This document shows positions 1-64,000 of a stretch of DNA of 64,000 nucleotides, piece after piece (position 1 is the stretch's first letter; every line of letters starts with the position of its first letter). Both the position numbers and the translations under genes were made by a program. A model generated the notes under the pieces. That model ran no database searches and was not told where the DNA came from. It worked only from the letters and a program-made list of their open reading frames with translations. The stretch lies in contig CAYZYT010000004.1 of NCBI GenBank assembly GCA_964482725.1, positions 23,824 to 87,823 on the forward strand, given 5' to 3'. Source of the DNA: an uncultured bacterium. Its GTDB lineage: Bacteria; Omnitrophota; Omnitrophia; Omnitrophales; Aquincolibacteriaceae.

Positions 1-3000
1 GTTCAAATCTAACGCCGCTCCACTGCTCACCGTCACGCCTGAAGTATTAAGCGTCCCGTTGCCCAAAGCACCCGCCGCGCCGAGTTGCAAAATACCGCCC
101 GTAACGCTCGTCGCTCCGGTATAAGTGTTGGCTCCGGAAAGAGTGGTCGTCCCGGTCCCGGCCTGCGTGAATGATCCCGTGCCGCTGATCGCGTTGCCGG
201 CTCCGATCGTAAACGCATCGTTCTGGTTGATCGTCAGGTTCCCGCTATTCGATACCAACCCGCTCCCAAGAGCGCCCCCAGCGCCGCCATTCCCGATCTG
301 CAAAGTCCCTGCGGTAATGGTCGTGGTGGTGCTGGCATTGGTGTCACTGGTGAGTGTGAGCTTATCTGTTCCAACTTTCGTCAAACCAAAAGCGCCGTTG
401 ACTCCGCCGCTTAGCGTAATGTCTCCGTTGCTGCTGCCGATACTGCTTGCGGATTGCAATGTCACTGCGCCGCCATACGTCGCCGCTGTGTTGTTACTAT
501 TAGTCAAAGCACCGACTGTACCGGTCGATGTGGTTCCATTGAGATTCAAAGGTACAGCGTTGGCCGTCAGGGCAATCCCGTTCAAATCTAACGCCGCTCC
601 ACTGCTCACCGTCACGCCTGAAGTATTAAGCGTCCCGTTGCCCAAAGCACCCGCCGCGCCGAGTTGCAAAATACCGCCCGTAACGCTTGTCGCGCCGGTG
701 TAGGTGTTCGCTCCGGAAAGAGTGGTCGTCCCGGTCCCTGCTTTGGTGATACCGCCCGCGCCGCTGACAATACCTGTGATCCCAGAAAGGGCGTCGTCGT
801 TATTTACCGTCAACAGCTTGCCCCCGTTATTTACAGCGGCAAGAGTAATCGTCCCCGCCCCACTGACTAACGTTAAATCATCACCAAGCGTGACCGCACC
901 CGTAAATGTAATATCATCGCCCAAGAGACCTCCGCTCGTTACGGTCGTAGGTGCAGCGGCTGTATTCACGACACCGTTGAACCTGAGAGAATGACCCGAG
1001 CTCGTGTAAGTCGTCCCGTTCAAATGAATGTTGGTCGCATTAATATCCTGCGCGCCCGAGGTGAACACGTTGTTCAGGTCCGCCGTAGCTGCGCTCGTAA
1101 CCGTAAAACTCGTCAGATTGTTCGCATGGCCTGCGCTCGTGCCCACAATCCCGCCGACATTCACATCCCCGGCTCCCGCCACGAGATCAAGGGTGAAAGC
1201 GCCGTTGATCGTGCCGGTTCCGTCAAAAATGATGTCGTCCAGAGCGCCGGCGTCGGAGGTGATCGTGCTGTTGGCGGCAAGAGTCGTGGCGCCCGTGAAC
1301 GAAAGAACTCCCACGCCCGTGCTCGTGTACGTCGTCCCGTTCAAATGAATGTTGGTCGCATTAATATCCTGCGCGCCCGCGGTGAACACATTGTTCAGGT
1401 CCGCCGTAGCCGCGCTCGTAACCGTAAAACCCGTCAGATTGTTCGCATGGCCTGCGCTCGTGCCCACAATCCCGCCGACATTCACATTGCCGAGACCGGC
1501 TACGAGATTAAGAGTATTCGCGCCGTTGACTGTACTCGTGAAATCTATATTGCCACCCGCTCCATTAGCTACCGTACCTACTCCGCCGCTGGTATTTATC
1601 GTGACGGCTGTGCCGAGCGTTGCAGGATCACTTAGGGTGACCGTCGCGCCAGCTCCTCCCGTCCCTGTGTTAGACGCTCCGCCAATCGCGGATAAATTAC
1701 CGTTTAAGGTAATGGCCTGGCCGCCGGAAACAAGCGTGATGATCCCGGCCGCTCCGCCGTTAAATCCAGTCCCTGCTCCGCCAGTCGTTGTTATATTGTT
1801 TACTGCCATAGCCCCGTTGTTTGTGTTTATCGTCACCGCTCCACCTGTCCAGCCGGTTCCGGCAGCATTGGCAGCGCCAGTTGTATTTAAATTACCGGCT
1901 AAAGCTACGGTACCGCCACCGCCAGTCACATCTATATCAATAGCGCCGGAAGTCGTTCCCGTTGCGCCCGCGGCTGCAGTGGTCGTGATGGAATGGCCTG
2001 AGTCGAGAGTCACTGCGGTAGTGGCACTGACATCAACCAGGGCTCCCACGGTGGTCACGTCTTCATTAATATTGATCGTGGCGCCCGTTAATGTCGTTGT
2101 TGCACTCCCCGATGCAAGGGATCCATTGGTGGTGAGGGTGCCACTGCCGGCATTGAGCGTTAAGGAGCCATTCGCGACAGCGGTTGATAAAGCTCCCGCA
2201 ACCGTCAAACTATTATTTCTGCTGTTGACGTCTAAATCTCCGCCTAGGGTGGATGTCGCCAATGTGGTATTCACATTATTCACCACGGTCGCATCACCGG
2301 TTGTGCCGCTGGTGCTCAGGGTAATGGCTCCGGCCAAAGCATTCGATGTGTTGTCTAGCGTAATGGCCTTATTGGCTACGTCGGTGGTAAAGCTTGAAGT
2401 GCCTGCCACGGTTAAAGCACCGGTCTGGGTGATCGCCTCGCCTGACCTTGCCGTTAAACTGCCTTCTACGGTGGACAAGCCGAGTTTTAAGGCGGTGGTT
2501 CCGTTATCAACGGCAGCATCCGCGGTGTGAGCGCCGGTGGAAGTGGTGGTAAGAGTGACGCTCCCTGTCACATTGAGCTGATCTAAATTGATGTCGGCAT
2601 TGTCGCCTAATGAGATGAATGCTGCGTCACCCGTTACGGTGAATGTCCCGTTATCCGTGATACCGTTAGTGGTAGCGGTGATGTTTGCATTTCCGCCTAT
2701 GCCGGTATTACTCGTCAGCTGGACATCATCATCATTAACTATAGTGGCATTACCAGAGCCATGGGTATCCAGCGTGATCGCGCCATCAACCCGCAGTAAA
2801 TTAAGATCGATCGCGCCGTTACTGGCGACCGTGGCGAAACTCGCATTACCGGCAACGCTCACGATGCCGCTGTCCGTAATATTATTCCCGGTATGAGCGG
2901 AAAGATCCCCGCCTATCGTTGAAGCGCCAAGGTCTAAGGCCGTGATGCCGTTATCTAAAAGCACATCGCCCGAAGCGCCGCTCGTAGTGAAGCTGACCGC

Positions 3001-6000
3001 CCCCGAAAGTGCGTTGGTATTCCCTAATGTAATCGCTTGATCAGCGACGGTGGTGGCGAAGTTAGACGTGCCACCCACGGTTAAGGCCGTTCCGACGGCT
3101 TGCGTGATCGCGCCGCCGGCGGTTAAATTCAAAATGCCGGTAATGCTGGTTGTTCCCATCTCTAAAGCATTGACATCTACCAGGGTTGCATTGGTTCCGT
3201 TGACAATGCTGACCGCGCCGGTGAAATTATTCGTGGCGGTATTCAGCACGATGCTATTTGCCGCGCCGGGCGTAAGCGTCGTGGTCCCGCTAACAAGAAG
3301 CGCTCCTTCATCGGTGATATTACCGCTGGAAGTCACGACCAAATCGCCGGAGATGGCTGAATCGCCATTGGCATTGCCCAAGATAATGGCATTCGTATCA
3401 TTTAAGGTGACATCGTGGCCGCTTACAACGCGCACACCGCCGGTAAAGTTATTGGCAGCATCAAGCACGATGTTGTTGCCTGAGCCCGCGGTTAAATCCG
3501 TGGTCCCGCCGACAGTCACTGCGCCTGAGTCGCTGATCCCGCCCGCATTTGCCGTAGCGGAAAGATTCCCGCCAATTCCGGTCGCGTTGAAATCAATATC
3601 CGAGGTGTTGACGATGGTGGCATGACCTGTCGCGCCCGTCGTGCTTAATGCAATCTTCCCTGCAACCGCGAGAGTATCTAAATTGATATCCGCATTTGAA
3701 GCCGAAGTGGTGAAGGAAGCATCCCCGCCTACGGTTACGGTGCCGGTGTCGGAAATGGTGCCGTTCGCATCATCGGTTGTTACTGTAAGATCATGGCCGA
3801 TGCCGGACGTGGCAAGGATTGTTCCTCTTGCGCTGGTCGTGTGATTAAAAACAGTCGCATCGCCTGTTCCTCCCGTCGTATTTAATGTAAGATCGCCCAC
3901 AAGGTCGTTGGCCGCATTGGTCATGATGATGTCAGCGCCACTGCCCGCAGAGAAGGTCGTAGAACCTGAGGCTGTGCTGCACGTCACTTTTGAACCTAAA
4001 TTTAAATCGCCCGCTGTGGTGGCCACGGTCCCGGCCACGTTAATGACGCTGGGAGCTGCTGCAATGACACCATTCCCAAAAGTCGTGACGTCACCGGATT
4101 CATTTCCAAGGGTCACCGTGCCGCCATTCAAAAAGGTTGTCGTTCCGGCTATCGAATTCGTTGTGCCAGTAATGGATACGTTGTACCCATTGGCGGTTGT
4201 GGTCAATGCCGTGGTGACTGTCAAATTTCCCGCAAACGATACCGTCGTTCCATCCGCAGTGTCCGTGATCAGGAGGTTCTTCGCATCCACCGAACTGCCA
4301 AAAGACGTTCCGCCTGATTGCGTGATCGTCAACTGATCAAGCGCGTTCCCCGAGGCACCCACAGCGCCGCCGACACTGACTGCTCCGGTGGTATTGATGA
4401 TCAAGGTTTCAGAACCAGCCGCCGCATCACCGAGCACCGAAGACAGGTTGATCGCGTTATTAATTCCGGTACCGACGGTGAGTTGCTTGGTGTTGTTGAG
4501 AGTGACCGCGCCAAGAGTGATAGCACCGGTAGAAGCTCCGCCGATTGCGACAACATCTGTGACTGTGACACCCGTGGAACCGAGGTTGATAACGCCGCTT
4601 GTTGCCGTAATCGTCCCAGCGATATTCTTCAAACCCGAAGTGGCTACCACGCCAGCCGCGAAGGTGTTTGAATCGCCAACCGCGTCGCCGATCGTCGTCG
4701 TGCCACTGTTCAAAAACGTCGTCGTCCCGGCAATCGAATTGGTCCCCCCGGTGAGGGATACATTATAACCACGGGCTGTTGTGATCAACCCCGTGTTGAT
4801 GATGGTATCCCCCGCAAAGAGAATCGTTCCACCATTTGATGTGTCTGAAATGGTTACTGTGTTGGCTTTAACAAGCCCAGAAAATGTAACGCCTAAAGTG
4901 CTACGTGTGATGGTAACATCCCCGGCTGTCGTTGTTCCAATGTCGCCTGTAGTTACGAGACCGCCGGCCTCTGTGATAGTCAAACCGCCGGTAAGATCGA
5001 CCATGGTGCCCATGTTGATCGCGATACTACTCGCTGCAGTTGACCCTATATTAAGTTTGTTGCCGCCGCTTGTAACATTTCCGATGGTCAAAAGGCCCGT
5101 GGCCGCGCCTGCGCCTGGAACAGCATTAATAGTAGCAACGCCCGATAAAGACACGCTATCAAAGGCCAATCCCTGAACACCCGAAGTTGTAAGGGCGCTC
5201 CCTATCCCTAGGGTTAGCGTATTACCACCCCCGATATTCAAAATGCCGAGACCCTGAGTCACGCCCGCGCCTCCGCTCAACCTGTCGGAATTAATTCTGG
5301 CATCGCCAGTCATCGTTACATCGCGACCAAAATCGAGGCCCGTATCATTGGCAAGACTCAAAATACCGCCTGACATCGAGACGGAGGCGGCACCCGTGCC
5401 CAAGGCCTGATTGCTGGTCGTCGCTTTAAGCGTGCCGGCAGAAATGGAAGTAACACCTGTGTAGGTATTAACGCCCGAAAGAGTTTGGGTGCTGGCGCCA
5501 TCTTTGTATAATCCGCCGGTCCCTGAAATTACGCCTGCAAAATTCGTGGTTCCCGTTGTCGCCCCGATTGTCAAAGTTTTCGCGTTGAGATTGACAAGAG
5601 AAGTTGTCGCGCCGGTAAGAGAAGCTATCGCTTGGTCTTCCCCAAGCGCCAACTTAGAACCCCCCGCACCCGAATCATCTATCGTTACGGCGCTGCGTGT
5701 CGCTGCGGGCATTGCCCCTGCCACATTCGCGTTCAAAATTCCAAGGCCTGCTCCCGAGGTGCTACGAATCGTCGTCGGTCCCACATAAGAATTTGCGACA
5801 TCGAGATTGACCGTCACACCATCCACCACAAGGTCGGAATTGGCGGAAGCTCCGCTGATACCTATCGTGTTCACCGTGATCGCGTTTGTTCCGGTTAACG
5901 TTAGTGTGGTTCCGTTTTTGATCAAGCCGCCTGAAAGCGTCAGTGTGCCAGTGCCGGTGTTGCTGATCGTGCCGTTGCCAGCTCCGATAGTCACGGCCTT

Positions 6001-9000
6001 AGCCAGTGTGCCCGTCGCCCCTGTGTATTGCAACGTCCCTCCACCAATGCTTAGGGCCGTATTTTCTCCCAGCGACTGGGCAGCGGTGGCGCTCGCATTA
6101 ACCGTGTTGATGCTTAATATCCCCCCCGCGATCGAAGTTAACCCGGTGTAAGTGTTCAAGCCGGAGCCAGCGAGCGTCACTGTATCCGCCGTTGTTTTAT
6201 TAAGACCCACCGCCCCCGCCAAAACGGATTCAACCAAACCTCTCCGCATGTCATAGGTTGTAGCGCTGGCCAGGGCTGAAGTACCCGACCCGGTAATCCT
6301 GCCTCCATTCAGCAAAGTGATCGAGGCAACGGTGTCGCTGTGATCAACGCCAAGGGCAAAGATAGCGTTCTCGCCGTTCACCGTGAGCGCACTTAAATCA
6401 GAAATCGATCCGGTGGCGCCTTCAGCCAGCGTCCCGTTCGTAACAAGTGTCGCGCCGGTATAAGTATTGGCGCCGGAGAGCGTCCAAGTGCCTGCATCGT
6501 TCTTGGTCAGTGTGCCGGAACCCGTGGTGATCGTCCCGCTGATCAAGCCATTGCCCGCACCTTCAAGCGTAAGATTCTTGTTCGTCGCAGTGATTGCATT
6601 GGCCGCATTGAGTGTGAGCGTGTCCGCATCCGACTGGATCGTTGAATTGTCTACCAGAGTCACCGTACCACCCCAGGTGTTGGAGCCGCTGATATTACGA
6701 AGAGCTCCGTTAGAGCTCACACCACTGCCCGAGAGGCTCAACGTCTCAGCGCCCACCGTGATACCGTTCTGCAATTCAAGAGCAGCGCCACTGGTCACCG
6801 TCACGCCACCGGCTGTGGTCCCCGTGCCCTGCGCGTTCTGGATATTCAACACGCCCGCGTTCACGGCAGTCGCGCCGGTATAGGTGTTCTCACCAGAAAG
6901 TGTCACTGTATCAGTCGTCGTCTTGGTCAAGCCAACGCTACCCCCGAGGATAGCCGAAGCAGAACCGTTCCGCACATCATAGGTGGCACCACTGGTCAAA
7001 GCCGATGTGCCGGTCCCCGTAATGCTTCCGCCGCTTAGGATCACCGATCCCACCGTGTTGGTGTGATCCGCCCCGAGAGCCAACGTGCCGCCAATGGTCA
7101 AGGGTCTTGTGTTGCCGATCTGGTTGCTCTGAAGCAACCTTACCTCGGCTCCGGAGCTTATTGAAAAAGTATTTACAGAACCGGGAATAGCTTCCGCCAA
7201 GGTGGTGTTTAATTCCAAGACACCTCCCTGGACATAAATGGAAGGGGTAAAAGTATTCGCACCGGTCAGGGTGAGCGTTCCTGAGTCCAGCTTGGTGAGA
7301 AGCCCGCCTCCTCCCGAAATGATGCCTGAAAGCGTCAGATCGCTCGTACCTGAAACCGTCAATCGATTCCCCTGAGTGTTTATATCATTACTTACGGAAC
7401 GCGTACCGCTCGCTTGGAGAGTGCCGTCACTGGCGCCAACAGTGAGCGTGCCTATCCCTAGCGCACTATTATTACCAAGAACAAGCGTGCCTCCCGAAAG
7501 CGAGGTCCCCCCGGTATAAGTGTTTGCGCCGGAGAGCGTCACGGTATCCGCCGTCGTCTTGGCCAAACCATTGCCCCCCCCGAGGATAGCCGAAGCAGAA
7601 CCGTTCCGCATATCGAAGGCCGCTGTGCTGGTTAACGTGCCGCCGGTTCCCGTGATGCTGCCGCTGGTCAGAGCGACAGATGCAACCGTGTCGCTGTAAT
7701 TTCCTATCGCCAGAGTTCCACCCGCTACCGTCAATGCCGCCCCATCTGCCAATCTATCCGCCGCCCCCAATGTCAAAGTTCCACCGTTGATATGGACTGT
7801 CCCGGCATCCGACGAGCCGTTCAATGCCGTGCTGCCGCTGGTCTGTGTCAGCGTGCCTGCGCCCAAGTCGGCGTCGATCGTGCCACCTGTGAACCCATAA
7901 GTCGTTGCGGTTAGTTCCCCTGCGCCGCTGATCGTACCGCCGCTGACGAGACTCGCAACGGTTTCCGCAGCGCCCACGCTCAACGTCGCGCCACTTGCTA
8001 CCGTCACTGCGGATGTGTCCGCAATCGCCGTACCCCCTGAAAGTGACAGCGTTCCCGCGCTCACCGCTGTCGTGCCGGTGTAGGTGTTGGTGTTGGTTAA
8101 AGCGAGAGTGCCTGCGCCAGATTTTGTAAGACCTGCGGTGTTACTACTATCGATAATCCCGCCGAGTGTCACAATCTGGCTGTTGGTATCTAATTTGATG
8201 GCGGCCGCCGTGCTGTTCTTGATGCGTATCGCATAATCCGTTCCCGCACTGGCGGCACTGTACTGCAGTGTCCCTCCGGAAAATGTAATATCTCCTCCGT
8301 TGCCTAACGCACCGGAGCCAGCCGCATCGCCAACGCCGGCATTCAGGGTTCCGGCGCTGAGCGTGGTCGCGCCGGTATAAGTATTGGCGCCGGAGAGCGT
8401 CCAAGTGCCTGAGTCGTTCTTGGTCAGTGTGCCGGCACCCGTGGTGATCGTCCCGCTGATCAAGCCATTGCCCGCACCTTCAAGCGTAAGATTCTTGTTC
8501 GTCGCAGTGATTGCATTGGCCGCATTGAGTGTGAGCGTGTCCGCATCCGACTGGATCGTTGAATTGTCTACCAGAGTCACCGTACCACCCCAGGTGTTGG
8601 AGCCGCTGATATTACGAAGAGCTCCGTTAGAGCTCACACCACTGCCCGAGAGGCTCAACGTCTCAGCGCCCACCGTGATACCGTTCTGCAATTCAAGAGC
8701 AGCGCCGCTGGCCACCGTCACTCCACCGGCTGTGGTCCCCGTACCCTGGCTATTCCGAATATTCAACACGCCCGCGTCCACGGCAGTCGCGCCGGTATAA
8801 GTATTGGTGCCAGAGAGCGTCCAAGTGCCTGCATCGTTCTTGGTCAGTGTGCCGGAACCCGTGGTGATCGTCCCGCTGATCAAGCCATTGCCCGCACCTT
8901 CAAGCGTAAGATTCTTGTTCGTCGCAGTGATTGCATTGGCCGCATTGAGTGTGAGCGTGTCCGCATCCGACTGGATCGTTGAATTGTCTACCAGAGTCAC

Positions 9001-11025
9001 CGTACCACCCCAGGTGTTGGAGCCGCTGATATTACGAAGAGCTCCGTTAGAGCTCACACCACTGCCCGAGAGGCTCAACGTCTCAGCGCCCACCGTGATA
9101 CCGTTCTGCAATTCAAGAGCAGCGCCGCTGGCCACCGTCACTCCACCGGCTGTGGTCCCCGTACCCTGGCTATTCCGAATATTCAACACGCCCGCGTCCA
9201 CGGCAGTCGCGCCGGTATAGGTGTTGGCGCCGGAGAGCGTCACTGTATCAGTCGTCGTCTTGGTCAAGCCAACGCTACCCCCGAGGATAGCCGAAGCAGA
9301 ACCGTTCCGCACATCATAGGTGGCACCACTGGTCAAAGCCGATGTGCCGGTCCCCGTAATGCTTCCGCCGCTTAGGATCACTGATCCCACCGTGTCGGTG
9401 CGATTCGCCCCGAGAGCCAAGGTGCCGCCAGCAACTGTCAATGCGGCCGCATCGTCTAAACGATTATTGGCACCAAGCGCAAGAGTACCGCTGTTGATGT
9501 TCACGGTCGTCCCGGCTTCTGTCCCGTTCAGTGTCGTTGTCCCACTTGTAACTGTCACTGTGCCCGCGCCAAGATTCGCGTCCACCGTACCCGCTTGAAG
9601 AGCATACGTCGCGGCCGTCAACGTTTGGCCCGCGCCACCCAACGTACCGCCGGTCTGTGTATATCCAGCTACACCTTCAGCGCCCGCCAGGGTTAATGTC
9701 CCACCCGCCACGGTCAAGGTCGAAGCAGCATTCAACCGCCCCGCAGAACCAAGACCGACTGTTCCGTTGGAAGTAACCGCACCATCGCCAAGCATTGCAT
9801 TCACTGTCCCGCCGGTCAGGCCGTACGTCGTGGCCGTGAGAGTCCCCGTTGGCGCATTCAGCGAACCTCCGCTCATGTTAAATACGCCGACCGTGTCAGT
9901 ATTCGCTCCGTTCATATCTAAAATACCTGTCCCAGAAACCGTAACCGTCGCCGAATTATCCAAACGATTACTTGAGCCAAGCGTTAACGTCCCGGCGCTG
10001 ATCCCCACTGTCGTAGCGCCCGAAGCCCCGTTTAATGCCGTCGAGCCGGTCACATTCATCGTCCCGGTACCGAGATTGGCCGTCACCGTGCCACCGCTTA
10101 ATCCATAAGTCCCGGCTGTGATTGTGCCCGTGCCGTTGAGAGAACCACTGCTCATATTGAATGTCCCTACAGTATCGGTCAATCCTGCGCCGGTATCTAA
10201 AATGCCTCCAGCAACGGTAACTGTGGATGTATCAATGATCTGGTTTGATTGAACCAGCTCTGCTGTGCCACCGTTGACTGTCAGATTGCCAGCTATCGAA
10301 TTATTACCCGTGGTATTTAAATCCAGTTCGCCCGCCGTCACCGTCGTAAGGCCGGTATAAATATTTGCGCCCGAGAGAACCCAAGTGCCGTTGCCGCTTT
10401 TTGTCACGGCTCGCGTGCCACCGTCTGCTCCATTGCTAATAATGCCGCTGACGGTGTTATTGCCCGTGTCTGTGCCGGTCAGGATAAGTGTCTTTGCGCC
10501 ATTGCCTACACCTGTTATATCTCCAGTGATATTCAATAGAAATTCATCATTAGCACCGTTATTCGTAACGGTGTAATTTCCCGTGTAGGACTGTTTGATA
10601 TCGGCTGCAATAGTTTGTGTCTGCACGACACCGTTATTCACCGTGATCGAACCACCGGCTGTGTTTACCAGGATCTCTTGGGATCCAGCGCCACCCGTAC
10701 CGATCGTATAACTCGCGGCACTAGCCGTATCGAAAATTATTCCTAAAACTGCTGCCCCGCTAACATTGATCCCGGCGACTCCTGCGCCGGCCGCCCCACT
10801 AAATGTCGCAGTATTTGTAGCAAGCGGAAACGCTTTGCCGCCCCAGTTCGCATCAAGATTCCACACATCAGACGTCGTACCCGTCCATGTAGCATCTGCC
10901 GCAAACGCGGGGGTCACGGGTGAAAAGACGAGGGAAAGGGCGGCAACGATGGCAAGGAGCTTTTTCGCCGGCCCTTTTTTCTGGGGCGAGGGATGATTCC
11001 CGAAAAGTTTTTTAAGAGTGATCAT
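1..11025 (-). CDS. Giant secreted repeat protein built from autotransporter-associated beta-strand (PATR-type) repeats; N-terminus at 11025, C-terminus beyond the window start (partial, at least 3670 codons)
   Basis: Manual minus-strand translation starts with ATG at 11025..11023, preceded by AAGGAG 9 nt upstream. The N-terminus is MITLKKLFGNHPSPQKKGPAKKLLAIVAALSLVFSPVTPAFA followed by ADATWTG, a signal peptide with an AFA-AD cleavage site. Many units of the form G-T-W-T-L-S-G-x-N-T-Y-T-G-x-T-x-V-x-A-G-x-L-x-L follow. Spot translations at 8384-8450 and 1-170 are in the same frame and still show PATR-like units. It is absent from the ORF track because it has no in-window stop; the long P/V/A-rich plus-strand ORFs there are antisense artefacts. 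Confidence 0.8.
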   Translation of the reverse strand, partial: MITLKKLFGNHPSPQKKGPAKKLLAIVAALSLVFSPVTPAFAADATWTGTTSDVWNLDANWGGKAFPLATNTATFSGAAGAGVAGINVSGAAVLGIIFDTASAASYTIGTGGAGSQEILVNTAGGSITVNNGVVQTQTIAADIKQSYTGNYTVTNNGANDEFLLNITGDITGVGNGAKTLILTGTDTGNNTVSGIISNGADGGTRAVTKSGNGTWVLSGANIYTGLTTVTAGELDLNTTGNNSIAGNLTVNGGTAELVQSNQIIDTSTVTVAGGILDTGAGLTDTVGTFNMSSGSLNGTGTITAGTYGLSGGTVTANLGTGTMNVTGSTALNGASGATTVGISAGTLTLGSSNRLDNSATVTVSGTGILDMNGANTDTVGVFNMSGGSLNAPTGTLTATTYGLTGGTVNAMLGDGAVTSNGTVGLGSAGRLNAASTLTVAGGTLTLAGAEGVAGYTQTGGTLGGAGQTLTAATYALQAGTVDANLGAGTVTVTSGTTTLNGTEAGTTVNINSGTLALGANNRLDDAAALTVAGGTLALGANRTDTVGSVILSGGSITGTGTSALTSGATYDVRNGSASAILGGSVGLTKTTTDTVTLSGANTYTGATAVDAGVLNIRNSQGTGTTAGGVTVASGAALELQNGITVGAETLSLSGSGVSSNGALRNISGSNTWGGTVTLVDNSTIQSDADTLTLNAANAITATNKNLTLEGAGNGLISGTITTGSGTLTKNDAGTWTLSGTNTYTGATAVDAGVLNIRNSQGTGTTAGGVTVASGAALELQNGITVGAETLSLSGSGVSSNGALRNISGSNTWGGTVTLVDNSTIQSDADTLTLNAANAITATNKNLTLEGAGNGLISGTITTGAGTLTKNDSGTWTLSGANTYTGATTLSAGTLNAGVGDAAGSGALGNGGDITFSGGTLQYSAASAGTDYAIRIKNSTAAAIKLDTNSQIVTLGGIIDSSNTAGLTKSGAGTLALTNTNTYTGTTAVSAGTLSLSGGTAIADTSAVTVASGATLSVGAAETVASLVSGGTISGAGELTATTYGFTGGTIDADLGAGTLTQTSGSTALNGSSDAGTVHINGGTLTLGAADRLADGAALTVAGGTLAIGNYSDTVASVALTSGSITGTGGTLTSTAAFDMRNGSASAILGGGNGLAKTTADTVTLSGANTYTGGTSLSGGTLVLGNNSALGIGTLTVGASDGTLQASGTRSVSNDINTQGNRLTVSGTSDLTLSGIISGGGGLLTKLDSGTLTLTGANTFTPSIYVQGGVLELNTTLAEAIPGSVNTFSISSGAEVRLLQSNQIGNTRPLTIGGTLALGADHTNTVGSVILSGGSITGTGTSALTSGATYDVRNGSASAILGGSVGLTKTTTDTVTLSGENTYTGATAVNAGVLNIQNAQGTGTTAGGVTVTSGAALELQNGITVGAETLSLSGSGVSSNGALRNISGSNTWGGTVTLVDNSTIQSDADTLTLNAANAITATNKNLTLEGAGNGLISGTITTGSGTLTKNDAGTWTLSGANTYTGATLVTNGTLAEGATGSISDLSALTVNGENAIFALGVDHSDTVASITLLNGGRITGSGTSALASATTYDMRRGLVESVLAGAVGLNKTTADTVTLAGSGLNTYTGLTSIAGGILSINTVNASATAAQSLGENTALSIGGGTLQYTGATGTLAKAVTIGAGNGTISNTGTGTLTLSGGLIKNGTTLTLTGTNAITVNTIGISGASANSDLVVDGVTVNLDVANSYVGPTTIRSTSGAGLGILNANVAGAMPAATRSAVTIDDSGAGGSKLALGEDQAIASLTGATTSLVNLNAKTLTIGATTGTTNFAGVISGTGGLYKDGASTQTLSGVNTYTGVTSISAGTLKATTSNQALGTGAASVSMSGGILSLANDTGLDFGRDVTMTGDARINSDRLSGGAGVTQGLGILNIGGGNTLTLGIGSALTTSGVQGLAFDSVSLSGVATINAVPGAGAATGLLTIGNVTSGGNKLNIGSTAASSIAINMGTMVDLTGGLTITEAGGLVTTGDIGTTTAGDVTITRSTLGVTFSGLVKANTVTISDTSNGGTILFAGDTIINTGLITTARGYNVSLTGGTNSIAGTTTFLNSGTTTIGDAVGDSNTFAAGVVATSGLKNIAGTITATSGVINLGSTGVTVTDVVAIGGASTGAITLGAVTLNNTKQLTVGTGINNAINLSSVLGDAAAGSETLIINTTGAVSVGGAVGASGNALDQLTITQSGGTSFGSSVDAKNLLITDTADGTTVSFAGNLTVTTALTTTANGYNVSITGTTNSIAGTTTFLNGGTVTLGNESGDVTTFGNGVIAAAPSVINVAGTVATTAGDLNLGSKVTCSTASGSTTFSAGSGADIIMTNAANDLVGDLTLNTTGGTGDATVFNHTTSARGTILATSGIGHDLTVTTDDANGTISDTGTVTVGGDASFTTSASNADINLDTLAVAGKIALSTTGATGHATIVNTSDIDFNATGIGGNLSATANAGGISDSGAVTVGGTTDLTAGSGNNIVLDAANNFTGGVRVVSGHDVTLNDTNAIILGNANGDSAISGDLVVTSSGNITDEGALLVSGTTTLTPGAANSIVLNTATNNFTGAVSIVNGTNATLVDVNALEMGTTSITGILNLTAGGAITQAVGTALTVGGTSNFATTVADQAITLGNTNALSGAVSFTTSGASGDVLLDNGITALDLGASTIGGDLSAHTGNNITDSGIVSVAGNASFATVASNGAIDLNLLRVDGAITLDTHGSGNATIVNDDDVQLTSNTGIGGNANITATTNGITDNGTFTVTGDAAFISLGDNADINLDQLNVTGSVTLTTTSTGAHTADAAVDNGTTALKLGLSTVEGSLTARSGEAITQTGALTVAGTSSFTTDVANKAITLDNTSNALAGAITLSTSGTTGDATVVNNVNTTLATSTLGGDLDVNSRNNSLTVAGALSTAVANGSLTLNAGSGTLTTNGSLASGSATTTLTGATININEDVTTVGALVDVSATTAVTLDSGHSITTTAAAGATGTTSGAIDIDVTGGGGTVALAGNLNTTGAANAAGTGWTGGAVTINTNNGAMAVNNITTTGGAGTGFNGGAAGIITLVSGGQAITLNGNLSAIGGASNTGTGGAGATVTLSDPATLGTAVTINTSGGVGTVANGAGGNIDFTSTVNGANTLNLVAGLGNVNVGGIVGTSAGHANNLTGFTVTSAATADLNNVFTAGAQDINATNIHLNGTTYTSTGVGVLSFTGATTLAANSTITSDAGALDDIIFDGTGTINGAFTLDLVAGAGDVNVGGIVGTSAGHANNLTSFTVTSAATADLNNVFTSGAQDINATNIHLNGTTYTSSGHSLRFNGVVNTAAAPTTVTSGGLLGDDITFTGAVTLGDDLTLVSGAGTITLAAVNNGGKLLTVNNDDALSGITGIVSGAGGITKAGTGTTTLSGANTYTGATSVTGGILQLGAAGALGNGTLNTSGVTVSSGAALDLNGIALTANAVPLNLNGTTSTGTVGALTNSNNTAATYGGAVTLQSASSIGSSNGDITLSGGVNGAFGLTKVGTDKLTLTSDTNASTTTTITAGTLQIGNGGAGGALGSGLVSNSGNLTINQNDAFTIGAGNAISGTGSFTQAGTGTTTLSGANTYTGATSVTGGILQLGAAGALGNGTLNTSGVTVSSGAALDLN

Positions 11026-11391
11026 GGGGTGGGCTCCTTTTTAAAATGAACCCCGCCGCATTCTTGTGAATGCGAGAGACGGGGTAAATTTAATTTGCCA
11101 GCGATGTGTGGCGAAAGATGTGAACTGGGATAGCGTGAAAATCTTTGAAGGGAGTGATGGATTACATTTTTTTAAAATGGGAATCGTCCTTTTAAATCTT
11201 TAAGAATGTTTCGTCTATAATATTTCTCATAAAGACTTCGTAATCTCAAACCGCACTACGTCTCTGTAGATACGGCAAAGGACAAATAATCTGAAGCGGC
11301 TGAATTCTATACCCGGTCTATAGAGACACGCAACTCTTTTTATCCCTTTTTATCCCTTCCCCGCGGACCCCTCAGAGGCTGCGCGCCTTGT

Positions 11392-11745
11392 CAGGGACAG
11401 GTCTGCTTCGCATCCTTAGACCAGTCCCTAAAAAACAAAGGTGACAATCACCGGCAAAAGCGACTGCCACCGGCGTACCAACAGGGACAGGTCTGTTATT
11501 CCTTCCAAGACCTGTCCCTAATTACTTCCAAAACCAGTCCTGAATCCCCAGGGACAGGTCTGCTTCGCAGTCTTAGACCAGTCCCTAAAAAACAAAGGCG
11601 ACAATCACCGGCAAAAGAGACTGCCACCGGCGTACCAACAGGGACAGGTCTGTTATTCCTTCCAAGACCTGTCCCTAATTACTTCCAAAACCAGTCCTGA
11701 ATCCCCAGGGACAGGTCTGCTTCGCATTCCTAGACCTGTCCCCGG
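11392..11745. repeat. 157-bp tandem repeat (copies at 11392, 11549 and a partial copy at 11706); each unit holds two hairpins with 12-nt arms AGGGACAGGTCT / AGACC(A/T)GTCCCT and 12-13-nt loops
   Basis: Direct reading gives a period of exactly 157 bp and about 97 percent identity between copies. Five hairpins lie at 11393-11429, 11483-11519, 11550-11586, 11640-11676 and 11707-11743. Confidence 0.85.
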
Positions 11746-12024
11746 AAAAACAACGGTGGCGGGGAAGAAAACAGGATCCGCCCTGTTTCAAAAATTTTTC
11801 GCTCCCTTGGATTTAATCGCCCGTGGTACAGATGATTAAGCAAGATAGAGCTTTATAGTATTCGCTAGGCCAAAAAAATACTTACTAAACCACCCTCATT
11901 TGCTTTTTTCCTATTCGCCAGATATACTTCCTTCAGAGATAAAGAAAGTGGAACGCGCTATTACGACCGAAGTCTTTGGAAAACGCACTGCAGCTCGATC
12001 GCTCTTTTTGAAAGGGGTTTGGGT

Positions 12025-12477
12025 ATGCGAACAGAAACCTTGGGCTTTAAAATGAAAGCACCTATGGAAAAAGTCACCCCTGTAAAAAAAAATCCTTCCA
12101 AGCAAAAAAGAATCCTCATCATCGAAGACGAATATAGCGCCAGCAAGTTCCTGACCATGCGGTTAAAAAACCTCGGCTTCACGGTTTCCGCCGCTTTCGA
12201 CGGCATGACCGGCCTTAAAGAAGCGACCGAAACGATCCCCGACCTTATTATTCTCGACCTGATGATCCCCAAACTTCCCGGCGAAGAGGTCTGCAAAACA
12301 CTCCGCGAAAGTTTCGATGAAAGGCTTGTGAAGATCCCCATCATCATGCTGACCGGCAAGGATTCGATGGTCGACAAGATCCTTGGCAAGGTCATCGGGG
12401 CCGATGCTTATTTGACAAAACCTTATGAATTTAGCGATCTTTTAGAGGTGATCAAAAAAATTCTTCCAGATGCCTAG
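12025..12477 (+). CDS. Stand-alone response regulator receiver (CheY-like REC domain only)
   Basis: REC motifs are present: ILIIEDE, DLIILDLMIP, IIMLTGKD and the conserved Lys in YLTKPY. ATG at 12025 has AAAGGGG 10 nt upstream. The ORF track start at 12019 is a TTG. Confidence 0.85.
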   Translation: MRTETLGFKMKAPMEKVTPVKKNPSKQKRILIIEDEYSASKFLTMRLKNLGFTVSAAFDGMTGLKEATETIPDLIILDLMIPKLPGEEVCKTLRESFDERLVKIPIIMLTGKDSMVDKILGKVIGADAYLTKPYEFSDLLEVIKKILPDA

Positions 12478-12535
12478 GTTTTGAAAACAAGGAAATCCCG
12501 GGAAAAGATCCCGGCTCGGAAAAGAGGTCGTGGAG

Positions 12536-14227
12536 ATGGACCAGGAAAAGTTCTCACAGCCCGGGTTGAAGATCCTCCTCGTCGAAGATGATCAGGAATT
12601 CGCGGATATCCTCAGGATCCGCCTCAGCAAAGAAACGAATCCCCCGCTCGAGATCACCTGTGCCCCAACCCTGCAGCAAGCCCTTGAAGCCCTGAATGAA
12701 ACGACTTGGGACCTCGTCCTGCTGGATCTGATGCTTCCGGATTCCTCGGGCATCCAGACCTTTACCACATTCCATGCCCAGGCCCGGCACACCCCGATCG
12801 TGATCATGAGCGGCCTGGATAGCGATAGCCTTGCGATCGATGCGGTCCGCAAAGGAGCCGAAGATTATCTGGTCAAGGGCGAGCTTAATTCCAGGCTCTT
12901 GCTCCGCATTCTGCATCACGCCATTGACCGCCACCGGATCAAGGAAAAGCTCGCTTCCGTCACGGGTCGCCTGAGAGACACGAATTTGAAGCTCGAGAAG
13001 ATGGCACTTTTGGATCCCCTGACGTCGCTTTACAACCGTCGAGGACTCCAGCAGGCCTTCCGGCGCGAAACCCAGATCCTTGCGCGCGAAGGCGGGAACC
13101 TCATGGTCTTGATCCTGGATATCGATGATTTCAAGAAGATAAATGATTCTCTGGGCCATCCGGTCGGAGATATCCTCCTTAAAGAAACCGCTAAAAAGAT
13201 CCAGGATTCTGTGCGTGCCTCAGACCACGTGGCAAGAGTCGGCGGCGATGAATTTATCTTGTTGCTCCCCAGGACCCAGCTCGCGGAAGGCCTCCGCCTC
13301 GCGGAACGGCTTCGTTTCGCGGTATCGAGCACCACGATCACCGTTTCGGAAAAAGAAACCCTCAGGATCACTGCGAGTTTCGGGTTGGCGCCTGTGCCGA
13401 GTCATGTGACCTCGGTCGATGATCTCCTGTCCATCTCCGACCCTTTTTTGAGACAAAGCAAGAACGAAGGAAAGAACCGGATCTCCTTCCCGCAGGCGGA
13501 AGGTCAGGGACACGAGATCGAAATGTCGGATTCGCAGCACATGACGGAACTCATGCGCGGCGGCAACGATTTCTTTGCCTTGAAACAACCGATCCTGCGC
13601 CTTGCGGATCAATCCGTAGTCGGCTACGAATTCCTCTCGCGCCTCAAGAACAGCGGGATCCACACCCCCGATGAGTTCTTCCGCGTCGCGCTGGAAAACA
13701 ACATGCTTACCTTGGTGGACCATCATTGTTTTCGCTCCTGTATTTCTGCTTCCGCCGCGCTTCCCCCCAAAATGCACCGGCATATCAACCTTTTCCCGGC
13801 CACGATCATTGATCTTGCGGTCGAAGAGCTTGTCGAAAAACTGGCGCTCAATTGCCCGGCCCAGAGCTATTGTCTGGAGATCAGCGAGCAACAGATCCTC
13901 GGAGAGCCCTCCCACTTGATCGGCCCGATCGAAGAGCTCAAACGTTACGGCATTTCAATCGCCGTTGATGATGTGGGGTTCGGTAATACCTGCCTCGAGA
14001 GCCTTATCCTTCTCGAGCCGGATGTGATCAAGATCGACAAAAAATACGTCATCGGGATCGCCCAAGACCCGCACATGGAGCGTTCGCTCCGCCGCACGCT
14101 CAAGGTCGCGGAGGATTTGAACGCTGAAGTGATCGCCGAAGGCATTGAAACCCAGGAAGACCTCGACAAACTCAAAGAGCTCGGGGTCCGATACGGTCAG
14201 GGTTTCTATCTCGGGATGCCCGCTTAG
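12536..14227 (+). CDS. Response regulator with REC-GGDEF-EAL architecture (c-di-GMP turnover protein)
   Basis: N-terminal REC (KILLVEDD...LLDLMLPD). GGDEF domain with RVGGDEFILLL. EAL domain with EFLSRL, DDVGFGNTCLESL, KIDKKYV and AEGIETQE. ATG at 12536 has AAGAGG 8 nt upstream. Confidence 0.85.
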   Translation: MDQEKFSQPGLKILLVEDDQEFADILRIRLSKETNPPLEITCAPTLQQALEALNETTWDLVLLDLMLPDSSGIQTFTTFHAQARHTPIVIMSGLDSDSLAIDAVRKGAEDYLVKGELNSRLLLRILHHAIDRHRIKEKLASVTGRLRDTNLKLEKMALLDPLTSLYNRRGLQQAFRRETQILAREGGNLMVLILDIDDFKKINDSLGHPVGDILLKETAKKIQDSVRASDHVARVGGDEFILLLPRTQLAEGLRLAERLRFAVSSTTITVSEKETLRITASFGLAPVPSHVTSVDDLLSISDPFLRQSKNEGKNRISFPQAEGQGHEIEMSDSQHMTELMRGGNDFFALKQPILRLADQSVVGYEFLSRLKNSGIHTPDEFFRVALENNMLTLVDHHCFRSCISASAALPPKMHRHINLFPATIIDLAVEELVEKLALNCPAQSYCLEISEQQILGEPSHLIGPIEELKRYGISIAVDDVGFGNTCLESLILLEPDVIKIDKKYVIGIAQDPHMERSLRRTLKVAEDLNAEVIAEGIETQEDLDKLKELGVRYGQGFYLGMPA

Positions 14228-14230
14228 ACC

Positions 14231-16519
14231 ATGCCCCAAAAAGACGCAGCGAGCGCCCAGACCACCCGCGAAAAAACAGCCTCGGTCCTTTATTCGACCC
14301 GGGTAAAGTTCCTGCTTGCTTTCATCCTCCTCGCGAGCTTTACCGTCGGAACCTTCCTCGCCATGCACCAGGAGATCCGTCACACGGAACGCAGCGCGAC
14401 GGTCATCAGCTTCTTGGAAAACCAGTACAACCAGATCCAGAAGGCCACCTTCTTTTCAACCGCTTATGCCCAGTCGATGGACGTGGAGGAACGGAAAACT
14501 CTCCGCATCAACGCCCATGAAGCGCTGGCCTCTTTGCTTGTCTTCGGCACGACTTCCAACGACATTATTTCAAGCAAAACACAACTGCCGCTGGAACTCA
14601 TCCCCACGCTCCGCGAGCTGTATTTTTCTTCTTCGGCCCCTCTGAACCGGGAAGTGGAGGAATATTTTTCCACTTTAAAAAAATTCCTTATGAGCTCTCC
14701 GATCCGGGTTCGCCTGGACAACGCGCAATTGCTGGCGTTTCAGGGGAAAAGCGACCAACTCCTCGACTCGTTACGTTCCACGATTGAGAAATTCCAAAAA
14801 AAAACCGGGGCGAAGATCACCGCCCTTAAAAATCTCGATCTGGGTCTTTTCTGCTTCAACCTGTTGTCCCTCGTTTTGGTCGGCCTGTTGGTTTTCCTGC
14901 CAACGCTTCGCAGTCTCGGCCTTTTCCTCCATCGCCTTGAAAACATGAACGCGGCGCTGGAGGTCAAGGTCTCGGAAAGGACCGCGGAGCTCGAACAAAA
15001 AACGCGGCAACTTATCCTCGGCAACGAAGAGCTTCGCGAGCAGATCGATGAGCGGATCCGGATCGAAAGAGAGCTCCGGCAAGCCAACACCTTCTTAGAC
15101 TCGGTCATCGAGAACATCCCGAACATGCTCTTCATCAAAGACGCCTCCGAATTGCGCTTCGTGCGTTTCAACCGCGCGGGGGAGGACCTTTTGGGATACA
15201 AGCGCGAAGATCTCCTAGGGAAAAATGATTTTTCTTTTTTTGCTAAAAATGAGGCGGATTTTTTTATCGAAAAAGACAGGGAGGCTCTTCGTTCTCAGGT
15301 GATGTTGGAGATCCAGGAAGAGACGATCCACACTCAAAAAAAGGGCGTTCGGATCCTGCACACTAAAAAGATCCCGATCCTGGACTCGCAGGGAAAACCT
15401 TCCTATCTGCTCGGGATCTCGGAAGACATTACGGAAAAGATCCAAACAGAACATCAGCTGCGCGAATTCTCCATGGCCATGGAGAACGCCCTCGACGGCA
15501 TCGCGCGGCTGGATCCCAACAAAAAGTTCTTAAGCGCTAACAGGGCCTACGCCGCCATGATGGGCTATGCCCCGGAGGAACTGGTAGGGCTGAACCGCAT
15601 GTCGACGATCTGCCCGGAGGATTCCGGCAAGGCGCTTGCCGCTTTTGAAAAAATGCTCGTCGAGGGAAAAGCAGAAGCGGAGGTCAAGGCCCTCCGGAAA
15701 GACGGCTCGATCTTCCATCAATATATCGTTCTTGTCAAAAATATGGACAAAGGCCAGAAGTTTGACGGTTTTTACTGTTTTGCAAAAGACGTGACGGAGC
15801 GTAAATATCAGGAATCTCTCGAGATCAAAGCCGATCTGATCCAGATGGTCTCTCATGAGCTCCGCACGCCGATCCATTCGGTCAAAGAAGGTTTGAGCAT
15901 CGTCCTGGAAGGGCTCACGGGGGAGATCACTCCCGAGCAAAAAGAAGTGCTGAATATCTCCAAGCGATGCGTCGACCGGCTGGTGCGCCTTGTCAATGAT
16001 GTGCTCGCCTTCCATAAGCTTGAGGCCGGCGTGATCGAATTTCACATGAAAAAAGAAAACCTGACCCGGATGATTGAGGAGGTGGGCACCTCGATGCGTC
16101 CCTTGGTGGAGAACAAGAACCTCTCGTTAAAGCTGGCGCTCCAAAAGGATCTTCCGGAGATCGAGCTGGATCGCGACAAGATCGTTCAAGTCCTCACGAA
16201 TTTTTTACAGAACGCCATTAAGTTCACGCTTCAGGGCGAGATCACGATCACCTCCTCCTTGAACGCCGACGGAGTGAGGGTCTCGATCAAAGACACGGGG
16301 ATCGGCATTCAGAAAAAAGATGTCCCGAAGCTCTTCCGGAAATTCGGGCAGCTCGAATCCGCGAAACTTGTTGCGCCGGGCGGCACGGGGCTGGGACTTG
16401 CCATCTCCAAGATGCTCGTGGAACGGCACCATGGAAAGATCGAGATAGAATCAGAATACAAAAAAGGCAGCGCCTTTTCCTTCCTGCTCCCGCTGGAACA
16501 ACCCAAGTCCTCCAAATAA
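14231..16519 (+). CDS. Membrane sensor histidine kinase: two TM helices flanking a ~155-aa periplasmic domain, coiled coil, two PAS domains, HisKA and HATPase_c
   Basis: H-box MVSHELRTPIHSV. G-boxes GTGLGLAISKMLVERHHGKIEIESE and DTGIGI. TM segments FLLAFILLASFTVGTFLAM and LFCFNLLSLVLVGLLVFL. The ATG is 3 nt after the stop of the upstream gene, consistent with operon coupling. Confidence 0.85.
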   Translation: MPQKDAASAQTTREKTASVLYSTRVKFLLAFILLASFTVGTFLAMHQEIRHTERSATVISFLENQYNQIQKATFFSTAYAQSMDVEERKTLRINAHEALASLLVFGTTSNDIISSKTQLPLELIPTLRELYFSSSAPLNREVEEYFSTLKKFLMSSPIRVRLDNAQLLAFQGKSDQLLDSLRSTIEKFQKKTGAKITALKNLDLGLFCFNLLSLVLVGLLVFLPTLRSLGLFLHRLENMNAALEVKVSERTAELEQKTRQLILGNEELREQIDERIRIERELRQANTFLDSVIENIPNMLFIKDASELRFVRFNRAGEDLLGYKREDLLGKNDFSFFAKNEADFFIEKDREALRSQVMLEIQEETIHTQKKGVRILHTKKIPILDSQGKPSYLLGISEDITEKIQTEHQLREFSMAMENALDGIARLDPNKKFLSANRAYAAMMGYAPEELVGLNRMSTICPEDSGKALAAFEKMLVEGKAEAEVKALRKDGSIFHQYIVLVKNMDKGQKFDGFYCFAKDVTERKYQESLEIKADLIQMVSHELRTPIHSVKEGLSIVLEGLTGEITPEQKEVLNISKRCVDRLVRLVNDVLAFHKLEAGVIEFHMKKENLTRMIEEVGTSMRPLVENKNLSLKLALQKDLPEIELDRDKIVQVLTNFLQNAIKFTLQGEITITSSLNADGVRVSIKDTGIGIQKKDVPKLFRKFGQLESAKLVAPGGTGLGLAISKMLVERHHGKIEIESEYKKGSAFSFLLPLEQPKSSK

Positions 16520-16676
16520 AGGGACGGTTCTCGCCAACCCCTTGAAATCCAAGAAGATACGAAAGAACTGTCCCCTATTATGGGTTTTCTTTGAAAACCG
16601 TTTCTCTGGGGACAGGTCTGCTGTAACTTATTGTGAACCGGAGGGTTAGCGAGAACCGTCCCTGGGTGGGGGGGGG
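16520..16676. repeat. Convergent-terminator region: perfect 15-bp long-range inverted repeat (AGGGACGGTTCTCGC at 16520-16534 and GCGAGAACCGTCCCT at 16649-16663), an internal copy of the 14-mer GGGACAGGTCTGCT (16609-16622) shared with the 157-bp array, and a G9 tract (16668-16676)
   Basis: Read directly. It lies between the stop of the histidine kinase (16519) and the stop of the convergent minus-strand gene (16677). Confidence 0.6.
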
Positions 16677-18330
16677 CTAATCTTCGTGACGGATCCCCTG
16701 AACGCCCGCGGCATTCAAAAGGAGCGTAACGGCAGGACTTGATTTTTGGGAACCCACTTGTCCGACGCGAAGAAGGATCTTGGCCTCACCCTTCGCGGGG
16801 ATCCATGCGGGTTGAATATCAAAAAAAGTTTCTTTGGTTTCAATTTGCGCGCACTTTTCTTTTCGCCCGTCGCTCATCACTTCCAAGCGATAGACCGTCC
16901 CCTCTTTGGGGGCAACGCCCTGCTCAACCGCCAAATCCTTGAAGGATAATTTCCCTCCGGAGAATGAAAATCCATCCAGCGGATTGACGCGAGAAAACCA
17001 GTAACGAACGATCCTGTCACGCCGCTCGATCAGGGTCTTGGCAATAGTCTCTGCGTCTTTGGCGTCGCTATATTGCCCAGCCTTGACCACCGCCCGGATA
17101 TCCTCATCCGAAAAGCTCAGCAGAATTTTCGCGGCCCAAAATCCATCGGCACGGGTCACGAGCCGGAACGATTCATAGGGAAATTGCGCTTTATAGCGCG
17201 CCGGGTCAAAAAGTTCGTTGTTAAAATAACCCACGGCCGGAGACGCCTGGATCTTTTCACCCGCCAGACGCCATTTTTTCTGCCAGGGTTTCTCCCAAAA
17301 CCCTAAGGCCAGGATCGCTTTGGAGGTCTCTCCATAATCGACCACGTATTCATAACCCAACATCGGCACCTTCGGACCTTCCTGCGTCGCGCCCAGGGCT
17401 CCGTTAAAATCAGCCAGGTAATGCTTCATCACGACCTGACCGTTCTCCTCGACCGACATTTCCAAGGTGTCGCTTTCCCGGAGATCATAATGGTTCAACC
17501 AGGAGGCGAAGATCCCCAGCGCCCTGAGCTCCCGGCGATCGCGATGGTTCACCAGGTCCGCGGGATCATCCTTCCGTCGGGATTCGAAACTGAAGATCCC
17601 GTGATAGTTCCCTTTCATGATCTTGCACGCCGAAGCCCGGTAAAGACCCGTCTCGTTCTGAGGAAGAACCATCAGGTACTCTTCAAATCGTTTTTGGCTG
17701 AGCTCCTTTTTAAAGCCCGTGTCCTCCCAAGTCGTTGCGGCCGGAGCCACCTGGAACTGATCGGGTTTGATCGAAAGGATCGTGAACTGCGGCACCTCAT
17801 AACCCAAGGCGTAGTAAAACCGGCTGGCAATAACCTCCGCCCCTGTCACCAGTTCCATGTTCCCCTGAGGATCGAATTCCAAAAGATATTCGTCTCCCCG
17901 CGCGTCCTTGACCCAGAACCGGGGATAGATCCCCCGCTGTTCCGCCGCCATAACCTGCAAGGGTTGGCTCATGTCAGGCCCTGCGGTTTCCTGATATCCT
18001 TTTTCAAGAGCTTCCGGGGAGCGTTTCTCGCGGCCCTGCCGATTCACAAAAAATCCGGAATCCGGCACTTCATCAAAAATGTTCACGTTTTTCGAAGGAA
18101 GCTCTTTTCCGGAAAGCTTCCTTCCCCAACGCCCGAGATCGAGTTGGTTGACGCCTTCGCTATAAACATTCTGGTCAAAAAGGTCGCTGTAAAACGAGGA
18201 TTCGCTTTCTTTAAATTTTACTGTCTCGCCGGCCAGAGACATCCCCGCAAATCCGAGCATCCCCGCCCCGAAGACCCAAAGCGCCAGTGTCTGACGCGCT
18301 TGCTTTGTTTTTTTAAGTCGAGTGTTCATG
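16677..18330 (-). CDS. Secreted hypothetical protein with a signal peptide and kinase-like catalytic signatures (FWVK, NHYD, DFNG)
   Basis: ATG at 18330 has AAAGG 8 nt upstream; the track start at 18338 is a GTG. The signal peptide is TLALWVFGAGMLGFAGMSLAGE. The spacing NHYDLRESD ...(20 aa)... ADFNGALG resembles a kinase catalytic loop followed by a DFG motif. Confidence 0.6.
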
Positions 18331-18340
18331 TCTAGCACCT

Positions 18341-19663
18341 TTAGAACGCGAGCTTGTTCTTAACATAGAACCGCGTACCTTCATTGCCGTGAGCGACCGA
18401 GAAATTCAAAAGCGAGTTCCGGGCATAGCTGATATAAAGACCGACACCGTAAGATTCCCGGAGATCTTTCAGCCGGAATTGGTGGATCTTACCGAAGACC
18501 TCTCCCGTATCCGAGAAAAAGGCTGTTTTCACCTTGAACGCTTTGTATTCCATCACGGTGTAGCGATACTCCAGGTTCAGGAGCAAGGCGCTTTGCCCGT
18601 AGAACCGGTTGTAAACAAAAGCCCGTGCTGTTTCGCTGTCCCGCGTATTCGTCCCGGCACCACCCAGTTTTGCCATTTCATAAAAAGGGAGGTTTCCGTC
18701 TATCGTCTCGTTATGTTCGGCAAAGATGCGTGCCACAAAAATGCGGCGGGGGGACGCGAGCCGGAAATATTTCGCCATGTCGATCTGGTACTTTAAAAAA
18801 CGCGCCGGGGAGCCGTTGACGCCGTCGGTGAACCGAAAAAGCAGTTTTTGATAACTCCCTTTCGTGGCCTCATCTTTGCTGTCACGCGTATCGCGTCCCA
18901 GCGTCAGGGAATAGTTCAAGAGATCGTCCCCGCCGATGCCCGGGATATTCTGCCCGGCGAAAATGCCCCGGATATCCCCTTTGCCATCATGGGTCCGGTT
19001 TAAAATATTCACTTTTTTGTAATCAAATCCCGCTTCAAGATCGATCGTGGGAGAGAATTCATAACCGGCCCGCGCGCCCACTTGGGTGGTTTCCATCCTG
19101 TAGGACGTGCCGTTGCCCCTGCTGGTGTGCGGCCCGATACCATAAAAAGGTTCTTTTTGCTGGAGATCATAGTTAAAAATCCCTTTGGTGTGAAACCCGG
19201 TCCCGCCGATCCTCTGCGCTCCGATCTCGGAACCCACCTCAAAAAACACGCTCGGACAATACAAAAGGGTGGTGGTGGCAAAAAAATCGGGGTATTTTTC
19301 TTTCTGCTTCGCCAGGGCTAAAAGATTCAGCTCAGCGCCAAAGAAAGGGAGCGCGCTTAAGTCCGTGAATCCGAAGAGCGGCTTGATCCCTTGTTTGAGC
19401 GATTCTTCGTAAAGCCATATTGTTTTCTTATCAAGCCGGTGGTTTTCGCTAAAAATGATCCCCTGGTCCATGGGCCACTTGATCAGTTTAAAAGGAAGCT
19501 CGATGACCCGTGAAAAAGCGCCTTTAAGGGGTTGGGCGGAAAGAGGCTGGGTGTAAACGGGCGCGTAAAGATCGGCTTTTTTCTCCTCGCCATATCCGAG
19601 AAGAGCGAAGGCGAACAGCCCAAGGCAAAGGAAGCTAAAAATTTTTCTGGCTTTTAGGATCAT
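18341..19663 (-). CDS. Outer-membrane beta-barrel protein, Omp85/BamA-like barrel without obvious POTRA domains (440 aa)
   Basis: Signal peptide MILKARKIFSFLCLGLFAFALLGYG. Alternating amphipathic beta-strand pattern. C-terminus ...YVKNKLAF ends in Phe, as is typical for outer-membrane proteins. The motif KLGGAGTNTR resembles the Omp85 LGG..RG motif. It lies 10 bp upstream of the 16677-18330 gene on the same strand. Confidence 0.5.
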   Translation of the reverse strand: MILKARKIFSFLCLGLFAFALLGYGEEKKADLYAPVYTQPLSAQPLKGAFSRVIELPFKLIKWPMDQGIIFSENHRLDKKTIWLYEESLKQGIKPLFGFTDLSALPFFGAELNLLALAKQKEKYPDFFATTTLLYCPSVFFEVGSEIGAQRIGGTGFHTKGIFNYDLQQKEPFYGIGPHTSRGNGTSYRMETTQVGARAGYEFSPTIDLEAGFDYKKVNILNRTHDGKGDIRGIFAGQNIPGIGGDDLLNYSLTLGRDTRDSKDEATKGSYQKLLFRFTDGVNGSPARFLKYQIDMAKYFRLASPRRIFVARIFAEHNETIDGNLPFYEMAKLGGAGTNTRDSETARAFVYNRFYGQSALLLNLEYRYTVMEYKAFKVKTAFFSDTGEVFGKIHQFRLKDLRESYGVGLYISYARNSLLNFSVAHGNEGTRFYVKNKLAF

Positions 19664-19747
19664 GGCTCAAAATATTCGTGATTGAAAGGCCTTCCGGAAC
19701 TTTCCAAAAAGGAACGGCTGGTATTTTGCACTCTTTGCGTCCGAGAA

Positions 19748-20146
19748 TCAATAGAGTTTGTCTTCTTTTTCAAAAGCGTCCACGATCAGGCGCATCTCGG
19801 GCGCTTGCCCCTCTCGCCAGAGGATCGCCACCACGTCAAAGGCGATGGGGATTTTTTCGAACTTCTTTTCTTTCATATACCACTGGGCCACCTTGAAGAT
19901 CTTTTCTTGTTTTCGAAGGTGGACGGCCTCCTGCGGCATCCCGAATTGGGTGCTCGTTCGCGTTTTGATCTCAACGAAGGCAAGCCGTCCGCGCCGCCGG
20001 GCGATCACATCGATCTCCCCGATCTTGCATTTGAAATTCTTTTCCAGGATCTCGTATCCGTGCTCTTTCAGGAACCCGCAAGCCGCCGCTTCGCCCCGCT
20101 CGCCGAGCGGCGCTCGAAAGGGCCCGGGATGAGGAGTGAGCCTCAC
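19748..20146 (-). CDS. yraN: YraN-family endonuclease (UPF0102)
   Basis: Motifs GERGEAAACGFLKEHGYEIL...GEIDVIA...LAFVEVK-like are typical of YraN. It overlaps the rnhB stop by 4 nt. Confidence 0.75.
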   Translation of the reverse strand: MRLTPHPGPFRAPLGERGEAAACGFLKEHGYEILEKNFKCKIGEIDVIARRRGRLAFVEIKTRTSTQFGMPQEAVHLRKQEKIFKVAQWYMKEKKFEKIPIAFDVVAILWREGQAPEMRLIVDAFEKEDKLY

Positions 20147-20835
20147 AAGGCATCTCCTCCGGAAAGGGCGACTGTCCCTTTATCCCTGAGCAATGCCGCT
20201 TCACGGACCGGCGCGAAGCTGTAGCGATGAATGGGAGAAGGTCCTTTTTCTTTGAGGGCTTGCATGTGCTCGGCCGTCCCGTAGCCTTTGTGGCGATGGA
20301 ATCCATAGTGAGGATAAAGCTCATGGAGTTTTCGCATCCAGTGGTCGCGAAAAACTTTGGCCACGATCGAGGCGGCGGCAATGCTCGCTGATTTTCCATC
20401 ACCCTGGATCACGCCTTTTTGTTCGAGGGGAAGATCCAGGCGCATGGGGCCATCGATCAGAAGGCTTGCAGGAGTGTGCGGAAGATTCAGGACGGCCTTT
20501 TTCATGGCCAGGCGCGTGGCTTCGTAGATATTAAGTTCATCGATCTGTTTTTCGTCCGCGAAACCAATGCCGACGAGCGAGGCGCGCGCGATACGAACAT
20601 AAAGTTCTTCGCGGCGTTCGGCGCTCAGTTTTTTGGAGTCGTTGATGCCGGCAAGTGTCTCGGGCTTTAAAAGGATCACCGCCGCCGCAACGACGGGACC
20701 GGCCAAAGGACCGCGTCCGGCCTCATCCACGCCGGCCATCCACTCCCCGCCCCGGACGGGAGCTTCCTGCCGGTCAAAAGCCAAGAGCTTCTCCAGGAGA
20801 AGCGTCTTCCGAGATGCCTTTTTAGCAGCCTCCAT
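20143..20835 (-). CDS. rnhB: Ribonuclease HII
   Basis: AGVDEAGRGPLAGPVVAAAVIL and the rest of the RNase HII core are present. The exact start is uncertain. Confidence 0.85.
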   Translation of the reverse strand: MEAAKKASRKTLLLEKLLAFDRQEAPVRGGEWMAGVDEAGRGPLAGPVVAAAVILLKPETLAGINDSKKLSAERREELYVRIARASLVGIGFADEKQIDELNIYEATRLAMKKAVLNLPHTPASLLIDGPMRLDLPLEQKGVIQGDGKSASIAAASIVAKVFRDHWMRKLHELYPHYGFHRHKGYGTAEHMQALKEKGPSPIHRYSFAPVREAALLRDKGTVALSGGDAL

Positions 20836-20857
20836 CGTGCAGGAGTGCGGAAGGGTG

Positions 20858-21169
20858 CTATAGGTTTTTCAGGTAATACAGCTTCGCGCGACGAACTTTG
20901 CCTTTTACGCTCACCGTAACCTTTTCCACGTTCGGAGAATGAAGCGGGAAGATCTTCTCGACTTTGTCTCCATAGCTTTCCTTGAGAACGGTAAAGCTGG
21001 CGCGAACGCCTTTTCCTTTTTTGCGGATGCAGACGCCCTCGAAAAGCTGCGTGCGGGTCTTATCGCCTTCTTTAACACGAACGTGCACCTTGAGGGTGTC
21101 ACCTACGCGGAATTCCGGCGTTTTTTTTGCTTTGGCTTCTTTTTCGACGATGTCCATTTTTGAGTTCAT
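20858..21169 (-). CDS. rplS: 50S ribosomal protein L19
   Basis: [26 protein letters not shown]...FPLHSP..EKV.V...[11 protein letters not shown] is the L19 signature. Confidence 0.9.
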
Positions 21170-21264
21170 GACCGTTCTCCTTTGTTTGCTGAAATTTCAA
21201 AAAGTAATGAATGCTGTTTTCGGTTACGTCAACGATGCGGATTTCGTAACCCTTGCCGCCCCTT

Positions 21265-21939
21265 CTATTTTTTAAATAAATCTGGTCGTTTTTTTCTCGT
21301 GACCTGCTCTGCGGCTTTTTTCCTCCAAACATCCAATTTCTTATGGTCGCCCGAAAAGAGAACCTCGGGCACTTCCCATCCCCGGTATTCCCGAGGCCTT
21401 GTGTAATGGGGATGTTCCAGCATCCCGGTTTGAAAGCTTTCGTGCTTGATCGATTCCGCGTTCCCCAAAACGCCGGGGAGAAGTCTTGTCACCGCCTCGA
21501 TCAAGCAAAGGGCCGGCGCTTCTCCTCCCATGGTAATAAAATCGCCCACCGATATTTCCTGGTCGATCAGGTGGTCCTTCACGCGTTGGTCCACGCCCTC
21601 ATAATGTCCGGCGATCAACACGAGATGTTTTTTCTTAGCAAGCTTCGCGGCCAGCGTCTGGCTCATCGGCTCGCCCTGAGGGTCCAGCAGCACCACCCAG
21701 GCCTCTTTCCCGATCGCTTCCACGCATTCGAAGATCGGCTCCGGCTTCATCACCATCCCCGCTCCGCCACCAAACGGCTTGTCATCCGCCGTTTTATGGC
21801 GATCGTGCGTCCAGTCCCGGAGATCATGCACCCGGACTTTCACAAGCCCCTTCGCCTGCGCCTTCTCTAAAAGCGATTCTTCGAGCGGGCTTTTAAAAAA
21901 AGCCGGGAAGAGCGTGACAATATCAATTAAAAATGCCAT
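21265..21939 (-). CDS. trmD: tRNA (guanine37-N1)-methyltransferase
   Basis: IDIVTLFP..F, KPFGGGAGMVMKPEP and DQRV...SVGDFI are TrmD signatures. Confidence 0.9.
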   Translation of the reverse strand: MAFLIDIVTLFPAFFKSPLEESLLEKAQAKGLVKVRVHDLRDWTHDRHKTADDKPFGGGAGMVMKPEPIFECVEAIGKEAWVVLLDPQGEPMSQTLAAKLAKKKHLVLIAGHYEGVDQRVKDHLIDQEISVGDFITMGGEAPALCLIEAVTRLLPGVLGNAESIKHESFQTGMLEHPHYTRPREYRGWEVPEVLFSGDHKKLDVWRKKAAEQVTRKKRPDLFKK

Positions 21940-21964
21940 GAATGTTCCCTTGTCAGGAAAAAAT

Positions 21965-22228
21965 TCAGGCGCTTTTCTTCGCTTTTGTCTTTCTTTTCTC
22001 GCGGCGCACCAGGCTCTTCAAGGCCACGCTCATCTGCGCGCCCTGCTTCACCCAATAATCGAGCCGGTCCTGCTTCACGACGAAAATATCTTCTTTGGGA
22101 AGAGCGTCATAATAGCCGATCTCCTCGATGAAGCGTCCGTCGCGCGGCATCTTCGCGTCGCTGACCACGATGCGCCACTGAGGACGATTCTTGCTGCCGA
22201 AACGTTTCATTCTTATTTTGACTGCCAC
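21965..22228 (-). CDS. rpsP: 30S ribosomal protein S16
   Basis: MAVKIRMKRFGSKNRPQWRIVV.D...RDGRFIEEIGYYD. AAGGAGG lies upstream of the start. Confidence 0.9.
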   Translation of the reverse strand: MAVKIRMKRFGSKNRPQWRIVVSDAKMPRDGRFIEEIGYYDALPKEDIFVVKQDRLDYWVKQGAQMSVALKSLVRREKRKTKAKKSA

Positions 22229-22326
22229 ATTGCCTCCTTGTTGATAGCGTTAAGCGATAGGCGTTAGGCGGTAAGTAAAAAACAAATTCTTTTTCTCTTA
22301 ACGCTTACCGCTTTCCGCTGCTTTTA

Positions 22327-23592
22327 TTATTCTTTTTCTCTGCGGATGACCGCACCGAGGGCCGTAAGTTTCTGTTCGAGGTTCTCATAACCCCGGTCCA
22401 GATGGTACACGCGCTGGACTTCCGTCGCGCCTTCTGCCACCAGGCCCGCAAGCACAAGTGCCGCGCTGGCCCTAAGATCGGAGGCCATCACAGGCGCTCC
22501 GCTCAATTTTTTGACGCCATGCACAATGGCGCTCGGCCCTTCCAAAAAAACCTTTGCACCCATACGGCCGAGTTCGGGCACATGCATAAAACGATTCGGG
22601 TAGATCTTTTCTGTGATCACGCTGATCCCCGGCGTGATCGTCGCAAGCGCCATCGCCTGCGCCTGCAGATCCGTCGGGAACGCCGGATAGGGCAGCGTGG
22701 TGATGTCCACGGGCTTCAGCCTCCCGTTCTTTCTTACGCGCGCGGAGTTCTTGAACTTTTCGACGCGCACACCCGCCTGATGAAGCTTGTCGATCACCGC
22801 GTTAAGATGGCTGGGCTCCATTTTCCGAACCAAAATATCCCCGCCTGTGATCGCCGCCGCGTAAAGAAAAGTTCCCGCTTCGATCCGGTCCGGGATCACC
22901 TGATGCTCCGCACCGTGGAGTTTCCGAACGCCCTCGATCTCGATGCGCGGCGACCCCTCGCCGGCGATCTTCGCGCCCATTTTCCTTAAGAATCTCGCAA
23001 GGTCCACAACTTCGGGTTCACACGCCGCATTCTCGATCACGGTTTTCCCGTGCGCGAGCGTCGCGGCCATCATCACATTATCCGTGGCCAACACCGACGA
23101 ACCGTAACCACCGCCGAGATAGATCTCCGCCCCGCGTAATTTTTTTTTCGCTTGGACCTTCACATAGCCGTGTTCAATATGGATCTCGGCATTCAGCGCT
23201 TCCAGCCCCTTTAAATGAAGGTCGATCGGCCTGGGTCCGATCGCGCATCCCCCCGGAAGCGATACTTCCGCTTCTCCGAGCCGCGCCAAAAGAGGCCCCA
23301 ACACGCACACCGACGCGCGCATGGTCTTCACCAACTTGTAAGGCGCGAGCGGCTTCAGGTTCTTGCCCGGCTTCACTTTCAAACAACCGTGTTCAAGGAT
23401 CGCCTTCGCCCCCAGCGACCTCAGGAGTTTCACCATCGTATGGACATCCCAAAGCGACGGGACGTTCGTAATGACGGATTCTTCCTCGGAAAGAAGCGCT
23501 GCCGCCATGATCGGCAACACGGCATTCTTGGACCCGGAAACATCCACCTCGCCCTTGAGCCGATTGCCGCCTTGAATAATGATTTTATCCAT
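22327..23592 (-). CDS. murA: UDP-N-acetylglucosamine 1-carboxyvinyltransferase
   Basis: [31 protein letters not shown] and full-length MurA similarity. Confidence 0.9.
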
Positions 23593-23677
23593 TAATTTTC
23601 CCGAATGGTAGAAGGCGGAAGGCGGAGGGCGTCAAACTTTTTGTTTCTCGCTTTACTCCATCTTCCATCCACCATCC

Positions 23678-24661
23678 TCATGGGTTCCTAGCTATAATGA
23701 CTCTTTCGATCCCCAAATGGTCCTTGAAACGCTGGATATTATCATAACCCGCGGTCTGAAGCCACTTTGAAACCGTATCCGCCTGCCCCTGCCCCACTTC
23801 GAGGGCAAGCCGCCCACCGGAGATCAAGTGACCGCGCGCGCCGGCAATGATCTTCCGGTAGAAATCCAGACCGTCTTTTCCGCCGTCTAAAGCCCTTCTG
23901 GGCTCAAACTTAAGCTCTTCCTGGACCCCGTTCCAATCCTTTTCTGATAAATAAGGCGGATTGGAAACGATCCAGCAAAATTGCTCGCCATGAAGTTCGT
24001 CATTCTGAGCGAAGCGAAGAATCTCATCTTGAGATCCTTCAGCTCTTCGAGTTGCAGGATGACGAGAGGCAAGACCTCCAAAACAATTCCCCTTCACAAG
24101 CCGTGCGCGATCTTGCAACCCATACTTCTCAACATTAATTCTTGCCACTTCAAGCGCTTCTTCGGAGATATCCAGAAGTGTCCCATGAGCTTCAGGAAAT
24201 TCCCGGAGCAACGCAACCGCAATCGCGCCGGAACCTGTCCCGATATCTAAAAATGAAAACGACCCTAAAAGGACAGTCCCTTTAAAGACCTGAGAGGGAC
24301 TGTTCCCCTTCATGGCCTTCAAAACCTGCTCGATCAGGATCTCCGTCTCCGGCCGCGGGATGAGACATCTCTCATCCACATACAAAGTTTCCTGCCAAAA
24401 GTCGGCTTCGTTCAGCAAATACGCCAGCGGTATTCTCTGGAGCCGCTTTTCAACAATCGCTAGAAACCGTTCTCGGACGCCCGATTCGATCAGCTCGTGC
24501 TCTCTTAAGTAGATCTCAGAGCGCTGACAGCTGAGAAGTTTCATCAAAATGCGTTCGCACTCTTCTTGCGCCTCATCGATGCCGGCTCTTAAAAGCTCCT
24601 CTCGCCCCCAAGCGATCCATTCGAGAAGCTCGCTCTTCTTCGGTTTTTTTGCACAACTCAT
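23678..24661 (-). CDS. prmC: Release factor glutamine N5-methyltransferase (PrmC/HemK) carrying a ~30-codon in-frame insertion
   Basis: DIGTGSGAIAV (motif I) and NPPY are present, with about 95 residues between them instead of about 60. It overlaps the prfA stop by 4 nt. Confidence 0.85.
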   Translation of the reverse strand: MSCAKKPKKSELLEWIAWGREELLRAGIDEAQEECERILMKLLSCQRSEIYLREHELIESGVRERFLAIVEKRLQRIPLAYLLNEADFWQETLYVDERCLIPRPETEILIEQVLKAMKGNSPSQVFKGTVLLGSFSFLDIGTGSGAIAVALLREFPEAHGTLLDISEEALEVARINVEKYGLQDRARLVKGNCFGGLASRHPATRRAEGSQDEILRFAQNDELHGEQFCWIVSNPPYLSEKDWNGVQEELKFEPRRALDGGKDGLDFYRKIIAGARGHLISGGRLALEVGQGQADTVSKWLQTAGYDNIQRFKDHLGIERVIIARNP

Positions 24662-25728
24662 AGCGTTGTGAGAAGGCGTGCTTTTTCGTCTTCCGCGAGC
24701 GCTTCCACAACCGGATCGAGCTTCCCGTCCAGGATCTGGTTCAGGCTGTGAAGCGTGAGTCCGATCCGGTGATCCGTCAGGCGATTGTCCGGATAGTTGT
24801 AGGTCCGGATCTTGCCCGAGCGATCGCCCGAACCAATCTGCGCCTTGCGATTCTTCGCGACCTCCGCCTCCTGCTGCGCACGGCGGAAATCAAAGATCTT
24901 GGCGCGCAAAATACGCATCGCCTTCGCTTTATTCTTCTGCTGCGACCGCTCATCCTGGCACGCGACCACGAAACCCGTCGGCATATGCGTGATACGCACC
25001 GCCGATTCGGTCTTATTCACGTGCTGCCCGCCGGCTCCGGACGCGCGATAGACGTCGATCCTAAGATCGTCCGCCTTGATCTCGATCTCTTCTTCTTCAA
25101 CATCCGGCAACACCGCCACCGTGACAGCTGAGGTGTGGATGCGTCCGCTCGCCTCGGTTTTCGGTACGCGCTGGACGCGGTGGATCCCGCTTTCATATTT
25201 GAAAAAGCTGAACACATGATCCCCGGTCACGCCAAAAATGATCTCTTTGAACCCGCCGATCCCGGTAGGGTTCGTGTCCATCACTTCGACGCGCAAACCA
25301 TGATTGCCCGCATACATGCTGTACATACGGAAAAGATCCCCCGCAAAAAGCGCCGCTTCTTCCCCGCCTGTCCCCGCACGAATTTCAACGATCACGTCCC
25401 GCGCCGCATCGGGCTGCATGTCCCGCAAGAAAAGTTCCTCGAGCTTGCCTTCCCGCTCCTCCTGCCCCTCTTCGAGCGTTTGCAGCTCTTCGGTGATGAG
25501 GCTTTTCATAGCCTCGTCGCCATGGCTATCGACAAGACTGTGCTTGAGACCGGCCACTTCCTTTTCCGTCGCCTTGTATTTTTCAAAGAGCTCCATGATC
25601 GGCCTGAGCAGGGACATCTCCTTGCTCAAAGCCTGGAACTTGCTCCGGGCGGTATCCGAGCTCGAGAGCAGCACCTCAAGCTCCCGAAACCTGGCTTCCG
25701 TTTTTTCTAGACGTTCACGGATTCTCAT
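24658..25728 (-). CDS. prfA: Peptide chain release factor 1
   Basis: GGQHVNKTESAVRITH is present (the GGQ motif). The length of 356 aa fits RF1. Confidence 0.92.
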   Translation of the reverse strand: MRIRERLEKTEARFRELEVLLSSSDTARSKFQALSKEMSLLRPIMELFEKYKATEKEVAGLKHSLVDSHGDEAMKSLITEELQTLEEGQEEREGKLEELFLRDMQPDAARDVIVEIRAGTGGEEAALFAGDLFRMYSMYAGNHGLRVEVMDTNPTGIGGFKEIIFGVTGDHVFSFFKYESGIHRVQRVPKTEASGRIHTSAVTVAVLPDVEEEEIEIKADDLRIDVYRASGAGGQHVNKTESAVRITHMPTGFVVACQDERSQQKNKAKAMRILRAKIFDFRRAQQEAEVAKNRKAQIGSGDRSGKIRTYNYPDNRLTDHRIGLTLHSLNQILDGKLDPVVEALAEDEKARLLTTL

Positions 25729-25732
25729 ACAA

Positions 25733-25806
25733 AAGCCGGATGGAGGGTCACGGAGGGAGGAGGGCGAAAAACCATGGTGCGCCTTCCTCCATCCTCCCTC
25801 CGATAT
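25733..25806 (-). terminator. GGAGG/CCTCC-rich palindromic hairpin element after rpmE (terminator-like); family member 1
   Basis: GGATGGAGGGTCACGGAGGGAGGAGGGCG ... CGCCTTCCTCCATCCTCCCTCC form inverted arms. On the minus strand the stem is followed by GGCTTTT. Confidence 0.45.
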
Positions 25807-25812
25807 CCGTTA

Positions 25813-26136
25813 TTATTTTCCTTCCGCCTGGACCTTGGCCTTCAGGGCCTGGAGTTTTTCTTTCCGGGCATCTTCGGAAAATTTAAGCTTCACCGGCATC
25901 TTGAGCGCCACTTTGGTCGATTTCTTGTTGACGGCCACGCGATCCTGGAACTTCTTCTTGAATCGGTCAATACGCCCGGCGGTGTCCAGGATCTTCTGCT
26001 TGCCCGTATAGAACGGGTGGCAACTCGAACAGATATCCACGCGCATCTGAGGCATGACGCTGCGGGTCTCGATCACGTTGCCGCAGGCACACTGGATGCT
26101 GGAAGGACCATATTTCGGATGAATTTCTTTTTTCAT
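25813..26136 (-). CDS. rpmE: 50S ribosomal protein L31 with a lysine-rich ~35-aa C-terminal extension
   Basis: MKKEIHPKY...C.CG...[11 protein letters not shown] is the L31 zinc-ribbon core. The protein is 107 aa against about 70 aa typical. Confidence 0.85.
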
Positions 26137-26140
26137 TTTG

Positions 26141-27607
26141 TTACTCCTTTACTTTATTCATGCTGATAAGAAAATCAGCGTTGGATTTGGTTTTTTTAAG
26201 ACGGTCCACCAAAAGCTCCATTGCTTCTGACGGGTTCAGCTCGTTTAAGACCTTGCGGAGGATCCACACCCGGTTGAGCTCTTCGGCGGGGATCAGCAGG
26301 TCCTCTTTACGCGTGTTGGATTTCTTCACATCAATGGCCGGATAGATCCTGCGCTGGAAGAGATTGCGATCCAGCTGCAGTTCCATATTGCCCGTCCCCT
26401 TGAACTCTTCGAAAATGACCTCGTCCATGCGTGATCCCGTATCCACGAGCGCGGTGGCGATGATCGTGATGCTGCCGCCTTCTTCCACGTTGCGGGCCGA
26501 ACCAAAAAATCGTTTCGGTTTGTGGAGCGCGTTCGAGTCCACGCCTCCCGAGAGGATCTTCCCGGAATGCGGCGCAACGGTGTTGTACGCGCGAGCAAGA
26601 CGCGTGATGCTGTCCAAAAGGATCACCACGTCGCGTTTGTGCTCGACCAAACGCTTGGCTTTCTCGAGCACGATCTCCGCGACCTGGACATGCCGGTCGG
26701 CGGGTTCGTCAAAGGTCGAGGCAATGACCTCGCCTTTCACGGAGCGCTGCATGTCCGTCACTTCCTCCGGGCGTTCATCAATGAGAAGAACGATCAGATA
26801 AGAATCGGGATGGTTCGTCGTGATGCTATTGGCAAGCTTCTGAAGCAGGATCGTTTTACCGCTGTAGGGCGGCGCCACAATGAGGCCTCTCTGGCCGAAA
26901 CCGATCGGCGTTAGAAGGTCCATCACGCGCATCGAGACTTCTTCCTGCGTGGTCTCCAGCTTGATCCGCTGGTCCGGATAAAGCGGCGTCAGGTTGTCGA
27001 ACGCGATCTTGTCTTTGGCGCTGTCCGGCGCCTCAAAATTGATGAGCTCGACCTTGAGCAGGGCAAAATACCGCTCGCCTTCTTTGGGCGGACGGATCAG
27101 CCCGCCCACCACATCGCCGGTCCTCAAATTAAATCGGCGGATCTGGCTGGGGCTCACATAGATATCGTCCGGCGAAGGAAGATAATTGTAATTGGGAGAG
27201 CGAAGGAAACCGAACCCGTCCTCCAGGATCTCCAGCACACCTTCCCCGAACATGAGTCCCGACTGCTGGGCCTGGCCCTGAAGGATCTTGAAGATCAGGT
27301 CCTGGCGCTTGAGCCCGGCAACGTTTTCGACGTTGAATTTGTGCGCCATTTTCTGAAGCTCGCTGATCTTCATCTGCTTCAGGCTCACCACATCGAGCGG
27401 CTTCTCGCCCGATTTCTGCTGTTGCAGCGCCTTTTCCAGGGCTTCCCCGTTGGCGGCCGCGTCTTCTTGCATCATGCGGGGCGGACGCGGCTTCGCGTTC
27501 CCCTCCTCACCGCGGCGGTGATGCGGATGGGTTCTTTCTCTGGGTTCCCGAATTTCTCTTGTTTCTCTTGTCATGGTGGATTGGCTCCTTTTTAAATGTG
27601 CAGACAT
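26141..27607 (-). CDS. rho: Transcription termination factor Rho with a ~70-aa Arg/Glu-rich N-terminal extension
   Basis: [13 protein letters not shown]...QDLIFKILQ is the N-terminal domain. The OB fold, GKT P-loop and the remaining Rho core are present. Confidence 0.9.
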
Positions 27608-27640
27608 TTTATGAGCGGCACGCTCAAAAAATGTAGGCCG

Positions 27641-28297
27641 TCAGGCCGTCTGCGAATTGAGTCCGCCGGGCTCTGTGGCGGATTTACGAATGCTTCCTGT
27701 TTTCTGAATGCTGACGAATTTGTACCAAAGCCGTTCGATCTCCCTTTGTGTTTGATAAATAGACTTCGAATTATCGATGACGAAATTTGCTTTCTGCGCT
27801 TTCAAGGCTTCGGACATTTGGGCCCGCTCGCGAGCCCGAACTTCCTGCTCGGTAAACTTCTTATTTACAAGGCGTTTCATTTTAACGGTCGAATTGCAGG
27901 TCACGGTCACGACCTTGTCGCAGAGGGTTTCAAAGCCGGCCTCAAAAAGAAGCGGTACTTCCACGAGGATCACTCGCCGGTCGGACATTTCGATCCTTTC
28001 CTTGATCTTTTCATAGACATACGGGTGAATGATCGCCTCGAGCTCTTTGCGTTTCTTAGGATCGGCAAAAACGATCTCCGCGACTTTTTCCCGGTCCATT
28101 TTCTTGCCTCCGGGATGAAGGGCTTCTTCAAAAAGCTCGATGATGGGATCAAAGACAGGGCTGCCTTTTTTCATGGCGTCATGAGCGATCTCGTCGGCAT
28201 CGATGATCTCGGCGCCCATGTTCTTAAAACGCTGCGCGACCGAACTTTTTCCGACCCCGAAACCGCCTGTCAGTCCTACGATCAATTTTTGTACCAT
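27641..28297 (-). CDS. coaE: Dephospho-CoA kinase
   Basis: IVGLTGGFGVGKSSV P-loop and CoaE-length similarity. It overlaps the polA stop. Confidence 0.85.
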   Translation of the reverse strand: MVQKLIVGLTGGFGVGKSSVAQRFKNMGAEIIDADEIAHDAMKKGSPVFDPIIELFEEALHPGGKKMDREKVAEIVFADPKKRKELEAIIHPYVYEKIKERIEMSDRRVILVEVPLLFEAGFETLCDKVVTVTCNSTVKMKRLVNKKFTEQEVRARERAQMSEALKAQKANFVIDNSKSIYQTQREIERLWYKFVSIQKTGSIRKSATEPGGLNSQTA

Positions 28298-31074
28298 GTC
28301 TCTCCCACGGTCATATCCGCTTTAAGCGGCACGTTGAGCTGATAAGCCCCTTCCATCTCTTCTTTCACAATCTTTGTCAGGACATCGATCTCGCCCGAAG
28401 GCGCGTCGAACACCAGCTCATCATGCACCTGCATGATCATAAGACTTTCGCTCTGCTCTTTCTCAAGCCGCCGCTGGATCGCGATCATCGCGATCTTGAT
28501 CAGGTCGGCCGCCGAACCCTGGATCGGCGCGTTGATCGCCGACCGCTCGGCGTACTGACGCAATTGCATGTTGGAGGCATTAATATTCGGAAAATAAGAA
28601 CGCCGCCCGAGAAGCGTGGTTAGAAATCCGTCTTTTTTGGCTTTTTCCTTTTGCGCGTCCAAGTATTCTTTCACCTTGGAGTAGCGCGCGAAATAATTTT
28701 TAATGAATTGATCCGCTTCCGGGATCGACATGTTCAGGTCCTGCGAGAGCCCGTAGCTTGTCTTGCCGTACACGATGCTGAAATTGATGGTCTTCGCGGC
28801 ATTCCGCATCTCACGGGTCACATCCTTTTCCTTCACGCCATAAAGAAGCGTGGCCGTGAACGTATGAATGTCCCGGTCTTCGGCAAACGCTTTTGTCAGG
28901 TTCGGATCTCCCGAAAAATGCGCGAGCACTCTCAGCTCGATCTGGGAGTAATCCGCGGAAAGGATCTTGCCCTGGCCTTTATTTTCTTTTCCTTTTCCCC
29001 GGGGCCGGGCTACAAAGGCCTTCCGGACCAGCCGTCCCATCTCGGTCTTGATCGGAATATTCTGAAGATTCGGCTCAGAGCTCGAGAGACGGCCTGTGTC
29101 GGTCGTCGTCTGATTGAACGACGTGTGCACGCAATGCGTCTCGGGGTTCACCATCTCCGGAAGTGCGTCCAGATAAGTCGACCTCAGCTTCGCGCGCTCC
29201 CGGTATTCCAGGATCTTCCGCGGCAGCTCATGCGAAACCGCGAGTTTTTCAAGCACGCTCGCGTCAGTGGAGTACCCAGTTTTGATCTTTTTCAGGGCCG
29301 GCAGCTTCTTTTGAACGAAGAGCACATCCGCAAGCTGTTTCGGCGAATCCAAATTAAATTCCGTCCCGGCATCCGCATGAATATCCTTCACAAGGGCATC
29401 GATCTCGTTGCCGGCTTTCACCGATAGTTCTTTCAGAAAATCCAGGTCAAGCGCCACGCCGTTCATTTCGATCCGCGCCAAAACTCCAGCTAAAGGCAGC
29501 TCCACTTTTTGATAAAGTTCCGTGAGCGCTAGCTCCTCAAGCCGTGCTTGAAGCATCGGCACCAGCCGCATGACGCAGTCCGCATCCTCGCAGGCATAAG
29601 CCGTGATCTGCTCCAGCGGGACGGCATCCATGGTGATGCTTTTTTTCCCAGTCCCAATGAGGCTCTCAGTCGCGATCTTTTTCACGTTCAAATATTCTAG
29701 CGAGAGATCGTCGAGATTATGGTTCCGTTTGACCGGATCGATCAAATAGCTCGCGATCATGGTATCGAACGCAACGCCGGCAAGACGGACGCCGTTTCGC
29801 GCCATCACGATCTCGTCGTATTTGATGTTCTGCCCGTATTTGAGGACTTCACCGTCCTCGAGCACCGGCGCCAGAATACCCAAAACCTCCGCGAGCGGCA
29901 ATCCGGGGCCCTGCTGCGCCGAAGAGGATACGGGAATGTAATAAGCTGTGAAGGGTTCCCAGCAAAAACTCATGCCGACCAAGGCCGCCTTCATAGGATC
30001 GGGAGAGGTCGTCTCGGTGTCAAAGCTGAAGGCTTTTGCTTTTTGAAGCTTCCCTGCAAAGGCCTTGATCTCTTGCGTTGTCTGTATTGCTTTATAATTC
30101 CGCTCTTGGGCTTCCTTTTCTCCCTGCGCCCCTTGTCCGGCAATGCTTTTCAGAAGCCCCCGGAATTCATACCTTTTAAAGAATTCCATGAGAGCCGCGG
30201 TGTCGGGCTCGACTCTGCGTAAGGCCATCCAATCGATCTCCAGCGGCACATCCGTATCGATCGTCGCAAGCATTTGAGATAATTTCAGGTCTTCGATGTT
30301 CTCTTGTATCTTCTGTCTTTGTTTTTCCGAAGAAACTTCTCCCACCCGTTCAAGAAGAGCGCCCACGGAACCGAACTCCTGGATGAGCTTCATCGCGGTC
30401 TTTTCGCCGATCCCCGGCACCCCCGGGATATTATCCGAGGCATCTCCCATGAGCGCGAGAATATCCACGACCTTGTCCGGCCCAAGACCGCTAAAGCGTT
30501 CCCGGACCTTTTCGATGTCATAAACCAGATTCTCTTTGTGCGGCTGAAGGATCTTGATCCGGTCATTGACCAGTTGAAAAGCGTCTTTATCCCCCGTAAT
30601 GATAAAAACCTGATACCCTTCCTTTGCCCCCTGCTTTGCCAGGGTTCCGATCACATCATCCGCTTCGTAACCCGCCTTTTCAAAGATCGCCATTCCTAAG
30701 ATCCTGCAGAACTCCTTGATGGGCTCGATCTGTTTCACAAGCTCCTCGGGCATGGGCTTACGGTGTGCCTTGTATTCCTTGTACTGTTCATGCCGGAACG
30801 TCGGCTCCTTCCGGTCAAAGCACATCGCGACATGGCCTGGCTTCTGCTCCTCCATAAGCTTTCGGAGCATGGTGACGAACCCATAAATAGCGTTGGTCGG
30901 CTCTCCCCGGGAGTTCGTCAGATTTGGGATCGCATAAAAAGCCCGGTAGCAGAGCGAGTGGCCGTCCACGAGGAACAGTTTCTCCCCCGCCTGTGAAACA
31001 AGGCGAGGCTCGCCCCGCTTCTCGGGGCGGCCTTGAGAGGCCTCAGGGGCCTGTTTTGTCATCTTGAGGTTCAA
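28282..31074 (-). CDS. polA: DNA polymerase I
   Basis: 5'-3' exonuclease N-terminus (LVDGHSLCYRAFYA), 3'-5' exonuclease domain and polymerase motifs (QIELRVLAHFS, QVHDELVFD). 930 aa. Confidence 0.92.
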   Translation of the reverse strand: MNLKMTKQAPEASQGRPEKRGEPRLVSQAGEKLFLVDGHSLCYRAFYAIPNLTNSRGEPTNAIYGFVTMLRKLMEEQKPGHVAMCFDRKEPTFRHEQYKEYKAHRKPMPEELVKQIEPIKEFCRILGMAIFEKAGYEADDVIGTLAKQGAKEGYQVFIITGDKDAFQLVNDRIKILQPHKENLVYDIEKVRERFSGLGPDKVVDILALMGDASDNIPGVPGIGEKTAMKLIQEFGSVGALLERVGEVSSEKQRQKIQENIEDLKLSQMLATIDTDVPLEIDWMALRRVEPDTAALMEFFKRYEFRGLLKSIAGQGAQGEKEAQERNYKAIQTTQEIKAFAGKLQKAKAFSFDTETTSPDPMKAALVGMSFCWEPFTAYYIPVSSSAQQGPGLPLAEVLGILAPVLEDGEVLKYGQNIKYDEIVMARNGVRLAGVAFDTMIASYLIDPVKRNHNLDDLSLEYLNVKKIATESLIGTGKKSITMDAVPLEQITAYACEDADCVMRLVPMLQARLEELALTELYQKVELPLAGVLARIEMNGVALDLDFLKELSVKAGNEIDALVKDIHADAGTEFNLDSPKQLADVLFVQKKLPALKKIKTGYSTDASVLEKLAVSHELPRKILEYRERAKLRSTYLDALPEMVNPETHCVHTSFNQTTTDTGRLSSSEPNLQNIPIKTEMGRLVRKAFVARPRGKGKENKGQGKILSADYSQIELRVLAHFSGDPNLTKAFAEDRDIHTFTATLLYGVKEKDVTREMRNAAKTINFSIVYGKTSYGLSQDLNMSIPEADQFIKNYFARYSKVKEYLDAQKEKAKKDGFLTTLLGRRSYFPNINASNMQLRQYAERSAINAPIQGSAADLIKIAMIAIQRRLEKEQSESLMIMQVHDELVFDAPSGEIDVLTKIVKEEMEGAYQLNVPLKADMTVGETWYKN

Positions 31075-31440
31075 TTGGGACTGGATTTTCTGGTCCTGGG
31101 TTCGATTTTCTTGAAAAATATGCGGAAAGAGCTGAAAGTGGCGACTACGCTGCGTTGCTATTCATTATTATGGGTTCGCAGTATGGCTCCGTTAACCCCT
31201 AAATTTAGATGGAGAACGGCGCTAAAACGCTGGGATTAAATTCGAATTGGGTCTCTTTTGCGTGGAATTTATGTTTGATCCCGACTTTTTTATCCTGGGA
31301 CCGCTCTCCCTGCTCGCCCTGATTATCATTAAAAGCTTTATGGGAAATCAGGACTGCACCGTTAACCAATAAAAATGAATGAAAAACGGCGCGAAAGCGG
31401 GCATAGGATACCCAAGCCCCTCCCTGGGGTCAAGTTTTAT

Positions 31441-32532
31441 TTATCGCGTCCTGTCTCTCCCCTTACTTGTGGGCTGGACCTTGGAAAGCTGGAGACCCAG
31501 TTCCTTGGCATCGACCGCAACCTCAAGCGCCGCTTCATAACCAATAATGCCTTGGGTGTAGAGTTGTTTCAGATAATCATCCAACATGATCATGCCGTAG
31601 CGCGACCCGGTCTGCAGCTCGGAAAGGATCTGGTAGGTCTTGCCTTCGCGAATGAGGTTGCGGATGGCGGGCGTCGCGAACATGATCTCGAAGGCAGCCA
31701 CACGCCCCCTCCCGTCCAGACGCGGCACAAGCACTTGGGAGATCACCGCGACGATCGTCGCGGAAAGCTGAACGCGAACCAACGGCTGCTGGTCGGAAGG
31801 AAAAACATCGATGATGCGGTCGACGGTCCGCGCAGCACCCGTGGTGTGGAGGGTGGAGAATACTAAATGACCTGTTTCGGCTGCACGAATGGCCGCTTCC
31901 ATGGTCGCCAGGTCGCGCATTTCTCCGATCAGGATCACGTCCGGGTCCTGACGCAGAGATTTCACGATCGCTTCGGAAAAACTCGGGACATCTTCCCCGA
32001 CCTCGCGTTGGGTGACCACGCACTTTTTATGATGATGCACGAACTCGATCGGATCCTCCGCGGTAATGATGTGCTTCGGAAAGTTCTCGTTGATGTAATT
32101 GAGCATGGTCGCGAGCGTGGTCGTTTTTCCGCTTCCGGTAGGCCCCGTCACAAGCACCAGTCCGCGCGGAAGGTTCAAGGTTTCGATCATTTGCGCCGGC
32201 AGTCCGATATCCTGAAAACTGTAAAACTTTGAGGGGAGAAGGCGCAACACAAGCGAAAAACGGCCCTGCTGTTTGAAGCAGGAGACACGAAAACGAGCTT
32301 TGTCTTTAAACGAAAATCCAAAATCAATGCCTCCGACCTCTTCGATCTTTTTGCGCTGGACCTCGGTCGTGATCTCTTTGGCAAAGGCCTCGGTATCTTG
32401 TGCGGTCAACGGCTTCTCCCCCACCGAGACCAGGGCCCCGACCATGCGATAGGTCACCGGCCGCCCCACGGTCAGATGAATGTCGGAGGCTTCTTTTTCA
32501 ACTGCGCCTAACAGAATTTCTTCGATCGCCAT
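31441..32532 (-). CDS. pilT: Type IV pilus retraction ATPase, PilT/PilU family
   Basis: GPTGSGKTTTLA, EDPIEF, the His box LVFSTLHT and the AIRNLIRE motif. Confidence 0.85.
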   Translation of the reverse strand: MAIEEILLGAVEKEASDIHLTVGRPVTYRMVGALVSVGEKPLTAQDTEAFAKEITTEVQRKKIEEVGGIDFGFSFKDKARFRVSCFKQQGRFSLVLRLLPSKFYSFQDIGLPAQMIETLNLPRGLVLVTGPTGSGKTTTLATMLNYINENFPKHIITAEDPIEFVHHHKKCVVTQREVGEDVPSFSEAIVKSLRQDPDVILIGEMRDLATMEAAIRAAETGHLVFSTLHTTGAARTVDRIIDVFPSDQQPLVRVQLSATIVAVISQVLVPRLDGRGRVAAFEIMFATPAIRNLIREGKTYQILSELQTGSRYGMIMLDDYLKQLYTQGIIGYEAALEVAVDAKELGLQLSKVQPTSKGRDRTR

Positions 32533-32607
32533 GGGAGACTCCTTTTAAAATGATCTCACTACGGAAAAATTCGCTTCTTGCTATTGTCGACTTTCCGAAC
32601 AAAAACC

Positions 32608-33114
32608 TTAGAAAACCAGACTCCCGAGACTCCACAAGACCAGGGAGATAAAGCCGGCCAAAAGACACAGGTTGGGCCACCCTCTCATAGAGACCGGCAT
32701 GTGTGAAAAAAGGAGTTTGTATCTTAGACCTAGAAAACAACTCTGGAAAAGAGCGATCCCTGCGGACACGACCCCCGCCCCAAAGATCCCCTGCACGAGA
32801 CCGTGCCGTTCCGAGGAGATCATAAAAACGCTTGCCATGACCGCAAGAAAAAAAACATCCGTTTTTTTCTGGTAGCGCGAAAGCAGGTAGGCGGCCAGTC
32901 CGGGACCGAGGATCGCATATTCCTGGGCAATCAGTGGGCTCTTTCCAAAAGCTGTGGCAACCGCCCCAAGAGCAAGGATCAGGCTCACCGTAAGAAAAAG
33001 ATCCGTCGCTTCGCGCCCAATGCGCTTGAGCCCTTCGACAGGTTTTTGCAAAGGGGCGGGTCTCGCGCCGCGCATCGCCAACAAAAAGCCGAAGGAGATG
33101 ATCAAAAAATACAC
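32608..33114 (-). CDS. Small 6-TM membrane protein (168 aa); possibly a highly divergent RnfA/RnfE (NqrDE)-like subunit
   Basis: Six hydrophobic segments were read. The size and position immediately downstream of the rnfC/rnfD-like genes are the only support; no conserved RnfA/E motif was recognised. Confidence 0.45.
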   Translation of the reverse strand: MYFLIISFGFLLAMRGARPAPLQKPVEGLKRIGREATDLFLTVSLILALGAVATAFGKSPLIAQEYAILGPGLAAYLLSRYQKKTDVFFLAVMASVFMISSERHGLVQGIFGAGVVSAGIALFQSCFLGLRYKLLFSHMPVSMRGWPNLCLLAGFISLVLWSLGSLVF

Positions 33115-33115
33115 G

Positions 33116-33643
33116 TTAACCTCTCCTTCGATAGGGTTGATTTTTCCATAAGAAAGCCACGGCCGCGATCACAAGAAACATACCGGCCGGCTGCTCGAAT
33201 AGGTGCATTCCCAAACGCTTTTCCCCGACCTCCCGAACGAGCGCCAAGAGCATCACGAAGCCTGCGAAACCGGTCCCGGCGAGCACCCGCTCAAAAAAAT
33301 ACCTCGGGACTTCCCTGGAGAATACTCGCACATGGCCGGGTTTCGCCGTCTCTTCGAGAAAAGAGACGGGGGCCAGGAAAAAAATGCTTGCGATCCAATA
33401 GGGAGGAAGTTTTGTAAGCGTCCACGCGGCCTGGGCCCAGACGATAAGCCAAAGAAAGAAGGCGCACTTCAGAGAGCGGTCGGGAAAAAAGCGGCGGAAG
33501 AACCAGAAAAAAGCGACCGTGATCCAGAGAAACAAGACAATCCACAGCGCCGCAACTCCGGCCTTGAAAAACCCATACGGGTAGACCATAAAAGGCAGGT
33601 AAGCCAGGAACATTCTCGAGAAAAGGCTTTCGGGTAGCTTCAT
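33116..33643 (-). CDS. Small 6-TM membrane protein (175 aa); possibly a divergent RnfA/RnfE-like subunit
   Basis: Six hydrophobic segments. Its stop is 2 nt from the next gene's start. Same argument as for the preceding gene. Confidence 0.45.
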   Translation of the reverse strand: MKLPESLFSRMFLAYLPFMVYPYGFFKAGVAALWIVLFLWITVAFFWFFRRFFPDRSLKCAFFLWLIVWAQAAWTLTKLPPYWIASIFFLAPVSFLEETAKPGHVRVFSREVPRYFFERVLAGTGFAGFVMLLALVREVGEKRLGMHLFEQPAGMFLVIAAVAFLWKNQPYRRRG

Positions 33644-33852
33644 CGTCTCCCAAACCTCATGATCTTCACCGCCTCAGCATTTGTGCCGCGCAAAGGATCG
33701 CAACAAGCAGGCACAGGAAAAGCGCAAGAAATAGATGTTTTGATAGGGTGCTCACTATCTTTTTGATGTTCATAACGTCCCGGTCTTTATTTTCTTTTCA
33801 CAAAGGGCGGCTGGGGCTATCCTGATGCCCCGTTGATTTTTATTGGAGAAAA

Positions 33853-34710
33853 TCATGACGGATAAGTCGCCTTGAGCGTTTGCTTCGCTTTATAAGGAAC
33901 GGGTTTGAGCCAAAGATCCAGCCAGGGCGTTAAAAGGTTCATTAAAAGGATCGCGTAGGCCGCCGAACGGATCGAAAATCCTTCGAGGTTTAGCCGCGCA
34001 CTTAAAATCGCGGCTCCCAGAACGAAAAAAATTGTTCCCTTGCGCGTTAAAGGCAGGGCTACAGGATCCGCTAAAATAAAAAAAGCCGTCAGGAGGACGC
34101 CGCTAAAAAAGGCGAACGGCATCTCTCGCCCTCCGAACAGAGCCTCGCAAATAAAGCAGCCCGACATGTAAAGAACGGGTGTTTCCCAATAGCTTTGTTT
34201 TTGTTTAAGTAAAAGAACGCCGCCGATCCCAAGCGCCCCAAGCGTCCAAACACTTCCCTCCCCGGCCAAAAGCATCGGCTCGGACATGACGGTGGGAAAA
34301 CAGAGCTGTAAAAATACGCGCGCCAGCAGAACCGGATGTAAAAGATAGGCGCCTTTACCCCCGAAAAGCTCCTTAGCGACAAAAACCGCCATAAAAACAC
34401 CGAGGATCAAGATCTCGGAGGAACATCCCGAAGGCATGAGGAGTGAGAAAAGCGCCGCGGCAAGCACGGCTTCCCCGCTCCGCAAACCTTCTTTTTTCTG
34501 GAAAAGTTTCGCGGCCAGAAATTCGAACGCGATCGCGCTCACCAGACAGATCAAAAGAACGCGCAGAATTTCCGCGTGTCCTGTAAAACAGGCGCTCACA
34601 AAAAGAGGTATCATGGCGATCCCCTGTCCCCAGGACCGTCGCGCTAAAGAGTCCGCCGCGCGTATATGCGGTGGCAGGCCCGTTTTGTAAGACAAGATCA
34701 CTTCAGCCAT
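33853..34710 (-). CDS. rnfD: RnfD/NqrB-family membrane subunit, short at 285 aa
   Basis: C-terminal motifs ADPVALPLTRKG...LGAAIL and ILLMNLLTPWLD match the RnfD/NqrB TDPV...T..G and LLMN..TP.ID signatures. It overlaps the rnfC-like stop. Confidence 0.6.
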   Translation of the reverse strand: MAEVILSYKTGLPPHIRAADSLARRSWGQGIAMIPLFVSACFTGHAEILRVLLICLVSAIAFEFLAAKLFQKKEGLRSGEAVLAAALFSLLMPSGCSSEILILGVFMAVFVAKELFGGKGAYLLHPVLLARVFLQLCFPTVMSEPMLLAGEGSVWTLGALGIGGVLLLKQKQSYWETPVLYMSGCFICEALFGGREMPFAFFSGVLLTAFFILADPVALPLTRKGTIFFVLGAAILSARLNLEGFSIRSAAYAILLMNLLTPWLDLWLKPVPYKAKQTLKATYPS

Positions 34711-36073
34711 GCATCACCCCCGCCTTCGAAAAAACACTGGCTTGGCGGATCAGTGCCAGCATCGGCCTTTTGGCGGGACACACATAGGCGCAGTTGCCGC
34801 ATTCCATGCACTCCGCAGCATCCCATGCTGCCGCCACTGCAAATTCTTTTCGTTCCGCGGCAAGCGCGATCATCACGGGCGAAAGTGAGACGGGGCAATG
34901 ATCCACGCACCGGTTACAACGAATGCAAGGTTCTTCGGATTCTTCCTTCGCGATCTCCTGGGGAAGCGCAAGAATGGCATTCGTCCCGGCCATAACGGAA
35001 ACCTCCGTGCCCCTTTGCGCTGTCCCGGCCATAGGCCCCCCCATCAGGACTTTTTGGGGACCGCGCATGACTCCTTTGCAGGCGTGGATCGCATCGTGAA
35101 AAGAAATTCCGATCGGCAACCAAAGGCTACGGGGTTCGACAACGCATTCTCCGCCCACGGTCACGACTCTTTCATAAAAAGGTTTCTGGTAGGCCACCGC
35201 TTCGTAAACCGCAAAGGCCGTGGAGGCCGGGAAAACCACCGCCGTCTCTTCGCTTCCCGGGAACCAGGCCTGAAGCAGCGTGCTTTCAAGGCCCTGCGGG
35301 TAGAGCGCTGGCACGGTCCGGACTTCTGCGTGATCCCATTTTAGAAAGTAGATCTTGCTCTTAAAAAGCTCGATCATCTCAAGATTACAGCTCTCGAACG
35401 CCAAAATGATCTTTTGGGCGCCGCAAGCTTTTCTGAGCAATTCGGCCCCCTTTACGATTTCCACGGGGTGAGACATGGCCAGCACTTGTTCGCAGGTAAT
35501 GTAAGGCTCCGGCTCGCAACCGTTGATGATGATCGTTCGCGCTCCAGCCTGCCGCCCAAGCTTAGCGTGGACGGGTTCCATCCTGGGATCTGTGGTCACA
35601 AGCCCGGAGTGCTGGAAAATCTTCAGAAGCTCTTCGGCCGGGATCTGCTCCCAGCCTTTGCGCATCTCCGGCGACGGCAGGACTTTGGGCTCTCCGTGCC
35701 TTCGGATCTCGATCGTCCGGATTTCGCCACCCATCGCACTCGGAAAAGACGCGATTTTCTCCACCACGCCGGACATGCTCGCGTGAAGGAACACACCCTC
35801 CGGTCCTTGCGGCGCCTCTCCGCCTTTCATTTTCTTTTTATCCTCGGTCGTGGAAACGGCCCCACTTTCCGCGTCTTTGTATGAGATCGGGATTGGGACT
35901 GCGATTTTTTGTCCGCTCTGAACCATATCTCCGACTCGAACGCAGGGCTCTGAGAACGCGGGAATGGGCACATGGATCTTTTCGGGAGGATAAGGACGCT
36001 TTAAATTCCAGTTCAGCAGGCTTGCGTCTTTTTTTCTTTCGAGCTGGATGCCGATAGCTTTCTTTTTAGGCAA
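34703..36073 (-). CDS. rnfC: RnfC-like subunit with two 4Fe-4S ferredoxin motifs but a degenerate FMN/NADH glycine-rich motif
   Basis: NGCEPEPYITCE (the RnfC NGAECEPYLTCD motif), LMGGPMAG, and CIRCNRCVDHCP plus CMECGNCAYVCP (two Cx2Cx2Cx3CP motifs). Where GLGGAGFPT is expected, the sequence is TTDPRMEPVHAKL. Confidence 0.65.
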   Translation of the reverse strand: MPKKKAIGIQLERKKDASLLNWNLKRPYPPEKIHVPIPAFSEPCVRVGDMVQSGQKIAVPIPISYKDAESGAVSTTEDKKKMKGGEAPQGPEGVFLHASMSGVVEKIASFPSAMGGEIRTIEIRRHGEPKVLPSPEMRKGWEQIPAEELLKIFQHSGLVTTDPRMEPVHAKLGRQAGARTIIINGCEPEPYITCEQVLAMSHPVEIVKGAELLRKACGAQKIILAFESCNLEMIELFKSKIYFLKWDHAEVRTVPALYPQGLESTLLQAWFPGSEETAVVFPASTAFAVYEAVAYQKPFYERVVTVGGECVVEPRSLWLPIGISFHDAIHACKGVMRGPQKVLMGGPMAGTAQRGTEVSVMAGTNAILALPQEIAKEESEEPCIRCNRCVDHCPVSLSPVMIALAAERKEFAVAAAWDAAECMECGNCAYVCPAKRPMLALIRQASVFSKAGVMHG

Positions 36074-36090
36074 AGCTGCTTCCTTTCGGG

Positions 36091-36852
36091 CTATTTGTGA
36101 GGAATGGCCCCGACAAAACTTCCCGTGATCTTGTCGACCCGGATGCGCTCCTGGAAAACGTCTTTAAGATTTCCGAACTGGCAACTGTCCATATTGAGCC
36201 CCTCGATGTCGGGAAGACTTCCCAGGATCGGAACGCCGGAAAGATCGTTGATAACTTTCGGGTTCGTCAACTCCGCCAACGAATAATTCGTTACGGCAAC
36301 GCGGTTGAAGATAATGCCGCGCACTTCCAGCCCCCGGATCGTGGCCGCATCCACGGTAAGCAGCGTATGATTGATCGCGCCGAGCCCTGCGTACGACACG
36401 ATCACAATGGGCAAACCCATATCGCGAATGAGGTTGGCCACATAATAATCTTTCTTGAGAGGGACCATGAGCCCGCCAATCCCTTCGACGATCATAAAAT
36501 CATAATGCTTCTGAAGTTGGTGGTAGCTTTTGAGGATCCGGGGAACATCCACTTCTTTTTTTTCAAGCATGGCGGCCACGCTCGGCGAAAGAGGGTTACG
36601 AAAACGCGCCGGGCTCGTGAGCGGCGGATATTCATTCTGGGAAGCTTCCATTAAAAATACGGCGTCCTGGGAAATAAGTCTTTCTTCGCCGCCATAACAA
36701 CCGGTCGCCACAGGTTTCATCACACCAACCTTCATCCCGCGCTCCCGGAGGACAAGCGCGAGCCCCGCGGAGATCACGGTTTTTCCCACATCCGTATCGG
36801 TCCCTGTGATAAAAATTCCGGCTTTCATCGCAAAAACCAGGACAACGGACAA
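36091..36852 (-). CDS. bioD: Dethiobiotin synthetase
   Basis: ITGTDTDVGKTVISAGL P-loop and BioD similarity. Confidence 0.85.
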   Translation of the reverse strand: MSVVLVFAMKAGIFITGTDTDVGKTVISAGLALVLRERGMKVGVMKPVATGCYGGEERLISQDAVFLMEASQNEYPPLTSPARFRNPLSPSVAAMLEKKEVDVPRILKSYHQLQKHYDFMIVEGIGGLMVPLKKDYYVANLIRDMGLPIVIVSYAGLGAINHTLLTVDAATIRGLEVRGIIFNRVAVTNYSLAELTNPKVINDLSGVPILGSLPDIEGLNMDSCQFGNLKDVFQERIRVDKITGSFVGAIPHK

Positions 36853-36909
36853 CGGACAACGCGCGACGCAAAAACCTTTTTCGTTGACCTTTGACCGTTG
36901 CTCGTTGCT

Positions 36910-38295
36910 CTATGTTTGTTCATTCGTCGCTTCCTTTATTGATTCATAAGTAATATCGAGCAATTTGTTCAGTTCCCGCTCGCTCATCGCCAGCGGCGGC
37001 ATGAGCACGATCACCGGGCCCAGCGGCCGGAGGATCGCTCCTTTTTTTCGCGCCCGTTCGATCACGCGAACACCGATCTTTTCTTTCGCCTCGAAGCTTT
37101 CCCGGGTCGCCTTGTCTTTGACCAGCTCGATCCCGACCATCGCACCGCATTGACGTGTATCGCCGACTTTTTCCAGTTTCGAAAAATCTTCGAGACGTTT
37201 TTTTATGAGCCGGATCTTTGGCTCTAACTTCGCAAGCGTCTTTTGTTTTTCAAAAAGCCCAAGATTTGCGATCGCGACCGCGCACGCCAGCGGATTGGCG
37301 GTGTAGGTGTGCCCGTGAAAGAATGTTTTGAAATCTTCATAGCGGCCCAGGAACGCCTCATAAACTTCTTCAGTCGCGAGCGTCGCCGCCAGCGGCAGAT
37401 AACCTCCCGTAATGCCTTTAGCCACCGCCATAATATCCGGCGTCACATTTTCGTGCTCCGCGGCAAACATTTTCCCGGTCCGCCCAAACCCTGTCGCAAC
37501 CTCATCAAAAATCAGGAGCGTATTATACTTTCGGGTCAGCTCCCTGGCACGGGAAATGTATCCGTCCGGTTGATCGATCATGCCGGCGGCACCCTGCATG
37601 AGAGGCTCCATCACGAATGCGGCGATCTCGTGGTGGTGCTCTTTCAAGACCTTTTCCATCGCGCCGAGCGCTTCGTTTTTGACTTGCTCCGGGGACAGGA
37701 TGGCTTGCGCGCCCGAGATCTTTCCCTGGTAATCGGCCCACCGGTAGCGGTAAGGCGACGGGATCGCGAACGTATCAAACAGAAGCGGCTTGTAGATCTG
37801 ATGAAAGAGATCGATCCCGCCGACGCTCACGGAGCCGAGCGTGTCGCCGTGGTAAGCATTCACGAGTCGCGCGAATTTTTTCTTTTCAGGATGACCTTTT
37901 TGCGCCCAGTATTGAAACGCCATCTTGAGCGCGATCTCCACAGCCTCGGACCCGGAATCCGAATAAAAAACACGGGTGAGCCCTTGGGGAGCGATCGTGA
38001 TGAGTTTTTCCGCCAATTCGATCGCCGTGGGGTGCGAGAGCCCGAGAAATGTGGTGTGGGAAATTTTTTTCAGCTGCTTTTTGATCGCCCCATCGAGCTC
38101 TTGGACCCGATGACCGTGCACATTGCACCAAAGCGACGACACCCCATCGAGATACCGGCGCCCCTCGGTATCGATCAGCGTGCAACCTTCCCCTTTTTCA
38201 ATGACCGGAAACTCTTCCGTCTGCCATTCCCGCATCTGCGTAAACGGATGCCACATGCATTTTCTATCTCTGGCGATCAGTGGGTTCGTATCCAT
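36910..38295 (-). CDS. bioA: Adenosylmethionine-8-amino-7-oxononanoate aminotransferase
   Basis: Class-III aminotransferase with BioA-typical N-terminus W.PFTQM and the PLP-lysine region. Confidence 0.9.
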   Translation of the reverse strand: MDTNPLIARDRKCMWHPFTQMREWQTEEFPVIEKGEGCTLIDTEGRRYLDGVSSLWCNVHGHRVQELDGAIKKQLKKISHTTFLGLSHPTAIELAEKLITIAPQGLTRVFYSDSGSEAVEIALKMAFQYWAQKGHPEKKKFARLVNAYHGDTLGSVSVGGIDLFHQIYKPLLFDTFAIPSPYRYRWADYQGKISGAQAILSPEQVKNEALGAMEKVLKEHHHEIAAFVMEPLMQGAAGMIDQPDGYISRARELTRKYNTLLIFDEVATGFGRTGKMFAAEHENVTPDIMAVAKGITGGYLPLAATLATEEVYEAFLGRYEDFKTFFHGHTYTANPLACAVAIANLGLFEKQKTLAKLEPKIRLIKKRLEDFSKLEKVGDTRQCGAMVGIELVKDKATRESFEAKEKIGVRVIERARKKGAILRPLGPVIVLMPPLAMSERELNKLLDITYESIKEATNEQT

Positions 38296-38343
38296 ATAAG
38301 TCCCGTGTTGGAATTTGCCTTTCCCTTGGGGTCCGGCACTTTC

Positions 38344-38366
38344 AAAAAAGAGAGTTGCCTCTCTCA
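38344..38366 (-). terminator. Putative intrinsic terminator (GAGAGAGGCAACTCTCTC stem followed by a T6 run on the minus strand) overlapping the stop of the lipoprotein gene, 45 bp upstream of bioA
   Basis: Hairpin and T-run read directly on the minus strand. Confidence 0.45.
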
Positions 38367-39491
38367 GATATTATCATAATTCATTTTTTCAACAAAAAGA
38401 CCCCACGCGCCATCCAGTTCGCGGGCCTTCTCCTCCGGTAAATTGGCGCGGAAATATTTCTCCGTATCTTCCCGGGAAAGAGGCCCGATTTGAAGTTCGT
38501 ACTGAAGATAATCGCGAAAAAACTTTGAGAAAAAGATGTTTTTTCCTTCCAGAAAAAAAGAGGTGAGGCTCCAGGCCCTCAAATAAAATTCCATTTTTTC
38601 CTCCGCCGCCGGGGTCTGCTCGTAGCGCTCCCAGGACGCGAAAAGGCCGAGCGCGCTCTTTAGCTTCCCTTCTTCATAAAGGCTTTGAAGCCATCCCAGG
38701 ATCTCCTCAATAATAGGCCGGGCTCCCGCCTTCGCCAGTTTAAAAGAAAGGTAGTTCGAAAGGCCTTCATCCAAAAACATCGAAGGTTGTTTTGCATAAA
38801 ACCCTCTCACAAAACAGTGCGCGAACTCATGGGCGAGGGTCCACCGGATATCGGCGCCGGTAAAAAAAACCACGATCTCGTTTTTTCCTATGTTGTAGGC
38901 CCCTGAAGAGAGTTGTTTGAAGTCGAAATCCTTTTCTTTCCAAAGGGCTTTGTACTCTTCGGGACGTCCCGCAACACTGATCCTTAAAAAAGGCATTTCT
39001 CCTTGGGGGGGGCCAAGGATCTCTCCCAGCAACGCCTTTTCTTCGCTTATAAGAGCGGCGAGATTCTGGATCAAGGGTTCGCTATAGGCTTGAGGAATAT
39101 TGGTCACGAGCTCACCCCCGGCAAAGGAGATCTTCCGGGCTTGATCCCAAGACGGTTCTTTTTTCATAGCCTCAGAAAACCTCTCCAGGGCGCGTACTTC
39201 CTCGATAGCCTCTTGAAGGGTTAACCCTCCGTAATCCTGCAACTGATCTCCTTTTTGAAGAGCCCGTTGATAAACCTCAATCGCTTTCTTAAAGTCCCTC
39301 TCCCCGATCAGTGCTTGCGCATAAGAATCATAAAGATTTCGATCCTCGGGATTGTCTTGGAGAAGTTTTTCGAAAGAAGCCGCGCCCATCGCCTTTCCCG
39401 CTGGCCGTTCACTCAACCCGCTCTCGGTCGCACACCCGCTAAAAAAAAGGAGGATCCCCAGGACCGCTACTTCCTTTGTAAAAAGGTTCAT
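38364..39491 (-). CDS. Lipoprotein with an HExxH zinc-metallopeptidase-like motif (TLAHEFAHCF) and TPR-like N-terminal region
   Basis: Lipobox LLFFSGC. The HEFAH motif. It overlaps the bioF stop by 4 nt, so it appears translationally coupled inside the bio operon. Confidence 0.6.
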   Translation of the reverse strand: MNLFTKEVAVLGILLFFSGCATESGLSERPAGKAMGAASFEKLLQDNPEDRNLYDSYAQALIGERDFKKAIEVYQRALQKGDQLQDYGGLTLQEAIEEVRALERFSEAMKKEPSWDQARKISFAGGELVTNIPQAYSEPLIQNLAALISEEKALLGEILGPPQGEMPFLRISVAGRPEEYKALWKEKDFDFKQLSSGAYNIGKNEIVVFFTGADIRWTLAHEFAHCFVRGFYAKQPSMFLDEGLSNYLSFKLAKAGARPIIEEILGWLQSLYEEGKLKSALGLFASWERYEQTPAAEEKMEFYLRAWSLTSFFLEGKNIFFSKFFRDYLQYELQIGPLSREDTEKYFRANLPEEKARELDGAWGLFVEKMNYDNI

Positions 39492-40642
39492 TTTTTTCCC
39501 TTCGAAAACGCCGTCATTAACTTTGCGATGTCCTGCCGGGTATGTGTGGCAGAGACCGTGATCCGCAGGCGCGCCTTGCCCTTAGGAACGGTCGGATAAC
39601 GCACGGCAGGAATGAAAATCCCTTGCGAAAGAAGTTTTTCGAAAAACTCCATCGCTTTCCTTTCGTCGCCCACCAGGACCGGAATGATCGCGGACTCCGG
39701 CTTCGCGAGGGAAAAACCCAACCCCTGAAATCCCTGGTGAACGTGATGGATATTCGACCAAAGTTTTTTCCTCAAAAGAGGCTCTTCTTCGATCACGCAA
39801 AGAGCTTCGCGAGCGGCCTCACAAAGAACGGGGGGAAGCGCGGTCGCAAAAATGAACGGCCTCGCAAAATTCACGAGGGTGTCGATCAGCGCCCTGTCTG
39901 CGGCGACAAAGCCGCCCAATCCGCCGAGAGCCTTCGAAAGGGTCCCCATAATGACATCGATCTTTTTAGAAAGCCCCCCAGCCTCCGTCGCGCCGTAACC
40001 GTGCTCTCCTAAAACGCCTGTGCCATGCGCGTCATCCACCACAAGCACTGCGCCGTATTTCTCTTTGAGCCGCACGAGTTCTTTTAAGTCCGCGAGATCG
40101 CCATCCATGCTGAAAACCGTCTCCGTCACAAGGATCCGCCGTCTCGCACCCCGCGAAACACGAAGAAGATCTTCGCATTTTTTGTAATTCTTATGGGGGA
40201 AAACGCGCAGTTCGGCTTTGGAAAGCCGGGCGCCATCGACGAGCGAGGCATGGCACAGCTTGTCCATGATAATAACGTCCTGCTCGCCGGCCAGAGCCGT
40301 CAGAATGCCAAGGTTCGCAAGAAAGCCCGCGGCGAAGACAAGCGCGCTTTCTTTCCCTTTAATCTGAGCCAGCTTTTTTTCCAGGGCTTCGTGCGCCTTC
40401 GTTGTTCCTGAGATAAGCCGGGCCGCACCCGCGCCTACGCCGTATCGTTCTAGCGCTTTTTGTGCGGCCTCCACCACTCGCGGATGACGACTGAGACCCA
40501 GGTAATCGTTGCCGCAAAAAAGAAGCATCTCCCGCCCGTCAAAAGAGGCGCGCGTGCCTTCGTGCTCCTCCAGGAGGCGAAGCCGACGATAAAGGTTCTG
40601 CCGTTTGAGCGCTTGAAGCTCTTGCCGGAAAAGATTTTTCAT
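39488..40642 (-). CDS. bioF: 8-amino-7-oxononanoate synthase
   Basis: Class-II aminotransferase fold, the FSMDGD region and overall BioF similarity. Confidence 0.85.
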   Translation of the reverse strand: MKNLFRQELQALKRQNLYRRLRLLEEHEGTRASFDGREMLLFCGNDYLGLSRHPRVVEAAQKALERYGVGAGAARLISGTTKAHEALEKKLAQIKGKESALVFAAGFLANLGILTALAGEQDVIIMDKLCHASLVDGARLSKAELRVFPHKNYKKCEDLLRVSRGARRRILVTETVFSMDGDLADLKELVRLKEKYGAVLVVDDAHGTGVLGEHGYGATEAGGLSKKIDVIMGTLSKALGGLGGFVAADRALIDTLVNFARPFIFATALPPVLCEAAREALCVIEEEPLLRKKLWSNIHHVHQGFQGLGFSLAKPESAIIPVLVGDERKAMEFFEKLLSQGIFIPAVRYPTVPKGKARLRITVSATHTRQDIAKLMTAFSKGKK

Positions 40643-41844
40643 ACGTTGCGGAGAAGAACTGTGGCGACCTGGCCGCCGAAGCCCATGGAGATCTTGACGG
40701 CATGGGCGATCTTGTGAGGCCGCATTTTCCCGGGAGTATAATCGAGGTCGCAGGCCGGATCTTTTTCTTCCAGCCCCACGGTCGGAGGGATGAAACCTTC
40801 GTGAATCCCAAGAAGCGTCGCAATAATCTCAAGGGCCCCCGTGGCTCCCAGCATGTGTCCGGTGGCACCCTTGGTCGAGCTCATGGGAATCTTGTAGGCC
40901 TGTTCCCCAAACGCCTCTTTGAGCTCCAGCGTTTCATAAAGATCTCCATGCCTCGTACCGGTGCCGTGCAAATTCAAGTAATCGATCTCCCGAGGCGTGA
41001 TCCCGGCTCTCTTGAGAAGAACCCCAAGCGTGTAAGACAAGGCGTGTTCATTAAGATCAAAATGGATCGGCTGTTTGCTGTCCTGACCATAAGCCGATTC
41101 AACGATCTCGCCGTAGATCCTTACACCGCGCGCCTTCGCGCTTTCAAGCGTTTCAAGAAAGACCACTCCCGCGCCTTCCCCGATCAGAAATCCGTTCCGT
41201 CGCTTGTCGAACGGGCGAATGTCGTGGGTCGCAAGCGCCTTCATGTTTTTGTAGCCCCCGAGCATGAGGGGCGCGATCGAGGCATCCGTGGCTCCCGCGA
41301 GGCAATATTCGGCATCCCCTTCGGAGACCATACGAAACCCCTGGACGATGGCCACGGTTCCGGTCGCGCACGCCGCCACGTAACATTTGGCCGGCCCCTG
41401 GATCTTCATGCGCCGGGCGATCCACTGGTCCGCAAAATTCGGGACCGCGCTTGTGAACATCCTTGCGCCTAGGATCGCGCTTGGGTTACGCGCGAACCTT
41501 TCTTTGAATTTCCCAAGGCTATGAACGCCGCCTTTGCTGGAACTGACAGAAAGCGCGACGTCGTAAGGATCTACAGCCGCCATGTCGAACCGGGCATCAA
41601 GCACAGCCTGTTCTGCTGCCGCGACGGCGTATTGAATGAAAGGATCCAGGAGATGCGTTCCGTAAGAACGTGCATTAAAGTTTTTTAGGCGGAAAACGGG
41701 CGGGAAGGGATACCCCTCCAGGATGAAAGGATCCGCGCTTTCTTTTCCGGAGATACCTTTTTTAAGGTTCTCGCGAAATTCGACAAGGGTGTTCCCGATC
41801 GAAGAAAGAACGCCCATGCCCGTGACTACCACGCGTCGTTTCAT
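40639..41844 (-). CDS. Beta-ketoacyl-ACP synthase, KAS I/II type (FabF-like), embedded in the biotin operon
   Basis: The active-site triad can be read: Cys in AACATGT, His in LHGTGT and His in TGHMLGATG. Confidence 0.85.
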   Translation of the reverse strand: MKRRVVVTGMGVLSSIGNTLVEFRENLKKGISGKESADPFILEGYPFPPVFRLKNFNARSYGTHLLDPFIQYAVAAAEQAVLDARFDMAAVDPYDVALSVSSSKGGVHSLGKFKERFARNPSAILGARMFTSAVPNFADQWIARRMKIQGPAKCYVAACATGTVAIVQGFRMVSEGDAEYCLAGATDASIAPLMLGGYKNMKALATHDIRPFDKRRNGFLIGEGAGVVFLETLESAKARGVRIYGEIVESAYGQDSKQPIHFDLNEHALSYTLGVLLKRAGITPREIDYLNLHGTGTRHGDLYETLELKEAFGEQAYKIPMSSTKGATGHMLGATGALEIIATLLGIHEGFIPPTVGLEEKDPACDLDYTPGKMRPHKIAHAVKISMGFGGQVATVLLRNV

Positions 41845-41889
41845 GTGTTGGAGGATCCCTTCGGGTGTGAATTGAGAGGAAATTCTACC

Positions 41890-42618
41890 CTAGAAAGGAC
41901 GGGATTCAAAATGAAACACTTGCCCCGTCACCTGGCACATCCGGTCGGAGGAGAGAAAAAGAAGAAACTCTGCGACCTCTTCGGGATTCGAAAAGGTTTT
42001 GAGAGGACTTTCCTCAAGGTTGTTCTCCTGGATGTCCCGAGGAACGCTCGCGGTCATCGCCGACTGCATGAATCCCGGGTTCACGGCATTCACAAGGATT
42101 TTTTTACGCCCAAGTTCCTTGGCGAGCGTCTTGGTCATGGCGATCAGCCCGCCTTTTGAAGCGGCGTAATTCGCGGCGCCGGCAAGCCCGCTCAACCCCG
42201 CGCGACTGACGATCGTGAAAATCTTGCTGGGCGGTCTCCTCAAAAGAAGCGGCAAAAGCTTCTGGGTGAGATAAAAAGGCGCCTTGAGATTGACCCGCAA
42301 GACATCGTCCCATTGTTTTTCAGACATCTTTTCGATCCGCGTGTCCGCGGTCGCGGCAGCATTGTGGATCAGGACATCCAGAGATTCGACCTTTTTTTTA
42401 AATGTGGCGGCAAAGGTCTCGATCGCTTGGGTGTCAGCAAGATCGAGGGGAAATCTTCGCGCACCGGTTTGTTCGAGCTCTTGGGATCTCTCGACCGCTT
42501 TAAAATAAGTGAAGAATACACGCGCACCCTGTTGGACGGCCTTCCGGACGAACGCCTGTCCAAGCGGACTGGTTCCCCCGGTGATGAGAATTGTTTTGTC
42601 TTTTAATGAAAATTCCAC
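41890..42618 (-). CDS. Short-chain dehydrogenase/reductase, 3-oxoacyl-ACP reductase (FabG)-like
   Basis: ILITGGTSPLG cofactor motif, NAA, and YAASKGGLIAMTK (the YxxxK catalytic motif). Confidence 0.8.
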   Translation of the reverse strand: MEFSLKDKTILITGGTSPLGQAFVRKAVQQGARVFFTYFKAVERSQELEQTGARRFPLDLADTQAIETFAATFKKKVESLDVLIHNAAATADTRIEKMSEKQWDDVLRVNLKAPFYLTQKLLPLLLRRPPSKIFTIVSRAGLSGLAGAANYAASKGGLIAMTKTLAKELGRKKILVNAVNPGFMQSAMTASVPRDIQENNLEESPLKTFSNPEEVAEFLLFLSSDRMCQVTGQVFHFESRPF

Positions 42619-42620
42619 GG

Positions 42621-43649
42621 TTAGTTTTTGGAGCCGCAGCTGGAAGGGCAGCCGCAGTGTTCGCGCCCGGCTTCCACAGAAAACCCGGAGCGACGGAGCA
42701 TGTCGAGATCTTCTTGAAGAGGATTTCCTGCCGTGGTGAGATAGCCGCCGACCACAAAACCATTCGCCCCGCCACGAAGAGCTTTCTCCTGGAAATAAAC
42801 ACCCAAATTCAACTCCCGTCCGCCGGCAAGCTTGATATTGGCTTTAGGATGAATGAAGCGAAAGATCGCGACGGTTTTTACGACCTCCGTGGGATCCATG
42901 GCCGGCCGTCCCTCAAGCGGTGTTCCGGGCCTCGGATTCAAAATATTGATCGGTAAACAATGGAGGTCATAAGGTTTGAGCTCGAACGCGAGCCGGATCC
43001 GGTCTTCCTGCGTCTCCCCCATGCCCAAAATTCCCCCTGAGCAAACCTCGACCTCGTTCGCTTTTAGAAATTTTAGCGTCTCCATCCGTTCGTCATAGGT
43101 ATGCGTGGAAACAATGGTGGGATAAAAATCTCGGGAACATTGCAGGTTGTGATTGAAGCGCCGCATCCCGGCCACGCGAAGCTTCCGGATCTGTTCGGCC
43201 GTCAGATTCCCAAGGGATCCATCCAGCCGGAGCTGCGTCTTTTCACTTAACAACCGAAACGTCGCGAGCACCTGTTCGAATTCGTCTTCGTTCAAGGTTT
43301 CTCCGCTTGTCACCACGCAAAAACTTTGGACGCCGTTCGCTTCGCTTTTTTTTGCTTCTTCGAGGATCACCTCGGGGCTCATCAGCGGGTATCGCTTCAC
43401 GCCGGTCTTGTAATGGGAAGATTGGGAACAAAATCCGCAATCCTCGGAACAAAGATAACTTTTGGCGTTGACCAGCGAGCAGAGATCCGCCTGGGAAGGC
43501 CGGAACCGGGTTGTGATCTCGTGAGCGGAAATGAAGAGGAGGTCGAGCGTTGCGAAGTCTTGGATCGAGCTGAGACGAAGCGCTTCGTCCGGGGTGATGT
43601 CCCCTCCCGCGAGAACGCGGGACTTGAGTTCTTGTATAAACGCTTTCAT
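42621..43649 (-). CDS. bioB: Biotin synthase (radical SAM)
   Basis: CSEDCGFC radical-SAM motif and BioB-length similarity. It lies 2 nt from the upstream gene. Confidence 0.9.
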   Translation of the reverse strand: MKAFIQELKSRVLAGGDITPDEALRLSSIQDFATLDLLFISAHEITTRFRPSQADLCSLVNAKSYLCSEDCGFCSQSSHYKTGVKRYPLMSPEVILEEAKKSEANGVQSFCVVTSGETLNEDEFEQVLATFRLLSEKTQLRLDGSLGNLTAEQIRKLRVAGMRRFNHNLQCSRDFYPTIVSTHTYDERMETLKFLKANEVEVCSGGILGMGETQEDRIRLAFELKPYDLHCLPINILNPRPGTPLEGRPAMDPTEVVKTVAIFRFIHPKANIKLAGGRELNLGVYFQEKALRGGANGFVVGGYLTTAGNPLQEDLDMLRRSGFSVEAGREHCGCPSSCGSKN

Positions 43650-43673
43650 GCCGGAACCGAAAGAAAAAGGTTC

Positions 43674-44891
43674 TTAGGCCTGAGCAAAAACTTCGCGGGC
43701 CACAATGCCCACCACGCCAAGCGCCACAGCGTTCTCACCAAAAGCGGACGGAATGATCTTCACCTGTGTCGCGGACTCTTCCACGGACCATTCTTTGACA
43801 GTGGTTTTGATCGCATCGAGAAGCGGGGAGCCGCAATCCTCGATTCCACCGCCGATCACCACCACTTCCGGATTGAGAAGGTTGACGATGAACGCTATCT
43901 TTTTGCCAAGGTCTTGCCCGGCCTGCTCTGCCGCCTTAATCGCCAGAGCGTCTTTTTCTTTGATCGCTTTAACGATCTCCTTAAAGGAAAGCTTCGAGAG
44001 ATCGCCCTTGACCATATCTTTGAGGACCGAGGGCTCACCCTTTTCGATCCGCTCGCGCGCATGGCGAACCATACCGATATCCATTTCCCACCGGCCGAGC
44101 TGAGTCGCGATCTTGAAAGAATAGTCCTTGCTCGCGTGTGCGCTCGTGATTCCGAGCTCTCCCGCGGCGCCATTCGCTCCGCGATAGATCTCTTCGTTGA
44201 TCAGAATGCCGCATCCGACGCCCGAGAACATATAAACCATGTTCCGAACATCACGGTCAAGCCCGAGCCATTTCTCGCCCAGCACCGCCGCGTTCGCATC
44301 GTTCTCCACGATCGTGGGGATATTGAGCCGCCTCTCAAAAGTGTCTTTTATAGAAGAACAGACCGAGATATCCTTGTCGCCGAGACTTTGGGGCCAGCGG
44401 ATCGTTCGCCCGCGCTCGTCAATGATCCCGGGGATCCCGACCCCGAGGCCAACGATCTTGGACTTGTCGATCTCGGCCTTCTCGATGATCTCTGCCGCAA
44501 GATCCACCATCTGAAGAACGACTTTCTCGGAATTCTCCGGCGCTCTTTCGCGCTTGATCTCGCTGATCACGTTGATCTCAAGATCCACCAGCACGGCCAC
44601 AATGCTCATCATGTTGAGCCCGACGCCGACAATGTAACCGGCCTTGGGATTGAGCTCCACCAGAACGGGCTTCCGTCCACCGGTGGATTCATCCAGTTCG
44701 CCTTCGACCACGAGCCCTTTTTTGATGTAATGGCTCACGTAGTTGGAAACAGTCACAATATTAAGCTCGGTGAGTTTGGAAATGTCGGTCCTGGAAATCG
44801 GACCGTTCTTGCGAATCACTTCCAAAATGCCAAGATTTTTTCTTTCTTTGTCCGTCAGCGTGCGATCTTTGAGCATTTGTTTGATAGCCAT
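43674..44891 (-). CDS. ROK-family transcriptional regulator (NagC/XylR-like) with N-terminal HTH
   Basis: HTH region ILEVIRKNGPISRTDISKLTELNIVTVSNYV. ROK sugar-kinase-like core (GVGIPGIID, GELG). ATG at 44891 has AAGGAG 10 nt upstream; the track start at 44927 is less likely. Confidence 0.8.
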   Translation of the reverse strand: MAIKQMLKDRTLTDKERKNLGILEVIRKNGPISRTDISKLTELNIVTVSNYVSHYIKKGLVVEGELDESTGGRKPVLVELNPKAGYIVGVGLNMMSIVAVLVDLEINVISEIKRERAPENSEKVVLQMVDLAAEIIEKAEIDKSKIVGLGVGIPGIIDERGRTIRWPQSLGDKDISVCSSIKDTFERRLNIPTIVENDANAAVLGEKWLGLDRDVRNMVYMFSGVGCGILINEEIYRGANGAAGELGITSAHASKDYSFKIATQLGRWEMDIGMVRHARERIEKGEPSVLKDMVKGDLSKLSFKEIVKAIKEKDALAIKAAEQAGQDLGKKIAFIVNLLNPEVVVIGGGIEDCGSPLLDAIKTTVKEWSVEESATQVKIIPSAFGENAVALGVVGIVAREVFAQA

Positions 44892-45083
44892 GGGAAAGTT
44901 GCTCCTTTCAAGATTTGCTGTTTTCATAACTTGTTATTTTATAACTATATAAGCGCCGCATGTGTCGCTCATTTTAACTCCACGATATCCTTTTTCAAAG
45001 CATTAATTGAGCGCCGCTTTGCGTGGATATTAAAACTTTTTTATAAGAACGTCCCCGCCCGGAAAAGGATTAAGCCCCCAGAC

Positions 45084-47174
45084 CTAAAAGAACTCTTCCT
45101 GTTCTAATAGCTCTTTTGCTTTTTTCCCTATCGGATCTTTATGAAAATATTCCTGGATCACGCCTTTTTTCAGATAGTTTGCGATCGGGATAAGAACCAT
45201 CCCCTGGTCCAGCGCCAGATATTGGGTGTTAACCCTCTGGCTTGGAAAAGAGATCGTGTCATAAAAGCCGTATTCCCCGTACATGTTGAACGTAAGAAGC
45301 TTTCGAATGTTCTTGATCGCATCTTTGGGCAGAGTGTCCAGCGCGAGAAAGCTCGCGTGGGGCGTGATCACCCCTCGCTCCGGATACCCCTTCACCCCAA
45401 GCTTCTTGATCCCGTACTCCCCATACATCCAGCGCCGTCCATCAGCGGTCGCAGAGGGCGAGATTCCCCAAACAGGATATTTTTTTTCTTTGAGCGCGTA
45501 ATCTCGGTGAAGCTCGGTCACGATTTTGTCGTTCAAGCCCAGGCCTTTGGGGGCGAATTTTTGCTCGTGGATCACCATCGTCGGCATCAGAAACTCAAAA
45601 AGGGAGCCTCCCCAGTTGGGCACGAATTTTTTCTCCCCATCCTTGTAGTACCCTTGAAAATAGCTGATCTTGTCGCGCTCGACCATTTTCCCCTGGGGTT
45701 TTTGCGTCTGCCATTCCCATGCGTCCGGTGCCGTGCGATAAAGATACCACCAATGTTCTTTGGGAATATCCCCTTTACCGATCGCGTAAAGACTCATGGC
45801 GCGCGCCTCGGTCACAAGCATCCCGTAATGATAAGGGGTGGGACTTTGGCGCTCCACGTCGTAACCAATGGCAAGGTGATTGGTGTCGGGATCCAGGAAT
45901 TCCTGAAAATGAAAGCGCTCCAGAAGAGCCGTCGCTTCCTGTGCGATTTCCCCGGGAAACGCCTGGCGAACCACCACGAGCGCAATAGCAAGCCATCCGT
46001 TGTCCACGCTTGAAGCAAATCGCCGGCTGACCCCGAGCTGGGTCGTTTCATAAAAATTGAAGAAAAAGCCTTTCCACGTCTCCATCTTCTTCAATGTTCG
46101 CAAGGTGTTCTGAACGCGCTTAGCCGCCGCATCCGGAGTAATGATTCCCAGCTCCCTTACGGCCACGGTCCCCATAAGATCCAGGGCGATATTGGTGGGC
46201 GAAGTGTAAGCCGCCGCGAGAGGAAAATCCCCGAGCTTAAAATGGTCCGAAACAAGGTGGTTTCTTTTATCCGTAGCGTTTTCGAAATACTTCCACGTGT
46301 CTTGGGCGATTTTCAAAAGAAGCTCTTTGTCGTTCCCTGTTGCCAAAAGCTCTTGCCTCCGGGGCTCGTCCATAACGGCTCGCGGGAACCCGACAAAATT
46401 GTCCTCTACGCTTTCAAACCCGACCTCGGGATGTCCCAGAAAAACAATTTCGTCCACTCCCATTTTGCCGGCAAGATTCCGGTCCCGGGCAAACGCGCTA
46501 AGGGAAAGAAATTTTAGCTGGTCGAGATCGACGCCCATAAAAAAATTAATCGGTAAAATCGCTTCGCCCCACCCCTTCCCTTCAAGGCAGGCCTCCGTAA
46601 TATCTCGTTCGACGGTCTTCCCCGCCCAATCCGTTAGAGCGATGCGTAAACGCCCTTTAAACGGCACAGAGGGATCTGTTTTGCACTTCAGCGCCAAATA
46701 GTGCGCCGCGCTCATATCCAGTCTTTCAAGAGAGGTTCGGAAGGTCGCTTTTTCTTTTTTCTTGAGATTGACCCGCGCCCATAAAGAGGCCCCGGATTTG
46801 CTCCCGCGGGCATCTTCTTTTTTCAAGTCCAGACGAACCTTTTTCTCATCGCCTTTGTCCACGGTCCAGGCGCCTCCCAAACTGTTCTTGAGCTCCCCGG
46901 CGTTAAAATCATCGACCACCTTGAATTGGGTTGAGGTTCGAAGGGGCTTTCCGGCGGGAACAATATTGTAGACCTTTCCGCTGTCGATCGGCACGTCTCC
47001 GCCTGCAGGGCCGATTTGCTGGACAACGGTCTCCCCGGTTTTTTGTTTTTTGTTTTTGGGGGCGGCCAGCCCCGTCGGAAGAAGTGTCCCAAAACAGAAC
47101 ACGCTCAAAAAAAACAAAAAAGCGCTCCCCGGGAGTAGCGCGAAACCCGAGGAACGCTTTTTGAGAAGAGTCAT
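45084..47174 (-). CDS. Secreted glycoside-hydrolase-like protein: signal peptide, N-terminal carbohydrate-binding-like domain, C-terminal (alpha/alpha)6-like region; possibly beta-glucan active (GH144/DUF3131-like)
   Basis: Signal peptide LLPGSAFLFFLSVFCFGTLLPTGLAAP. The family assignment is unverified memory-based similarity. Confidence 0.35.
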   Translation of the reverse strand: MTLLKKRSSGFALLPGSAFLFFLSVFCFGTLLPTGLAAPKNKKQKTGETVVQQIGPAGGDVPIDSGKVYNIVPAGKPLRTSTQFKVVDDFNAGELKNSLGGAWTVDKGDEKKVRLDLKKEDARGSKSGASLWARVNLKKKEKATFRTSLERLDMSAAHYLALKCKTDPSVPFKGRLRIALTDWAGKTVERDITEACLEGKGWGEAILPINFFMGVDLDQLKFLSLSAFARDRNLAGKMGVDEIVFLGHPEVGFESVEDNFVGFPRAVMDEPRRQELLATGNDKELLLKIAQDTWKYFENATDKRNHLVSDHFKLGDFPLAAAYTSPTNIALDLMGTVAVRELGIITPDAAAKRVQNTLRTLKKMETWKGFFFNFYETTQLGVSRRFASSVDNGWLAIALVVVRQAFPGEIAQEATALLERFHFQEFLDPDTNHLAIGYDVERQSPTPYHYGMLVTEARAMSLYAIGKGDIPKEHWWYLYRTAPDAWEWQTQKPQGKMVERDKISYFQGYYKDGEKKFVPNWGGSLFEFLMPTMVIHEQKFAPKGLGLNDKIVTELHRDYALKEKKYPVWGISPSATADGRRWMYGEYGIKKLGVKGYPERGVITPHASFLALDTLPKDAIKNIRKLLTFNMYGEYGFYDTISFPSQRVNTQYLALDQGMVLIPIANYLKKGVIQEYFHKDPIGKKAKELLEQEEFF

Positions 47175-47184
47175 GTTTCTTCGT

Positions 47185-49641
47185 TTACCCGAGCGTCACT
47201 TCAACCCGGTGAGTTCTGCCGTCCCGAAGGTCAGGAATGAGATTTTCTTTTTGTTTTTTCCCATCCACCACAACCGCCTGGACCCCCTGCCCGGTTTGCT
47301 GAGGGTTTTTAACTTCGATCAGATAAGTGCTGCCACGGAAAAGACGTTTCATTTTGAACCCCGGCCATTTTTTAGGAATCACCGGATCCACGATCAGCCC
47401 TTTGGCGGTAGGACGAATCCCCAAAATCCAGTTCATGGCGACCACCTCATACCAAGCTGCGGAGCCCGTATACCAGGTCCACCCGCCTCGCCCGTTGTTG
47501 GGCGAATCCGGTCCGTCCACATTTCCGGGCGTCACATAAGGCTCGCTGTAATAAACATCCGGCTCCAGACCGCGGATTGCCGGATTGAAACTTTTGTAGA
47601 CCTGATGCGCTTGTTCGCCGTCGCGCATCATCGCCTCAGCTTGGACCGCCCAGGTGCCGGCGTGGGTGTAAAGCCCGCCGTTCTCACGAACCGAGGGAGC
47701 ATAACGCGTGATGTAACCGATCGTTGCGTCGGTCACGTTATAACCCGGCGTTAAAAGAAGCGGCCCGTATTTTTTATAGAGCCATTTGGCAGCCGAATCC
47801 ATCGCCACGCGCGCGCGTTTCGCATCAGCCACTCCTGTAATAACGGCCCACGTTTGGCAATTAAGGAAAATCTTACCGGTTTCACACTTTTTGCTGCCCA
47901 AGGGTCTTCCGTCATCGCGTGTCGCACCCAAATACCATTCCCCGTCCCAACCTTCCGTGTTAAGCACCTTTTTCATCGCTTCCGCGCGACGAAGATATTC
48001 CACCGCTTTTTCTTTATCGCCGCGTTTTTCCATGAGGGGGGTTATTCGGTTCAGGATCCCGTAAAGAAAGTGCCCCAGCCAGATCGACTCGCCTTTCCAT
48101 TTATTGCCGACATGGCTTAGCCCGTCGTTCCAGTCACACTCGCCAATGAGCGGCAATCCGCGCGGCGAAAACCTTGTGAGCGCTTTGTCGATCGCCCGGA
48201 GCAAATGGTCGTAAAGAGTTCCTGAGGTTACCTCTTTGGTCTTCGGATCCGGCAGAAATTTTACGACAGCATCCAGGATCGCATCATCCGCCGTTTCGTC
48301 CAGATAGTTCAGCGTGATAAAATCAAGCCACAGAAGATCGTCCGAGCAATGCGTGATGGCGCCCATATTCGTTCCATGATGCCACCAGTGATAGACCGTC
48401 CCGTCCGGAAATTGCTGCTCCGCGTGAAGAAGGATCTGTTTTCTTGCGAGCTCAGGCCGCGTCGCAAAAAAGATCTGGCAATCCTGCAGCTGGTCCCGGA
48501 ATCCGTAGCCCCCGCTTGACTGATAATAGGCGCACTTGGCCCAGATACGCGCAGAGATCGCCTGGTATTTCATCCAGGTGTTTGTCATGAAATTGAGAGA
48601 CTCGTCCGGCGTCTCCACTTCAGAGGCATGGACAAAAGAATCCCAAAGCGCCTTGACCTTATTAAGCTCCGGTTCCACAGTTCTGGGGGTGGAATATTTT
48701 TGCATGATCCGTTCGGCTTCTTCCCGGGTGCGCGTGGAACCCAGCGTGAAGATCACGGTCTTGGATTCCTTCGGGCCAAGCTCCACATCCACCTGAAGGC
48801 TTGCCGATGCATCGCCCCACTTCCCTTCCGAATCACGGCATTTTCCCTCCACCACCGCCGCCGGCGCATGGATCTCGCCGTAACGTCCGAGGAAAGATTC
48901 TTTGTCGCCATCATAGGCCACAGGCTTGGGATACGCTGAGTGAAACCCTTGGAGCGGTTTTTCGGTCATGCCAGTCGAGATAAATCCCGGCACGAGGGGG
49001 GCTCGCTTGACGCCGTGGATACAGCCGAACTTTTTATCGATCCAGGTCTCTATGAAGGTTTTGTGGAACTCGCGATGCGTGTCGGACCAGTTGCCGAGAC
49101 ACCAGTCGAAATAGGTGAAAAGGCTCAGACGTCTTTTTTTTCCGGACTGATTCGTAAGAACGACCTTCCAAACTTCGACCGGGTCTTCCACATCCACAAA
49201 GATCGTTTTTTCAAAACGGATGCCGTTGAGCTTGCTGGTCAGGATCGAGTATCCCTGGCCGTGGCGCACTTCGAAAAAATCATACTTCGGCATGCACGGC
49301 TTCCAGGTCCCGGACCAATAATCGCCGTTATCCCGGTCTCGCACATAAATATATTTGCCCCAGTTGTCGCGAATGAGGTCCTGGTCCCATCGCGTGACCC
49401 GCGACAGGTTCGAATTGTCTCGCCATGAAAAACCGGAACCGGTCTGGGATTCAATCGTGCCGTAGTCTCCGTTCGAGATCACATTCACCCACGGGCGCGG
49501 CGTATCGGGACGCGTGATGACGAACTCACGCCCATCAGCCGTAAAGTAGCCGTATTTTGAGGCAAATTTCTTTTCGATGCCGTCTTCCTTTAAAAGCATT
49601 TTTGCTTCCGCTTTTTTTCTTTCTTTCGACTTTCTGGGCAT
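47185..49641 (-). CDS. GH94 glycoside phosphorylase (cellobiose/chitobiose phosphorylase-like, 818 aa)
   Basis: GH94-typical N-terminus YGYFTADGREFVITRPDTPRPWVNVISNG. The (alpha/alpha)6 catalytic region is conserved. Confidence 0.8.
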   Translation of the reverse strand: MPRKSKERKKAEAKMLLKEDGIEKKFASKYGYFTADGREFVITRPDTPRPWVNVISNGDYGTIESQTGSGFSWRDNSNLSRVTRWDQDLIRDNWGKYIYVRDRDNGDYWSGTWKPCMPKYDFFEVRHGQGYSILTSKLNGIRFEKTIFVDVEDPVEVWKVVLTNQSGKKRRLSLFTYFDWCLGNWSDTHREFHKTFIETWIDKKFGCIHGVKRAPLVPGFISTGMTEKPLQGFHSAYPKPVAYDGDKESFLGRYGEIHAPAAVVEGKCRDSEGKWGDASASLQVDVELGPKESKTVIFTLGSTRTREEAERIMQKYSTPRTVEPELNKVKALWDSFVHASEVETPDESLNFMTNTWMKYQAISARIWAKCAYYQSSGGYGFRDQLQDCQIFFATRPELARKQILLHAEQQFPDGTVYHWWHHGTNMGAITHCSDDLLWLDFITLNYLDETADDAILDAVVKFLPDPKTKEVTSGTLYDHLLRAIDKALTRFSPRGLPLIGECDWNDGLSHVGNKWKGESIWLGHFLYGILNRITPLMEKRGDKEKAVEYLRRAEAMKKVLNTEGWDGEWYLGATRDDGRPLGSKKCETGKIFLNCQTWAVITGVADAKRARVAMDSAAKWLYKKYGPLLLTPGYNVTDATIGYITRYAPSVRENGGLYTHAGTWAVQAEAMMRDGEQAHQVYKSFNPAIRGLEPDVYYSEPYVTPGNVDGPDSPNNGRGGWTWYTGSAAWYEVVAMNWILGIRPTAKGLIVDPVIPKKWPGFKMKRLFRGSTYLIEVKNPQQTGQGVQAVVVDGKKQKENLIPDLRDGRTHRVEVTLG

Positions 49642-49677
49642 GATGACAAAAACTCCTTGGTTTTTTAAAATAGTTTT

Positions 49678-50973
49678 TTATTCGGCTTGCTGCAGTTGGG
49701 CATCGACCTCGGGGGCCAGTTCCTTGGCGGCTTCCGCGGCGGTTTTCTTCCCGCTAAAAACAAGATCCATTTTGGGGCGGATATACTTCTCTTCTATCTC
49801 GCGCCATTTGGGATGAAAGGGGCTGAAGACCGCGTATTGAACCGCTTCGTTGAGCATCTTCTTGTTTGCGGGCGCCGCCGGGTCTCCGGCAAAAGCATCG
49901 CTTTCTGCCACCGAGATGCGGGCAGGTTGCGCAAGACCGCGCTTGGCGAATTGCCTCTGCCCTTCAGGTCCGGTCAGGGCCTTGATCACTTCCCAGGCTT
50001 CTTTTTTATGTTTTGAAGACTTGAGGATTGCATAACCCGTCCCTCCGGTCCCGAACGCGCGAACACCTTTGTCGTTTTTGGGGAACATCACCACGTCCCA
50101 TTCAAATTTGTAGTTCCGGAATTGCGGCGCTTCCCAAATGCCGGAGAGGAACATTGCGATACGCCCGCTCGCGAACATGCGGTCGACGCTCATCCCGAAA
50201 TTCATATAGGCCGTGGGCGTTGGCATCGCCTCATAAAGATTGCACAGGTCGGCATAAAATTGAAGTCCCATCACGGAGCGATCGTCGGCCAGCAGGGTCT
50301 TCGTAGGCTTTTTGACATTATCCACAAGCCCTCCGCCGTTCCCATAAATGAAATTCTGCCAAGCCCAGGTGAAAAAGCCGTATTGGATCACGCGTCCGGC
50401 GTCATCTTTCTTGGTCAGCTCGCGGGACAAGCGAAGGAAATCACTCCAGGTCCAAGCGTCGGTCGGATAAGGGATTTTGGCTTCATCAAAAAGCTTTTTA
50501 TTATAGAAAACGCACGCGAACGGAGCGATGTCTCGCGGGATCGCCAGTAGTTTTCCTTGATAGGTAAAGCGATCGATGATCTGCGGGAAAAAATCTTTCT
50601 TATCAAAACCTTTTGTGTCGGAGAGTTCATACGGCGTCAGGTCTTCCAGAACGCCTTTGGTCGCAAATGTCACGAAATAATCGACCTCGGTGGCGATAAT
50701 GTCGGGAGCCGCGCCTCCCGCGATCCGCGTAAGGATCTTGCTGATGTATCCCGTATAGGGCGTGTGTTCGAAAACGAGCTTGATCTCAGGATGCTCTGCC
50801 TGCCAAGGAGCAAGAGCCTCGGTAATAATGCCGATCTCTTCGGGCGTTCCCCAGAAGCTCACCTTCACGTCTGTGGAGCCTTGACTCCCTGTCTCAACCG
50901 GTGACCCGCAGCCGGCCAAAAAAAAGATTGTTAAAAGAATGGAAAAACCCTTCGCCCAAAAACTTTTCGACAT
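49678..50973 (-). CDS. ABC transporter sugar-binding lipoprotein (family 1 solute-binding protein); no permease genes adjacent
   Basis: Lipobox FFLAGCGS. Full-length similarity to carbohydrate solute-binding proteins. Confidence 0.8.
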   Translation of the reverse strand: MSKSFWAKGFSILLTIFFLAGCGSPVETGSQGSTDVKVSFWGTPEEIGIITEALAPWQAEHPEIKLVFEHTPYTGYISKILTRIAGGAAPDIIATEVDYFVTFATKGVLEDLTPYELSDTKGFDKKDFFPQIIDRFTYQGKLLAIPRDIAPFACVFYNKKLFDEAKIPYPTDAWTWSDFLRLSRELTKKDDAGRVIQYGFFTWAWQNFIYGNGGGLVDNVKKPTKTLLADDRSVMGLQFYADLCNLYEAMPTPTAYMNFGMSVDRMFASGRIAMFLSGIWEAPQFRNYKFEWDVVMFPKNDKGVRAFGTGGTGYAILKSSKHKKEAWEVIKALTGPEGQRQFAKRGLAQPARISVAESDAFAGDPAAPANKKMLNEAVQYAVFSPFHPKWREIEEKYIRPKMDLVFSGKKTAAEAAKELAPEVDAQLQQAE

Positions 50974-51152
50974 GCGGAATTCCCTTCGTTTGAAAGGCTT
51001 TTATCGGCTTTGCGAGGAATTTCTTTTTCTAAGGATAAGAACCGTATACAAAAGCGATAAAGTTTGGAAATTATAGCACGGGCGCTAGGCCCTCTGTAAA
51101 GGCTCTTTTCTCGCTCTTTTGTCCGTTATGATAGAAGACGCCTCGCCCAAGA

Positions 51153-52097
51153 TCAGCCTCGCGGTAAACCGATCTTCTGGAGAACGCGGTCGAGGTCGTC
51201 CAAAGAAAAATACTGGATCTCAACGCGCCCTTCCTTCTGGTTCTTTCGCGGGTAGATCTTCGCCTGCGTCCCGAGGAAATGCGTGAGGCGTGTTTCAAGG
51301 TCCACGATCTCGGCGCTAAGATGCCGGGCGGTTTTCGCTTTGCGTTTGTGGGCATTGCTTCGATTGACAATCGCTTCGACCTGGCGGACCGACAAATTCT
51401 CCTCGACGATCCTTTTGGCCATTTGCCGCTGATGCTCCGGAGACAGAAGGCCAAGAAGCGCGCGGGCATGTCCCGCCGAAAGCCTACCGTCCGCCAAATA
51501 TTGTTTCACTTCCGGAGGTAGACGTAAAAGCCTGAGCGTGTTCGTAACCGTCACGCGGTTCTTCCCCACTCGTTTCGCCACTTCTTCTTGAGAGATTGTT
51601 CTCTCTTCCACGAGCCGCTGATACGCTTCCGCCTCTTCTATGGGATTCAGGTCTTCGCGTTGAATGTTTTCGATCAGCGCCCACTCCAAAAAATCTTCCT
51701 CGGCAATATCTTTGATGATGGCGGGCACTTCCGCAAGCCCGCAAAGCGTCGCGGCCCGGAATCGCCGCTCACCGCACACGATCTCAAAATTGCCGTCGCT
51801 TTTCTTTTTCACAATGATCGGCTGTAACACGCCTTTTTCGCGAATAGAGTTGGCGAGCTCCTCGATGGTCTCTGCGTTGAAATTTTTACGCGGCTGGTCT
51901 GCGTTGGGCGCGATGCGGGATATGGGTATCAGCTGAAACGCCGCCTCTTTTGTTGAAAGAACGCTTGTCTGGACGCTTTCTGGTTCCGTCGTGAGGGTCG
52001 CTGTTGCAGAAGAAAGATCCTTTTCTGTCGCGGCTACATGATCTTTGTAGCTATCAGGGATCAGCGCGCTTAATCCTTTACCTAGAGCCTTTTTCAT
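51153..52097 (-). CDS. parB: Chromosome partitioning protein ParB/Spo0J
   Basis: ParB box IVCGERRFRAA and an HTH region. Confidence 0.9.
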   Translation of the reverse strand: MKKALGKGLSALIPDSYKDHVAATEKDLSSATATLTTEPESVQTSVLSTKEAAFQLIPISRIAPNADQPRKNFNAETIEELANSIREKGVLQPIIVKKKSDGNFEIVCGERRFRAATLCGLAEVPAIIKDIAEEDFLEWALIENIQREDLNPIEEAEAYQRLVEERTISQEEVAKRVGKNRVTVTNTLRLLRLPPEVKQYLADGRLSAGHARALLGLLSPEHQRQMAKRIVEENLSVRQVEAIVNRSNAHKRKAKTARHLSAEIVDLETRLTHFLGTQAKIYPRKNQKEGRVEIQYFSLDDLDRVLQKIGLPRG

Positions 52098-52133
52098 GTT
52101 CGTAACTCCTTATTTATAAACAAGTTGTGTGTT

Positions 52134-53027
52134 TTATGAATTTGTTTGAGCAGGTTGGGATTGTTCCGCTTCCGGCGCTGGCGCCGGCACCTTTCCCTCT
52201 TCTGAAACAGGAGAAGCGCTGGCCTCCTTTGCGCTCGCAGCAAGACTGTCGCGATCTTCGTCTGAACCAAAACGCATTAAAAATTCTTTTCCGAGCTCTG
52301 TATAGGCCAAAGAGCCTCGGCTGTGCGGGTCATAAATAACCGCAGGCTTTCCAAAGCTCGGTGCCTCGGAAAGCTTCACAGACCTTGGGATCACGCTCTG
52401 AAAGGTCTTTTCTTTAAAATAATTCCGGACCTCTTGTATAACCTGTTGCGTCAAGTTGGTTCGGACGTCTGCCATCGTCAATATCACGCCCCCAAGCTCA
52501 AGGTCCGCGCTCAGATTTTTTTTGACAAGCTGATATGTGTTTAGAAGTTGTCCAAGTCCCTCTAACGCATAGTATTCGCATTGAAGCGGTATGATTATAT
52601 AACCACTTGCTGTTAAAGCGTTTATGCTTATAAGACCAAGTGATGGCGGGCAATCCAGAAGAATATAGTCATAATCACTAGAAATCTTTTTTAGCTGCTC
52701 CCTGAGAACAAACTCTCTTTTCTCTTGTCCAATTAGGTGCATCTCAGCTCCGGCAAGGTGCGCGTTCGAAGGTATAATCCATAGATTTTCTATGGCTGTA
52801 TTTTTGATGCTTTCTTTTGGGTCTGAGTTTTCCACAAGAAGTTGATAAGCTGTGGATTCGTTTTCGTTTTTCTCGATCCCAACACCGCTCGTAGCATTAC
52901 CTTGTGAGTCGAGATCTATTATTAAAACTTTCTTCCCGAGACAGGCTAACACAGTCGCTATGTTAACCACGGAGGTTGTTTTCCCGACACCGCCTTTTTG
53001 ATTAAAAAATGAGAATATTTTCCCCAT
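52134..53027 (-). CDS. parA: Chromosome partitioning ATPase ParA/Soj with a ~40-aa acidic/proline-rich C-terminal tail
   Basis: Deviant Walker A NQKGGVGKTT. It is 297 aa against about 255 aa typical. Confidence 0.9.
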   Translation of the reverse strand: MGKIFSFFNQKGGVGKTTSVVNIATVLACLGKKVLIIDLDSQGNATSGVGIEKNENESTAYQLLVENSDPKESIKNTAIENLWIIPSNAHLAGAEMHLIGQEKREFVLREQLKKISSDYDYILLDCPPSLGLISINALTASGYIIIPLQCEYYALEGLGQLLNTYQLVKKNLSADLELGGVILTMADVRTNLTQQVIQEVRNYFKEKTFQSVIPRSVKLSEAPSFGKPAVIYDPHSRGSLAYTELGKEFLMRFGSDEDRDSLAASAKEASASPVSEEGKVPAPAPEAEQSQPAQTNS

Positions 53028-53039
53028 ACACCCTCCAGA

Positions 53040-53055
53040 TGTTTCACGTGAAACG
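53040..53055. promoter_or_regulatory. parS site TGTTTCACGTGAAACG (15 of 16 matches to consensus, 14-bp perfect palindrome), 13 bp upstream of the parA start
   Basis: Direct read. The parS consensus TGTTNCACGTGAAACA is established knowledge. Confidence 0.75.
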
Positions 53056-53338
53056 TTCTTTATTGTGGCGCTCGTTTAACCCTATAATGCTTGGCTTGTA
53101 ATACATCGGCCTGTCTTTCTCATATTTTACATATATTTTCATTCCTGGCAATTTAAATTTGTTTTAATCGCGGCCCTATAAAATTCTCCCTGTGAAGTTT
53201 CAGCGATCAGCAAATCGAAAATCTCTTGATAAAGACTTCGTTCCAAAAAAATCAAAGCGGGAGCCGCTAGCTAAAAAAACGCGCTGAAAGCCTCGCTTGA
53301 CGCTTTTCTTTCTAGCCTTTCTCGATTTGTTTTCACCC

Positions 53339-53354
53339 ATGTTTCACGTGAAAC
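53339..53354. promoter_or_regulatory. parS site TGTTTCACGTGAAACA (perfect consensus; extended 22-bp perfect palindrome CCATGTTTCACGTGAAACATGG at 53336-53357)
   Basis: Direct read. It is 299 bp from the first parS. Confidence 0.85.
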
Positions 53355-53672
53355 ATGGTATATGTTCCAAATAAAAACTCGTAACTATCCTAATATCATA
53401 GCGATGCCAATTCATAGTTTTGTCGCTATCAAATGAAAGGCTTGCAATTGCTCACGTTGCGCATCAAGTTCGAATTCTTTCGGACTCATTTATCAAGCGG
53501 TGGCCAATTCCTCTTTGTGGGCCTAATAAATCCTTTCGCTTTGCGCTGGAATGTTTCGTCTGGAGCGGATTCCGCTGCATTTGGAGGAAGGCTTTGCCAC
53601 AGCGAGGCTCTTTGCTATGGAGGCCTCGGACAATGCGCGATGGGCTTTGGGAAAGTCTCGCTGGAAGAACTT

Positions 53673-55499
53673 CTACTTCTTGAGGGCGTCTTGCTTCTTT
53701 TTCTCGATAAAAACAGCTAAGAGGGAAAGATCGCAGGAGGATATTCCGGGAAGGCGCGCCGCCTGACCGATTGATTCGGGTTGAATTTTTTTTAGTTTTT
53801 CTTTGGCCTCTCGACCGATCCCAGGAACTTCATCGTAATTCAAGTTTGCGGGTATTTTTCTTTTTTCAATTTTTGAAAATTTCTGAACTTCTCGCCTTTG
53901 TTGCGCAATATATCCTTCATATTTTATTTCCGTTTCAACGCTGTGAATTTCATCGTCAGACAGGTTGCAGGAGTGTAACCCGTTTGAAATGAGCTGCTTA
54001 TAACCTACTGTTGGACGCTTTAGATATTGATAAAGCGTGTCGTTTCCTATTTTTTTTGTTTTAAGCTCCCGCATGTCGTTCTGTATCCGGTCCATGCGTC
54101 CATTAAATTCTGCGAAGTCTTTTTCCGAAATAAGATCGAACTGGTGTCCGTAGAACATAAGTCTTTCGTCGGCGTTGTCCTGCCGGAGTAGCAACCGGAA
54201 TTCGGCTCGCGATGTGAACATCCGGTAGGGCTCGTTGGTGCCGCAAGTTACGAGATCATCGATCATCACCGCAATATAGGCCTCGGTCCGATCAAGCACA
54301 AATTCGCTGCTACCGCAAAGCCTGCGAATAACGTTGAGGCCGGCCATTAACCCCTGAGCCGCGGCTTCTTCATAGCCGGAAGTACAGTTGATCTGGCCCG
54401 CAAAGTAAAGATTCCGGATTTTCTTTGTTTCTAGAGAGTGTTTCAGTTGGGTCGGCGGAGCTGCGTCATATTCGATGGCATATCCAAACCTCAGGATCTC
54501 GGCGTCCTCAAGCCCTCGGATCTCATGAAGGGCCGCTTCCTGGACGTCTTTAGGAAGCGAAGTTGAAAAGCCGTTCACGTAGATCTCAAAAGCATCGCGC
54601 CCCTCAGGCTCCAAATAGATCTGATGACTTTTTTTATCTTGGAATTTCACGACCTTGTCTTCCACCGAAGGACAATACCTTGGCCCAACTCCCAGGATCT
54701 GTCCGGCATAAAGCGGGGAACGATTTAAATTTTTACGGATGATGTCATGGACTTTTTCGTTGGTGTGCGTTAAATAGCAGGGAAGTTGCTCGACGCTTAG
54801 TTTTTTTGTTCGATAGGAAAAAGGATGGGGAGGCTCATCGCCTCGCTGTTCTTCCAACAACTCCCAACGAATGCTTTTCTGATGGAGGCGGGGAGGCGTT
54901 CCGGTTTTGAAACGGACGAGCTCGATCCCGTGGCTCCGGAGCGATGCGGAAAGTCCGATCGCGGGCGGCTCATCGCGTCGGCCTCCCGGTGTTTTTTCTT
55001 CTCCGACATGGATCAACCCCTGCAAAAAAGTGCCTGTGGTCAAAACCACGCTTTCGCCTAAAAAGGTTTCGCCTTCTTTCGTGCGAACGCCATAGCACGC
55101 GCCGTCTTTAACCAAGAGATCCACGACCTGTCCTTGCCGGAGGGTAATGTTTTTTTCCGCCTCGAGCGCGCGCTTCATATAAAGCTCGTATTGGTGTTTG
55201 TCCGCCTGCGCTCGCGGCGCCCACACGGCCGGCCCCTTGGACTTGTTGAGCATGCGGAACTGGATCCCTGTCGCATCCGTCGCAAGACCCATTTCACCGC
55301 CAAGCGCATCGATCTCGCGAACCATGTGCCCTTTGGCAAGTCCGCCGATCGCCGGGTTGCAGGACATGCGCGCGATGGCATTCGTATCCATAGTGATCAC
55401 AAGGACAGGGAATCCGCATCGTGCAATGGCCAGAGAGGCTTCGACGCCGGCGTGTCCGGCGCCGACAATGATGGCGGCGTATTTTTGGGTGGAATTCAT
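53673..55499 (-). CDS. mnmG: tRNA uridine 5-carboxymethylaminomethyl modification enzyme MnmG (GidA)
   Basis: FAD motif IVGAGHAGVEA and full-length GidA similarity (608 aa). Confidence 0.92.
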   Translation of the reverse strand: MNSTQKYAAIIVGAGHAGVEASLAIARCGFPVLVITMDTNAIARMSCNPAIGGLAKGHMVREIDALGGEMGLATDATGIQFRMLNKSKGPAVWAPRAQADKHQYELYMKRALEAEKNITLRQGQVVDLLVKDGACYGVRTKEGETFLGESVVLTTGTFLQGLIHVGEEKTPGGRRDEPPAIGLSASLRSHGIELVRFKTGTPPRLHQKSIRWELLEEQRGDEPPHPFSYRTKKLSVEQLPCYLTHTNEKVHDIIRKNLNRSPLYAGQILGVGPRYCPSVEDKVVKFQDKKSHQIYLEPEGRDAFEIYVNGFSTSLPKDVQEAALHEIRGLEDAEILRFGYAIEYDAAPPTQLKHSLETKKIRNLYFAGQINCTSGYEEAAAQGLMAGLNVIRRLCGSSEFVLDRTEAYIAVMIDDLVTCGTNEPYRMFTSRAEFRLLLRQDNADERLMFYGHQFDLISEKDFAEFNGRMDRIQNDMRELKTKKIGNDTLYQYLKRPTVGYKQLISNGLHSCNLSDDEIHSVETEIKYEGYIAQQRREVQKFSKIEKRKIPANLNYDEVPGIGREAKEKLKKIQPESIGQAARLPGISSCDLSLLAVFIEKKKQDALKK

Positions 55500-55505
55500 A
55501 AAAAC

Positions 55506-55587
55506 TTCAGGGTGAAGGAGGGCGGATGGAGGCTGGTGTAAAATCAGGCTTTGCGCCTTCCTCCATCCTCAATCCGTCTTCCTGTTT
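55506..55587 (-). repeat. GGAGG/CCTCC-rich palindromic hairpin element after yidC; family member 2
   Basis: It shares the identical 19-mer TGCGCCTTCCTCCATCCTC and the GGATGGAGG / GAAGGAGGGCG arms with the 25733-25806 element. Confidence 0.45.
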
Positions 55588-57213
55588 TTATTGGTCTTCG
55601 TGGTGCAGAACGATCACGATACGATTAATGAAGGTCTGCTGGATGATCGAAAAAACGTTTTGCAGGGTCCAATAAAGCGTGAGCCCTGACGGCATGTTGT
55701 AACAAATAAACCCGAAAAAGATCGGCATGATGTTCATGATGGTCTGCTGCTCCGGGCTCGAGCCGGGCTGCGCGGGCATGAGCTTCTGATACCAGACCTG
55801 GGAGATCGCCATCGTAAGCGGCAAAATATTGAGCGCGTTCCATCCTAAAAAGGGGACCGTAAAAGGAAGTGTCATGAAATGATCCGGCGCGGAAAGATCT
55901 TTGATCCAACCGATGAACGGAGCTCCGTGAAGCTCGATCGCCTCAGGCAAAAGCTTGAACATGGCAATAAAAACCGGGATCTGGATCAGCATGGGAAGAC
56001 AGCCCATCATCGGATTCACTTTGTTCCGCCGGTAAAGCTCCATGAGCGCCTTCTGGGATTTCGCGGGATCTTTCTTGTTGTGCTCTTGGATCGCTTTCAT
56101 CTTCGGCGCCAAGATCTGCATTTTTTTCATGCTTGCGTAGCTGATGTGCGTGAGCGGCGCAAAAAGCAGCTTGATGAGAAAGGTCAGGATCACAAGCGCC
56201 CACCCAAAATTATGCGTGTACTGGTTCAGGAATTTCAGAACCGAGAGAATGCCCGTCTTGAAAAGCCCGAAGAATCCCCTGGAAAAAACTTCTTCGAAAC
56301 CCACCCCAAAACTTTTGAGCACCTCATAACGCTGCGGCCCGGCATAGATCAAAAAGCTTCTCTCTCCTTCGCCTCCCGCGGGCACCGTGAGGGGTTCCAG
56401 CGTCATTTGTCCCCAAAGATTTTTTTTGTCGGCCTTGGCGCTTCCCTCGATGATCTTTCCGTCCGGCTTCACGAGCAGCGCAAAATACTTTTTAATGAAT
56501 CCCGCCCAGGCGGTCGGGTCCGGAAAAGAAAATCCTTTTTTCCTAACGCCTGAAAGATCCTTAGTTTGAACCTTGTCGGTATAGGCCACCGCATCGTAAT
56601 AACCGTAATTTTTCTGATAGCCTTCCTCGTAGCTCATCGCATAATTCAGCGTCACGGGAAAATGCTTCTCTCTCCCGGAAAGATTCTTGATCCGGACGAC
56701 AAGATCGATCACGGGCTTGTTTTCACGGAACAAGTACGTCTTCGTCAGCAAATATTCCCCGGGCAGCTCGTAAGAAAACTCCACGCTTTCGCCTTTGCGC
56801 ACCATTTTAAAAATCGTTTCCGCAAGATCCGCTTTTTCATGCAGCACGCTCACGCCAAAAAGACCGGACTCTCGAGGATCCCCAGAAAAAAAGGTCGTTT
56901 TTGTAAAAGCCTGCCGGCCTTTCTCTCCCAGAAACGAAAGAGACGCGATCGTGCCCCCCAGCGTAGAAAACTCTGCTTTGTAGAAAGAATTCTCCAGAAA
57001 CGCAAGAGCCGGGGCCGCCGCTTTTTCCAGCGCCGTTCCTTTGGAAATGGCGAGGGGCGTCTCTTCCTTGATGGGGGCGGGCGCGCTTTGTGAGACGGCC
57101 GTTTTCGCGGACGTTTTTTGCTGCGGGACCGGATAGAGTTTTTTGACGAGCATGGGATAAAGCAACATGACCATCATGGCAAGCACGATCGCTTTTACGG
57201 TGTTTTTATCCAT
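55588..57213 (-). CDS. yidC: Membrane protein insertase YidC
   Basis: N-terminal TM, large periplasmic domain, and C-terminal 5-TM core with YidC-typical motifs. Confidence 0.9.
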   Translation of the reverse strand: MDKNTVKAIVLAMMVMLLYPMLVKKLYPVPQQKTSAKTAVSQSAPAPIKEETPLAISKGTALEKAAAPALAFLENSFYKAEFSTLGGTIASLSFLGEKGRQAFTKTTFFSGDPRESGLFGVSVLHEKADLAETIFKMVRKGESVEFSYELPGEYLLTKTYLFRENKPVIDLVVRIKNLSGREKHFPVTLNYAMSYEEGYQKNYGYYDAVAYTDKVQTKDLSGVRKKGFSFPDPTAWAGFIKKYFALLVKPDGKIIEGSAKADKKNLWGQMTLEPLTVPAGGEGERSFLIYAGPQRYEVLKSFGVGFEEVFSRGFFGLFKTGILSVLKFLNQYTHNFGWALVILTFLIKLLFAPLTHISYASMKKMQILAPKMKAIQEHNKKDPAKSQKALMELYRRNKVNPMMGCLPMLIQIPVFIAMFKLLPEAIELHGAPFIGWIKDLSAPDHFMTLPFTVPFLGWNALNILPLTMAISQVWYQKLMPAQPGSSPEQQTIMNIMPIFFGFICYNMPSGLTLYWTLQNVFSIIQQTFINRIVIVLHHEDQ

Positions 57214-57222
57214 AGTGTTTCC

Positions 57223-57432
57223 TTATTGAACGGGGTCGAATCCGCCGGGGTGGAAGGGATGGCATTTACAAATTCTTTGGATCGCAAGTCTCGCGCCAGA
57301 CAGCGCGCCTTTTTTCTGCAAAGCTTCTTCCGCATAAGAGGAACAGCTGGGTGTAAAGCGGCAAGAGGGGCCCAGAAGAGGCGCAACGAACGCGCGATAA
57401 AAATGGATAGCAAGGATCAGGAAATGTTTCAC
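57223..57432 (-). CDS. yidD: Membrane protein insertion efficiency factor YidD
   Basis: FYRAFVAPLLGPSCRFTPSCSSYAEEAL...RLAIQRICKCHPFHPGGFDPV. GTG start at 57432 sits in a GTGA overlap with the rnpA stop; the longer track ORF (57528) would overlap rnpA by 100 nt. Confidence 0.8.
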   Translation of the reverse strand: MKHFLILAIHFYRAFVAPLLGPSCRFTPSCSSYAEEALQKKGALSGARLAIQRICKCHPFHPGGFDPVQ

Positions 57433-57806
57433 ACCCAGGCTCCTGCTTTTTTGAAAAGATTGATAAGGTCTTCTTCCGTGGCTAAAAAAGAAGGTTTCCT
57501 TTGTGTGTGTCGCACCTTCACCAAACAAACCGCCTCAGGTCGAAGGTTCGCTTGCTGCTCGCGGAAGATCTCACGGACGCGGCGCTTCCAAACGTTCCGC
57601 CCCACAGAGGTCGGATCTGTTTTGCGGCTGACCACGATCCCGATCATGGGCTTTTCTCTCAGCGACGCGCGTTTTTTGTCGTCCCGCTTGCCGACCCACA
57701 AATAAAAAAACTCTCCTCGGGCGAAGCGTCCGCTCTCGACGAGATGTTTGAAGGTTGTTTGCCGGCGAATCCGCTGATCCGCCCCGAGCCGTTTCTTTGG
57801 CTCCAA
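57429..57806 (-). CDS. rnpA: Ribonuclease P protein component (TTG start)
   Basis: Basic RnpA-like sequence, conserved position between rpmH and yidD. Start codon is uncertain. Confidence 0.8.
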   Translation of the reverse strand: MEPKKRLGADQRIRRQTTFKHLVESGRFARGEFFYLWVGKRDDKKRASLREKPMIGIVVSRKTDPTSVGRNVWKRRVREIFREQQANLRPEAVCLVKVRHTQRKPSFLATEEDLINLFKKAGAWV

Positions 57807-57809
57807 CGC

Positions 57810-57947
57810 TTATACTTGGGTCAGCTTTTTCCGGCCCTTTTTTCGGCGACGCGCAAGGACTTTTCGTCCTCCGGCGGTCCGCGTTCGGGCAAGAAAGCCG
57901 TGCTTGTTACGACGTTTTCTCTTGGAAGGCTGGTATGTTCTTTTCAT
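57810..57947 (-). CDS. rpmH: 50S ribosomal protein L34
   Basis: Manual translation gives [45 protein letters not shown], a canonical L34. It is not in the ORF track because it is under 60 aa. Confidence 0.9.
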
Positions 57948-58285
57948 GAGGCGTGAATTATAGTGAAGTTCGTTTGTAATATCCAGCGTTTTATTTTAGC
58001 GGTGTAAAAAACTTTTTTCCTTTGCGTTGCTCCTGTCCCTAAAAAAATTTTGTTTGCCCGTGGACAAAACATTTTTTTGTTGTAGAATGATCCCTCTCGA
58101 AAGTTGCGTTCGCTTCTTTTTTCCGGAGCGAACGTTTATTTTGGTCGTTTTTTTGCTGTTGATAAGCTGTTTATAAGCTATTTATACATTTTAGTTAAAT
58201 TTTGCTGCTGTGAATACAATATTAAAAATAGTAATTTTTTTCTTATTCATAACCTGTTCATAACTATAAAAAGGGCCGTGCGGCC
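57948..58285. other. Candidate oriC segment between rpmH and dnaA: AT-rich, with degenerate DnaA-box-like 9-mers and a CGTTCGCT...AGCGAACG hairpin
   Basis: Position between rpmH and dnaA, with a gene-strand switch exactly here. Box-like 9-mers with two mismatches each: TTATTCATA, CTGTGAATA, CGTGGACAA. AT-rich stretch at 58190-58260. Confidence 0.45.
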
Positions 58286-59638
58286 ATGAATCAACCGCTC
58301 TTTTCTCCTCCCAACGCCTCCCCGGCGGAGCTTTGGAAAAAAATTTGCTCCATTCTCTCCCGAGAATTAAGCGAGCGCTCGTTCAAAACCTGGTTTGAGC
58401 CGATCTCGCTCCTGGGAGTTTCCTCAGAGGCTTTGACCTTAAGCGTCCCTGACCAATATTATGGAAAATGGCTTGAGGATCATTACCAGAATCTTATTCT
58501 CTCTTCCGTTGAAGAGGTCGTCGGACATCCTTTAAGGGTTGCCTACCAAGTGGTGGAGCCGCCCAAGGCCCCTCCCTCGCTCCCCATCTCCGCCCCCTCG
58601 AAGGAAAGGGATGAAACCCTCGCAGGCTTGAACCAAAAATACACTTTTGACGATTTTGTGATCGGCCCGGGGAATCGCTTTGCCCACGCGGCCTCGGTTG
58701 CGGTCAGCGAGTCTCCCGCCAAACAATACAACCCTCTCTTCATCTATGGGCCCACGGGGCTTGGGAAGACCCATCTCTTACAGTCCATCGCTCATGAAAT
58801 GAAACGACGCCATCCGGAGTTTAAGATCCTGTACATATCCAGTGAAAAATTCACAAATCAGTTGATCACGGCCATCCAGACAAAATCAACCCCTCAGTTC
58901 CGAGCAAGATATCGCACGCTCGATCTTTTGCTTATAGATGATGTCCATTTTATCGCGGAAAAAGACTCCACCCAGGAAGAATTCTTTAATACTTTCAACG
59001 CGCTTTATGATGCCCACAAACAAATTGTGGTCACAAGCGACCGCCCGCCTCGTGAGATCCCGGGGCTGGAAGAGCGCCTTGTTTCTCGTTTTGGCTGGGG
59101 CCTTGTCACGGACATCCAGCCTCCAGATTTTGAGACGCGCGTGGCTATTTTAAAAAAGAAGATGGAGCGGGAAACCGTTGTGGTGCCTGATGATGTGTCT
59201 TATTTTATTGCGGGAAAGATCAAGTCCAATATCCGGGAATTGGAGGGGGCGCTTATCCGCGTGGTCGCTTATTGCACGCTTACCAATTCCAAGATCGATG
59301 TCCTTCTCGCGCAAGAAATATTGAAGGACTCTTTTAAGGAAGAATCCCAAAAATTCACCATAGAAGGCATCCAAAAGGTGGTTGCGGATTATTTTAATGT
59401 GAAGGTTTCGGACCTTCGGGCTAAAAAAAGGACGGTTTCTATTGTCCGGCCACGGCAAATCGCCATGTATCTTGTTCGGGAGCTTACCACACACTCTTTT
59501 CCGGAGATCGGAGAGTATTTTGGGGGGAAAGACCATACCACCGTGCTTCATTCGTGCAATAAGATCGCCGGAGAAAGAGATAAAGATGTTTCGGTGCGTA
59601 GTTTATTGGAAAAGCTAACCGTTTTGTTGAAAAAGTAG
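58286..59638 (+). CDS. dnaA: Chromosomal replication initiator DnaA
   Basis: AAA+ Walker A GPTGLGKTHLLQSI, Walker B LLLIDDVHF, sensor motifs and C-terminal DNA-binding HTH domain. Confidence 0.93.
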   Translation: MNQPLFSPPNASPAELWKKICSILSRELSERSFKTWFEPISLLGVSSEALTLSVPDQYYGKWLEDHYQNLILSSVEEVVGHPLRVAYQVVEPPKAPPSLPISAPSKERDETLAGLNQKYTFDDFVIGPGNRFAHAASVAVSESPAKQYNPLFIYGPTGLGKTHLLQSIAHEMKRRHPEFKILYISSEKFTNQLITAIQTKSTPQFRARYRTLDLLLIDDVHFIAEKDSTQEEFFNTFNALYDAHKQIVVTSDRPPREIPGLEERLVSRFGWGLVTDIQPPDFETRVAILKKKMERETVVVPDDVSYFIAGKIKSNIRELEGALIRVVAYCTLTNSKIDVLLAQEILKDSFKEESQKFTIEGIQKVVADYFNVKVSDLRAKKRTVSIVRPRQIAMYLVRELTTHSFPEIGEYFGGKDHTTVLHSCNKIAGERDKDVSVRSLLEKLTVLLKK

Positions 59639-59771
59639 GTTGGTTTTCCACAAAAAAACTTTTTTATATCTCGTTCTTTTTTAAATAGTTGTGTAGGATA
59701 TCCACAAATCCACAGCTCTTATTACTACGGTTACTGTTTTTAAATATAGAATAAAAGAAGAAGGAGTTTGT
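59639..59771. promoter_or_regulatory. DnaA-box cluster and AT-rich tract between dnaA and dnaN (alternative or second oriC module)
   Basis: TTTTCCACA and ATATCCACA (one mismatch each to TTATCCACA), AATCCACAG, and an AT-rich run AAAAAAACTTTTTTATATCTCGTTCTTTTTTAAATAG. Confidence 0.5.
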
Positions 59772-60872
59772 ATGGAAATTAAAGTGCAAAAGAGCGAGCT
59801 GTTAAAAAAGATCACTCTGGGTGTGAATATTGCCGCGTCCAAACCAAGCACTCTCCCCATCTTGAACAACCTTTTACTTGAAACTCAAAAAGACGGGAAA
59901 CTTAAAATCATCGCAACTGATATGGAGGTAGGCATCTCCACCCTTTTACCTGTGGAAATTATCCAAGGGGGAAGCATCACGGTTCCAGCGAGAAAATTTT
60001 TTGATATCATAAAGGAGCTTCCTGAGGGGAATGTGGAAATAACGGTCACAAAAAACAACACCGTTAATATTAAAGCAGGAAAATCTAATTTTAAAATCAT
60101 GGGGTTAGATAAAGAGGAATATCCCAAACTCCCAGAATTTTCTCTCGAAGAAGCGATCGAAATAGAGCAAGCCGTTATTAAAGAAAGCCTTTCCTTAACC
60201 GCTTTTGCGATTTCGCACGACGAAACAAGATATGTTTTAAATGGCGTCCTGGTCTCCATCCAGGGGAACCAGATCCGGTTTGTGGCCACAGACGGGAGAA
60301 GGCTGGCTTTTTATAAAAAAGAGACGAAGCAAAAAAACACCAAAAGCGTGGAAATGATCATTCCCGCGAAAACCATACACGAGCTTTTAAAATTATTGGG
60401 GTGGGAGGGGGTTGTTAAGATCATCCACACACAAAACAAAGTTATTTTTTATTTTGAGGACACGTATCTTACCTCAAGCCTTATAGAGGGGAATTTTCCA
60501 AATTATGATCAGGTGATCCCGAAAGAAGAAAAAACCCACGTTCAAGCAAACCGAGAAGAATTTTTACAAGCGGTCCGCCGCGCCTCTCTTTTAACATCCC
60601 CGGAAGCGCCCGCGCTCAAATTTGATTTTATAAAAAACAAAATCATTGTGTCCGCGAAAACGCCCAATATGGGAGAGGCGAAAGAAGAGCTTTCGGCCGA
60701 GTTTAAAGGAGAAGAAATTACGATAGGGTTCAACCCTGGATATTTTTTAGATGTCTTAAAAAATCTTTCCGATGAAAATATTAGCATTGCTTTAACAAGC
60801 CCCGACAAGCCCGGCCTGATCAAGGGGCGAGAAGGCTATCTTTACGTGATCATGCCGATGCAGCTCAACTAG
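59772..60872 (+). CDS. dnaN: DNA polymerase III beta sliding clamp
   Basis: Full-length DnaN similarity (366 aa). AAGGAG lies upstream of the start. Confidence 0.92.
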   Translation: MEIKVQKSELLKKITLGVNIAASKPSTLPILNNLLLETQKDGKLKIIATDMEVGISTLLPVEIIQGGSITVPARKFFDIIKELPEGNVEITVTKNNTVNIKAGKSNFKIMGLDKEEYPKLPEFSLEEAIEIEQAVIKESLSLTAFAISHDETRYVLNGVLVSIQGNQIRFVATDGRRLAFYKKETKQKNTKSVEMIIPAKTIHELLKLLGWEGVVKIIHTQNKVIFYFEDTYLTSSLIEGNFPNYDQVIPKEEKTHVQANREEFLQAVRRASLLTSPEAPALKFDFIKNKIIVSAKTPNMGEAKEELSAEFKGEEITIGFNPGYFLDVLKNLSDENISIALTSPDKPGLIKGREGYLYVIMPMQLN

Positions 60873-60905
60873 TCGGGAAAAAGGACGATAATAGAACGGG
60901 TTTTC

Positions 60906-63756
<2,851 letters not shown>

Positions 63757-63781
63757 TAAAGGATAAATAAGGAAAGCGATC

Positions 63782-64000
63782 ATGGCAGACGGAAAAAACT
63801 TATACGCAATGAACGAAAAGATCATCCTCCGGCCCATCGAAGAGGAGATGAAGGATTCCTACATCGATTATGCGATGTCGGTGATTGTGGGGCGCGCGCT
63901 CCCGGATGTTCGCGACGGGTTGAAACCCGTGCACCGGCGTATTTTGTTCGCCATGAACGAGCTGGGCCTTACGCACAGCAAAGCCTATAAAAAATCCGCT
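63782..64000 (+). CDS. gyrA: DNA gyrase subunit A, N-terminal fragment (runs off the window end)
   Basis: [60 protein letters not shown] is a canonical GyrA N-terminus. AAGGAAAG lies upstream of the start. Confidence 0.9.

What the first reader, a model, noticed from the sequence alone, without database searches (positions are those of the whole stretch)
11392..11745. 157-bp tandem array of paired palindromic hairpins in the divergent region between the giant adhesin gene and a c-di-GMP/two-component operon
2.25 copies of an exactly 157-bp unit are present. Each unit carries two hairpins with the same 12-nt arms (AGGGACAGGTCT ... AGACCWGTCCCT) but different loops (GCTTCGCATCCT versus GTTATTCCTTCCA). 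The units are separated by conserved spacers (AAAAAACAAAGGYGACAATCACCGGCAAAAGMGACTGCCACCGGCGTACCAA and AATTACTTCCAAAACCAGTCCTGAATCCCC). That gives five near-identical dyad sites in 350 bp of non-coding DNA. The pattern is not CRISPR-like, since the units are 157 bp with no unique spacers and no cas genes. It is not a typical REP either, since it is a tandem, complex unit. Candidate roles are an array of operator sites for a dimeric regulator (possibly the downstream REC/GGDEF-EAL system), a structured RNA leader, or a recombination or cruciform-forming element. The 14-mer GGGACAGGTCTGCT recurs once more at 16609, immediately downstream of the same operon.
Basis: seen in the sequence. Interest (0 to 1): 0.7.

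Follow-up and report, generated by a model that had tools for sequence, protein, structure and literature searches.

The report
Cluster of mobile palindromic repeats
The five hairpins are real, but they are copies of a small, selfish palindromic DNA repeat that is scattered through many bacterial genomes, not a control region built for the neighbouring genes.

Summary
Window 11392-11745 carries 2.2 copies of a 157-bp unit (96-97% identical) with five 37-nt hairpins: 12-nt arms and 13-nt loops.

The locus-specific reading does not hold. The host is a Candidatus Omnitrophota bacterium.
- Orthologous REC / GGDEF-EAL / kinase operons in six relatives (84-89% aa) have no hairpins. Their conserved promoter block starts about 90 bp beyond the array.
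- A closer relative (91-94% nt) has a different array: 66-67-bp period and two ORF6N genes inserted. Homology with the window breaks exactly at an arm/loop junction.
- The same hairpin occurs singly in at least 10 unrelated metagenome contexts, in either orientation, often 6-9 nt after a stop codon. Two more lie between convergent genes at 16520-16663.
- The arm core GGGAC-N-G-K-TCT recurs across more than 10 phyla.
- In Clostridia this core forms the inverted repeats flanking IS200-like Y1 transposase genes with a C-terminal HTH. The arms fit the published GGGGWSAS motif of TIRYT/"TIRtron" repeats.

Best reading: a cluster of REP/MITE-like miniature palindromes, mobilised in trans by a TIRYT-type transposase and reshaped by local duplication and recombination. 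No cognate transposase was found in the window. This is an ordinary kind of element and a new member of it.

The parts
11392..11745 (.). Whole array: A1-L1-B1-L2-A2-L1-B2-L2-A3. It is 2.2 copies of a 157-bp unit.
11393..11429 (.). Hairpin A1. Arms AGGGACAGGTCT / AGACCAGTCCCT with a central A.A mismatch; loop GCTTCGCATCCTT.
   Evidence: ssDNA fold -8.3 kcal/mol, z -3.5
11430..11482 (-). Linker 1, copy a (53 nt). On the minus-strand RNA, 11471-11440 forms a 13-pair hairpin that includes G.U pairs, followed by UUUGUUUUUU (terminator-like). As DNA it is unstructured.
11483..11519 (.). Hairpin B1. Perfect 12-bp stem; loop GTTATTCCTTCCA.
   Evidence: -12.1 kcal/mol, z -5.7
11520..11549 (.). Linker 2, copy a (30 nt, AATTACTTCCAAAACCAGTCCTGAATCCCC). 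A homologous linker separates the hairpins in the relative's array (L128/L134).
11550..11586 (.). Hairpin A2 (loop GCTTCGCAGTCTT, central A.A mismatch).
11587..11639 (-). Linker 1, copy b. It differs from copy a at two positions. The minus-strand hairpin is kept, with one mismatch.
11640..11676 (.). Hairpin B2, identical to B1.
11677..11706 (.). Linker 2, copy b.
11707..11743 (.). Hairpin A3 (loop GCTTCGCATTCCT, right arm AGACCTGTCCCC = GGGGACAG on the other strand). The Logan contig of the same sequence starts exactly here.
11769..11799 (.). Flanking small hairpin AAACAGG/CCTGTTT followed by CAAAAATTTTT. It is shared with the close relative L128. The first ~20 nt after A3 resemble the start of linker 1.
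11834..11935 (+). Sequence block upstream of the REC gene (GATTAAGCAAGATAG...GATATACTTC). It is conserved in relatives that have no hairpins. This is the likely promoter region of the operon, and it lies outside the array.
   Evidence: one search compared
1..11025 (-). 5' part of the giant secreted PATR-repeat (autotransporter/adhesin-like) gene. ATG at 11025, signal peptide; it runs off the window. It is absent at this position in relatives at 84-89% aa identity.
16520..16575 (.). Hairpin C. Arms AGGGACGGTTCT / AGAACTGTCCCC, 32-nt loop. It starts immediately after the stop codon of the histidine kinase gene.
16608..16663 (.). Hairpin D. Hybrid arms GGGGACAGGTCT / AGAACCGTCCCT, 32-nt partly paired loop. 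It ends 13 nt from the stop of the convergent 553-aa gene.

Best explanation
The array is a cluster of miniature, non-autonomous palindromic repeats of the REP/REPIN/MITE kind.

What each hairpin is. Each 37-nt hairpin is two inverted copies of a 12-nt end motif, (A/G)GGGAC-N-G-K-TCT, joined by a short loop. It looks like a transposon reduced to its two terminal inverted repeats.

Where the motif comes from. The motif belongs to the GGGGWSAS family of inverted repeats. These flank the genes of IS200-like single-strand (HUH/Y1) transposases that carry a C-terminal helix-turn-helix: TIRYT, TnpA-Y1 subclass 2.1, relatives of the REP-associated RAYTs.

Inferred mechanism. A TIRYT encoded elsewhere in the genome recognises the motif in hairpins that form on single-stranded DNA. 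It cuts and rejoins there, so copies spread to new intergenic sites, typically just after stop codons. Once several copies lie close together, unequal or illegitimate recombination and slippage between the identical arms reshape them.

Local history. In this lineage hairpins accumulated between a newly acquired giant adhesin gene and the conserved promoter of the REC/GGDEF-EAL/kinase operon. The ORF6N genes seen in a close relative were lost or gained by exchange at the arms. A 157-bp block (A-L1-B-L2) was then duplicated recently (97% identity).

Likely local effects are incidental: stable hairpins in any transcript that crosses them, a terminator-like element in linker 1 for leftward transcription, and a recombination and assembly-breaking hot spot.

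Shown versus inferred.
- Shown: the anatomy, the dispersal, the lack of conservation at the orthologous locus, the breakpoints at the arms, and the link between the core motif and Y1 transposase genes in Clostridia.
- Inferred: that an Omnitrophota TIRYT mobilises this particular variant, and the single-strand cut-and-rejoin chemistry, which has been demonstrated only for E. coli RAYT (as reviewed in PMC6006769).
For: 1. Dispersal. The exact hairpin type is found in 16 metagenome contigs. Three are homologous to this locus; the others carry single copies in unrelated gene contexts. Two further hairpins lie between convergent genes in the same window.
2. Not conserved where a regulator site should be. 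Six relatives with orthologous operons (84-89% aa) have no hairpins upstream of REC or downstream of the kinase. The upstream gene differs, and the conserved promoter block starts at about 11834.
3. Rapid turnover. The 91-94% nt relative has a 66-67-bp-period array, two ORF6N genes each followed 9 nt after the stop by hairpins, an orphan left arm, and a left arm followed by two right arms. Window/relative homology ends at 11405, the arm/loop junction.
4. Superfamily. Of 156 instances (these loci plus 11 viral contigs), 136 have exactly GGGACGGTTCT. About half have extra species-specific palindromic flanks. Contexts are 59 tandem, 28 convergent and 8 divergent.
5. Transposase link, found from the motif side. 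L028 has a Y1_Tnp gene between six tandem GGGACGGTTCT and four AGAACCGTCCC. L107 has a Y1_Tnp+HTH gene between two identical palindromes.
6. Transposase link, tested independently from the protein side. Homologues in Butyrivibrio proteoclasticus and Petroclostridium sp. X23 are flanked by the core in inverted orientation.
7. Protein identity. Best NCBIfam match is REP-associated tyrosine transposase. The only PDB match is 4ER8, TnpA-REP.
8. Literature. TIRYT genes are flanked by TIRs sharing GGGGWSAS, and TIR families occur as dimers or clusters (PMC3733652). Subclass 2.1 carries a C-terminal HTH and has TIR consensus GGGG[AT][CG]A[CG] (PMC6006769). The window arms GGGGACAG and AGGGACAG fit.
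9. The stem is conserved in sequence, not by compensation: 0 double changes and 13 unpaired cells in 19 distinct copies. Hybrid arms occur in hairpin D, L045 and L059.
Against: - No Y1 transposase gene lies in the 64-kb window.
- The only Omnitrophota TIRYT family I could retrieve is flanked by a different repeat, GGGGTCAGGGCTTTACA, which is absent from the window. The cognate enzyme for this variant is therefore unidentified.
- The genome-wide copy number in the source genome is unknown. Only two loci fall in 64 kb, and there are none in about 100 kb of relatives.
- The transposase link was shown for the GTT variant of the core in Clostridia. The AGG variant differs at 2 of 11 positions.
- All five hairpins share one loop polarity, unlike the alternating REPs of E. 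coli BIMEs.
- No GTAG tag is present.
- Linker 1 has a strand-specific, terminator-like RNA fold that a purely selfish-DNA reading does not need.
- The motif-selected loci are biased by construction.
Confidence: 0.72

Rival explanations
1. Tandem small-RNA genes on the minus strand. Each 157-nt unit would be an sRNA made of hairpin A, a GGA-rich linker, hairpin B and an intrinsic terminator. It might act as a CsrB/RsmZ-like protein sponge or as a regulator of the adhesin gene downstream of it.
For: - On the minus strand, linker 1 folds into a 13-pair hairpin that needs G.U pairs (A-C mismatches on the plus strand). It is followed by UUUGUUUUUU, once per unit.
- Minus-strand loops read AAGGAUGCGAAGC, AGGAAUG... 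and UGGAAGGAAUAAC, so they present GGA.
- The whole region folds with z -7.6.
Against: - GGA is missing from A2 and from half of the A loops in the relative.
- The relative's array lacks linker 1 entirely.
- No promoter-like site was found.
- There is no Rfam match even at E<=1.
- No covariation.
- The same hairpin occurs in both orientations relative to genes elsewhere.
- The plus strand folds just as significantly (z -7.2).
Confidence: 0.07
2. An array of operator sites. A dimeric DNA-binding regulator binds the five dyads on duplex DNA and controls the divergent adhesin gene and/or the c-di-GMP/two-component operon.
For: - Five near-identical dyads lie in a divergent intergenic region.
- The arms are conserved as sequence rather than by pairing, as protein-binding half-sites would be.
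Against: - The adjacent REC and REC-GGDEF-EAL proteins have no DNA-binding domain.
- Orthologous operons keep their promoter block but have no dyads.
- The dyad also sits after stop codons and between convergent genes at unrelated loci.
- Half-sites 24 bp apart centre to centre, separated by a 13-nt spacer, are atypical for operators (general knowledge).
Confidence: 0.03
3. Site-specific recombination sites that exchange small gene cassettes, in the manner of integron attC sites. The hairpins would be the crossover points for gain and loss of the ORF6N genes.
For: - In the close relative, a ~700-bp ORF6N segment is bounded by direct copies of GGGACAGGTCTG. The window/relative breakpoint is exactly at the arm/loop junction.
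- Each ORF6N gene is followed by hairpins.
Against: - No recombinase gene was seen near the array.
- Several hairpins follow each gene instead of one.
- A more distant relative has an ORF6N gene at the same place without hairpins.
- ORF6N is not found next to the motif in any of the 119 other loci.
- Homologous or illegitimate exchange between 12-nt repeats explains the same junctions.
Confidence: 0.05

Closest known systems
TIRYT / 'TIRtron' inverted-repeat families (Di Nocera et al. 2013, PMC3733652; TnpA-Y1 subclass 2.1 of Quentin et al. 2018, PMC6006769)
   Same: - The end motif fits GGGGWSAS (GGGGACAG, AGGGACAG).
- Copies occur as singles, inverted dimers and clusters.
- In Clostridia the same core flanks Y1 transposase genes with a C-terminal HTH, in inverted orientation.
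   Different: - The cognate gene was not found for the Omnitrophota AGG variant.
- Here the two repeats are only 13 nt apart, so the unit is a 37-nt hairpin.
- There is a higher-order 157-bp tandem duplication.
- The 2018 survey reported no REP-like partners for subclass 2.1.
REP / BIME / REPIN elements with their RAYT transposase (E. coli, Pseudomonas)
   Same: - Imperfect palindromes of about 35 nt.
- Mostly extragenic and after gene ends.
- Clustered.
- A stem mismatch is present.
- The partner enzyme is a close relative: best NCBIfam and PDB hits are RAYT.
   Different: - There is no GT[AG]G tag.
- The stem sequence itself is conserved across phyla.
- The five copies share one polarity instead of alternating.
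- The linkers are not the BIME linker types.
CGTC-tagged REPs and Rickettsia palindromic elements (RPE)
   Same: - Small palindromes without an adjacent transposase.
- The arms contain CGTC/GACG in the GTT variant.
- In-frame intragenic copies exist: L041, three insertions in a dihydrolipoyl dehydrogenase ORF that stays open.
   Different: In CGTC REPs the tag is an unpaired 4-mer next to an 8-9-bp stem with a 4-5-nt loop and a CCA tail. Here an 11-12-nt motif forms the stem.
MITEs (miniature inverted-repeat transposable elements)
   Same: Two terminal inverted repeats of an autonomous element with the coding part deleted. They are dispersed and non-autonomous.
   Different: No target-site duplication is evident. 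The presumed enzyme is an HUH single-strand transposase, not a DDE enzyme.
Integron attC sites
   Same: Imperfect palindromes following small genes, with breakpoints at a fixed place in the palindrome in one comparison.
   Different: There is no GTTRRRY core and no integrase nearby. Several hairpins follow each gene, and copies are scattered singly through genomes.
CsrB/RsmZ-type sponge RNAs
   Same: Repeated hairpins, some with GGA in the loop on the minus strand, and a terminator at the end of each unit.
   Different: GGA is not conserved, there is no Rfam match, and the unit is not conserved even in the closest relative.

Membership tests
TIRYT/TIRtron-associated inverted-repeat family | The repeat begins with the motif GGGGWSAS. 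| tested here: met
   GGGGACAG at 16608 and on the minus strand of A3 (11743-11736). The other arms read AGGGACAG (7 of 8). Consensus taken from PMC3733652 and PMC6006769.
TIRYT/TIRtron-associated inverted-repeat family | A Y1 (HUH) transposase gene with a C-terminal HTH, flanked by the repeat in inverted orientation. | tested here: inconclusive
   Met for the GTT variant of the core in L028, L107, L170 and L172. There is no Y1 gene in the window. The Omnitrophota TIRYT I retrieved has another TIR. The rest of the host genome could not be read.
TIRYT/TIRtron-associated inverted-repeat family | Repeat copies dispersed as singles, dimers or clusters away from the gene. | tested here: met
   Inverted dimers (the hairpins) at two window loci and in at least 10 unrelated metagenome contexts. 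Clusters in the window, L128/L134 and L124.
REP/BIME-RAYT (REPtron) | A 20-40-nt imperfect palindrome able to form a stem-loop. | tested here: met
   37 nt with a 12-bp stem, with or without a central mismatch. ssDNA folding energy is -8.3 to -12.1 kcal/mol.
REP/BIME-RAYT (REPtron) | A conserved GT[AG]G tetranucleotide at the foot of the hairpin. | tested here: not met
   The flanks are C|AGGGAC...GTCCCT|A. No GTAG is present.
REP/BIME-RAYT (REPtron) | Clusters in which successive REPs alternate in orientation. | tested here: not met
   All five loops are pyrimidine-rich on the plus strand, so they share one polarity.
REP/BIME-RAYT (REPtron) | Tens to hundreds of extragenic copies per genome. 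| not testable with these tools
   Only 64 kb of the source genome is available: 7 hairpins at 2 loci.
CRISPR array | Identical short repeats separated by unique spacers, usually with cas genes. | tested here: not met
   The spacers are themselves repeated (linker 1 twice, linker 2 twice).
Integron attC | R''/L''...L'/R' palindrome with a GTTRRRY core, plus an integron integrase. | tested here: not met
   No GTTRRRY lies at the hairpin ends. The genes next to the array are an adhesin-like gene and a REC gene. The remaining window ORFs were not screened for intI.
Known structured RNA families (Rfam 15), including CsrB/Rsm sponges | A match to a covariance model. | tested here: not met
   No hit at gathering score in the window or in 18 related loci. 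Only chance-level hits appear at E<=1 on 11030-12020.
Intrinsic terminator | A G+C-rich hairpin followed directly by a U run. | tested here: not met
   The A and B hairpins are followed by A-rich or mixed sequence. Only the linker-1 hairpin fits, and only on the minus strand.

The most novel reading that the evidence does not exclude
The GGGAC-N-G-K-TCT hairpins may be a third, cross-phylum superfamily of REP-like elements alongside the GTAG and CGTC superfamilies. They would be the miniature, non-autonomous partners of the HTH-bearing Y1 transposases (TIRYT, subclass 2.1), for which the 2018 survey found no REP-like partners.

Their hallmark would be an 11-nt stem sequence held nearly invariant from Clostridia and Bacilli to Bacteroidota, Acidobacteriota, Actinomycetota and Omnitrophota. 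They would be able to insert in frame into genes and to drive local gene gain and loss. The Omnitrophota array would be one active outpost of this system.
Probability: 0.45. Interest if true: 0.5.

Novelty: new member of a known kind. Interest (0 to 1): 0.3.

Why it matters
For this window the result is mainly a correction. The array should not be annotated as a regulatory region of the adhesin gene or the c-di-GMP operon. Its copy number is also an assembly-sensitive feature.

More broadly, the result ties a hairpin that breaks assemblies in uncultured Omnitrophota to a transposase-linked repeat family. It shows that one 11-nt core is shared by such repeats in many phyla. It also gives concrete substrate/enzyme pairs, for example the Butyrivibrio proteoclasticus TIRYT and its flanking X-core-X' hairpins. 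These could be used to test whether TIRYT enzymes really mobilise these elements, which has not been shown experimentally as far as I know.

Tried and rejected
- Degenerate genome-collection scan. It was too permissive. It did, however, reveal the superfamily.
- Exact-string literature search for the 11-mers. It returned only unrelated primers.
- Rfam at gathering and at E<=1. Nothing.
- All-against-all clustering of neighbouring ORFs in 119 loci. No dominant neighbour emerged. The 3-member Y1 cluster only became meaningful after the orphan half-site scan.
It found Y1 genes in L015 and L041, but the L041 gene is flanked by other repeats and neither gene abuts the GGGAC core. I set these aside as unrelated.
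- ORF6N protein as the cognate binder. It is present only in loci homologous to this one, so I rejected it as a general partner.
- Omnitrophota TIRYT family P0249 as the cognate enzyme. Its inverted repeat is GGGGTCAGGGCTTTACA, which is not in the window.
- Viral contigs. There were 0 hits for the AGG variant and 11 for the GTT variant, so this is not a phage feature.
- CsrA-sponge idea. GGA is not conserved in the loops.
- CGTC-REP membership. The architecture does not fit.
- Sigma-70 promoter scan of the intergenic region. No sites were found, so transcription direction across the array remains unknown.

Full report
OBSERVATION

Tandem Repeats Finder gives 11392-11742, period 157, 2.2 copies, 96% matches and no indels. 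The repeat finder gives two 157-nt copies at 97% identity and five in-register hairpin copies with spacing 90/67/90/67.

The 12-nt arm with up to two mismatches occurs 19 times in the window against 3.2 +/- 1.7 in shuffles. Ten matches lie in the array and four at 16520-16663.

The layout is A1 (11393-11429), linker 1 (53 nt), B1 (11483-11519), linker 2 (30 nt), A2, linker 1, B2, linker 2, A3 (11707-11743). Both loops are 13 nt. A1 and A2 carry a central A.A mismatch. As single-stranded DNA the hairpins fold at -8.3 to -12.1 kcal/mol.

The second locus holds two complete hairpins, not just a 14-mer.
- Hairpin C (16520-16575) starts directly after the kinase gene's stop codon.
- Hairpin D (16608-16663) ends 13 nt from the stop of the convergent gene.
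- C has arms of the type GGGACGGTTCT. D has one arm of each type.

SETTING AND HOST

The minus-strand gene to the left starts at ATG 11025. It has a signal peptide, contains PATR autotransporter repeats, and runs off the window after more than 3,675 aa. To the right lie a stand-alone REC protein, a REC-GGDEF-EAL protein and a PAS histidine kinase.

Release factor 1 and the GGDEF-EAL protein have their closest named relatives in Candidatus Omnitrophota MAGs. A short-read contig of the identical sequence begins exactly at hairpin A3. Contigs of relatives also end inside their arrays. The repeat therefore breaks assemblies, and the copy number here should be treated with caution.

IS IT LOCUS-SPECIFIC? 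NO.

I fetched the orthologous operon from six relatives whose GGDEF-EAL protein is 84-89% identical (L139-L146).
- None has a hairpin upstream of the REC gene or downstream of the kinase.
- The upstream gene differs in each: a glycosyltransferase, a Mg-chelatase-like gene, or an ORF6N gene.
- The adhesin gene is absent at this position.
- What these relatives share with the window is a block beginning GATTAAGCAAGATAG, at about window 11834, and running to the REC start. That block is the likely promoter region, and the array lies about 90 bp outside it (one search compared).

The two REC proteins have no DNA-binding domain.

A closer relative (91-94% nt; L134 plus L128) does have hairpins, but arranged differently.
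- Its period is 66-67 bp: hairpin A plus linker 2 only, with no linker 1.
- It has two diverged ORF6N genes, each followed 9 nt after its stop by hairpins.
- It has an orphan left arm, and one left arm followed by two right arms.
- Homology with the window ends at 11405, the arm/loop junction.

A third contig (L124) carries a homologous adhesin gene, either the orthologue in a more distant relative or a paralogue. Two hairpins there lie between convergent genes.

IS THE HAIRPIN DISPERSED? YES.

A metagenome scan for the specific hairpin found 16 contigs. Apart from the three homologous ones, they carry single hairpins in unrelated contexts.
- Several start 6-9 nt after a stop codon (L123, L129, L130).
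- They occur in either orientation relative to the upstream gene.
- One lies in a divergent region, and some may be intragenic.
- Similarity stops at the ends of the 35-37-nt hairpin.
- The loop tends to read GCTTCGC followed by pyrimidines, as expected of copies of one source.

In 19 distinct copies there is no compensatory change. Every departure is an unpaired cell. The stem is therefore conserved as sequence. This says nothing in favour of a selected RNA fold.

THE WIDER FAMILY

My only genome-collection scan used the degenerate pattern GGGACNGKTCT-N(8-38)-AGAMCNGTCCC. These came from Bacillota, Bacteroidota, Omnitrophota, Acidobacteriota, Actinomycetota, Gemmatimonadota, Planctomycetota, Elusimicrobiota, Atribacterota and others.

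By my own estimate, a uniform-composition model would give some tens of chance hits in the whole collection. The hits are clearly not chance, for two reasons.
- 136 of 156 instances (these loci plus the 11 viral contigs) have exactly GGGACGGTTCT, although the pattern allowed eight variants per arm.
- About half continue into longer, species-specific palindromes.

Contexts are mostly tandem (59) or convergent (28) gene pairs, rarely divergent (8). Some genomes hold 3-5 copies in 8 kb (L107, L112, L150). In a Muribaculaceae MAG, three copies sit in frame inside a dihydrolipoyl dehydrogenase gene whose reading frame stays open.

Hybrid hairpins with one arm of each variant occur in the window (hairpin D), in another Omnitrophota MAG (L045) and in a Syntrophaceae MAG (L059). 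This links the window's AGG variant to the common GTT variant.

THE TRANSPOSASE LINK

A scan for half-sites without a nearby partner found locus L028. It has six tandem GGGACGGTTCT (21-nt period) and four AGAACCGTCCC bracketing a 258-aa gene. That gene, and homologues in L107 and L101, are Y1_Tnp (IS200-like) proteins.
- L107 and L101 give marginal matches to C-terminal HTH or DnaA-C-like domains.
- Their best NCBIfam match is REP-associated tyrosine transposase.
- Their only PDB match is 4ER8, the E. coli REP-associated enzyme.
- In L107 the gene lies between two identical 46-nt palindromes of the family.

These loci had been selected by the motif, so I also tested the link from the protein side.
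- The Butyrivibrio proteoclasticus homologue is flanked by GGGACGGTTCT 165 nt upstream and AGAACCGTCCC 11 nt downstream. Each core sits in the loop of a small local hairpin.
- Two gene copies in Petroclostridium sp. X23 each have the core about 60 nt upstream. One has the inverted core at its 3' end and the other a degenerate one.

This matches published descriptions.
- Di Nocera et al. named such genes TIRYT. They reported flanking inverted repeats sharing GGGGWSAS, and moderately abundant repeat families organised as dimers or clusters (PMC3733652).
- Quentin et al. equated them with TnpA-Y1 subclass 2.1, which has a C-terminal HTH and TIR consensus GGGG[AT][CG]A[CG]. They found no REP-like partners for that subclass (PMC6006769).

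The window arms read GGGGACAG or AGGGACAG.

WHAT REMAINS INFERRED

- The window has no Y1 gene.
- The only Omnitrophota TIRYT family I could retrieve (P0249 and relatives, also L101) is flanked by GGGGTCAGGGCTTTACA. This also fits GGGGWSAS but is absent from the window.
- The enzyme for the AGG variant, its copy number in the source genome, and the chemistry are therefore not shown.
- Cleavage and rejoining of REP DNA has been demonstrated only for the E. coli RAYT, as reviewed in PMC6006769.

RIVALS

The most interesting rival is a minus-strand small RNA.
- For it: linker 1 folds only on that strand, into a 13-pair hairpin using G.U pairs and followed by a U run. Several loops would present GGA.
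- Against it: the closest relative lacks linker 1, GGA is not conserved, there is no promoter-like site and no Rfam match, and the plus strand folds equally well.

The operator-array reading and the integron-like cassette reading are each contradicted by several observations. Details are in the rival entries.

VERDICT

This is a cluster of REP/MITE-like miniature palindromes of the TIRYT-associated GGGGWSAS kind, recently duplicated and recombined at a variable junction of an Omnitrophota genome. The kind of element is known; this is a new member of it. The cross-phylum conservation of the core and its REPtron-like arrangement in Clostridia are worth a specialist's follow-up.

Noticed in passing
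L041:7125-7909 (Muribaculaceae MAG JAFTDD010000077.1): Three copies of the GGGGACGGTTCT...AGAACCGTCCCC palindrome lie inside a dihydrolipoyl dehydrogenase-like ORF, one with a triplicated right half. The ORF stays open across all of them, so they add peptide segments of the form GDGS...EPSP. This resembles the in-frame Rickettsia palindromic elements.
   Followed up: partly
L028:4449-4564 and 5710-5783 (Clostridiales UBA3678): Six and four tandem 21-nt units, each carrying one core motif, bracket the Y1 transposase gene. Neighbouring units share short complementary stems (TTTCAAAAA / TTTTTGAAA), so each core would sit in a hairpin loop. This is an iteron-like REPtron edge.
   Followed up: partly
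L158-L169 and L101 (Omnitrophota TIRYT loci): A 303-aa Y1 transposase with a DnaA-C-like tail is flanked by inverted GGGGTCAGGGCTTTACA. It sits at one conserved position just downstream of a 3,848-aa Laminin_G_3 giant protein gene and next to an Xre/RES toxin-antitoxin pair. Many homologues are on ~1-kb contigs, which suggests the flanks break assemblies.
   Followed up: partly
L134 (reverse strand) 1283-1816 and 2077-2607; L128 1-363; L139 7963-8496: ORF6N-domain genes (176-177 aa) occupy the region upstream of the REC operon in relatives. There are two diverged copies with near-identical 3' ends in the closest relative and none in the window. This suggests gene conversion and loss at this junction.
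   Followed up: partly
window 8366-9241: A 420-bp tandem repeat (2.1 copies, 98% identical) lies inside the giant PATR-repeat gene. It is a recently duplicated protein repeat module.
   Followed up: no
window 11336-11358: A perfect 10-nt tandem repeat CTTTTTATCC (2.3 copies) lies 35 bp to the left of the array. It is also present in the close relative L134.
   Followed up: no
window 16664-16676: A G-rich run GGGTGGGGGGGGG lies between hairpin D and the stop codon of the convergent 553-aa gene of unknown function. The homopolymer could be length-variable.
   Followed up: no
L129:2700-5520 (metagenome Ga0247841_10024003): Three hairpins of the AGG type share about 30 nt of conserved flank on both sides (…GATGTTTGGNTGGAAGC…/…TGAGGATTCTAAGTGTCCGGAGTGGATTC…). 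In that genome the hairpin is therefore embedded in a larger repeated unit.
   Followed up: no
window 16677-18338 (minus) and orthologues in L141, L143-L146: A conserved ~550-aa protein with no Pfam match always sits next to an Omp85-family gene in this Omnitrophota clade.
   Followed up: no

What the first reader, a model, noticed from the sequence alone, without database searches (positions are those of the whole stretch)
16677..19663. Two-gene operon: Omp85-like outer-membrane barrel plus a secreted protein with kinase-like catalytic motifs — candidate novel secretion or effector pair
The two genes are 10 bp apart on the same strand. The first (440 aa) has a signal peptide, a beta-strand-rich sequence, a KLGGAGTNTR motif reminiscent of the Omp85 LGG..RG motif, and a C-terminal Phe. 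No POTRA repeats are evident, so it is neither a classical BamA nor a TpsB. The second (551 aa) has a signal peptide and, in order, FWVKDARGDEYLLEF (a beta3-lysine-like motif), NHYDLRESD (catalytic-loop-like) and YLADFNGALG (DFG-like). The spacing of the last two is close to that of PI3K/PI4K or atypical protein-kinase folds. A dedicated barrel next to a secreted kinase-like protein could be a minimal two-partner-style export system for an enzyme, or a surface-displayed kinase-like protein.
Basis: inference. Interest (0 to 1): 0.65.

Follow-up and report, generated by a model that had tools for sequence, protein, structure and literature searches.

The report
Outer-membrane barrel paired with exported kinase-fold protein
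An Omnitrophota bacterium encodes a stripped-down Omp85 outer-membrane barrel next to an exported protein with a kinase fold; this pairing is invariant across several phyla and is usually joined to an ATP/ADP-transporter-like gene, but this genome's copy has lost that gene and its ATP-binding lysine.

Summary
Both genes are real. One encodes a 440-aa POTRA-less Omp85 barrel (18341-19663, minus strand). Eleven nucleotides downstream, the other encodes a 550-aa Sec-exported protein (16677-18329).

Structure prediction and fold search place the second protein in the protein-kinase-like fold, nearest Fam20C, CtkA and HipT, with a C-terminal Ig/FN3-like domain. Pfam has no model for it. The family has about 3,300 clusters at 50% identity, and every representative carries a signal peptide or lipobox.

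An Omp85 gene lies directly upstream in every informative locus, in Omnitrophota, Zixibacteria, Krumholzibacteria, KSB1, Latescibacterota and soil metagenomes.

Most family members keep a full K/E/D/N/D kinase site. About 70% of those, where flanks suffice, have a TLC/NTT (ATP:ADP-exchanger-like) gene beside them, often with DUF5329 or an exported Metallophos phosphoesterase.

The window's clade is derived. It has lost the NTT and DUF5329 genes, and the beta3 Lys is Glu and the Mg-binding Asn is Asp. No variant with an altered site has an NTT neighbour.

The lysine assignment, the PI3K/PI4K likeness and the two-partner-secretion model are not. I read it as an uncharacterised envelope module, ancestrally ATP-fed and here probably ATP-uncoupled.

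The parts
18341..19663 (-). Gene for a 440-aa POTRA-less ('noNterm') Omp85-family outer-membrane barrel
   Evidence: ORF. Pfam Omp85 PF01103, E 1.6e-19, aa 164-424. AlphaFold2 model with pLDDT 79. Foldseek: TamA 4c00 at E 1.3e-12, followed by BamA barrels.
19589..19663 (-). Predicted Sec signal peptide of the Omp85 protein (aa 1 to about 25, MILKARKIFSFLCLGLFAFALLGYG)
   Evidence: Read directly from the sequence. Helix 2-22 in the model. The cleavage site was not predicted with a dedicated tool.
19394..19519 (-). Two conserved periplasmic alpha-helices (aa 49-90) that occupy the place of POTRA domains
   Evidence: Model secondary structure H49-74 and H77-90. Conserved positions P57, P64 and K80 in alignment A4. 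No POTRA Pfam hit at E<=1.
18359..19387 (-). 16-stranded beta-barrel (aa 93-435) ending in the C-terminal Phe440
   Evidence: Strand list. Foldseek matches to TamA and BamA barrels.
18617..18670 (-). Loop-6 region: KLGGAGTNTR (aa 332-341) and ARAF (aa 346-349), the latter at the position of the family's RGY motif
   Evidence: Family consensus '...AKLGGxGxxPRxSxTxRGYxxNRF', with R347 and R353 invariant. Coordinates.
18330..18340 (-). 11-nt intergenic spacer containing an AGGTG ribosome-binding site, consistent with operon-style coupling
   Evidence: Sequence read: TAA-aggtgctagac-ATG.
16677..18329 (-). Gene for a 550-aa exported kinase-fold protein (the alternative GTG start at 18338 gives 553 aa)
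   Evidence: ORF. P0001 is 100% identical and 550 aa long. AlphaFold2 model with pLDDT 83 and pTM 0.84. Foldseek: Fam20C, CtkA, HipT, Rio2.
18231..18329 (-). Predicted signal peptide (MNTRLKKTKQARQTLALWVFGAGMLGFAGMSLA)
   Evidence: Read directly from the sequence. Every one of 147 family representatives has an N-terminal hydrophobic signal, and many have a lipobox Cys.
18039..18089 (-). Most conserved N-terminal motif, NVNIFDEVPDSGFFVNR (family consensus NVNxxDEVPDSSWFTNR); role unknown
   Evidence: N86, D89, E90, V91, F96, F97, N99 and R100 are invariant in A1. R100 is present in 139 of 147 representatives.
16989..17960 (-). Kinase-like bilobal core (aa 127 to about 450). It contains beta3 (EYLLEF, with E154 at the Lys position), the alphaC Glu E168, the catalytic loop D285-L-R-E-S-D290, and D310-F-N
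   Evidence: Secondary structure. Residue conservation. Weak HipA_2 (PF20613) hits on the N-lobe of homologues P0113 and P0056.
16680..16979 (-). C-terminal Ig/FN3-like beta-sandwich domain (aa 454-553)
   Evidence: All-beta segment in the model. Foldseek local hits to tissue factor, FN3 monobodies and a cytokine receptor.

Best explanation
The two genes form a dedicated cell-envelope module.

Shown:
- One partner is a POTRA-less 16-strand Omp85 barrel with a short conserved periplasmic helical hairpin.
- The other is encoded 11 nt downstream. It is a Sec-exported protein with a protein-kinase-like core (HipA/CtkA/Fam20-like) and a C-terminal Ig-like domain.
- The pairing is obligatory across phyla.
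- In most relatives the kinase site is canonical (beta3 Lys, alphaC Glu, D-x-R/K-x-x-N, DFG).
- In most of those relatives the pair sits beside a TLC/NTT-family inner-membrane transporter, often with a small DUF5329 exported protein or an exported Metallophos phosphoesterase.

Inferred for the ancestral system: the NTT exchanges cytoplasmic ATP for periplasmic ADP. The barrel-docked kinase uses that ATP to phosphorylate, or otherwise nucleotide-modify, an envelope substrate. The phosphoesterase reverses the modification.

Inferred for this window: its lineage (near genus XYB12-FULL-50-7, class Omnitrophia) lost the NTT and DUF5329 genes. It then fixed Lys154->Glu and Asn290->Asp while keeping Asp285, Asp310 and Glu168. 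The protein therefore most likely no longer works as a conventional ATP-dependent kinase. It survives under strong constraint as an ATP-uncoupled partner of the barrel, either ligand- or metal-binding or a scaffold. The barrel probably anchors it or cooperates with it, rather than acting as a classical two-partner exporter.
For: Architecture.

Family size and export signals: 3,312 clusters at 50% identity. All 147 representatives have a signal peptide or lipobox.

Synteny with Omp85:
- All GTDB loci with enough upstream DNA.
- 8 of 8 distant contig look-ups; one of these (L090) is a same-sized upstream gene with no Pfam hit on record.
- 56 of 56 metagenome loci with at least 1.5 kb upstream.

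Canonical site: the K-D-N-D set is present in 117 of 147 representatives.

NTT neighbour:
- The neighbours pass Pfam's TLC gathering score (46-90 bits against 21).
- A TLC-like gene is present in 35 of the 86 fetched loci searched.
- Among loci with enough flanking DNA, 26 of 35 canonical-site loci have it and 0 of 22 altered-site loci do. Fisher p = 6e-9, not corrected for phylogeny.
- In a second, independent set, 15 of 21 canonical-site loci with enough flank have it, and 11 of 17 loci counted without regard to site.
- It is present in 5 of 8 distant look-ups.

Other neighbours: DUF5329 lies adjacent in 23 loci. Exported Metallophos genes occur in L083, L085, L090 and six metagenome loci.

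Placement of the window: a neighbour-joining tree puts the window in a monophyletic clade without NTT. Its sister group is L019-L021, which share the same outer synteny but retain NTT, DUF5329 and the K/N residues. At least five other altered-site lineages also lack an NTT neighbour.

Absence in the window: no TLC or DUF5329 homologue anywhere in the 64 kb.

Literature: ATP/ADP translocase presence is reported as variable within Aquincolibacteriaceae (PMC10066038 supplement).
Against: - No experiment exists for any member of the family.
- The transporter's substrate and direction are inferred from family membership only. The scores are far below NCBIfam's TIGR00769 cut-off, and all characterised NTTs import nucleotides.
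- Fold-search E-values are modest (best 4.7e-4) and TM-scores are 0.26-0.53.
- No sequence-profile hit reaches a curated threshold.
- The window protein keeps D285, D310 and E168, and its clade almost always has K or R at position 144. It could therefore still bind nucleotide in a non-canonical way.
- The rest of the window's genome was not available, so an NTT gene elsewhere cannot be excluded.
- The association statistics are not corrected for phylogeny.
- Topology (periplasmic face or cell surface) is undetermined.
Confidence: 0.45

Rival explanations
1. One reading: a minimal two-partner-style secretion system. The barrel exports an active kinase as a released effector or a surface-displayed enzyme that acts on other cells.
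For: - The two genes are tightly coupled and always adjacent.
- The nearest structural matches include secreted kinases, Fam20C and H. pylori CtkA.
- Omnitrophota are proposed to be host-dependent (PMC10066038).
- In Leptospira, noNterm Omp85 genes are followed by genes for candidate surface lipoproteins (PMC11358297).
Against: - The barrel has no POTRA domains and the partner has no TPS domain or beta-helix.
- The barrel resembles TamA and BamA most closely; no two-partner-secretion transporter is among the 50 listed matches.
- The window protein lacks the beta3 Lys and the Mg-binding Asn.
- Many family members are lipoproteins, which are anchored rather than released.
- The family is common in soil and sediment metagenomes, not only in Omnitrophota.
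- A co-encoded inner-membrane NTT can deliver ATP only as far as the periplasm, which argues for a periplasmic site of action.
Confidence: 0.12
2. The window protein is still an active kinase or nucleotide-transferase with a rearranged site. One possibility is a WNK-like relocation of the catalytic lysine to K144 in beta2, with Asp290 replacing Asn as the metal ligand. ATP would be supplied by a transporter encoded elsewhere in the genome.
For: - D285, D310, F311 and E168 are retained throughout the E154 clade.
- Position 144 is K or R in 18 of 19 clade members, compared with about 68% of canonical-site loci (my count from the output).
- E154 and D290 are themselves conserved within the clade. 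This suggests selection for the new residues rather than decay.
- Only 64 kb of the genome was seen.
Against: - All 22 altered-site loci with enough flank lack an NTT neighbour, across six or more lineages.
- Position 144 is freely variable, including Glu, in canonical members, so it is not an obvious catalytic position.
Confidence: 0.17
3. The ancestral module is a nucleotide-scavenging route. The barrel is the outer-membrane channel, the kinase-fold protein is a periplasmic nucleotide binder, and the NTT is the importer. The window version is a remnant of this.
For: - All characterised NTTs import ATP or nucleotides (PMC5381601; PMC10066038).
- Omnitrophota translocases have been interpreted as a means of energy parasitism.
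- The kinase fold binds nucleotides.
Against: - The catalytic Asp and the full K/E/D/N/D set are conserved, which is more than binding would require.
- Exported Metallophos phosphoesterases recur beside the pair, which suggests a phosphorylation and dephosphorylation cycle.
- Omp85 barrels are not known to act as solute channels.
- The family is abundant in soil and sediment metagenomes, where external ATP is likely to be scarce.
Confidence: 0.1
4. The barrel is a generic BamA/TamA-type assembly paralogue and its adjacency to the second gene has no functional meaning.
For: - NCBI annotates homologues as 'BamA/TamA family outer membrane protein'.
- The nearest solved structures are TamA and BamA barrels.
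Against: - The adjacency is kept in every informative locus while the surrounding genes change completely, from Omnitrophota to Zixibacteria, Krumholzibacteria, KSB1, Latescibacterota and soil metagenomes, at 25-40% identity.
- There are no POTRA domains.
- The BamA model TIGR03303 scores 54.7 bits against a cut-off of 297.
Confidence: 0.02

Closest known systems
'noNterm' Omp85 proteins (class defined by Heinz & Lithgow 2014, PMC4104836; three Leptospira interrogans paralogues described in PMC11358297)
   Same: An Omp85 16-strand barrel with no POTRA or other recognisable periplasmic domain. It is encoded immediately upstream of a gene for an exported protein or lipoprotein, and its function is unknown.
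   Different: The partner here is a kinase-fold protein rather than a Big/integrin or DUF1566 lipoprotein. The pairing is conserved across many phyla, and in relatives it is linked to an NTT transporter. The barrel carries a conserved two-helix N-terminal hairpin.
TamA and BamA barrels (PDB 4c00, 4n74, 4n75 and others)
   Same: These are the best structural matches for the barrel (E ~1e-12, TM up to 0.76 on the target). The protein also has a loop-6 R-G/A-Y/F-type motif and a C-terminal aromatic residue.
   Different: It has no POTRA domains (TamA has 3, BamA has 5). There is no TamB (DUF490) partner and there are no Bam lipoprotein genes nearby. It scores far below the BamA equivalog cut-off.
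Two-partner secretion (TpsB/TpsA, for example FhaC/FHA)
   Same: An Omp85-superfamily barrel gene next to the gene for an exported partner protein.
   Different: TpsB needs two POTRA domains and TpsA needs an N-terminal TPS domain with a beta-helix. None of these is present.
HipA-like kinases (HipA, HipT, H. pylori CtkA; Pfam HipA_C and HipA_2)
   Same: A bilobal kinase-like fold. The catalytic Asp and the DFG-like Asp are 25 residues apart (23 in HipA, recalled from memory). Some homologues give weak HipA_2 hits on the N-lobe. CtkA and HipT are among the top Foldseek matches.
   Different: No member reaches the Pfam threshold. The family is exported (signal peptide or lipoprotein), carries a conserved N-terminal NVNxxDEVPDSSWFTNR motif and a C-terminal Ig-like domain, and is not part of a toxin-antitoxin pair. 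The window protein lacks the beta3 Lys.
Secretory-pathway kinases Fam20C and CotH
   Same: A kinase fold that works outside the cytoplasm. Fam20C is the top Foldseek hit (E 4.7e-4).
   Different: There is no detectable sequence similarity and no CotH Pfam hit. The bacterial periplasm has no known ATP pool, which makes the co-encoded NTT in relatives notable.
TLC/NTT nucleotide transporters and the uncharacterised NTT-HEAT(-cNBD) clade (Major et al. 2017, PMC5381601)
   Same: The neighbours of the pair in relatives pass the Pfam TLC threshold. Several carry HEAT repeats and are followed by a cNMP-binding gene, as that paper describes.
   Different: These genes are absent from the window. The papers I read do not mention a link to an Omp85 and kinase-fold pair. 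Omnitrophota translocases were interpreted there as ATP-scavenging symbiosis factors (PMC10066038).

Membership tests
Omp85 superfamily (PF01103) | A 16-stranded C-terminal beta-barrel that matches the Omp85 profile | tested here: met
   Pfam scores 71 bits against a cut-off of 24. The model has 16 strands. Foldseek matches TamA and BamA at E ~1e-12.
Omp85 superfamily (PF01103) | A conserved loop-6 (V)RG(F/Y) motif and a C-terminal aromatic residue | tested here: met
   The family consensus is RGY with an invariant Arg. The window has R-A-F, a conservative variant. The C-terminus is Phe440.
BamA | Five N-terminal POTRA domains and a score at the equivalog level | tested here: not met
   There is no POTRA Pfam hit. 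TIGR03303 scores 54.7 bits against a cut-off of 297. The model shows only two helices before the barrel.
TamA | Three POTRA domains and a TamB (DUF490) partner | tested here: not met
   There are no POTRA domains. The conserved partner is the kinase-fold protein, not TamB.
TpsB/TpsA two-partner secretion | A TpsB with two POTRA domains and a ShlB-type barrel, and a partner with an N-terminal TPS (Haemagg_act) domain and beta-helix | tested here: not met
   Neither protein has a POTRA, ShlB or Haemagg_act hit. The partner's model is an alpha/beta kinase fold plus a beta-sandwich.
noNterm Omp85 class | An Omp85 barrel with no recognisable N-terminal periplasmic domain | tested here: met
   About 65 residues lie between the signal peptide and the barrel. 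They form two helices and have no Pfam domain.
Protein-kinase-like (PKL) fold | A bilobal fold: N-lobe with beta1-3, alphaC and beta4-5, followed by a C-lobe | tested here: met
   The model has pLDDT 83 and the expected order of secondary-structure elements. The top 15 PDB matches are all kinases (Fam20C, CtkA, HipT, Rio2, Fam20A, PINK1). E-values are modest, 5e-4 to 4e-3, and TM-scores reach at most 0.53.
Protein-kinase-like (PKL) fold, catalytically competent | A beta3 Lys that pairs with an alphaC Glu | tested here: not met
   The family has K at position 154 in 129 of 147 representatives and E or D at 168 in 131 of 147. The window has E154 and E168.
Protein-kinase-like (PKL) fold, catalytically competent | A catalytic loop D-x-x-x-x-N and a DFG-type Asp | tested here: inconclusive
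   D285 and D310-F are present. The Asn (132 of 147 in the family) is Asp290 in the window. Activity cannot be judged from sequence.
HipA-like kinases (PF07804, PF20613) | A profile match at the gathering threshold | tested here: not met
   The window protein has no hit. The best homologue, P0113, scores 26.8 bits against a cut-off of 27, on the N-lobe only. Three of 60 diverse members hit at E<0.01. An hhalign comparison with E. coli HipA gave nothing.
PI3K/PI4K catalytic domain | A PF00454 match or a close structural match | tested here: not met
   There is no Pfam hit. PI4KII-alpha is rank 34, with E 0.013 and TM 0.17-0.19.
Four-gene NTT / DUF5329 / Omp85 / kinase-fold module (defined here) | A TLC/NTT transporter gene, with or without DUF5329, adjacent to the pair | tested here: not met
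   No TLC or DUF5329 homologue occurs anywhere in the 64-kb window. Both are present in the sister clade L019-L021, which has the same outer synteny.

The most novel reading that the evidence does not exclude
The family to which this pair belongs is a widespread, undescribed system for ATP-dependent phosphorylation (or other nucleotide-dependent modification) in the periplasm or at the outer membrane. In this reading, a TLC/NTT or NTT-HEAT(-cNBD) transporter exports ATP across the inner membrane. An exported kinase docked on a POTRA-less Omp85 barrel uses that ATP, and an exported Metallophos phosphoesterase reverses the modification. The window captures a natural 'uncoupled' derivative in which loss of the ATP supply was followed by remodelling of the active site. 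If true, the 'ATP/ADP translocases' taken as markers of energy parasitism in Omnitrophota, and the uncharacterised NTT-HEAT clade, would have a different role.
Probability: 0.3. Interest if true: 0.85.

Novelty: new variant of a known kind. Interest (0 to 1): 0.62.

Why it matters
- It gives a constant, testable partner to a class of Omp85 proteins (noNterm) whose function is unknown.
- It defines a large exported kinase-fold family, about 3,300 clusters at 50% identity, that Pfam does not cover.
- The family's genetic link to NTT-type transporters bears on an old assumption, that the periplasm has no ATP supply.
- The same link bears on how ATP/ADP translocases are read as markers of parasitism in uncultured phyla.
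- The window's lineage offers a natural contrast: no transporter gene nearby and a remodelled active site. This could guide experiments.

Tried and rejected
Searches that found nothing:
- Sequence searches of the kinase-fold protein and its profiles against PDB found no kinase. The only hits were chance-level ones, AbxO and an IgA receptor.
- Pfam and NCBIfam gave no family for the second protein.
- Comparing the family profile with E. coli HipA by hhalign gave nothing.
- Literature searches for an Omp85 and kinase-like pairing, for DUF5329 and for periplasmic ATP found no description of this module.

- The BFVD viral fold search only repeated the picture of weak kinase and FN3 matches.
- The promoter and terminator scan around the pair was uninformative: 3 promoter-like sites against 1.7 expected, and no terminator on the gene strand.

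Ideas considered and dropped:
- K144/E154 as a swapped salt bridge. The two positions are not neighbours in the beta2-beta3 ladder, and position 144 varies freely.
- The giant PATR-repeat protein (1-11025) as the barrel's cargo. It is not conserved next to the pair in relatives.


Full report
**Observation**

The window carries two co-directional ORFs on the minus strand, 18341-19663 (440 aa) and 16677-18338.
- The junction reads TAA-aggtgctagac-ATG. The second gene therefore most likely starts at the ATG at 18329, behind an AGGTG ribosome-binding site.
- That start gives 550 aa, the length of the 100%-identical database protein P0001. The spacer is 11 nt.
- Residue numbers below use the 553-aa GTG numbering.
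- Homologues identify the organism as Candidatus Omnitrophota.
- The closest named genome is RIFOXYB12_FULL_50_7, at 83% identity. It is classified as Omnitrophia; Omnitrophales; Aquincolibacteriaceae, genus XYB12-FULL-50-7, in the supplement of PMC10066038.

**The first protein**

- Pfam Omp85 (PF01103) matches aa 164-424 at E 1.6e-19. There are no POTRA, ShlB or other hits.
- The NCBIfam BamA equivalog scores 54.7 bits against a cut-off of 297.
- An AlphaFold2 model built on 43 homologues has pLDDT 79. It shows a signal peptide, two helices (aa 49-74 and 77-90) and then 16 strands (aa 93-435).
- Foldseek against PDB returns the TamA and BamA barrels first (E ~1e-12). Nothing aligns to a POTRA arm.
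- The loop-6 motif is RGY in the family and RAF here, and the C-terminus is Phe.
- This is the 'noNterm' Omp85 architecture (PMC4104836). It was recently described in Leptospira, where such genes are followed by lipoprotein genes of unknown role (PMC11358297).

**The second protein**

- There is no Pfam, NCBIfam or PDB sequence match.
- A few homologues give sub-threshold HipA_2 hits on the N-lobe.
- The AlphaFold2 model has pLDDT 83 and pTM 0.84. Its elements run beta1-3, alphaC, beta4-5 and then a helical lobe, followed by an all-beta domain at aa 454-553.
- Foldseek's best PDB matches are all kinases: Fam20C, CtkA, HipT, Rio2, Fam20A, PINK1, PI4KII-alpha and SidJ.
- E-values are modest, starting at 4.7e-4, and TM-scores on the target reach at most 0.53. 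The C-terminal domain matches FN3/Ig folds.
- The protein is therefore kinase-fold, nearest the HipA/CtkA and Fam20 branches rather than PI3K.

**The family**

- A profile search of 1.84 billion representatives finds 3,312 clusters at E<=1e-3.
- All 147 aligned representatives start with a signal peptide, and about a third have a lipobox Cys.
- Conservation across the 147 representatives:

| Position | Role | Conserved residue | Count of 147 |
|---|---|---|---|
| 154 | beta3 | Lys | 129 |
| 168 | alphaC | Glu or Asp | 131 |
| 285 | catalytic loop | Asp | 130 |
| 290 | catalytic loop | Asn | 132 |
| 310 | DFG-like motif | Asp | 139 |
| 154, 285, 290, 310 | full K-D-N-D set | all four | 117 |

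- The window protein has E154 and D290, a rare combination. It keeps E168, D285, R287 and D310-F.

**Synteny with Omp85**

An Omp85 homologue lies directly upstream, on the same strand, in every informative locus:
- all GTDB loci with enough upstream DNA, including Zixibacteria and Krumholzibacteria;
- the two close look-ups, where the outer context differs;
- 8 of 8 distant look-ups; in one of these (L090) the upstream gene is the same size but has no Pfam hit on record;
- 56 of 56 metagenome loci of a different subfamily with at least 1.5 kb upstream.

**A wider module in relatives**

- Many loci also carry a TLC/NTT-family transporter of 420-1,236 aa. It scores 46-90 bits on Pfam TLC against a cut-off of 21, and some copies have C-terminal HEAT repeats and a cNMP-binding gene or domain.
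- It lies either upstream, in the order NTT, DUF5329, Omp85, kinase-fold, or directly downstream.
- Among first-set loci with enough flank, 26 of 35 with a canonical K154/N290 site have an NTT neighbour. None of 22 with an altered site do. Fisher p is 6e-9, uncorrected for phylogeny.
- In the independent metagenome set, 15 of 21 canonical-site loci with enough flank have one, and 11 of 17 loci counted without regard to site.
- Exported Metallophos phosphoesterases recur beside the pair.
- A neighbour-joining tree shows the canonical site with an NTT neighbour spread across the whole tree.
- The window sits in a monophyletic clade without NTT. Its sister group, L019-L021, has the same outer synteny as the window but still has NTT, DUF5329, K154 and N290. 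That shared synteny is RNase HII and UPF0102 upstream, with the PAS-HisKA and RR-GGDEF-EAL genes beyond.
- At least five other altered-site lineages also lack an NTT neighbour. Some of them are second copies in genomes that also carry a canonical copy with NTT.
- The window has no TLC or DUF5329 homologue in its 64 kb. Only 85 nt separate UPF0102 from the Omp85 gene.

**Interpretation**

Shown:
- a dedicated pair of a POTRA-less Omp85 and an exported kinase-fold protein;
- a frequent genetic link to NTT transporters;
- a link between loss of that neighbour and loss of the catalytic residues.

Inferred:
- The ancestral system uses ATP delivered to the periplasm by the NTT for an envelope phosphorylation, with Metallophos acting as the eraser.
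- The window's version is uncoupled from ATP and retained for a barrel-linked, non-canonical role.
- The substrate, the topology and the barrel's exact task (anchor, conduit or display) remain unknown.

Alternatives are given as rivals. They are a two-partner-type secretion of an effector, a still-active rearranged kinase, an ATP-scavenging route, and coincidental adjacency, which the synteny data refute.

**Comparison with the literature**

- Seymour et al. report ATP/ADP translocases only in Omnitrophia (20 of 36 genomes) and Aquiviventia (11 of 31). They find presence variable within Aquincolibacteriaceae and read the translocases as symbiosis factors.
- Major et al. describe a widespread, uncharacterised NTT-HEAT(-cNBD) clade.
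- Neither paper, nor any paper my searches found, links these transporters to an Omp85 and kinase-fold pair.

**Verdict**

Both folds are known, but the obligate pairing and the wider module are undescribed. I rate it a new variant of a known kind, of moderately high interest. The most interesting part, the ATP-fed ancestral module, lies in relatives rather than in this window.

Noticed in passing
window 1-11025 (minus strand; runs off the window start): A giant ORF of at least 3,675 aa with a signal peptide, 12 PATR (passenger-associated transport) repeats and 5 DUF5649 repeats. It fits the 'very large ORFs' reported for Aquincolibacteriaceae. It is not conserved next to the Omp85 pair in relatives.
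   Followed up: partly
window 12019-16519 (plus strand): A cluster of a response regulator, an RR-GGDEF-EAL protein and a PAS-HisKA-HATPase kinase, convergent with the pair. The same signalling genes flank the pair in relatives at 53-57% identity (P0063 context, L019-L021). This synteny is conserved more widely than the NTT genes are within this family.
   Followed up: partly
L083 4063-5004; L085 6724-7977; L090 3585-4685; L107, L114, L115, L117, L156, L171: Genes for exported calcineurin-like phosphoesterases (Metallophos), several with a lipobox, recur directly beside the Omp85 and kinase-fold pair in distant lineages. They could be a phosphatase counterpart.
   Followed up: partly
L019-L021, L026-L028, L032, L033 and others (about 3100-3600 in locus coordinates): A small exported protein or lipoprotein with DUF5329 (PF17263) sits between the NTT gene and the Omp85 gene, or nearby, in 23 loci. 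No paper in the library mentions DUF5329.
   Followed up: partly
L036 and L047 (one contig); L057 and L061; L069 and L075; L045 and L052: Some genomes carry two Omp85 and kinase-fold pairs. In two of these genomes one copy has a canonical site with an NTT neighbour and the other has a degenerate site (for example Y-K-F-G or K-R-S-D) with none. This looks like paralogue subfunctionalisation.
   Followed up: partly
L085 3660-4988, 8036-9385 and 11615 to the end: Three Omp85-family genes lie within 8 kb around one kinase-fold gene and a Metallophos gene.
   Followed up: no
L090 7809-11683 (minus strand); L088 7538-10749; L091 8464-12174: The NTT-HEAT genes next to the pair are accompanied by a cytoplasmic Pkinase gene (L090) or by a cNMP-binding gene or domain (L088, L091). 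This suggests that the transporter is regulated.
   Followed up: no
window about 51150-63760: A region that looks like the chromosomal origin: genes resembling parB, parA, mnmG, yidC and rnpA on the minus strand, then dnaA (58286), dnaN and gyrB on the plus strand. Gene names are judged from ORF sizes and N-terminal sequences only. GC skew changes sign near 60 kb, and there are low-GC stretches at 52-54 kb and 58-60 kb.
   Followed up: no
window 45084-50973 (minus strand): A carbohydrate cluster: an exported glucoamylase-like/DUF3131 protein, a GH94 phosphorylase and a lipoprotein solute-binding protein.
   Followed up: no

Follow-up and report, generated by a model that had tools for sequence, protein, structure and literature searches.

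Identity and layout of the gene cluster

The locus raises the question of whether a cluster of Rnf-like genes in an Omnitrophota genome still encodes an energy-conserving Rnf complex, in which electrons run from ferredoxin via [2Fe-2S], periplasmic FMNs and riboflavin to RnfC and on to NAD+. Within the window (the whole 64-kb stretch of DNA that was analysed) five ORFs, all on the minus strand, occupy positions 32608-36073, matching the cluster delimited in a first-pass annotation, and an independent Logan assembly (L081) contains the same genes with the same spacing. They encode RnfC' (456 aa), RnfD' (285 aa), a 35-aa single-helix peptide, RnfE' (175 aa) and RnfA' (168 aa) (Table 1). The gene order is that of rnfC-D-G-E-A, with the 35-aa membrane anchor in the rnfG slot, and RnfB is missing from the operon. 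As the first-pass annotation had stated, the window holds neither RnfG nor RnfB: tblastn retrieved no homologue of either from the 64 kb, the only match being RnfC' itself through its ferredoxin motif.

Judged from its sequence, the cluster is a descendant of the Rnf ion-pumping redox complex that has lost almost every cofactor-binding site and is nevertheless conserved. The losses comprise the FMN/NADH glycine loop of RnfC, the FMN-threonine loop and two of the three riboflavin residues of RnfD, the flavin domain of RnfG and, in RnfA and RnfE, the cysteine ligands of the intramembrane [2Fe-2S] cluster. The cluster had been described as a reduced, divergent Rnf-like one whose cofactor content may be altered; that description is borne out, and it understated the losses. 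The energy-conserving "Rnf complex" label assigned by annotation pipelines is thus probably wrong for this Omnitrophota cluster, which should not be counted as a ferredoxin:NAD+ oxidoreductase of that kind.

Table 1. Positions of the genes and sequence features of the reduced rnf cluster in the window
Feature	Position	Strand	Basis
rnfA' (168 aa), highly divergent RnfA/NqrE homologue	32608..33114	-	profile search against PDB, hhalign, Foldseek
rnfE' (175 aa), highly divergent RnfE/NqrD homologue	33116..33643	-	hhalign, Foldseek
35-aa single-TM peptide (MNIKK...hydrophobic helix...LRR), rnfG slot	33666..33773	-	tblastn conservation, position
Non-coding spacer, rnfD' stop to 35-aa gene	33774..33852	-	comparison of window with L011
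rnfD' (285 aa), RnfD/NqrB homologue	33853..34710	-	PF03116, 9eri_D, 7zc6_D
Deletion scar in RnfD', residues about 145-158	34237..34278	-	family and structure-chain alignments
rnfC' (456 aa, TTG start)	34703..36073	-	TIGR01945, Pfam, 9eri_C match
Two Cx2Cx2Cx3C(P) [4Fe-4S] motifs of RnfC' (C383/386/389/393, C422/425/428/432)	34778..34927	-	alignment
Former FMN/NADH loop of RnfC', residues 157-172 'GLVTTDPRMEPVHAKL'	35558..35605	-	alignment to 9eri_C, 7zc6_C

RnfC' has lost its flavin loop and kept both [4Fe-4S] clusters

RnfC' scores above the cut-off of the curated rnfC model TIGR01945 (271.6 bits against 245.95), has Pfam matches to Complex1_51K, RnfC_N, SLBB and Fer4, and aligns with the solved chain 9eri_C at E=1.3e-54. 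The nqrA model matches it far less well than the rnfC model (E=0.0015 versus 9e-81), and the PrdC model reaches 85.6 bits, far below its cut-off of 490. The protein is publicly annotated under the RnfC name. It consists of a barrel-sandwich N-domain, a NuoF-like domain, an SLBB domain and a 2x[4Fe-4S] ferredoxin domain, and the NuoF-like domain lacks the FMN/NADH glycine loop: 'GLVTTDPRMEPVHAKL' stands where canonical proteins read 'GIVGLGGA(A/T)FPTHVKL', and this replacement is conserved across the reduced family. The absence of the Gly-rich motif had been reported at first pass, with the caveat that a misreading of the region would weaken the case. Residue-by-residue alignment to 9eri_C and 7zc6_C removes the caveat, with 'GIVGLGGATFPTHVKL' of Acetobacterium woodii RnfC matching 'GLVTTDPRMEPVHAKL' residue for residue. 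The G-x-G-G-A-x-F-P loop occurs in none of the loci L001-L049 and in 30 of L050-L080; L076, which falls outside the pattern, keeps GLGGATLPT.

The two Cx2Cx2Cx3C clusters noted earlier have been retained without exception, their eight cysteines being invariant in 113/113 sequences of the reduced family and in 31/31 canonical ones. The reduced family has in addition fixed cysteines of its own (C44 in 108/113, C186 in 111/113 and C310 in 113/113 sequences), while C188 of canonical RnfC has been lost.

RnfD' has lost its periplasmic loop

The designation of the 285-aa protein as a short RnfD/NqrB homologue holds: it scores 162.9 bits against PF03116, falls below the TIGR01946 cut-off (125 versus 207 bits), and aligns with 9eri_D and 7zc6_D at E of about 7e-26 in a match split in two pieces. 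The family alignment shows that the N-terminal 'PPHIR' arm, which in Clostridium tetanomorphum is buried in RnfC (PMC9588780), has been kept, as has the 'ADP' aspartate D215, the equivalent of D248 in that species. Between the two pieces lies a deletion scar of about 14 residues, against about 46 in canonical RnfD, which removes the threonine that binds FMN (Thr153 in C. tetanomorphum, part of '(S/T)xATPL') and the glutamate of 'GETS'; functional roles of Thr153, Glu185 and Asp248 are described for C. tetanomorphum (PMC9588780). A flavinylation-type motif, [STA][GATS]A[ST], is absent from RnfD'. When riboflavin and Na+ residues were mapped onto N121/N124/D248 of C. tetanomorphum (PMC9588780) and N200/N203/D346 of NqrB (PMC9293633), two of the three riboflavin residues proved to be substituted, one N by Y122 and the other by H125. 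These two side chains might still hold a flavin, and a cofactor might in principle be bound in a new way.

The two 6-TM proteins are divergent RnfE and RnfA

The two 6-TM subunits had gone unrecognised, and they are indeed too divergent for any Pfam or NCBIfam call. Profile and fold searches nonetheless show the 175-aa protein to be a divergent RnfE and the 168-aa one a divergent RnfA, in canonical order. RnfE' aligns with canonical RnfE by hhalign over nearly its full length (78% probability, E=1.8e-5), and the sole match of its profile in PDB is 9eri_E (E=0.15). For RnfA', hhalign against canonical RnfA gives 96% probability, and the PDB matches are 8ahx_A (E=6.9e-8), 9eri_A (1.8e-6), 7zc6_A and the NqrE chain 7xk3_E. 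The AF2 models are of modest confidence (pLDDT 65 for RnfE', 64 for RnfA') and the Foldseek E-values weak (0.02-0.3), but the match lists are specific: the best 11 matches of RnfE' are all NqrD/RnfE and the best 5 of RnfA' all RnfA/NqrE.

Hydrophobic residues stand in place of the [2Fe-2S] cysteines of both subunits, canonically Cys25/113 and Cys26/109 (PMC9588780). In RnfE', 'LCP' has become 'AYLP' and the second position is hydrophobic; among 100 family representatives cysteine is not one of the commonest residues in either ligand column, position 16 being Leu in 79/100 and Pro17 present in 97/100. RnfA' has no conserved cysteine at either ligand position and keeps the C-terminal 'R..L....P...G.P' loop of RnfA. 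Searching 1.84 billion proteins with the RnfE' profile yielded 106 representatives at 50% identity, all of them short (69-308 aa, mostly 150-200) and all with the cysteine-free motif.

According to the first-pass annotation, clear matches of the 6-TM proteins to RnfA and RnfE, with rnfG and rnfB nearby, would make this a conventional operon. Matches exist, if remote ones, and a conventional operon is rejected all the same, as cofactor ligands are missing in RnfC', RnfD', RnfE' and RnfA'. A conventional Rnf with cosmetic divergence, served by rnfG and rnfB located elsewhere in the genome, could appeal to the fact that RnfC' passes the NCBIfam rnfC cut-off and is annotated as RnfC, and to the search for rnfG and rnfB having covered the 64-kb window only, so that a second canonical Rnf or trans-acting partners may be encoded elsewhere. 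Trans-encoded RnfG and RnfB cannot rescue it, however, because the proteins of this operon themselves lack the FMN ligands of RnfC and RnfD, the [2Fe-2S] ligands of RnfA/RnfE and two of three riboflavin residues. Moreover, the operon sits where a related MAG has a canonical rnfC whose product groups with those of named Omnitrophota (see below). This reading is very improbable, being already contradicted by the sequence.

A small gene occupies the rnfG slot

The 35-codon ORF had been noticed at about 33667-33774 as filling a gap. It is present, one nucleotide away, and is a conserved gene rather than a filler: tblastn finds it between rnfD' and rnfE' in L001, L003-L009 and L011-L023 with 34-77% identity, and its dN/dS is 0.15-0.38 where dS is measurable. 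In L049, L034, L038 and L039 the same slot holds a degenerate full-length RnfG'. Similarity of the peptide to RnfG N-termini is not significant, and it is from position that we infer it to be what is left of RnfG, its membrane anchor. The spacer next to it stems from an insertion of about 82 nt with a GGGGC...GCCCC hairpin, whereas the start of the small gene overlaps the rnfD' stop in relatives (TCATGA). The spacer sequence is single-copy within the window, and the rnfD'-rnfE' spacing is identical in L081.

Distribution, selection and descent

The reduced architecture was found at 49 Omnitrophota-type genome loci, and the protein clusters number at least 120 for RnfC', 112 for RnfE' and 131 for RnfA'. 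Purifying selection acts on each of the five genes across Omnitrophota (dN/dS about 0.06-0.4 at dS about 0.5 to above 2), with values of 0.17-0.30 for rnfA' and 0.06-0.20 for rnfE'; the latter is the most constrained (0.06-0.08 among close relatives). The neighbourhood is likewise conserved, as fabG-fabF-bioF-bioA-bioD-(mnmA)-[rnf']-pilT-polA-coaE. L051 has a canonical RnfC (GIVGLGGAAFPTH) at the bioD-[rnf']-pilT-polA position, and this protein groups with canonical RnfC sequences from named Omnitrophota. The synteny suggests that a canonical rnfCDGEAB operon, located at the same place in the chromosome, was the ancestor of the reduced cluster. The loci form a reduction series from C'D'G'E'A' through C'D'-35aa-E'A' and C'D' fusions (L045, L046) to rnfC' alone (L030, apparently also L041), along which RnfC', the cytoplasmic subunit, is the one that persists longest.

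Such a gradient, together with the reduced genomes of Omnitrophota (PMC10066038), might be taken to mean that the genes are decaying pseudogenes that a host-dependent organism is about to lose. This is contradicted already, and hence most improbable: the ORFs are intact and constrained (dN/dS 0.06-0.38 over the dS range given above), new family-specific invariant residues have arisen, and dozens of species-level genomes share the gene order.

A large sister clade within the reduced family has a DsbA-like gene inserted between rnfC' and rnfD' (L031-L034, L036, L038-L040, L044, L047); in L026, L028 and L035 the same kind of gene follows rnfC' and the contigs end before rnfD'. Its product is anchored in the membrane at the N-terminus and contains between one and three DsbA/Thioredoxin_4 domains, all of which have a CP[FY]C site. 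The complex could accordingly be imagined as a conduit between a cytoplasmic Fe-S (ferredoxin-level) reductant and periplasmic thiol:disulfide oxidoreductases, a counterpart of DsbD/CcdA or DsbB on an Rnf scaffold, in which thioredoxin-fold partners have replaced flavinylated RnfG; flavinylated and thioredoxin-like extracytosolic carriers are known to swap (PMC8238504). We regard this as improbable, as the clade to which the window belongs has lost all periplasmic parts, both the loop of RnfD and the soluble domain of RnfG, and tblastn with DsbA-like queries finds no homologue in the operon or anywhere within the 64 kb. Electrons would also have to cross about 30-40 Å of membrane, for which RnfD', RnfE' and RnfA' of either clade provide neither a cofactor site nor a conserved pair of cysteines.

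A putative membrane-tethered Fe-S module

Given the loss of cofactor sites and the lack of RnfB in the operon, the Rnf electron loop cannot run. The earlier suggestion of a membrane oxidoreductase with a different electron donor is not supported: no transmembrane electron path is kept, only the cytoplasmic [4Fe-4S] pair. Because the cluster is conserved, in fixed synteny and with all five genes constrained, it would be a functional derivative, one for which the role of a ferredoxin:NAD+ pump is probably impossible. We lean slightly towards a five-subunit membrane complex (RnfC', RnfD', the 35-aa remnant, RnfE' and RnfA') stripped of nearly all redox cofactor sites, and our best guess at its mechanism is a membrane-tethered Fe-S module on a transporter-like core. 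RnfC' would be the part still at work, with its two invariant [4Fe-4S] clusters and a former FMN pocket that has been remodelled and bears three newly fixed cysteines; it would dock on the N-terminal arm that RnfD' has kept. Tentatively, it may exchange electrons directly with a cytoplasmic partner or sense that partner's redox state, while the RnfD'/RnfE'/RnfA' core anchors it in the membrane and possibly provides a redox-gated cation path, without acting as an electron-driven pump. A point against this is the constraint on RnfE' (dN/dS about 0.06), which seems to exceed what a passive anchor would need and points to a further function of the membrane core.

RnfA and RnfE form an alternating-access pair, and the core might instead be a redox-independent channel, transporter or scaffold on which RnfC' sits merely as a cap with a structural or regulatory role, like NqrA in Na+-NQR. 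The loss of every intramembrane and periplasmic cofactor site and the strong constraint on RnfE' fit such an arrangement, as do the retention of D215, an aspartate implicated in Na+ binding (PMC9588780), the fact that RnfD is related to Amt and urea transporters, and the precedent of cofactor-free NqrA (PMC12174285). Yet a purely structural cap would have no need of eight invariant and three newly fixed cysteines, other proposed Na+-path residues are altered (N124 to H, E185 deleted, N90 to M), the cluster ligands of RnfE' and RnfA' have given way to hydrophobic rather than ion-binding residues, and rnfC' occurs in some lineages without an adjoining membrane subunit (L030). We therefore hold it to be rather unlikely and retain the membrane-tethered Fe-S module.

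Comparison with known systems

The closest relative is the Rnf complex itself (RnfABCDGE; 7ZC6, 8AHX, 9ERI), with which the reduced cluster shares RnfC/D/E/A homologues in the clostridial-type order C-D-(G)-E-A, the 2x[4Fe-4S] domain of RnfC, the RnfC-docking arm and 'ADP' aspartate of RnfD and the C-terminal loop of RnfA. It differs in lacking RnfB, the RnfC FMN/NADH loop, the RnfD FMN-threonine loop and the four [2Fe-2S] cysteines, in having a 35-aa helix for RnfG, and in the change of two of three riboflavin residues. PrdC of proline reductase, like RnfC', combines NuoF-like, SLBB and 2x[4Fe-4S] domains and works without an Rnf membrane core; PduS-type proteins are soluble RnfC-like electron carriers of the same composition. 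The lone rnfC' of L030, and apparently of L041, is comparable to these soluble proteins, which keep their flavin site, unlike RnfC'.

NqrA of Na+-NQR is an RnfC homologue that has lost all cofactors and is still bound to the RnfD/NqrB arm (PMC12174285, PMC9588780). RnfC' resembles it in being kept in the complex after loss of FMN, but NqrA has lost both [4Fe-4S] clusters, which are invariant in RnfC', and Na+-NQR keeps every membrane cofactor and gains NqrF, neither of which applies to the reduced cluster. Partial 'NQR/RNF-like' systems of Actinobacteria and CPR, in which RnfD/NqrB-NqrF fusions occur with ApbE and a flavinylated FMN-binding protein (Méheust et al. 2021, PMC8238504), are likewise reduced Rnf/Nqr derivatives that keep part of the electron path; they are flavin-based, whereas the Omnitrophota cluster has lost the flavinylation sites and keeps C, D, E and A.

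Gene organization and taxonomic spread

The cluster consists of five tightly spaced or overlapping genes on the minus strand (32608-36073), listed in the table below, where primes denote reduced, divergent versions of the Rnf subunits. It is part of a long co-directional gene array, with fabG-like, fabF-like, bioF, a 375-aa ORF, bioA and bioD upstream (bioD lies 17 nt from rnfC') and pilT, polA and coaE downstream. An independent Logan assembly (L081) has a gene set and spacing identical to those of the window, and all named homologues come from Candidatus Omnitrophota. With the subunits identified as described below, the arrangement reads rnfC-rnfD-(35 aa)-rnfE-rnfA, which is the clostridial-type order except that rnfG has shrunk and rnfB is lacking.

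Coordinates of the cluster genes and of other features discussed (window numbering)
Feature	Position	Strand	Description
Giant ORF	1-11025	-	at least 3675 aa; runs off the window start
rnfA'	32608-33114	-	168 aa
rnfE'	33116-33643	-	175 aa
35-aa hydrophobic ORF	33666-33773	-	
Insertion between the rnfD' stop and the 35-aa gene	33774-33852		about 82 nt, with a GGGGC...GCCCC hairpin
rnfD'	33853-34710	-	285 aa, RnfD-like; 8-nt overlap with rnfC'
rnfC'	34703-36073	-	456 aa, RnfC-like, TTG start
375-aa ORF and FabF-like/FabG-like/bioF region	38364-39491 and 39488-42618	-	
Chromosomal origin region	51153-63756		minus strand: parB, parA, mnmG, yidC; next, on the plus strand: dnaA, dnaN, gyrB

The insertion preceding the 35-aa gene has 'ATGA' duplicated at both ends, and its sequence is unique within the window. 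In relatives such as locus L011 the rnfD' stop and the 35-aa gene overlap (TCATGA); L081 shows a D'-E' spacing equal to that of the window. Further along the array, the 375-aa ORF between bioA and bioF has no Pfam match and is common only to some relatives (L011, L014). The FabF-like and FabG-like genes immediately precede bioF and may form a pimelate-synthesis module; a general survey of the window's large ORFs showed no bioB candidate. The sign of the GC skew changes near 60 kb, low-GC patches lie at 52-54 and 58-60 kb, and about 25 kb separate the rnf' cluster from the likely oriC. Giant ORFs have been reported as typical of the class Omnitrophia (PMC10066038), and the one at the window start hints that the genome belongs to this class.

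A one-genome-per-species search yielded 141 matches, the best 80 loci of which were kept. Among these best 80 of 141, L001-L049 are of the reduced type, and all named ones are Omnitrophota MAGs. L050-L080 carry canonical rnfCDGEAB: L050 and L076 are named Omnitrophota, L051 is a MAG, two are Verrucomicrobiota, and the remaining MAGs are mostly labelled Nitrospirota or Thermodesulfovibrionia.

Subunit identities and cofactor sites

The first-pass annotation had described the 456-aa protein as an RnfC without the glycine-rich FMN/NADH loop, and both parts of this description held. RnfC' scores 271.6 bits with TIGR01945 (cut-off 245.95), aligns with the solved RnfC of A. woodii, C. tetanomorphum and A. 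vinelandii at E=1e-54 to 2e-49 (9eri_C, E=1.3e-54) and has the defining RnfC architecture, namely a NuoF-like part, SLBB and a C-terminal ferredoxin domain for two [4Fe-4S] clusters. The RnfC FMN/NADH site, composed of the G-x-G-G-A-x-F-P-T loop and 'NGAECEPY', is absent. Position for position, GIVGLGGATFPTHVKL is replaced by GLVTTDPRMEPVHAKL, so that the place of the glycine loop is taken by 'TTDPRMEPV', and 'NGAECEPY' has become 'NGCEPEPY'. The loop occurs in none of the 49 loci L001-L049 and is matched in 30 of L050-L080, L076 having GLGGATLPT. By contrast with this loss, all eight [4Fe-4S] cysteines of RnfC' are invariant (113/113). Three cysteines are newly fixed, C44 (108/113), C186 (111/113) and C310 (113/113); C332 is a pre-existing cysteine, and the canonical C188 is gone.

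RnfD' belongs to the RnfD/NqrB family of membrane subunits (PF03116, 162.9 bits; TIGR01946, 125, below the cut-off of 207) and matches the solved RnfD chains with E of about 7e-26, in two separate pieces. Where canonical RnfD has a stretch of about 46 residues, RnfD' has about 14 (RnfD' 148-159 versus 9eri_D 146-193), and the covalent-FMN threonine loop ('(S/T)xATPL'; Thr153 in C. tetanomorphum) and the 'GETS' glutamate are lost with it; a motif scan of RnfD' found no flavinylation motif. Residues N200, N203 and D346 of NqrB, required for riboflavin binding (PMC9293633), correspond to Y122, H125 and D215 in RnfD', two of the three being substituted. In addition to D215, RnfD' retains the N-terminal 'PPHIR' arm; in C. 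tetanomorphum the N-terminal arm of RnfD is buried in RnfC (PMC9588780). A thiol relay across the membrane, sought as pairs of conserved cysteines in D', E' and A', was also considered and rejected; the 'CFIC' motif of RnfD' is limited to the closest relatives.

The two 6-TM proteins, initially left unrecognised, turned out to be homologues of RnfE (175 aa) and RnfA (168 aa). Databases name both hypothetical, without a Pfam domain, and Pfam and NCBIfam give sub-threshold matches only (Rnf-Nqr, E=0.14; rnfA, E=0.0014). A profile of the 168-aa family, made from Omnitrophota orthologues, retrieved RnfA of 8AHX (E=6.9e-8) along with 9ERI, 7ZC6 and NqrE, and hhalign aligned the family with canonical RnfA at 96% probability. 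The 175-aa family aligned with canonical RnfE over nearly its whole length (78%, E=1.8e-5), versus 7% with RnfA. In Foldseek, the AF2 model of the 168-aa protein has RnfA or NqrE as each of its top five matches, and that of the 175-aa protein has NqrD or RnfE as each of its top eleven. As the models are of modest confidence (pLDDT 64-65), the folds lend support without deciding the matter, and they agree with profiles and gene order. The RnfA/RnfE 6-TM pair is thus present, though missed by the curated thresholds.

What the pair lacks are the four invariant [2Fe-2S] cysteines, two each in RnfA and RnfE. The first RnfE cysteine is lost by the change of 'LCP' to 'AYLP'; position 16 of RnfE' is Leu in 79/100 sequences, followed by proline in 97/100, and at the ligand column cysteine does not rank with the most frequent residues. 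The second RnfE cysteine and both RnfA cysteines have given way to hydrophobic residues or a gap, and no conserved cysteine was found at the ligand positions of RnfA'. Searched against 1.84 billion representatives, the RnfE' profile retrieved 106 proteins, all short (69-308 aa, mostly 150-200), and those of 140-210 aa, when aligned, display a cysteine-free 'AxLP' motif. The profile therefore does not appear to reach canonical RnfE, thousands of which apparently lie outside its range. Separately, in six otherwise canonical rnfCDGEAB operons of Nitrospirota/Thermodesulfovibrionia MAGs (L053, 11003-11635; L055, L056, L062, L066 and L075), RnfE has 'IVAFASIF' versus 'IVVNCIIL' in other RnfE; the second RnfE [2Fe-2S] cysteine is absent and the other three ligands are kept.

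In the window, the rnfG slot is occupied only by the 35-aa peptide, a single N-in transmembrane helix. Its gene, missed by gene callers, is present between D' and E' in L001, L003-L009 and L011-L023, with the ATG usually overlapping the D' stop. Since a profile of the peptide gave no significant match to RnfG N-termini (best E=0.68, 460 sequences), its RnfG origin is suggested solely by position and topology. An RnfG with a periplasmic FMN-binding domain and the [S/T]GA[S/T] motif is missing; in sister clades a degenerate full-length RnfG' of 166-228 aa lacks this flavinylation motif. Neither RnfG nor RnfB had been noticed in the window, and tblastn of the 64 kb with RnfG, RnfB, RnfG' and DsbA-like queries agrees, returning no homologue and only the ferredoxin motif of RnfC'. 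None of the reduced loci has the polyferredoxin subunit RnfB in its operon; pilT comes next after rnfA' there, with no ORF at the rnfB position, whereas in canonical loci a 275-430-aa ORF comes next after rnfA.

Selection, origin and graded reduction

Pairwise Nei-Gojobori comparison of the window with eight relatives (dS from about 0.5 to saturation) gave dN/dS of 0.11-0.17 for C', 0.13-0.20 for D', 0.15-0.38 for the 35-aa gene, 0.06-0.20 for E' and 0.17-0.30 for A'. Judged by these codon comparisons, the reduced cluster is a conserved, selected family rather than a case of decay, and reading it as a set of pseudogenes is highly improbable.

Across the reduced family, the gene order fabG-fabF-bioF-bioA-bioD-(mnmA)-(rnf')-pilT-polA-coaE is preserved. 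In locus L051, a larE-like gene stands between bioF-bioA-bioD-mnmA and a canonical RnfC (GIVGLGGAAFPTH, NGAECEPY), which in a distance tree groups with the canonical RnfC of the named Omnitrophota L050 and L076. The simplest reading is thus that the reduced cluster descends from a canonical operon at the same position and is not an additional paralogue. The neighbour-joining tree did not resolve which canonical group was the source, because the branch of the reduced family is long. A functional tie of the cluster to pilT or bioF/bioA/bioD was rejected as unsupported, the whole fabG-coaE block being conserved synteny that also flanks canonical rnfC.

Within the phylum, the loci form a graded series. 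From canonical operons it leads to C'-D'-G'-E'-A' (L049), to such loci in which a DsbA-like gene separates C' from D' (L031-L034, L036, L038-L040, L044 and L047) and to C'-D'-35aa-E'-A' (the window and L001-L024). In L026, L028 and L035 a DsbA-like gene follows rnfC' and the contigs end before rnfD'. C'-D' fusion proteins of 680-691 aa are encoded by L045 (7983-10025), where pilT follows directly, and L046 (7983-10058). Finally, rnfC' stands alone in L030 (7995-9371), followed by convergent ABC-transporter genes, and apparently in L041 (7992-9407), where no RnfD/E/A-like ORF follows on the same strand. The series thus offers, within one phylum, a readable evolutionary path from the canonical operon to rnfC' alone. 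As a separate observation, the RnfC' of L035 (1785-3095; MAG nzgw335, which also carries L028), otherwise of the reduced type and with a DsbA-like gene next to it, has part of the glycine loop ('GLVGLGGAMKPVH') and may be an evolutionary intermediate.

Possible functions

In canonical Rnf, RnfC carries FMN and two [4Fe-4S] clusters, RnfD covalent FMN and riboflavin, and RnfG covalent FMN; RnfA and RnfE each supply two cysteines to a [2Fe-2S] cluster, and RnfB is a polyferredoxin (PMC12174285, PMC9588780). Because the ligands for this electron loop are absent, the cluster would not be expected to carry out ferredoxin:NAD+ oxidoreduction coupled to ion pumping. By the same residue comparisons, RnfB or RnfG encoded in trans could not repair the missing ligands, and the conventional Rnf reading can be given next to no weight.

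Purifying selection despite the loss of cofactor sites points either to a second function of the RnfD/E/A core that needs no cofactors or to a stand-alone role of the RnfC Fe-S module. We infer that RnfC' is the most cofactor-competent and persistent part. Its two invariant [4Fe-4S] clusters would adjoin the remodelled former FMN pocket with the newly fixed cysteines, and it would still dock on the RnfD' arm; it is kept even where the membrane genes are gone. For these reasons we favour, tentatively, an Fe-S module tethered to the membrane that would transfer electrons or sense redox state. D', the 35-aa helix, E' and A' would then anchor it and might also form a gated path for cations. That E' is so strongly constrained is a warning that the membrane core does something in its own right, and it speaks for a rather less likely alternative, that this core is a channel, transporter or scaffold.

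An envelope thiol-redox link via the DsbA-like proteins is doubtful. In sister clades these have an N-terminal membrane anchor and between one and three DsbA/Thioredoxin_4 domains, with a CP[FY]C site in every domain, and flavinylated and thioredoxin-like periplasmic carriers are known to interchange (PMC8238504), both of which speak for such a link; yet all periplasmic elements have been lost from the clade of the window, and no electron carrier is visible within the membrane. An equally doubtful reading is that the Rnf scaffold has been turned into a membrane redox machine of a new type, the FMN pocket of RnfC' having become a metal or Fe-S site with cysteine ligands (C44, C186, C310 and C332), linking cytoplasmic electrons at the Fe-S level to the envelope and, in sister clades, to the DsbA-like proteins of the operon; this would be an Rnf-derived analogue of DsbD/DsbB without flavin or quinone.

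Implications for annotation

The 'Rnf complex' of Omnitrophota metabolic reconstructions has been counted from RnfC and RnfD matches; NCBI and JGI name the present proteins RnfC, and published studies speak of a conserved Rnf complex in Omnitrophota (PMC10066038, PMC8542988). Ferredoxin-driven ion pumping inferred for lineages with the reduced cluster is probably wrong. The 'conserved Rnf complex' was reported for the acetogenic classes Gorgyraia and Velamenicoccia, and Omnitrophia are described as respiratory or host-associated, without the Wood-Ljungdahl pathway (PMC10066038). The lineages with the reduced cluster likely include the class Omnitrophia, in which the family of Ca. Taenariivivens baikalensis (L038) is placed. 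The cluster is of real interest to those who study Rnf/Nqr, and it calls for care with metabolic models built from annotation. With it come RnfE' and RnfA', two protein families without annotation, and a conserved micro-protein of 35 aa. It also represents a natural experiment on the Rnf/Nqr machine, in which purifying selection still maintains the five-subunit architecture once the glycine loop, the flavinylation sites and the [2Fe-2S] ligands have been lost.

Comparison with known systems

Full-text literature searches found no description of an Rnf derivative free of flavin sites and of the [2Fe-2S] cluster. The closest known system is Rnf, with which the cluster shares the features of RnfC, RnfD and the RnfA/E pair, while lacking most (6-7) of the nine testable defining ones. 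The NQR/RNF-like partial systems are still flavin-based (PMC8238504); they fuse RnfD/NqrB to the NqrF NAD-binding domain and lie near ApbE or an FMN-binding protein (Méheust 2021; PMC8238504). RnfD' is unfused (285 aa, PF03116 only), which sets it outside this group, and no ApbE or FMN_bind match was found among the scanned window ORFs of at least 200 aa. As for Na+-NQR, the cluster operon has no gene like NqrF (FAD, 2Fe-2S, NADH), and the nqrA, nqrB and nqrE models score far under their cut-offs on the cluster proteins. RnfC' keeps its Fe-S clusters, unlike the cofactor-free NqrA. This puzzling subunit is the only precedent for a cofactor-stripped part that has been kept, and it is a precedent for a cofactor-free RnfC homologue; yet NQR keeps all of its membrane cofactors.
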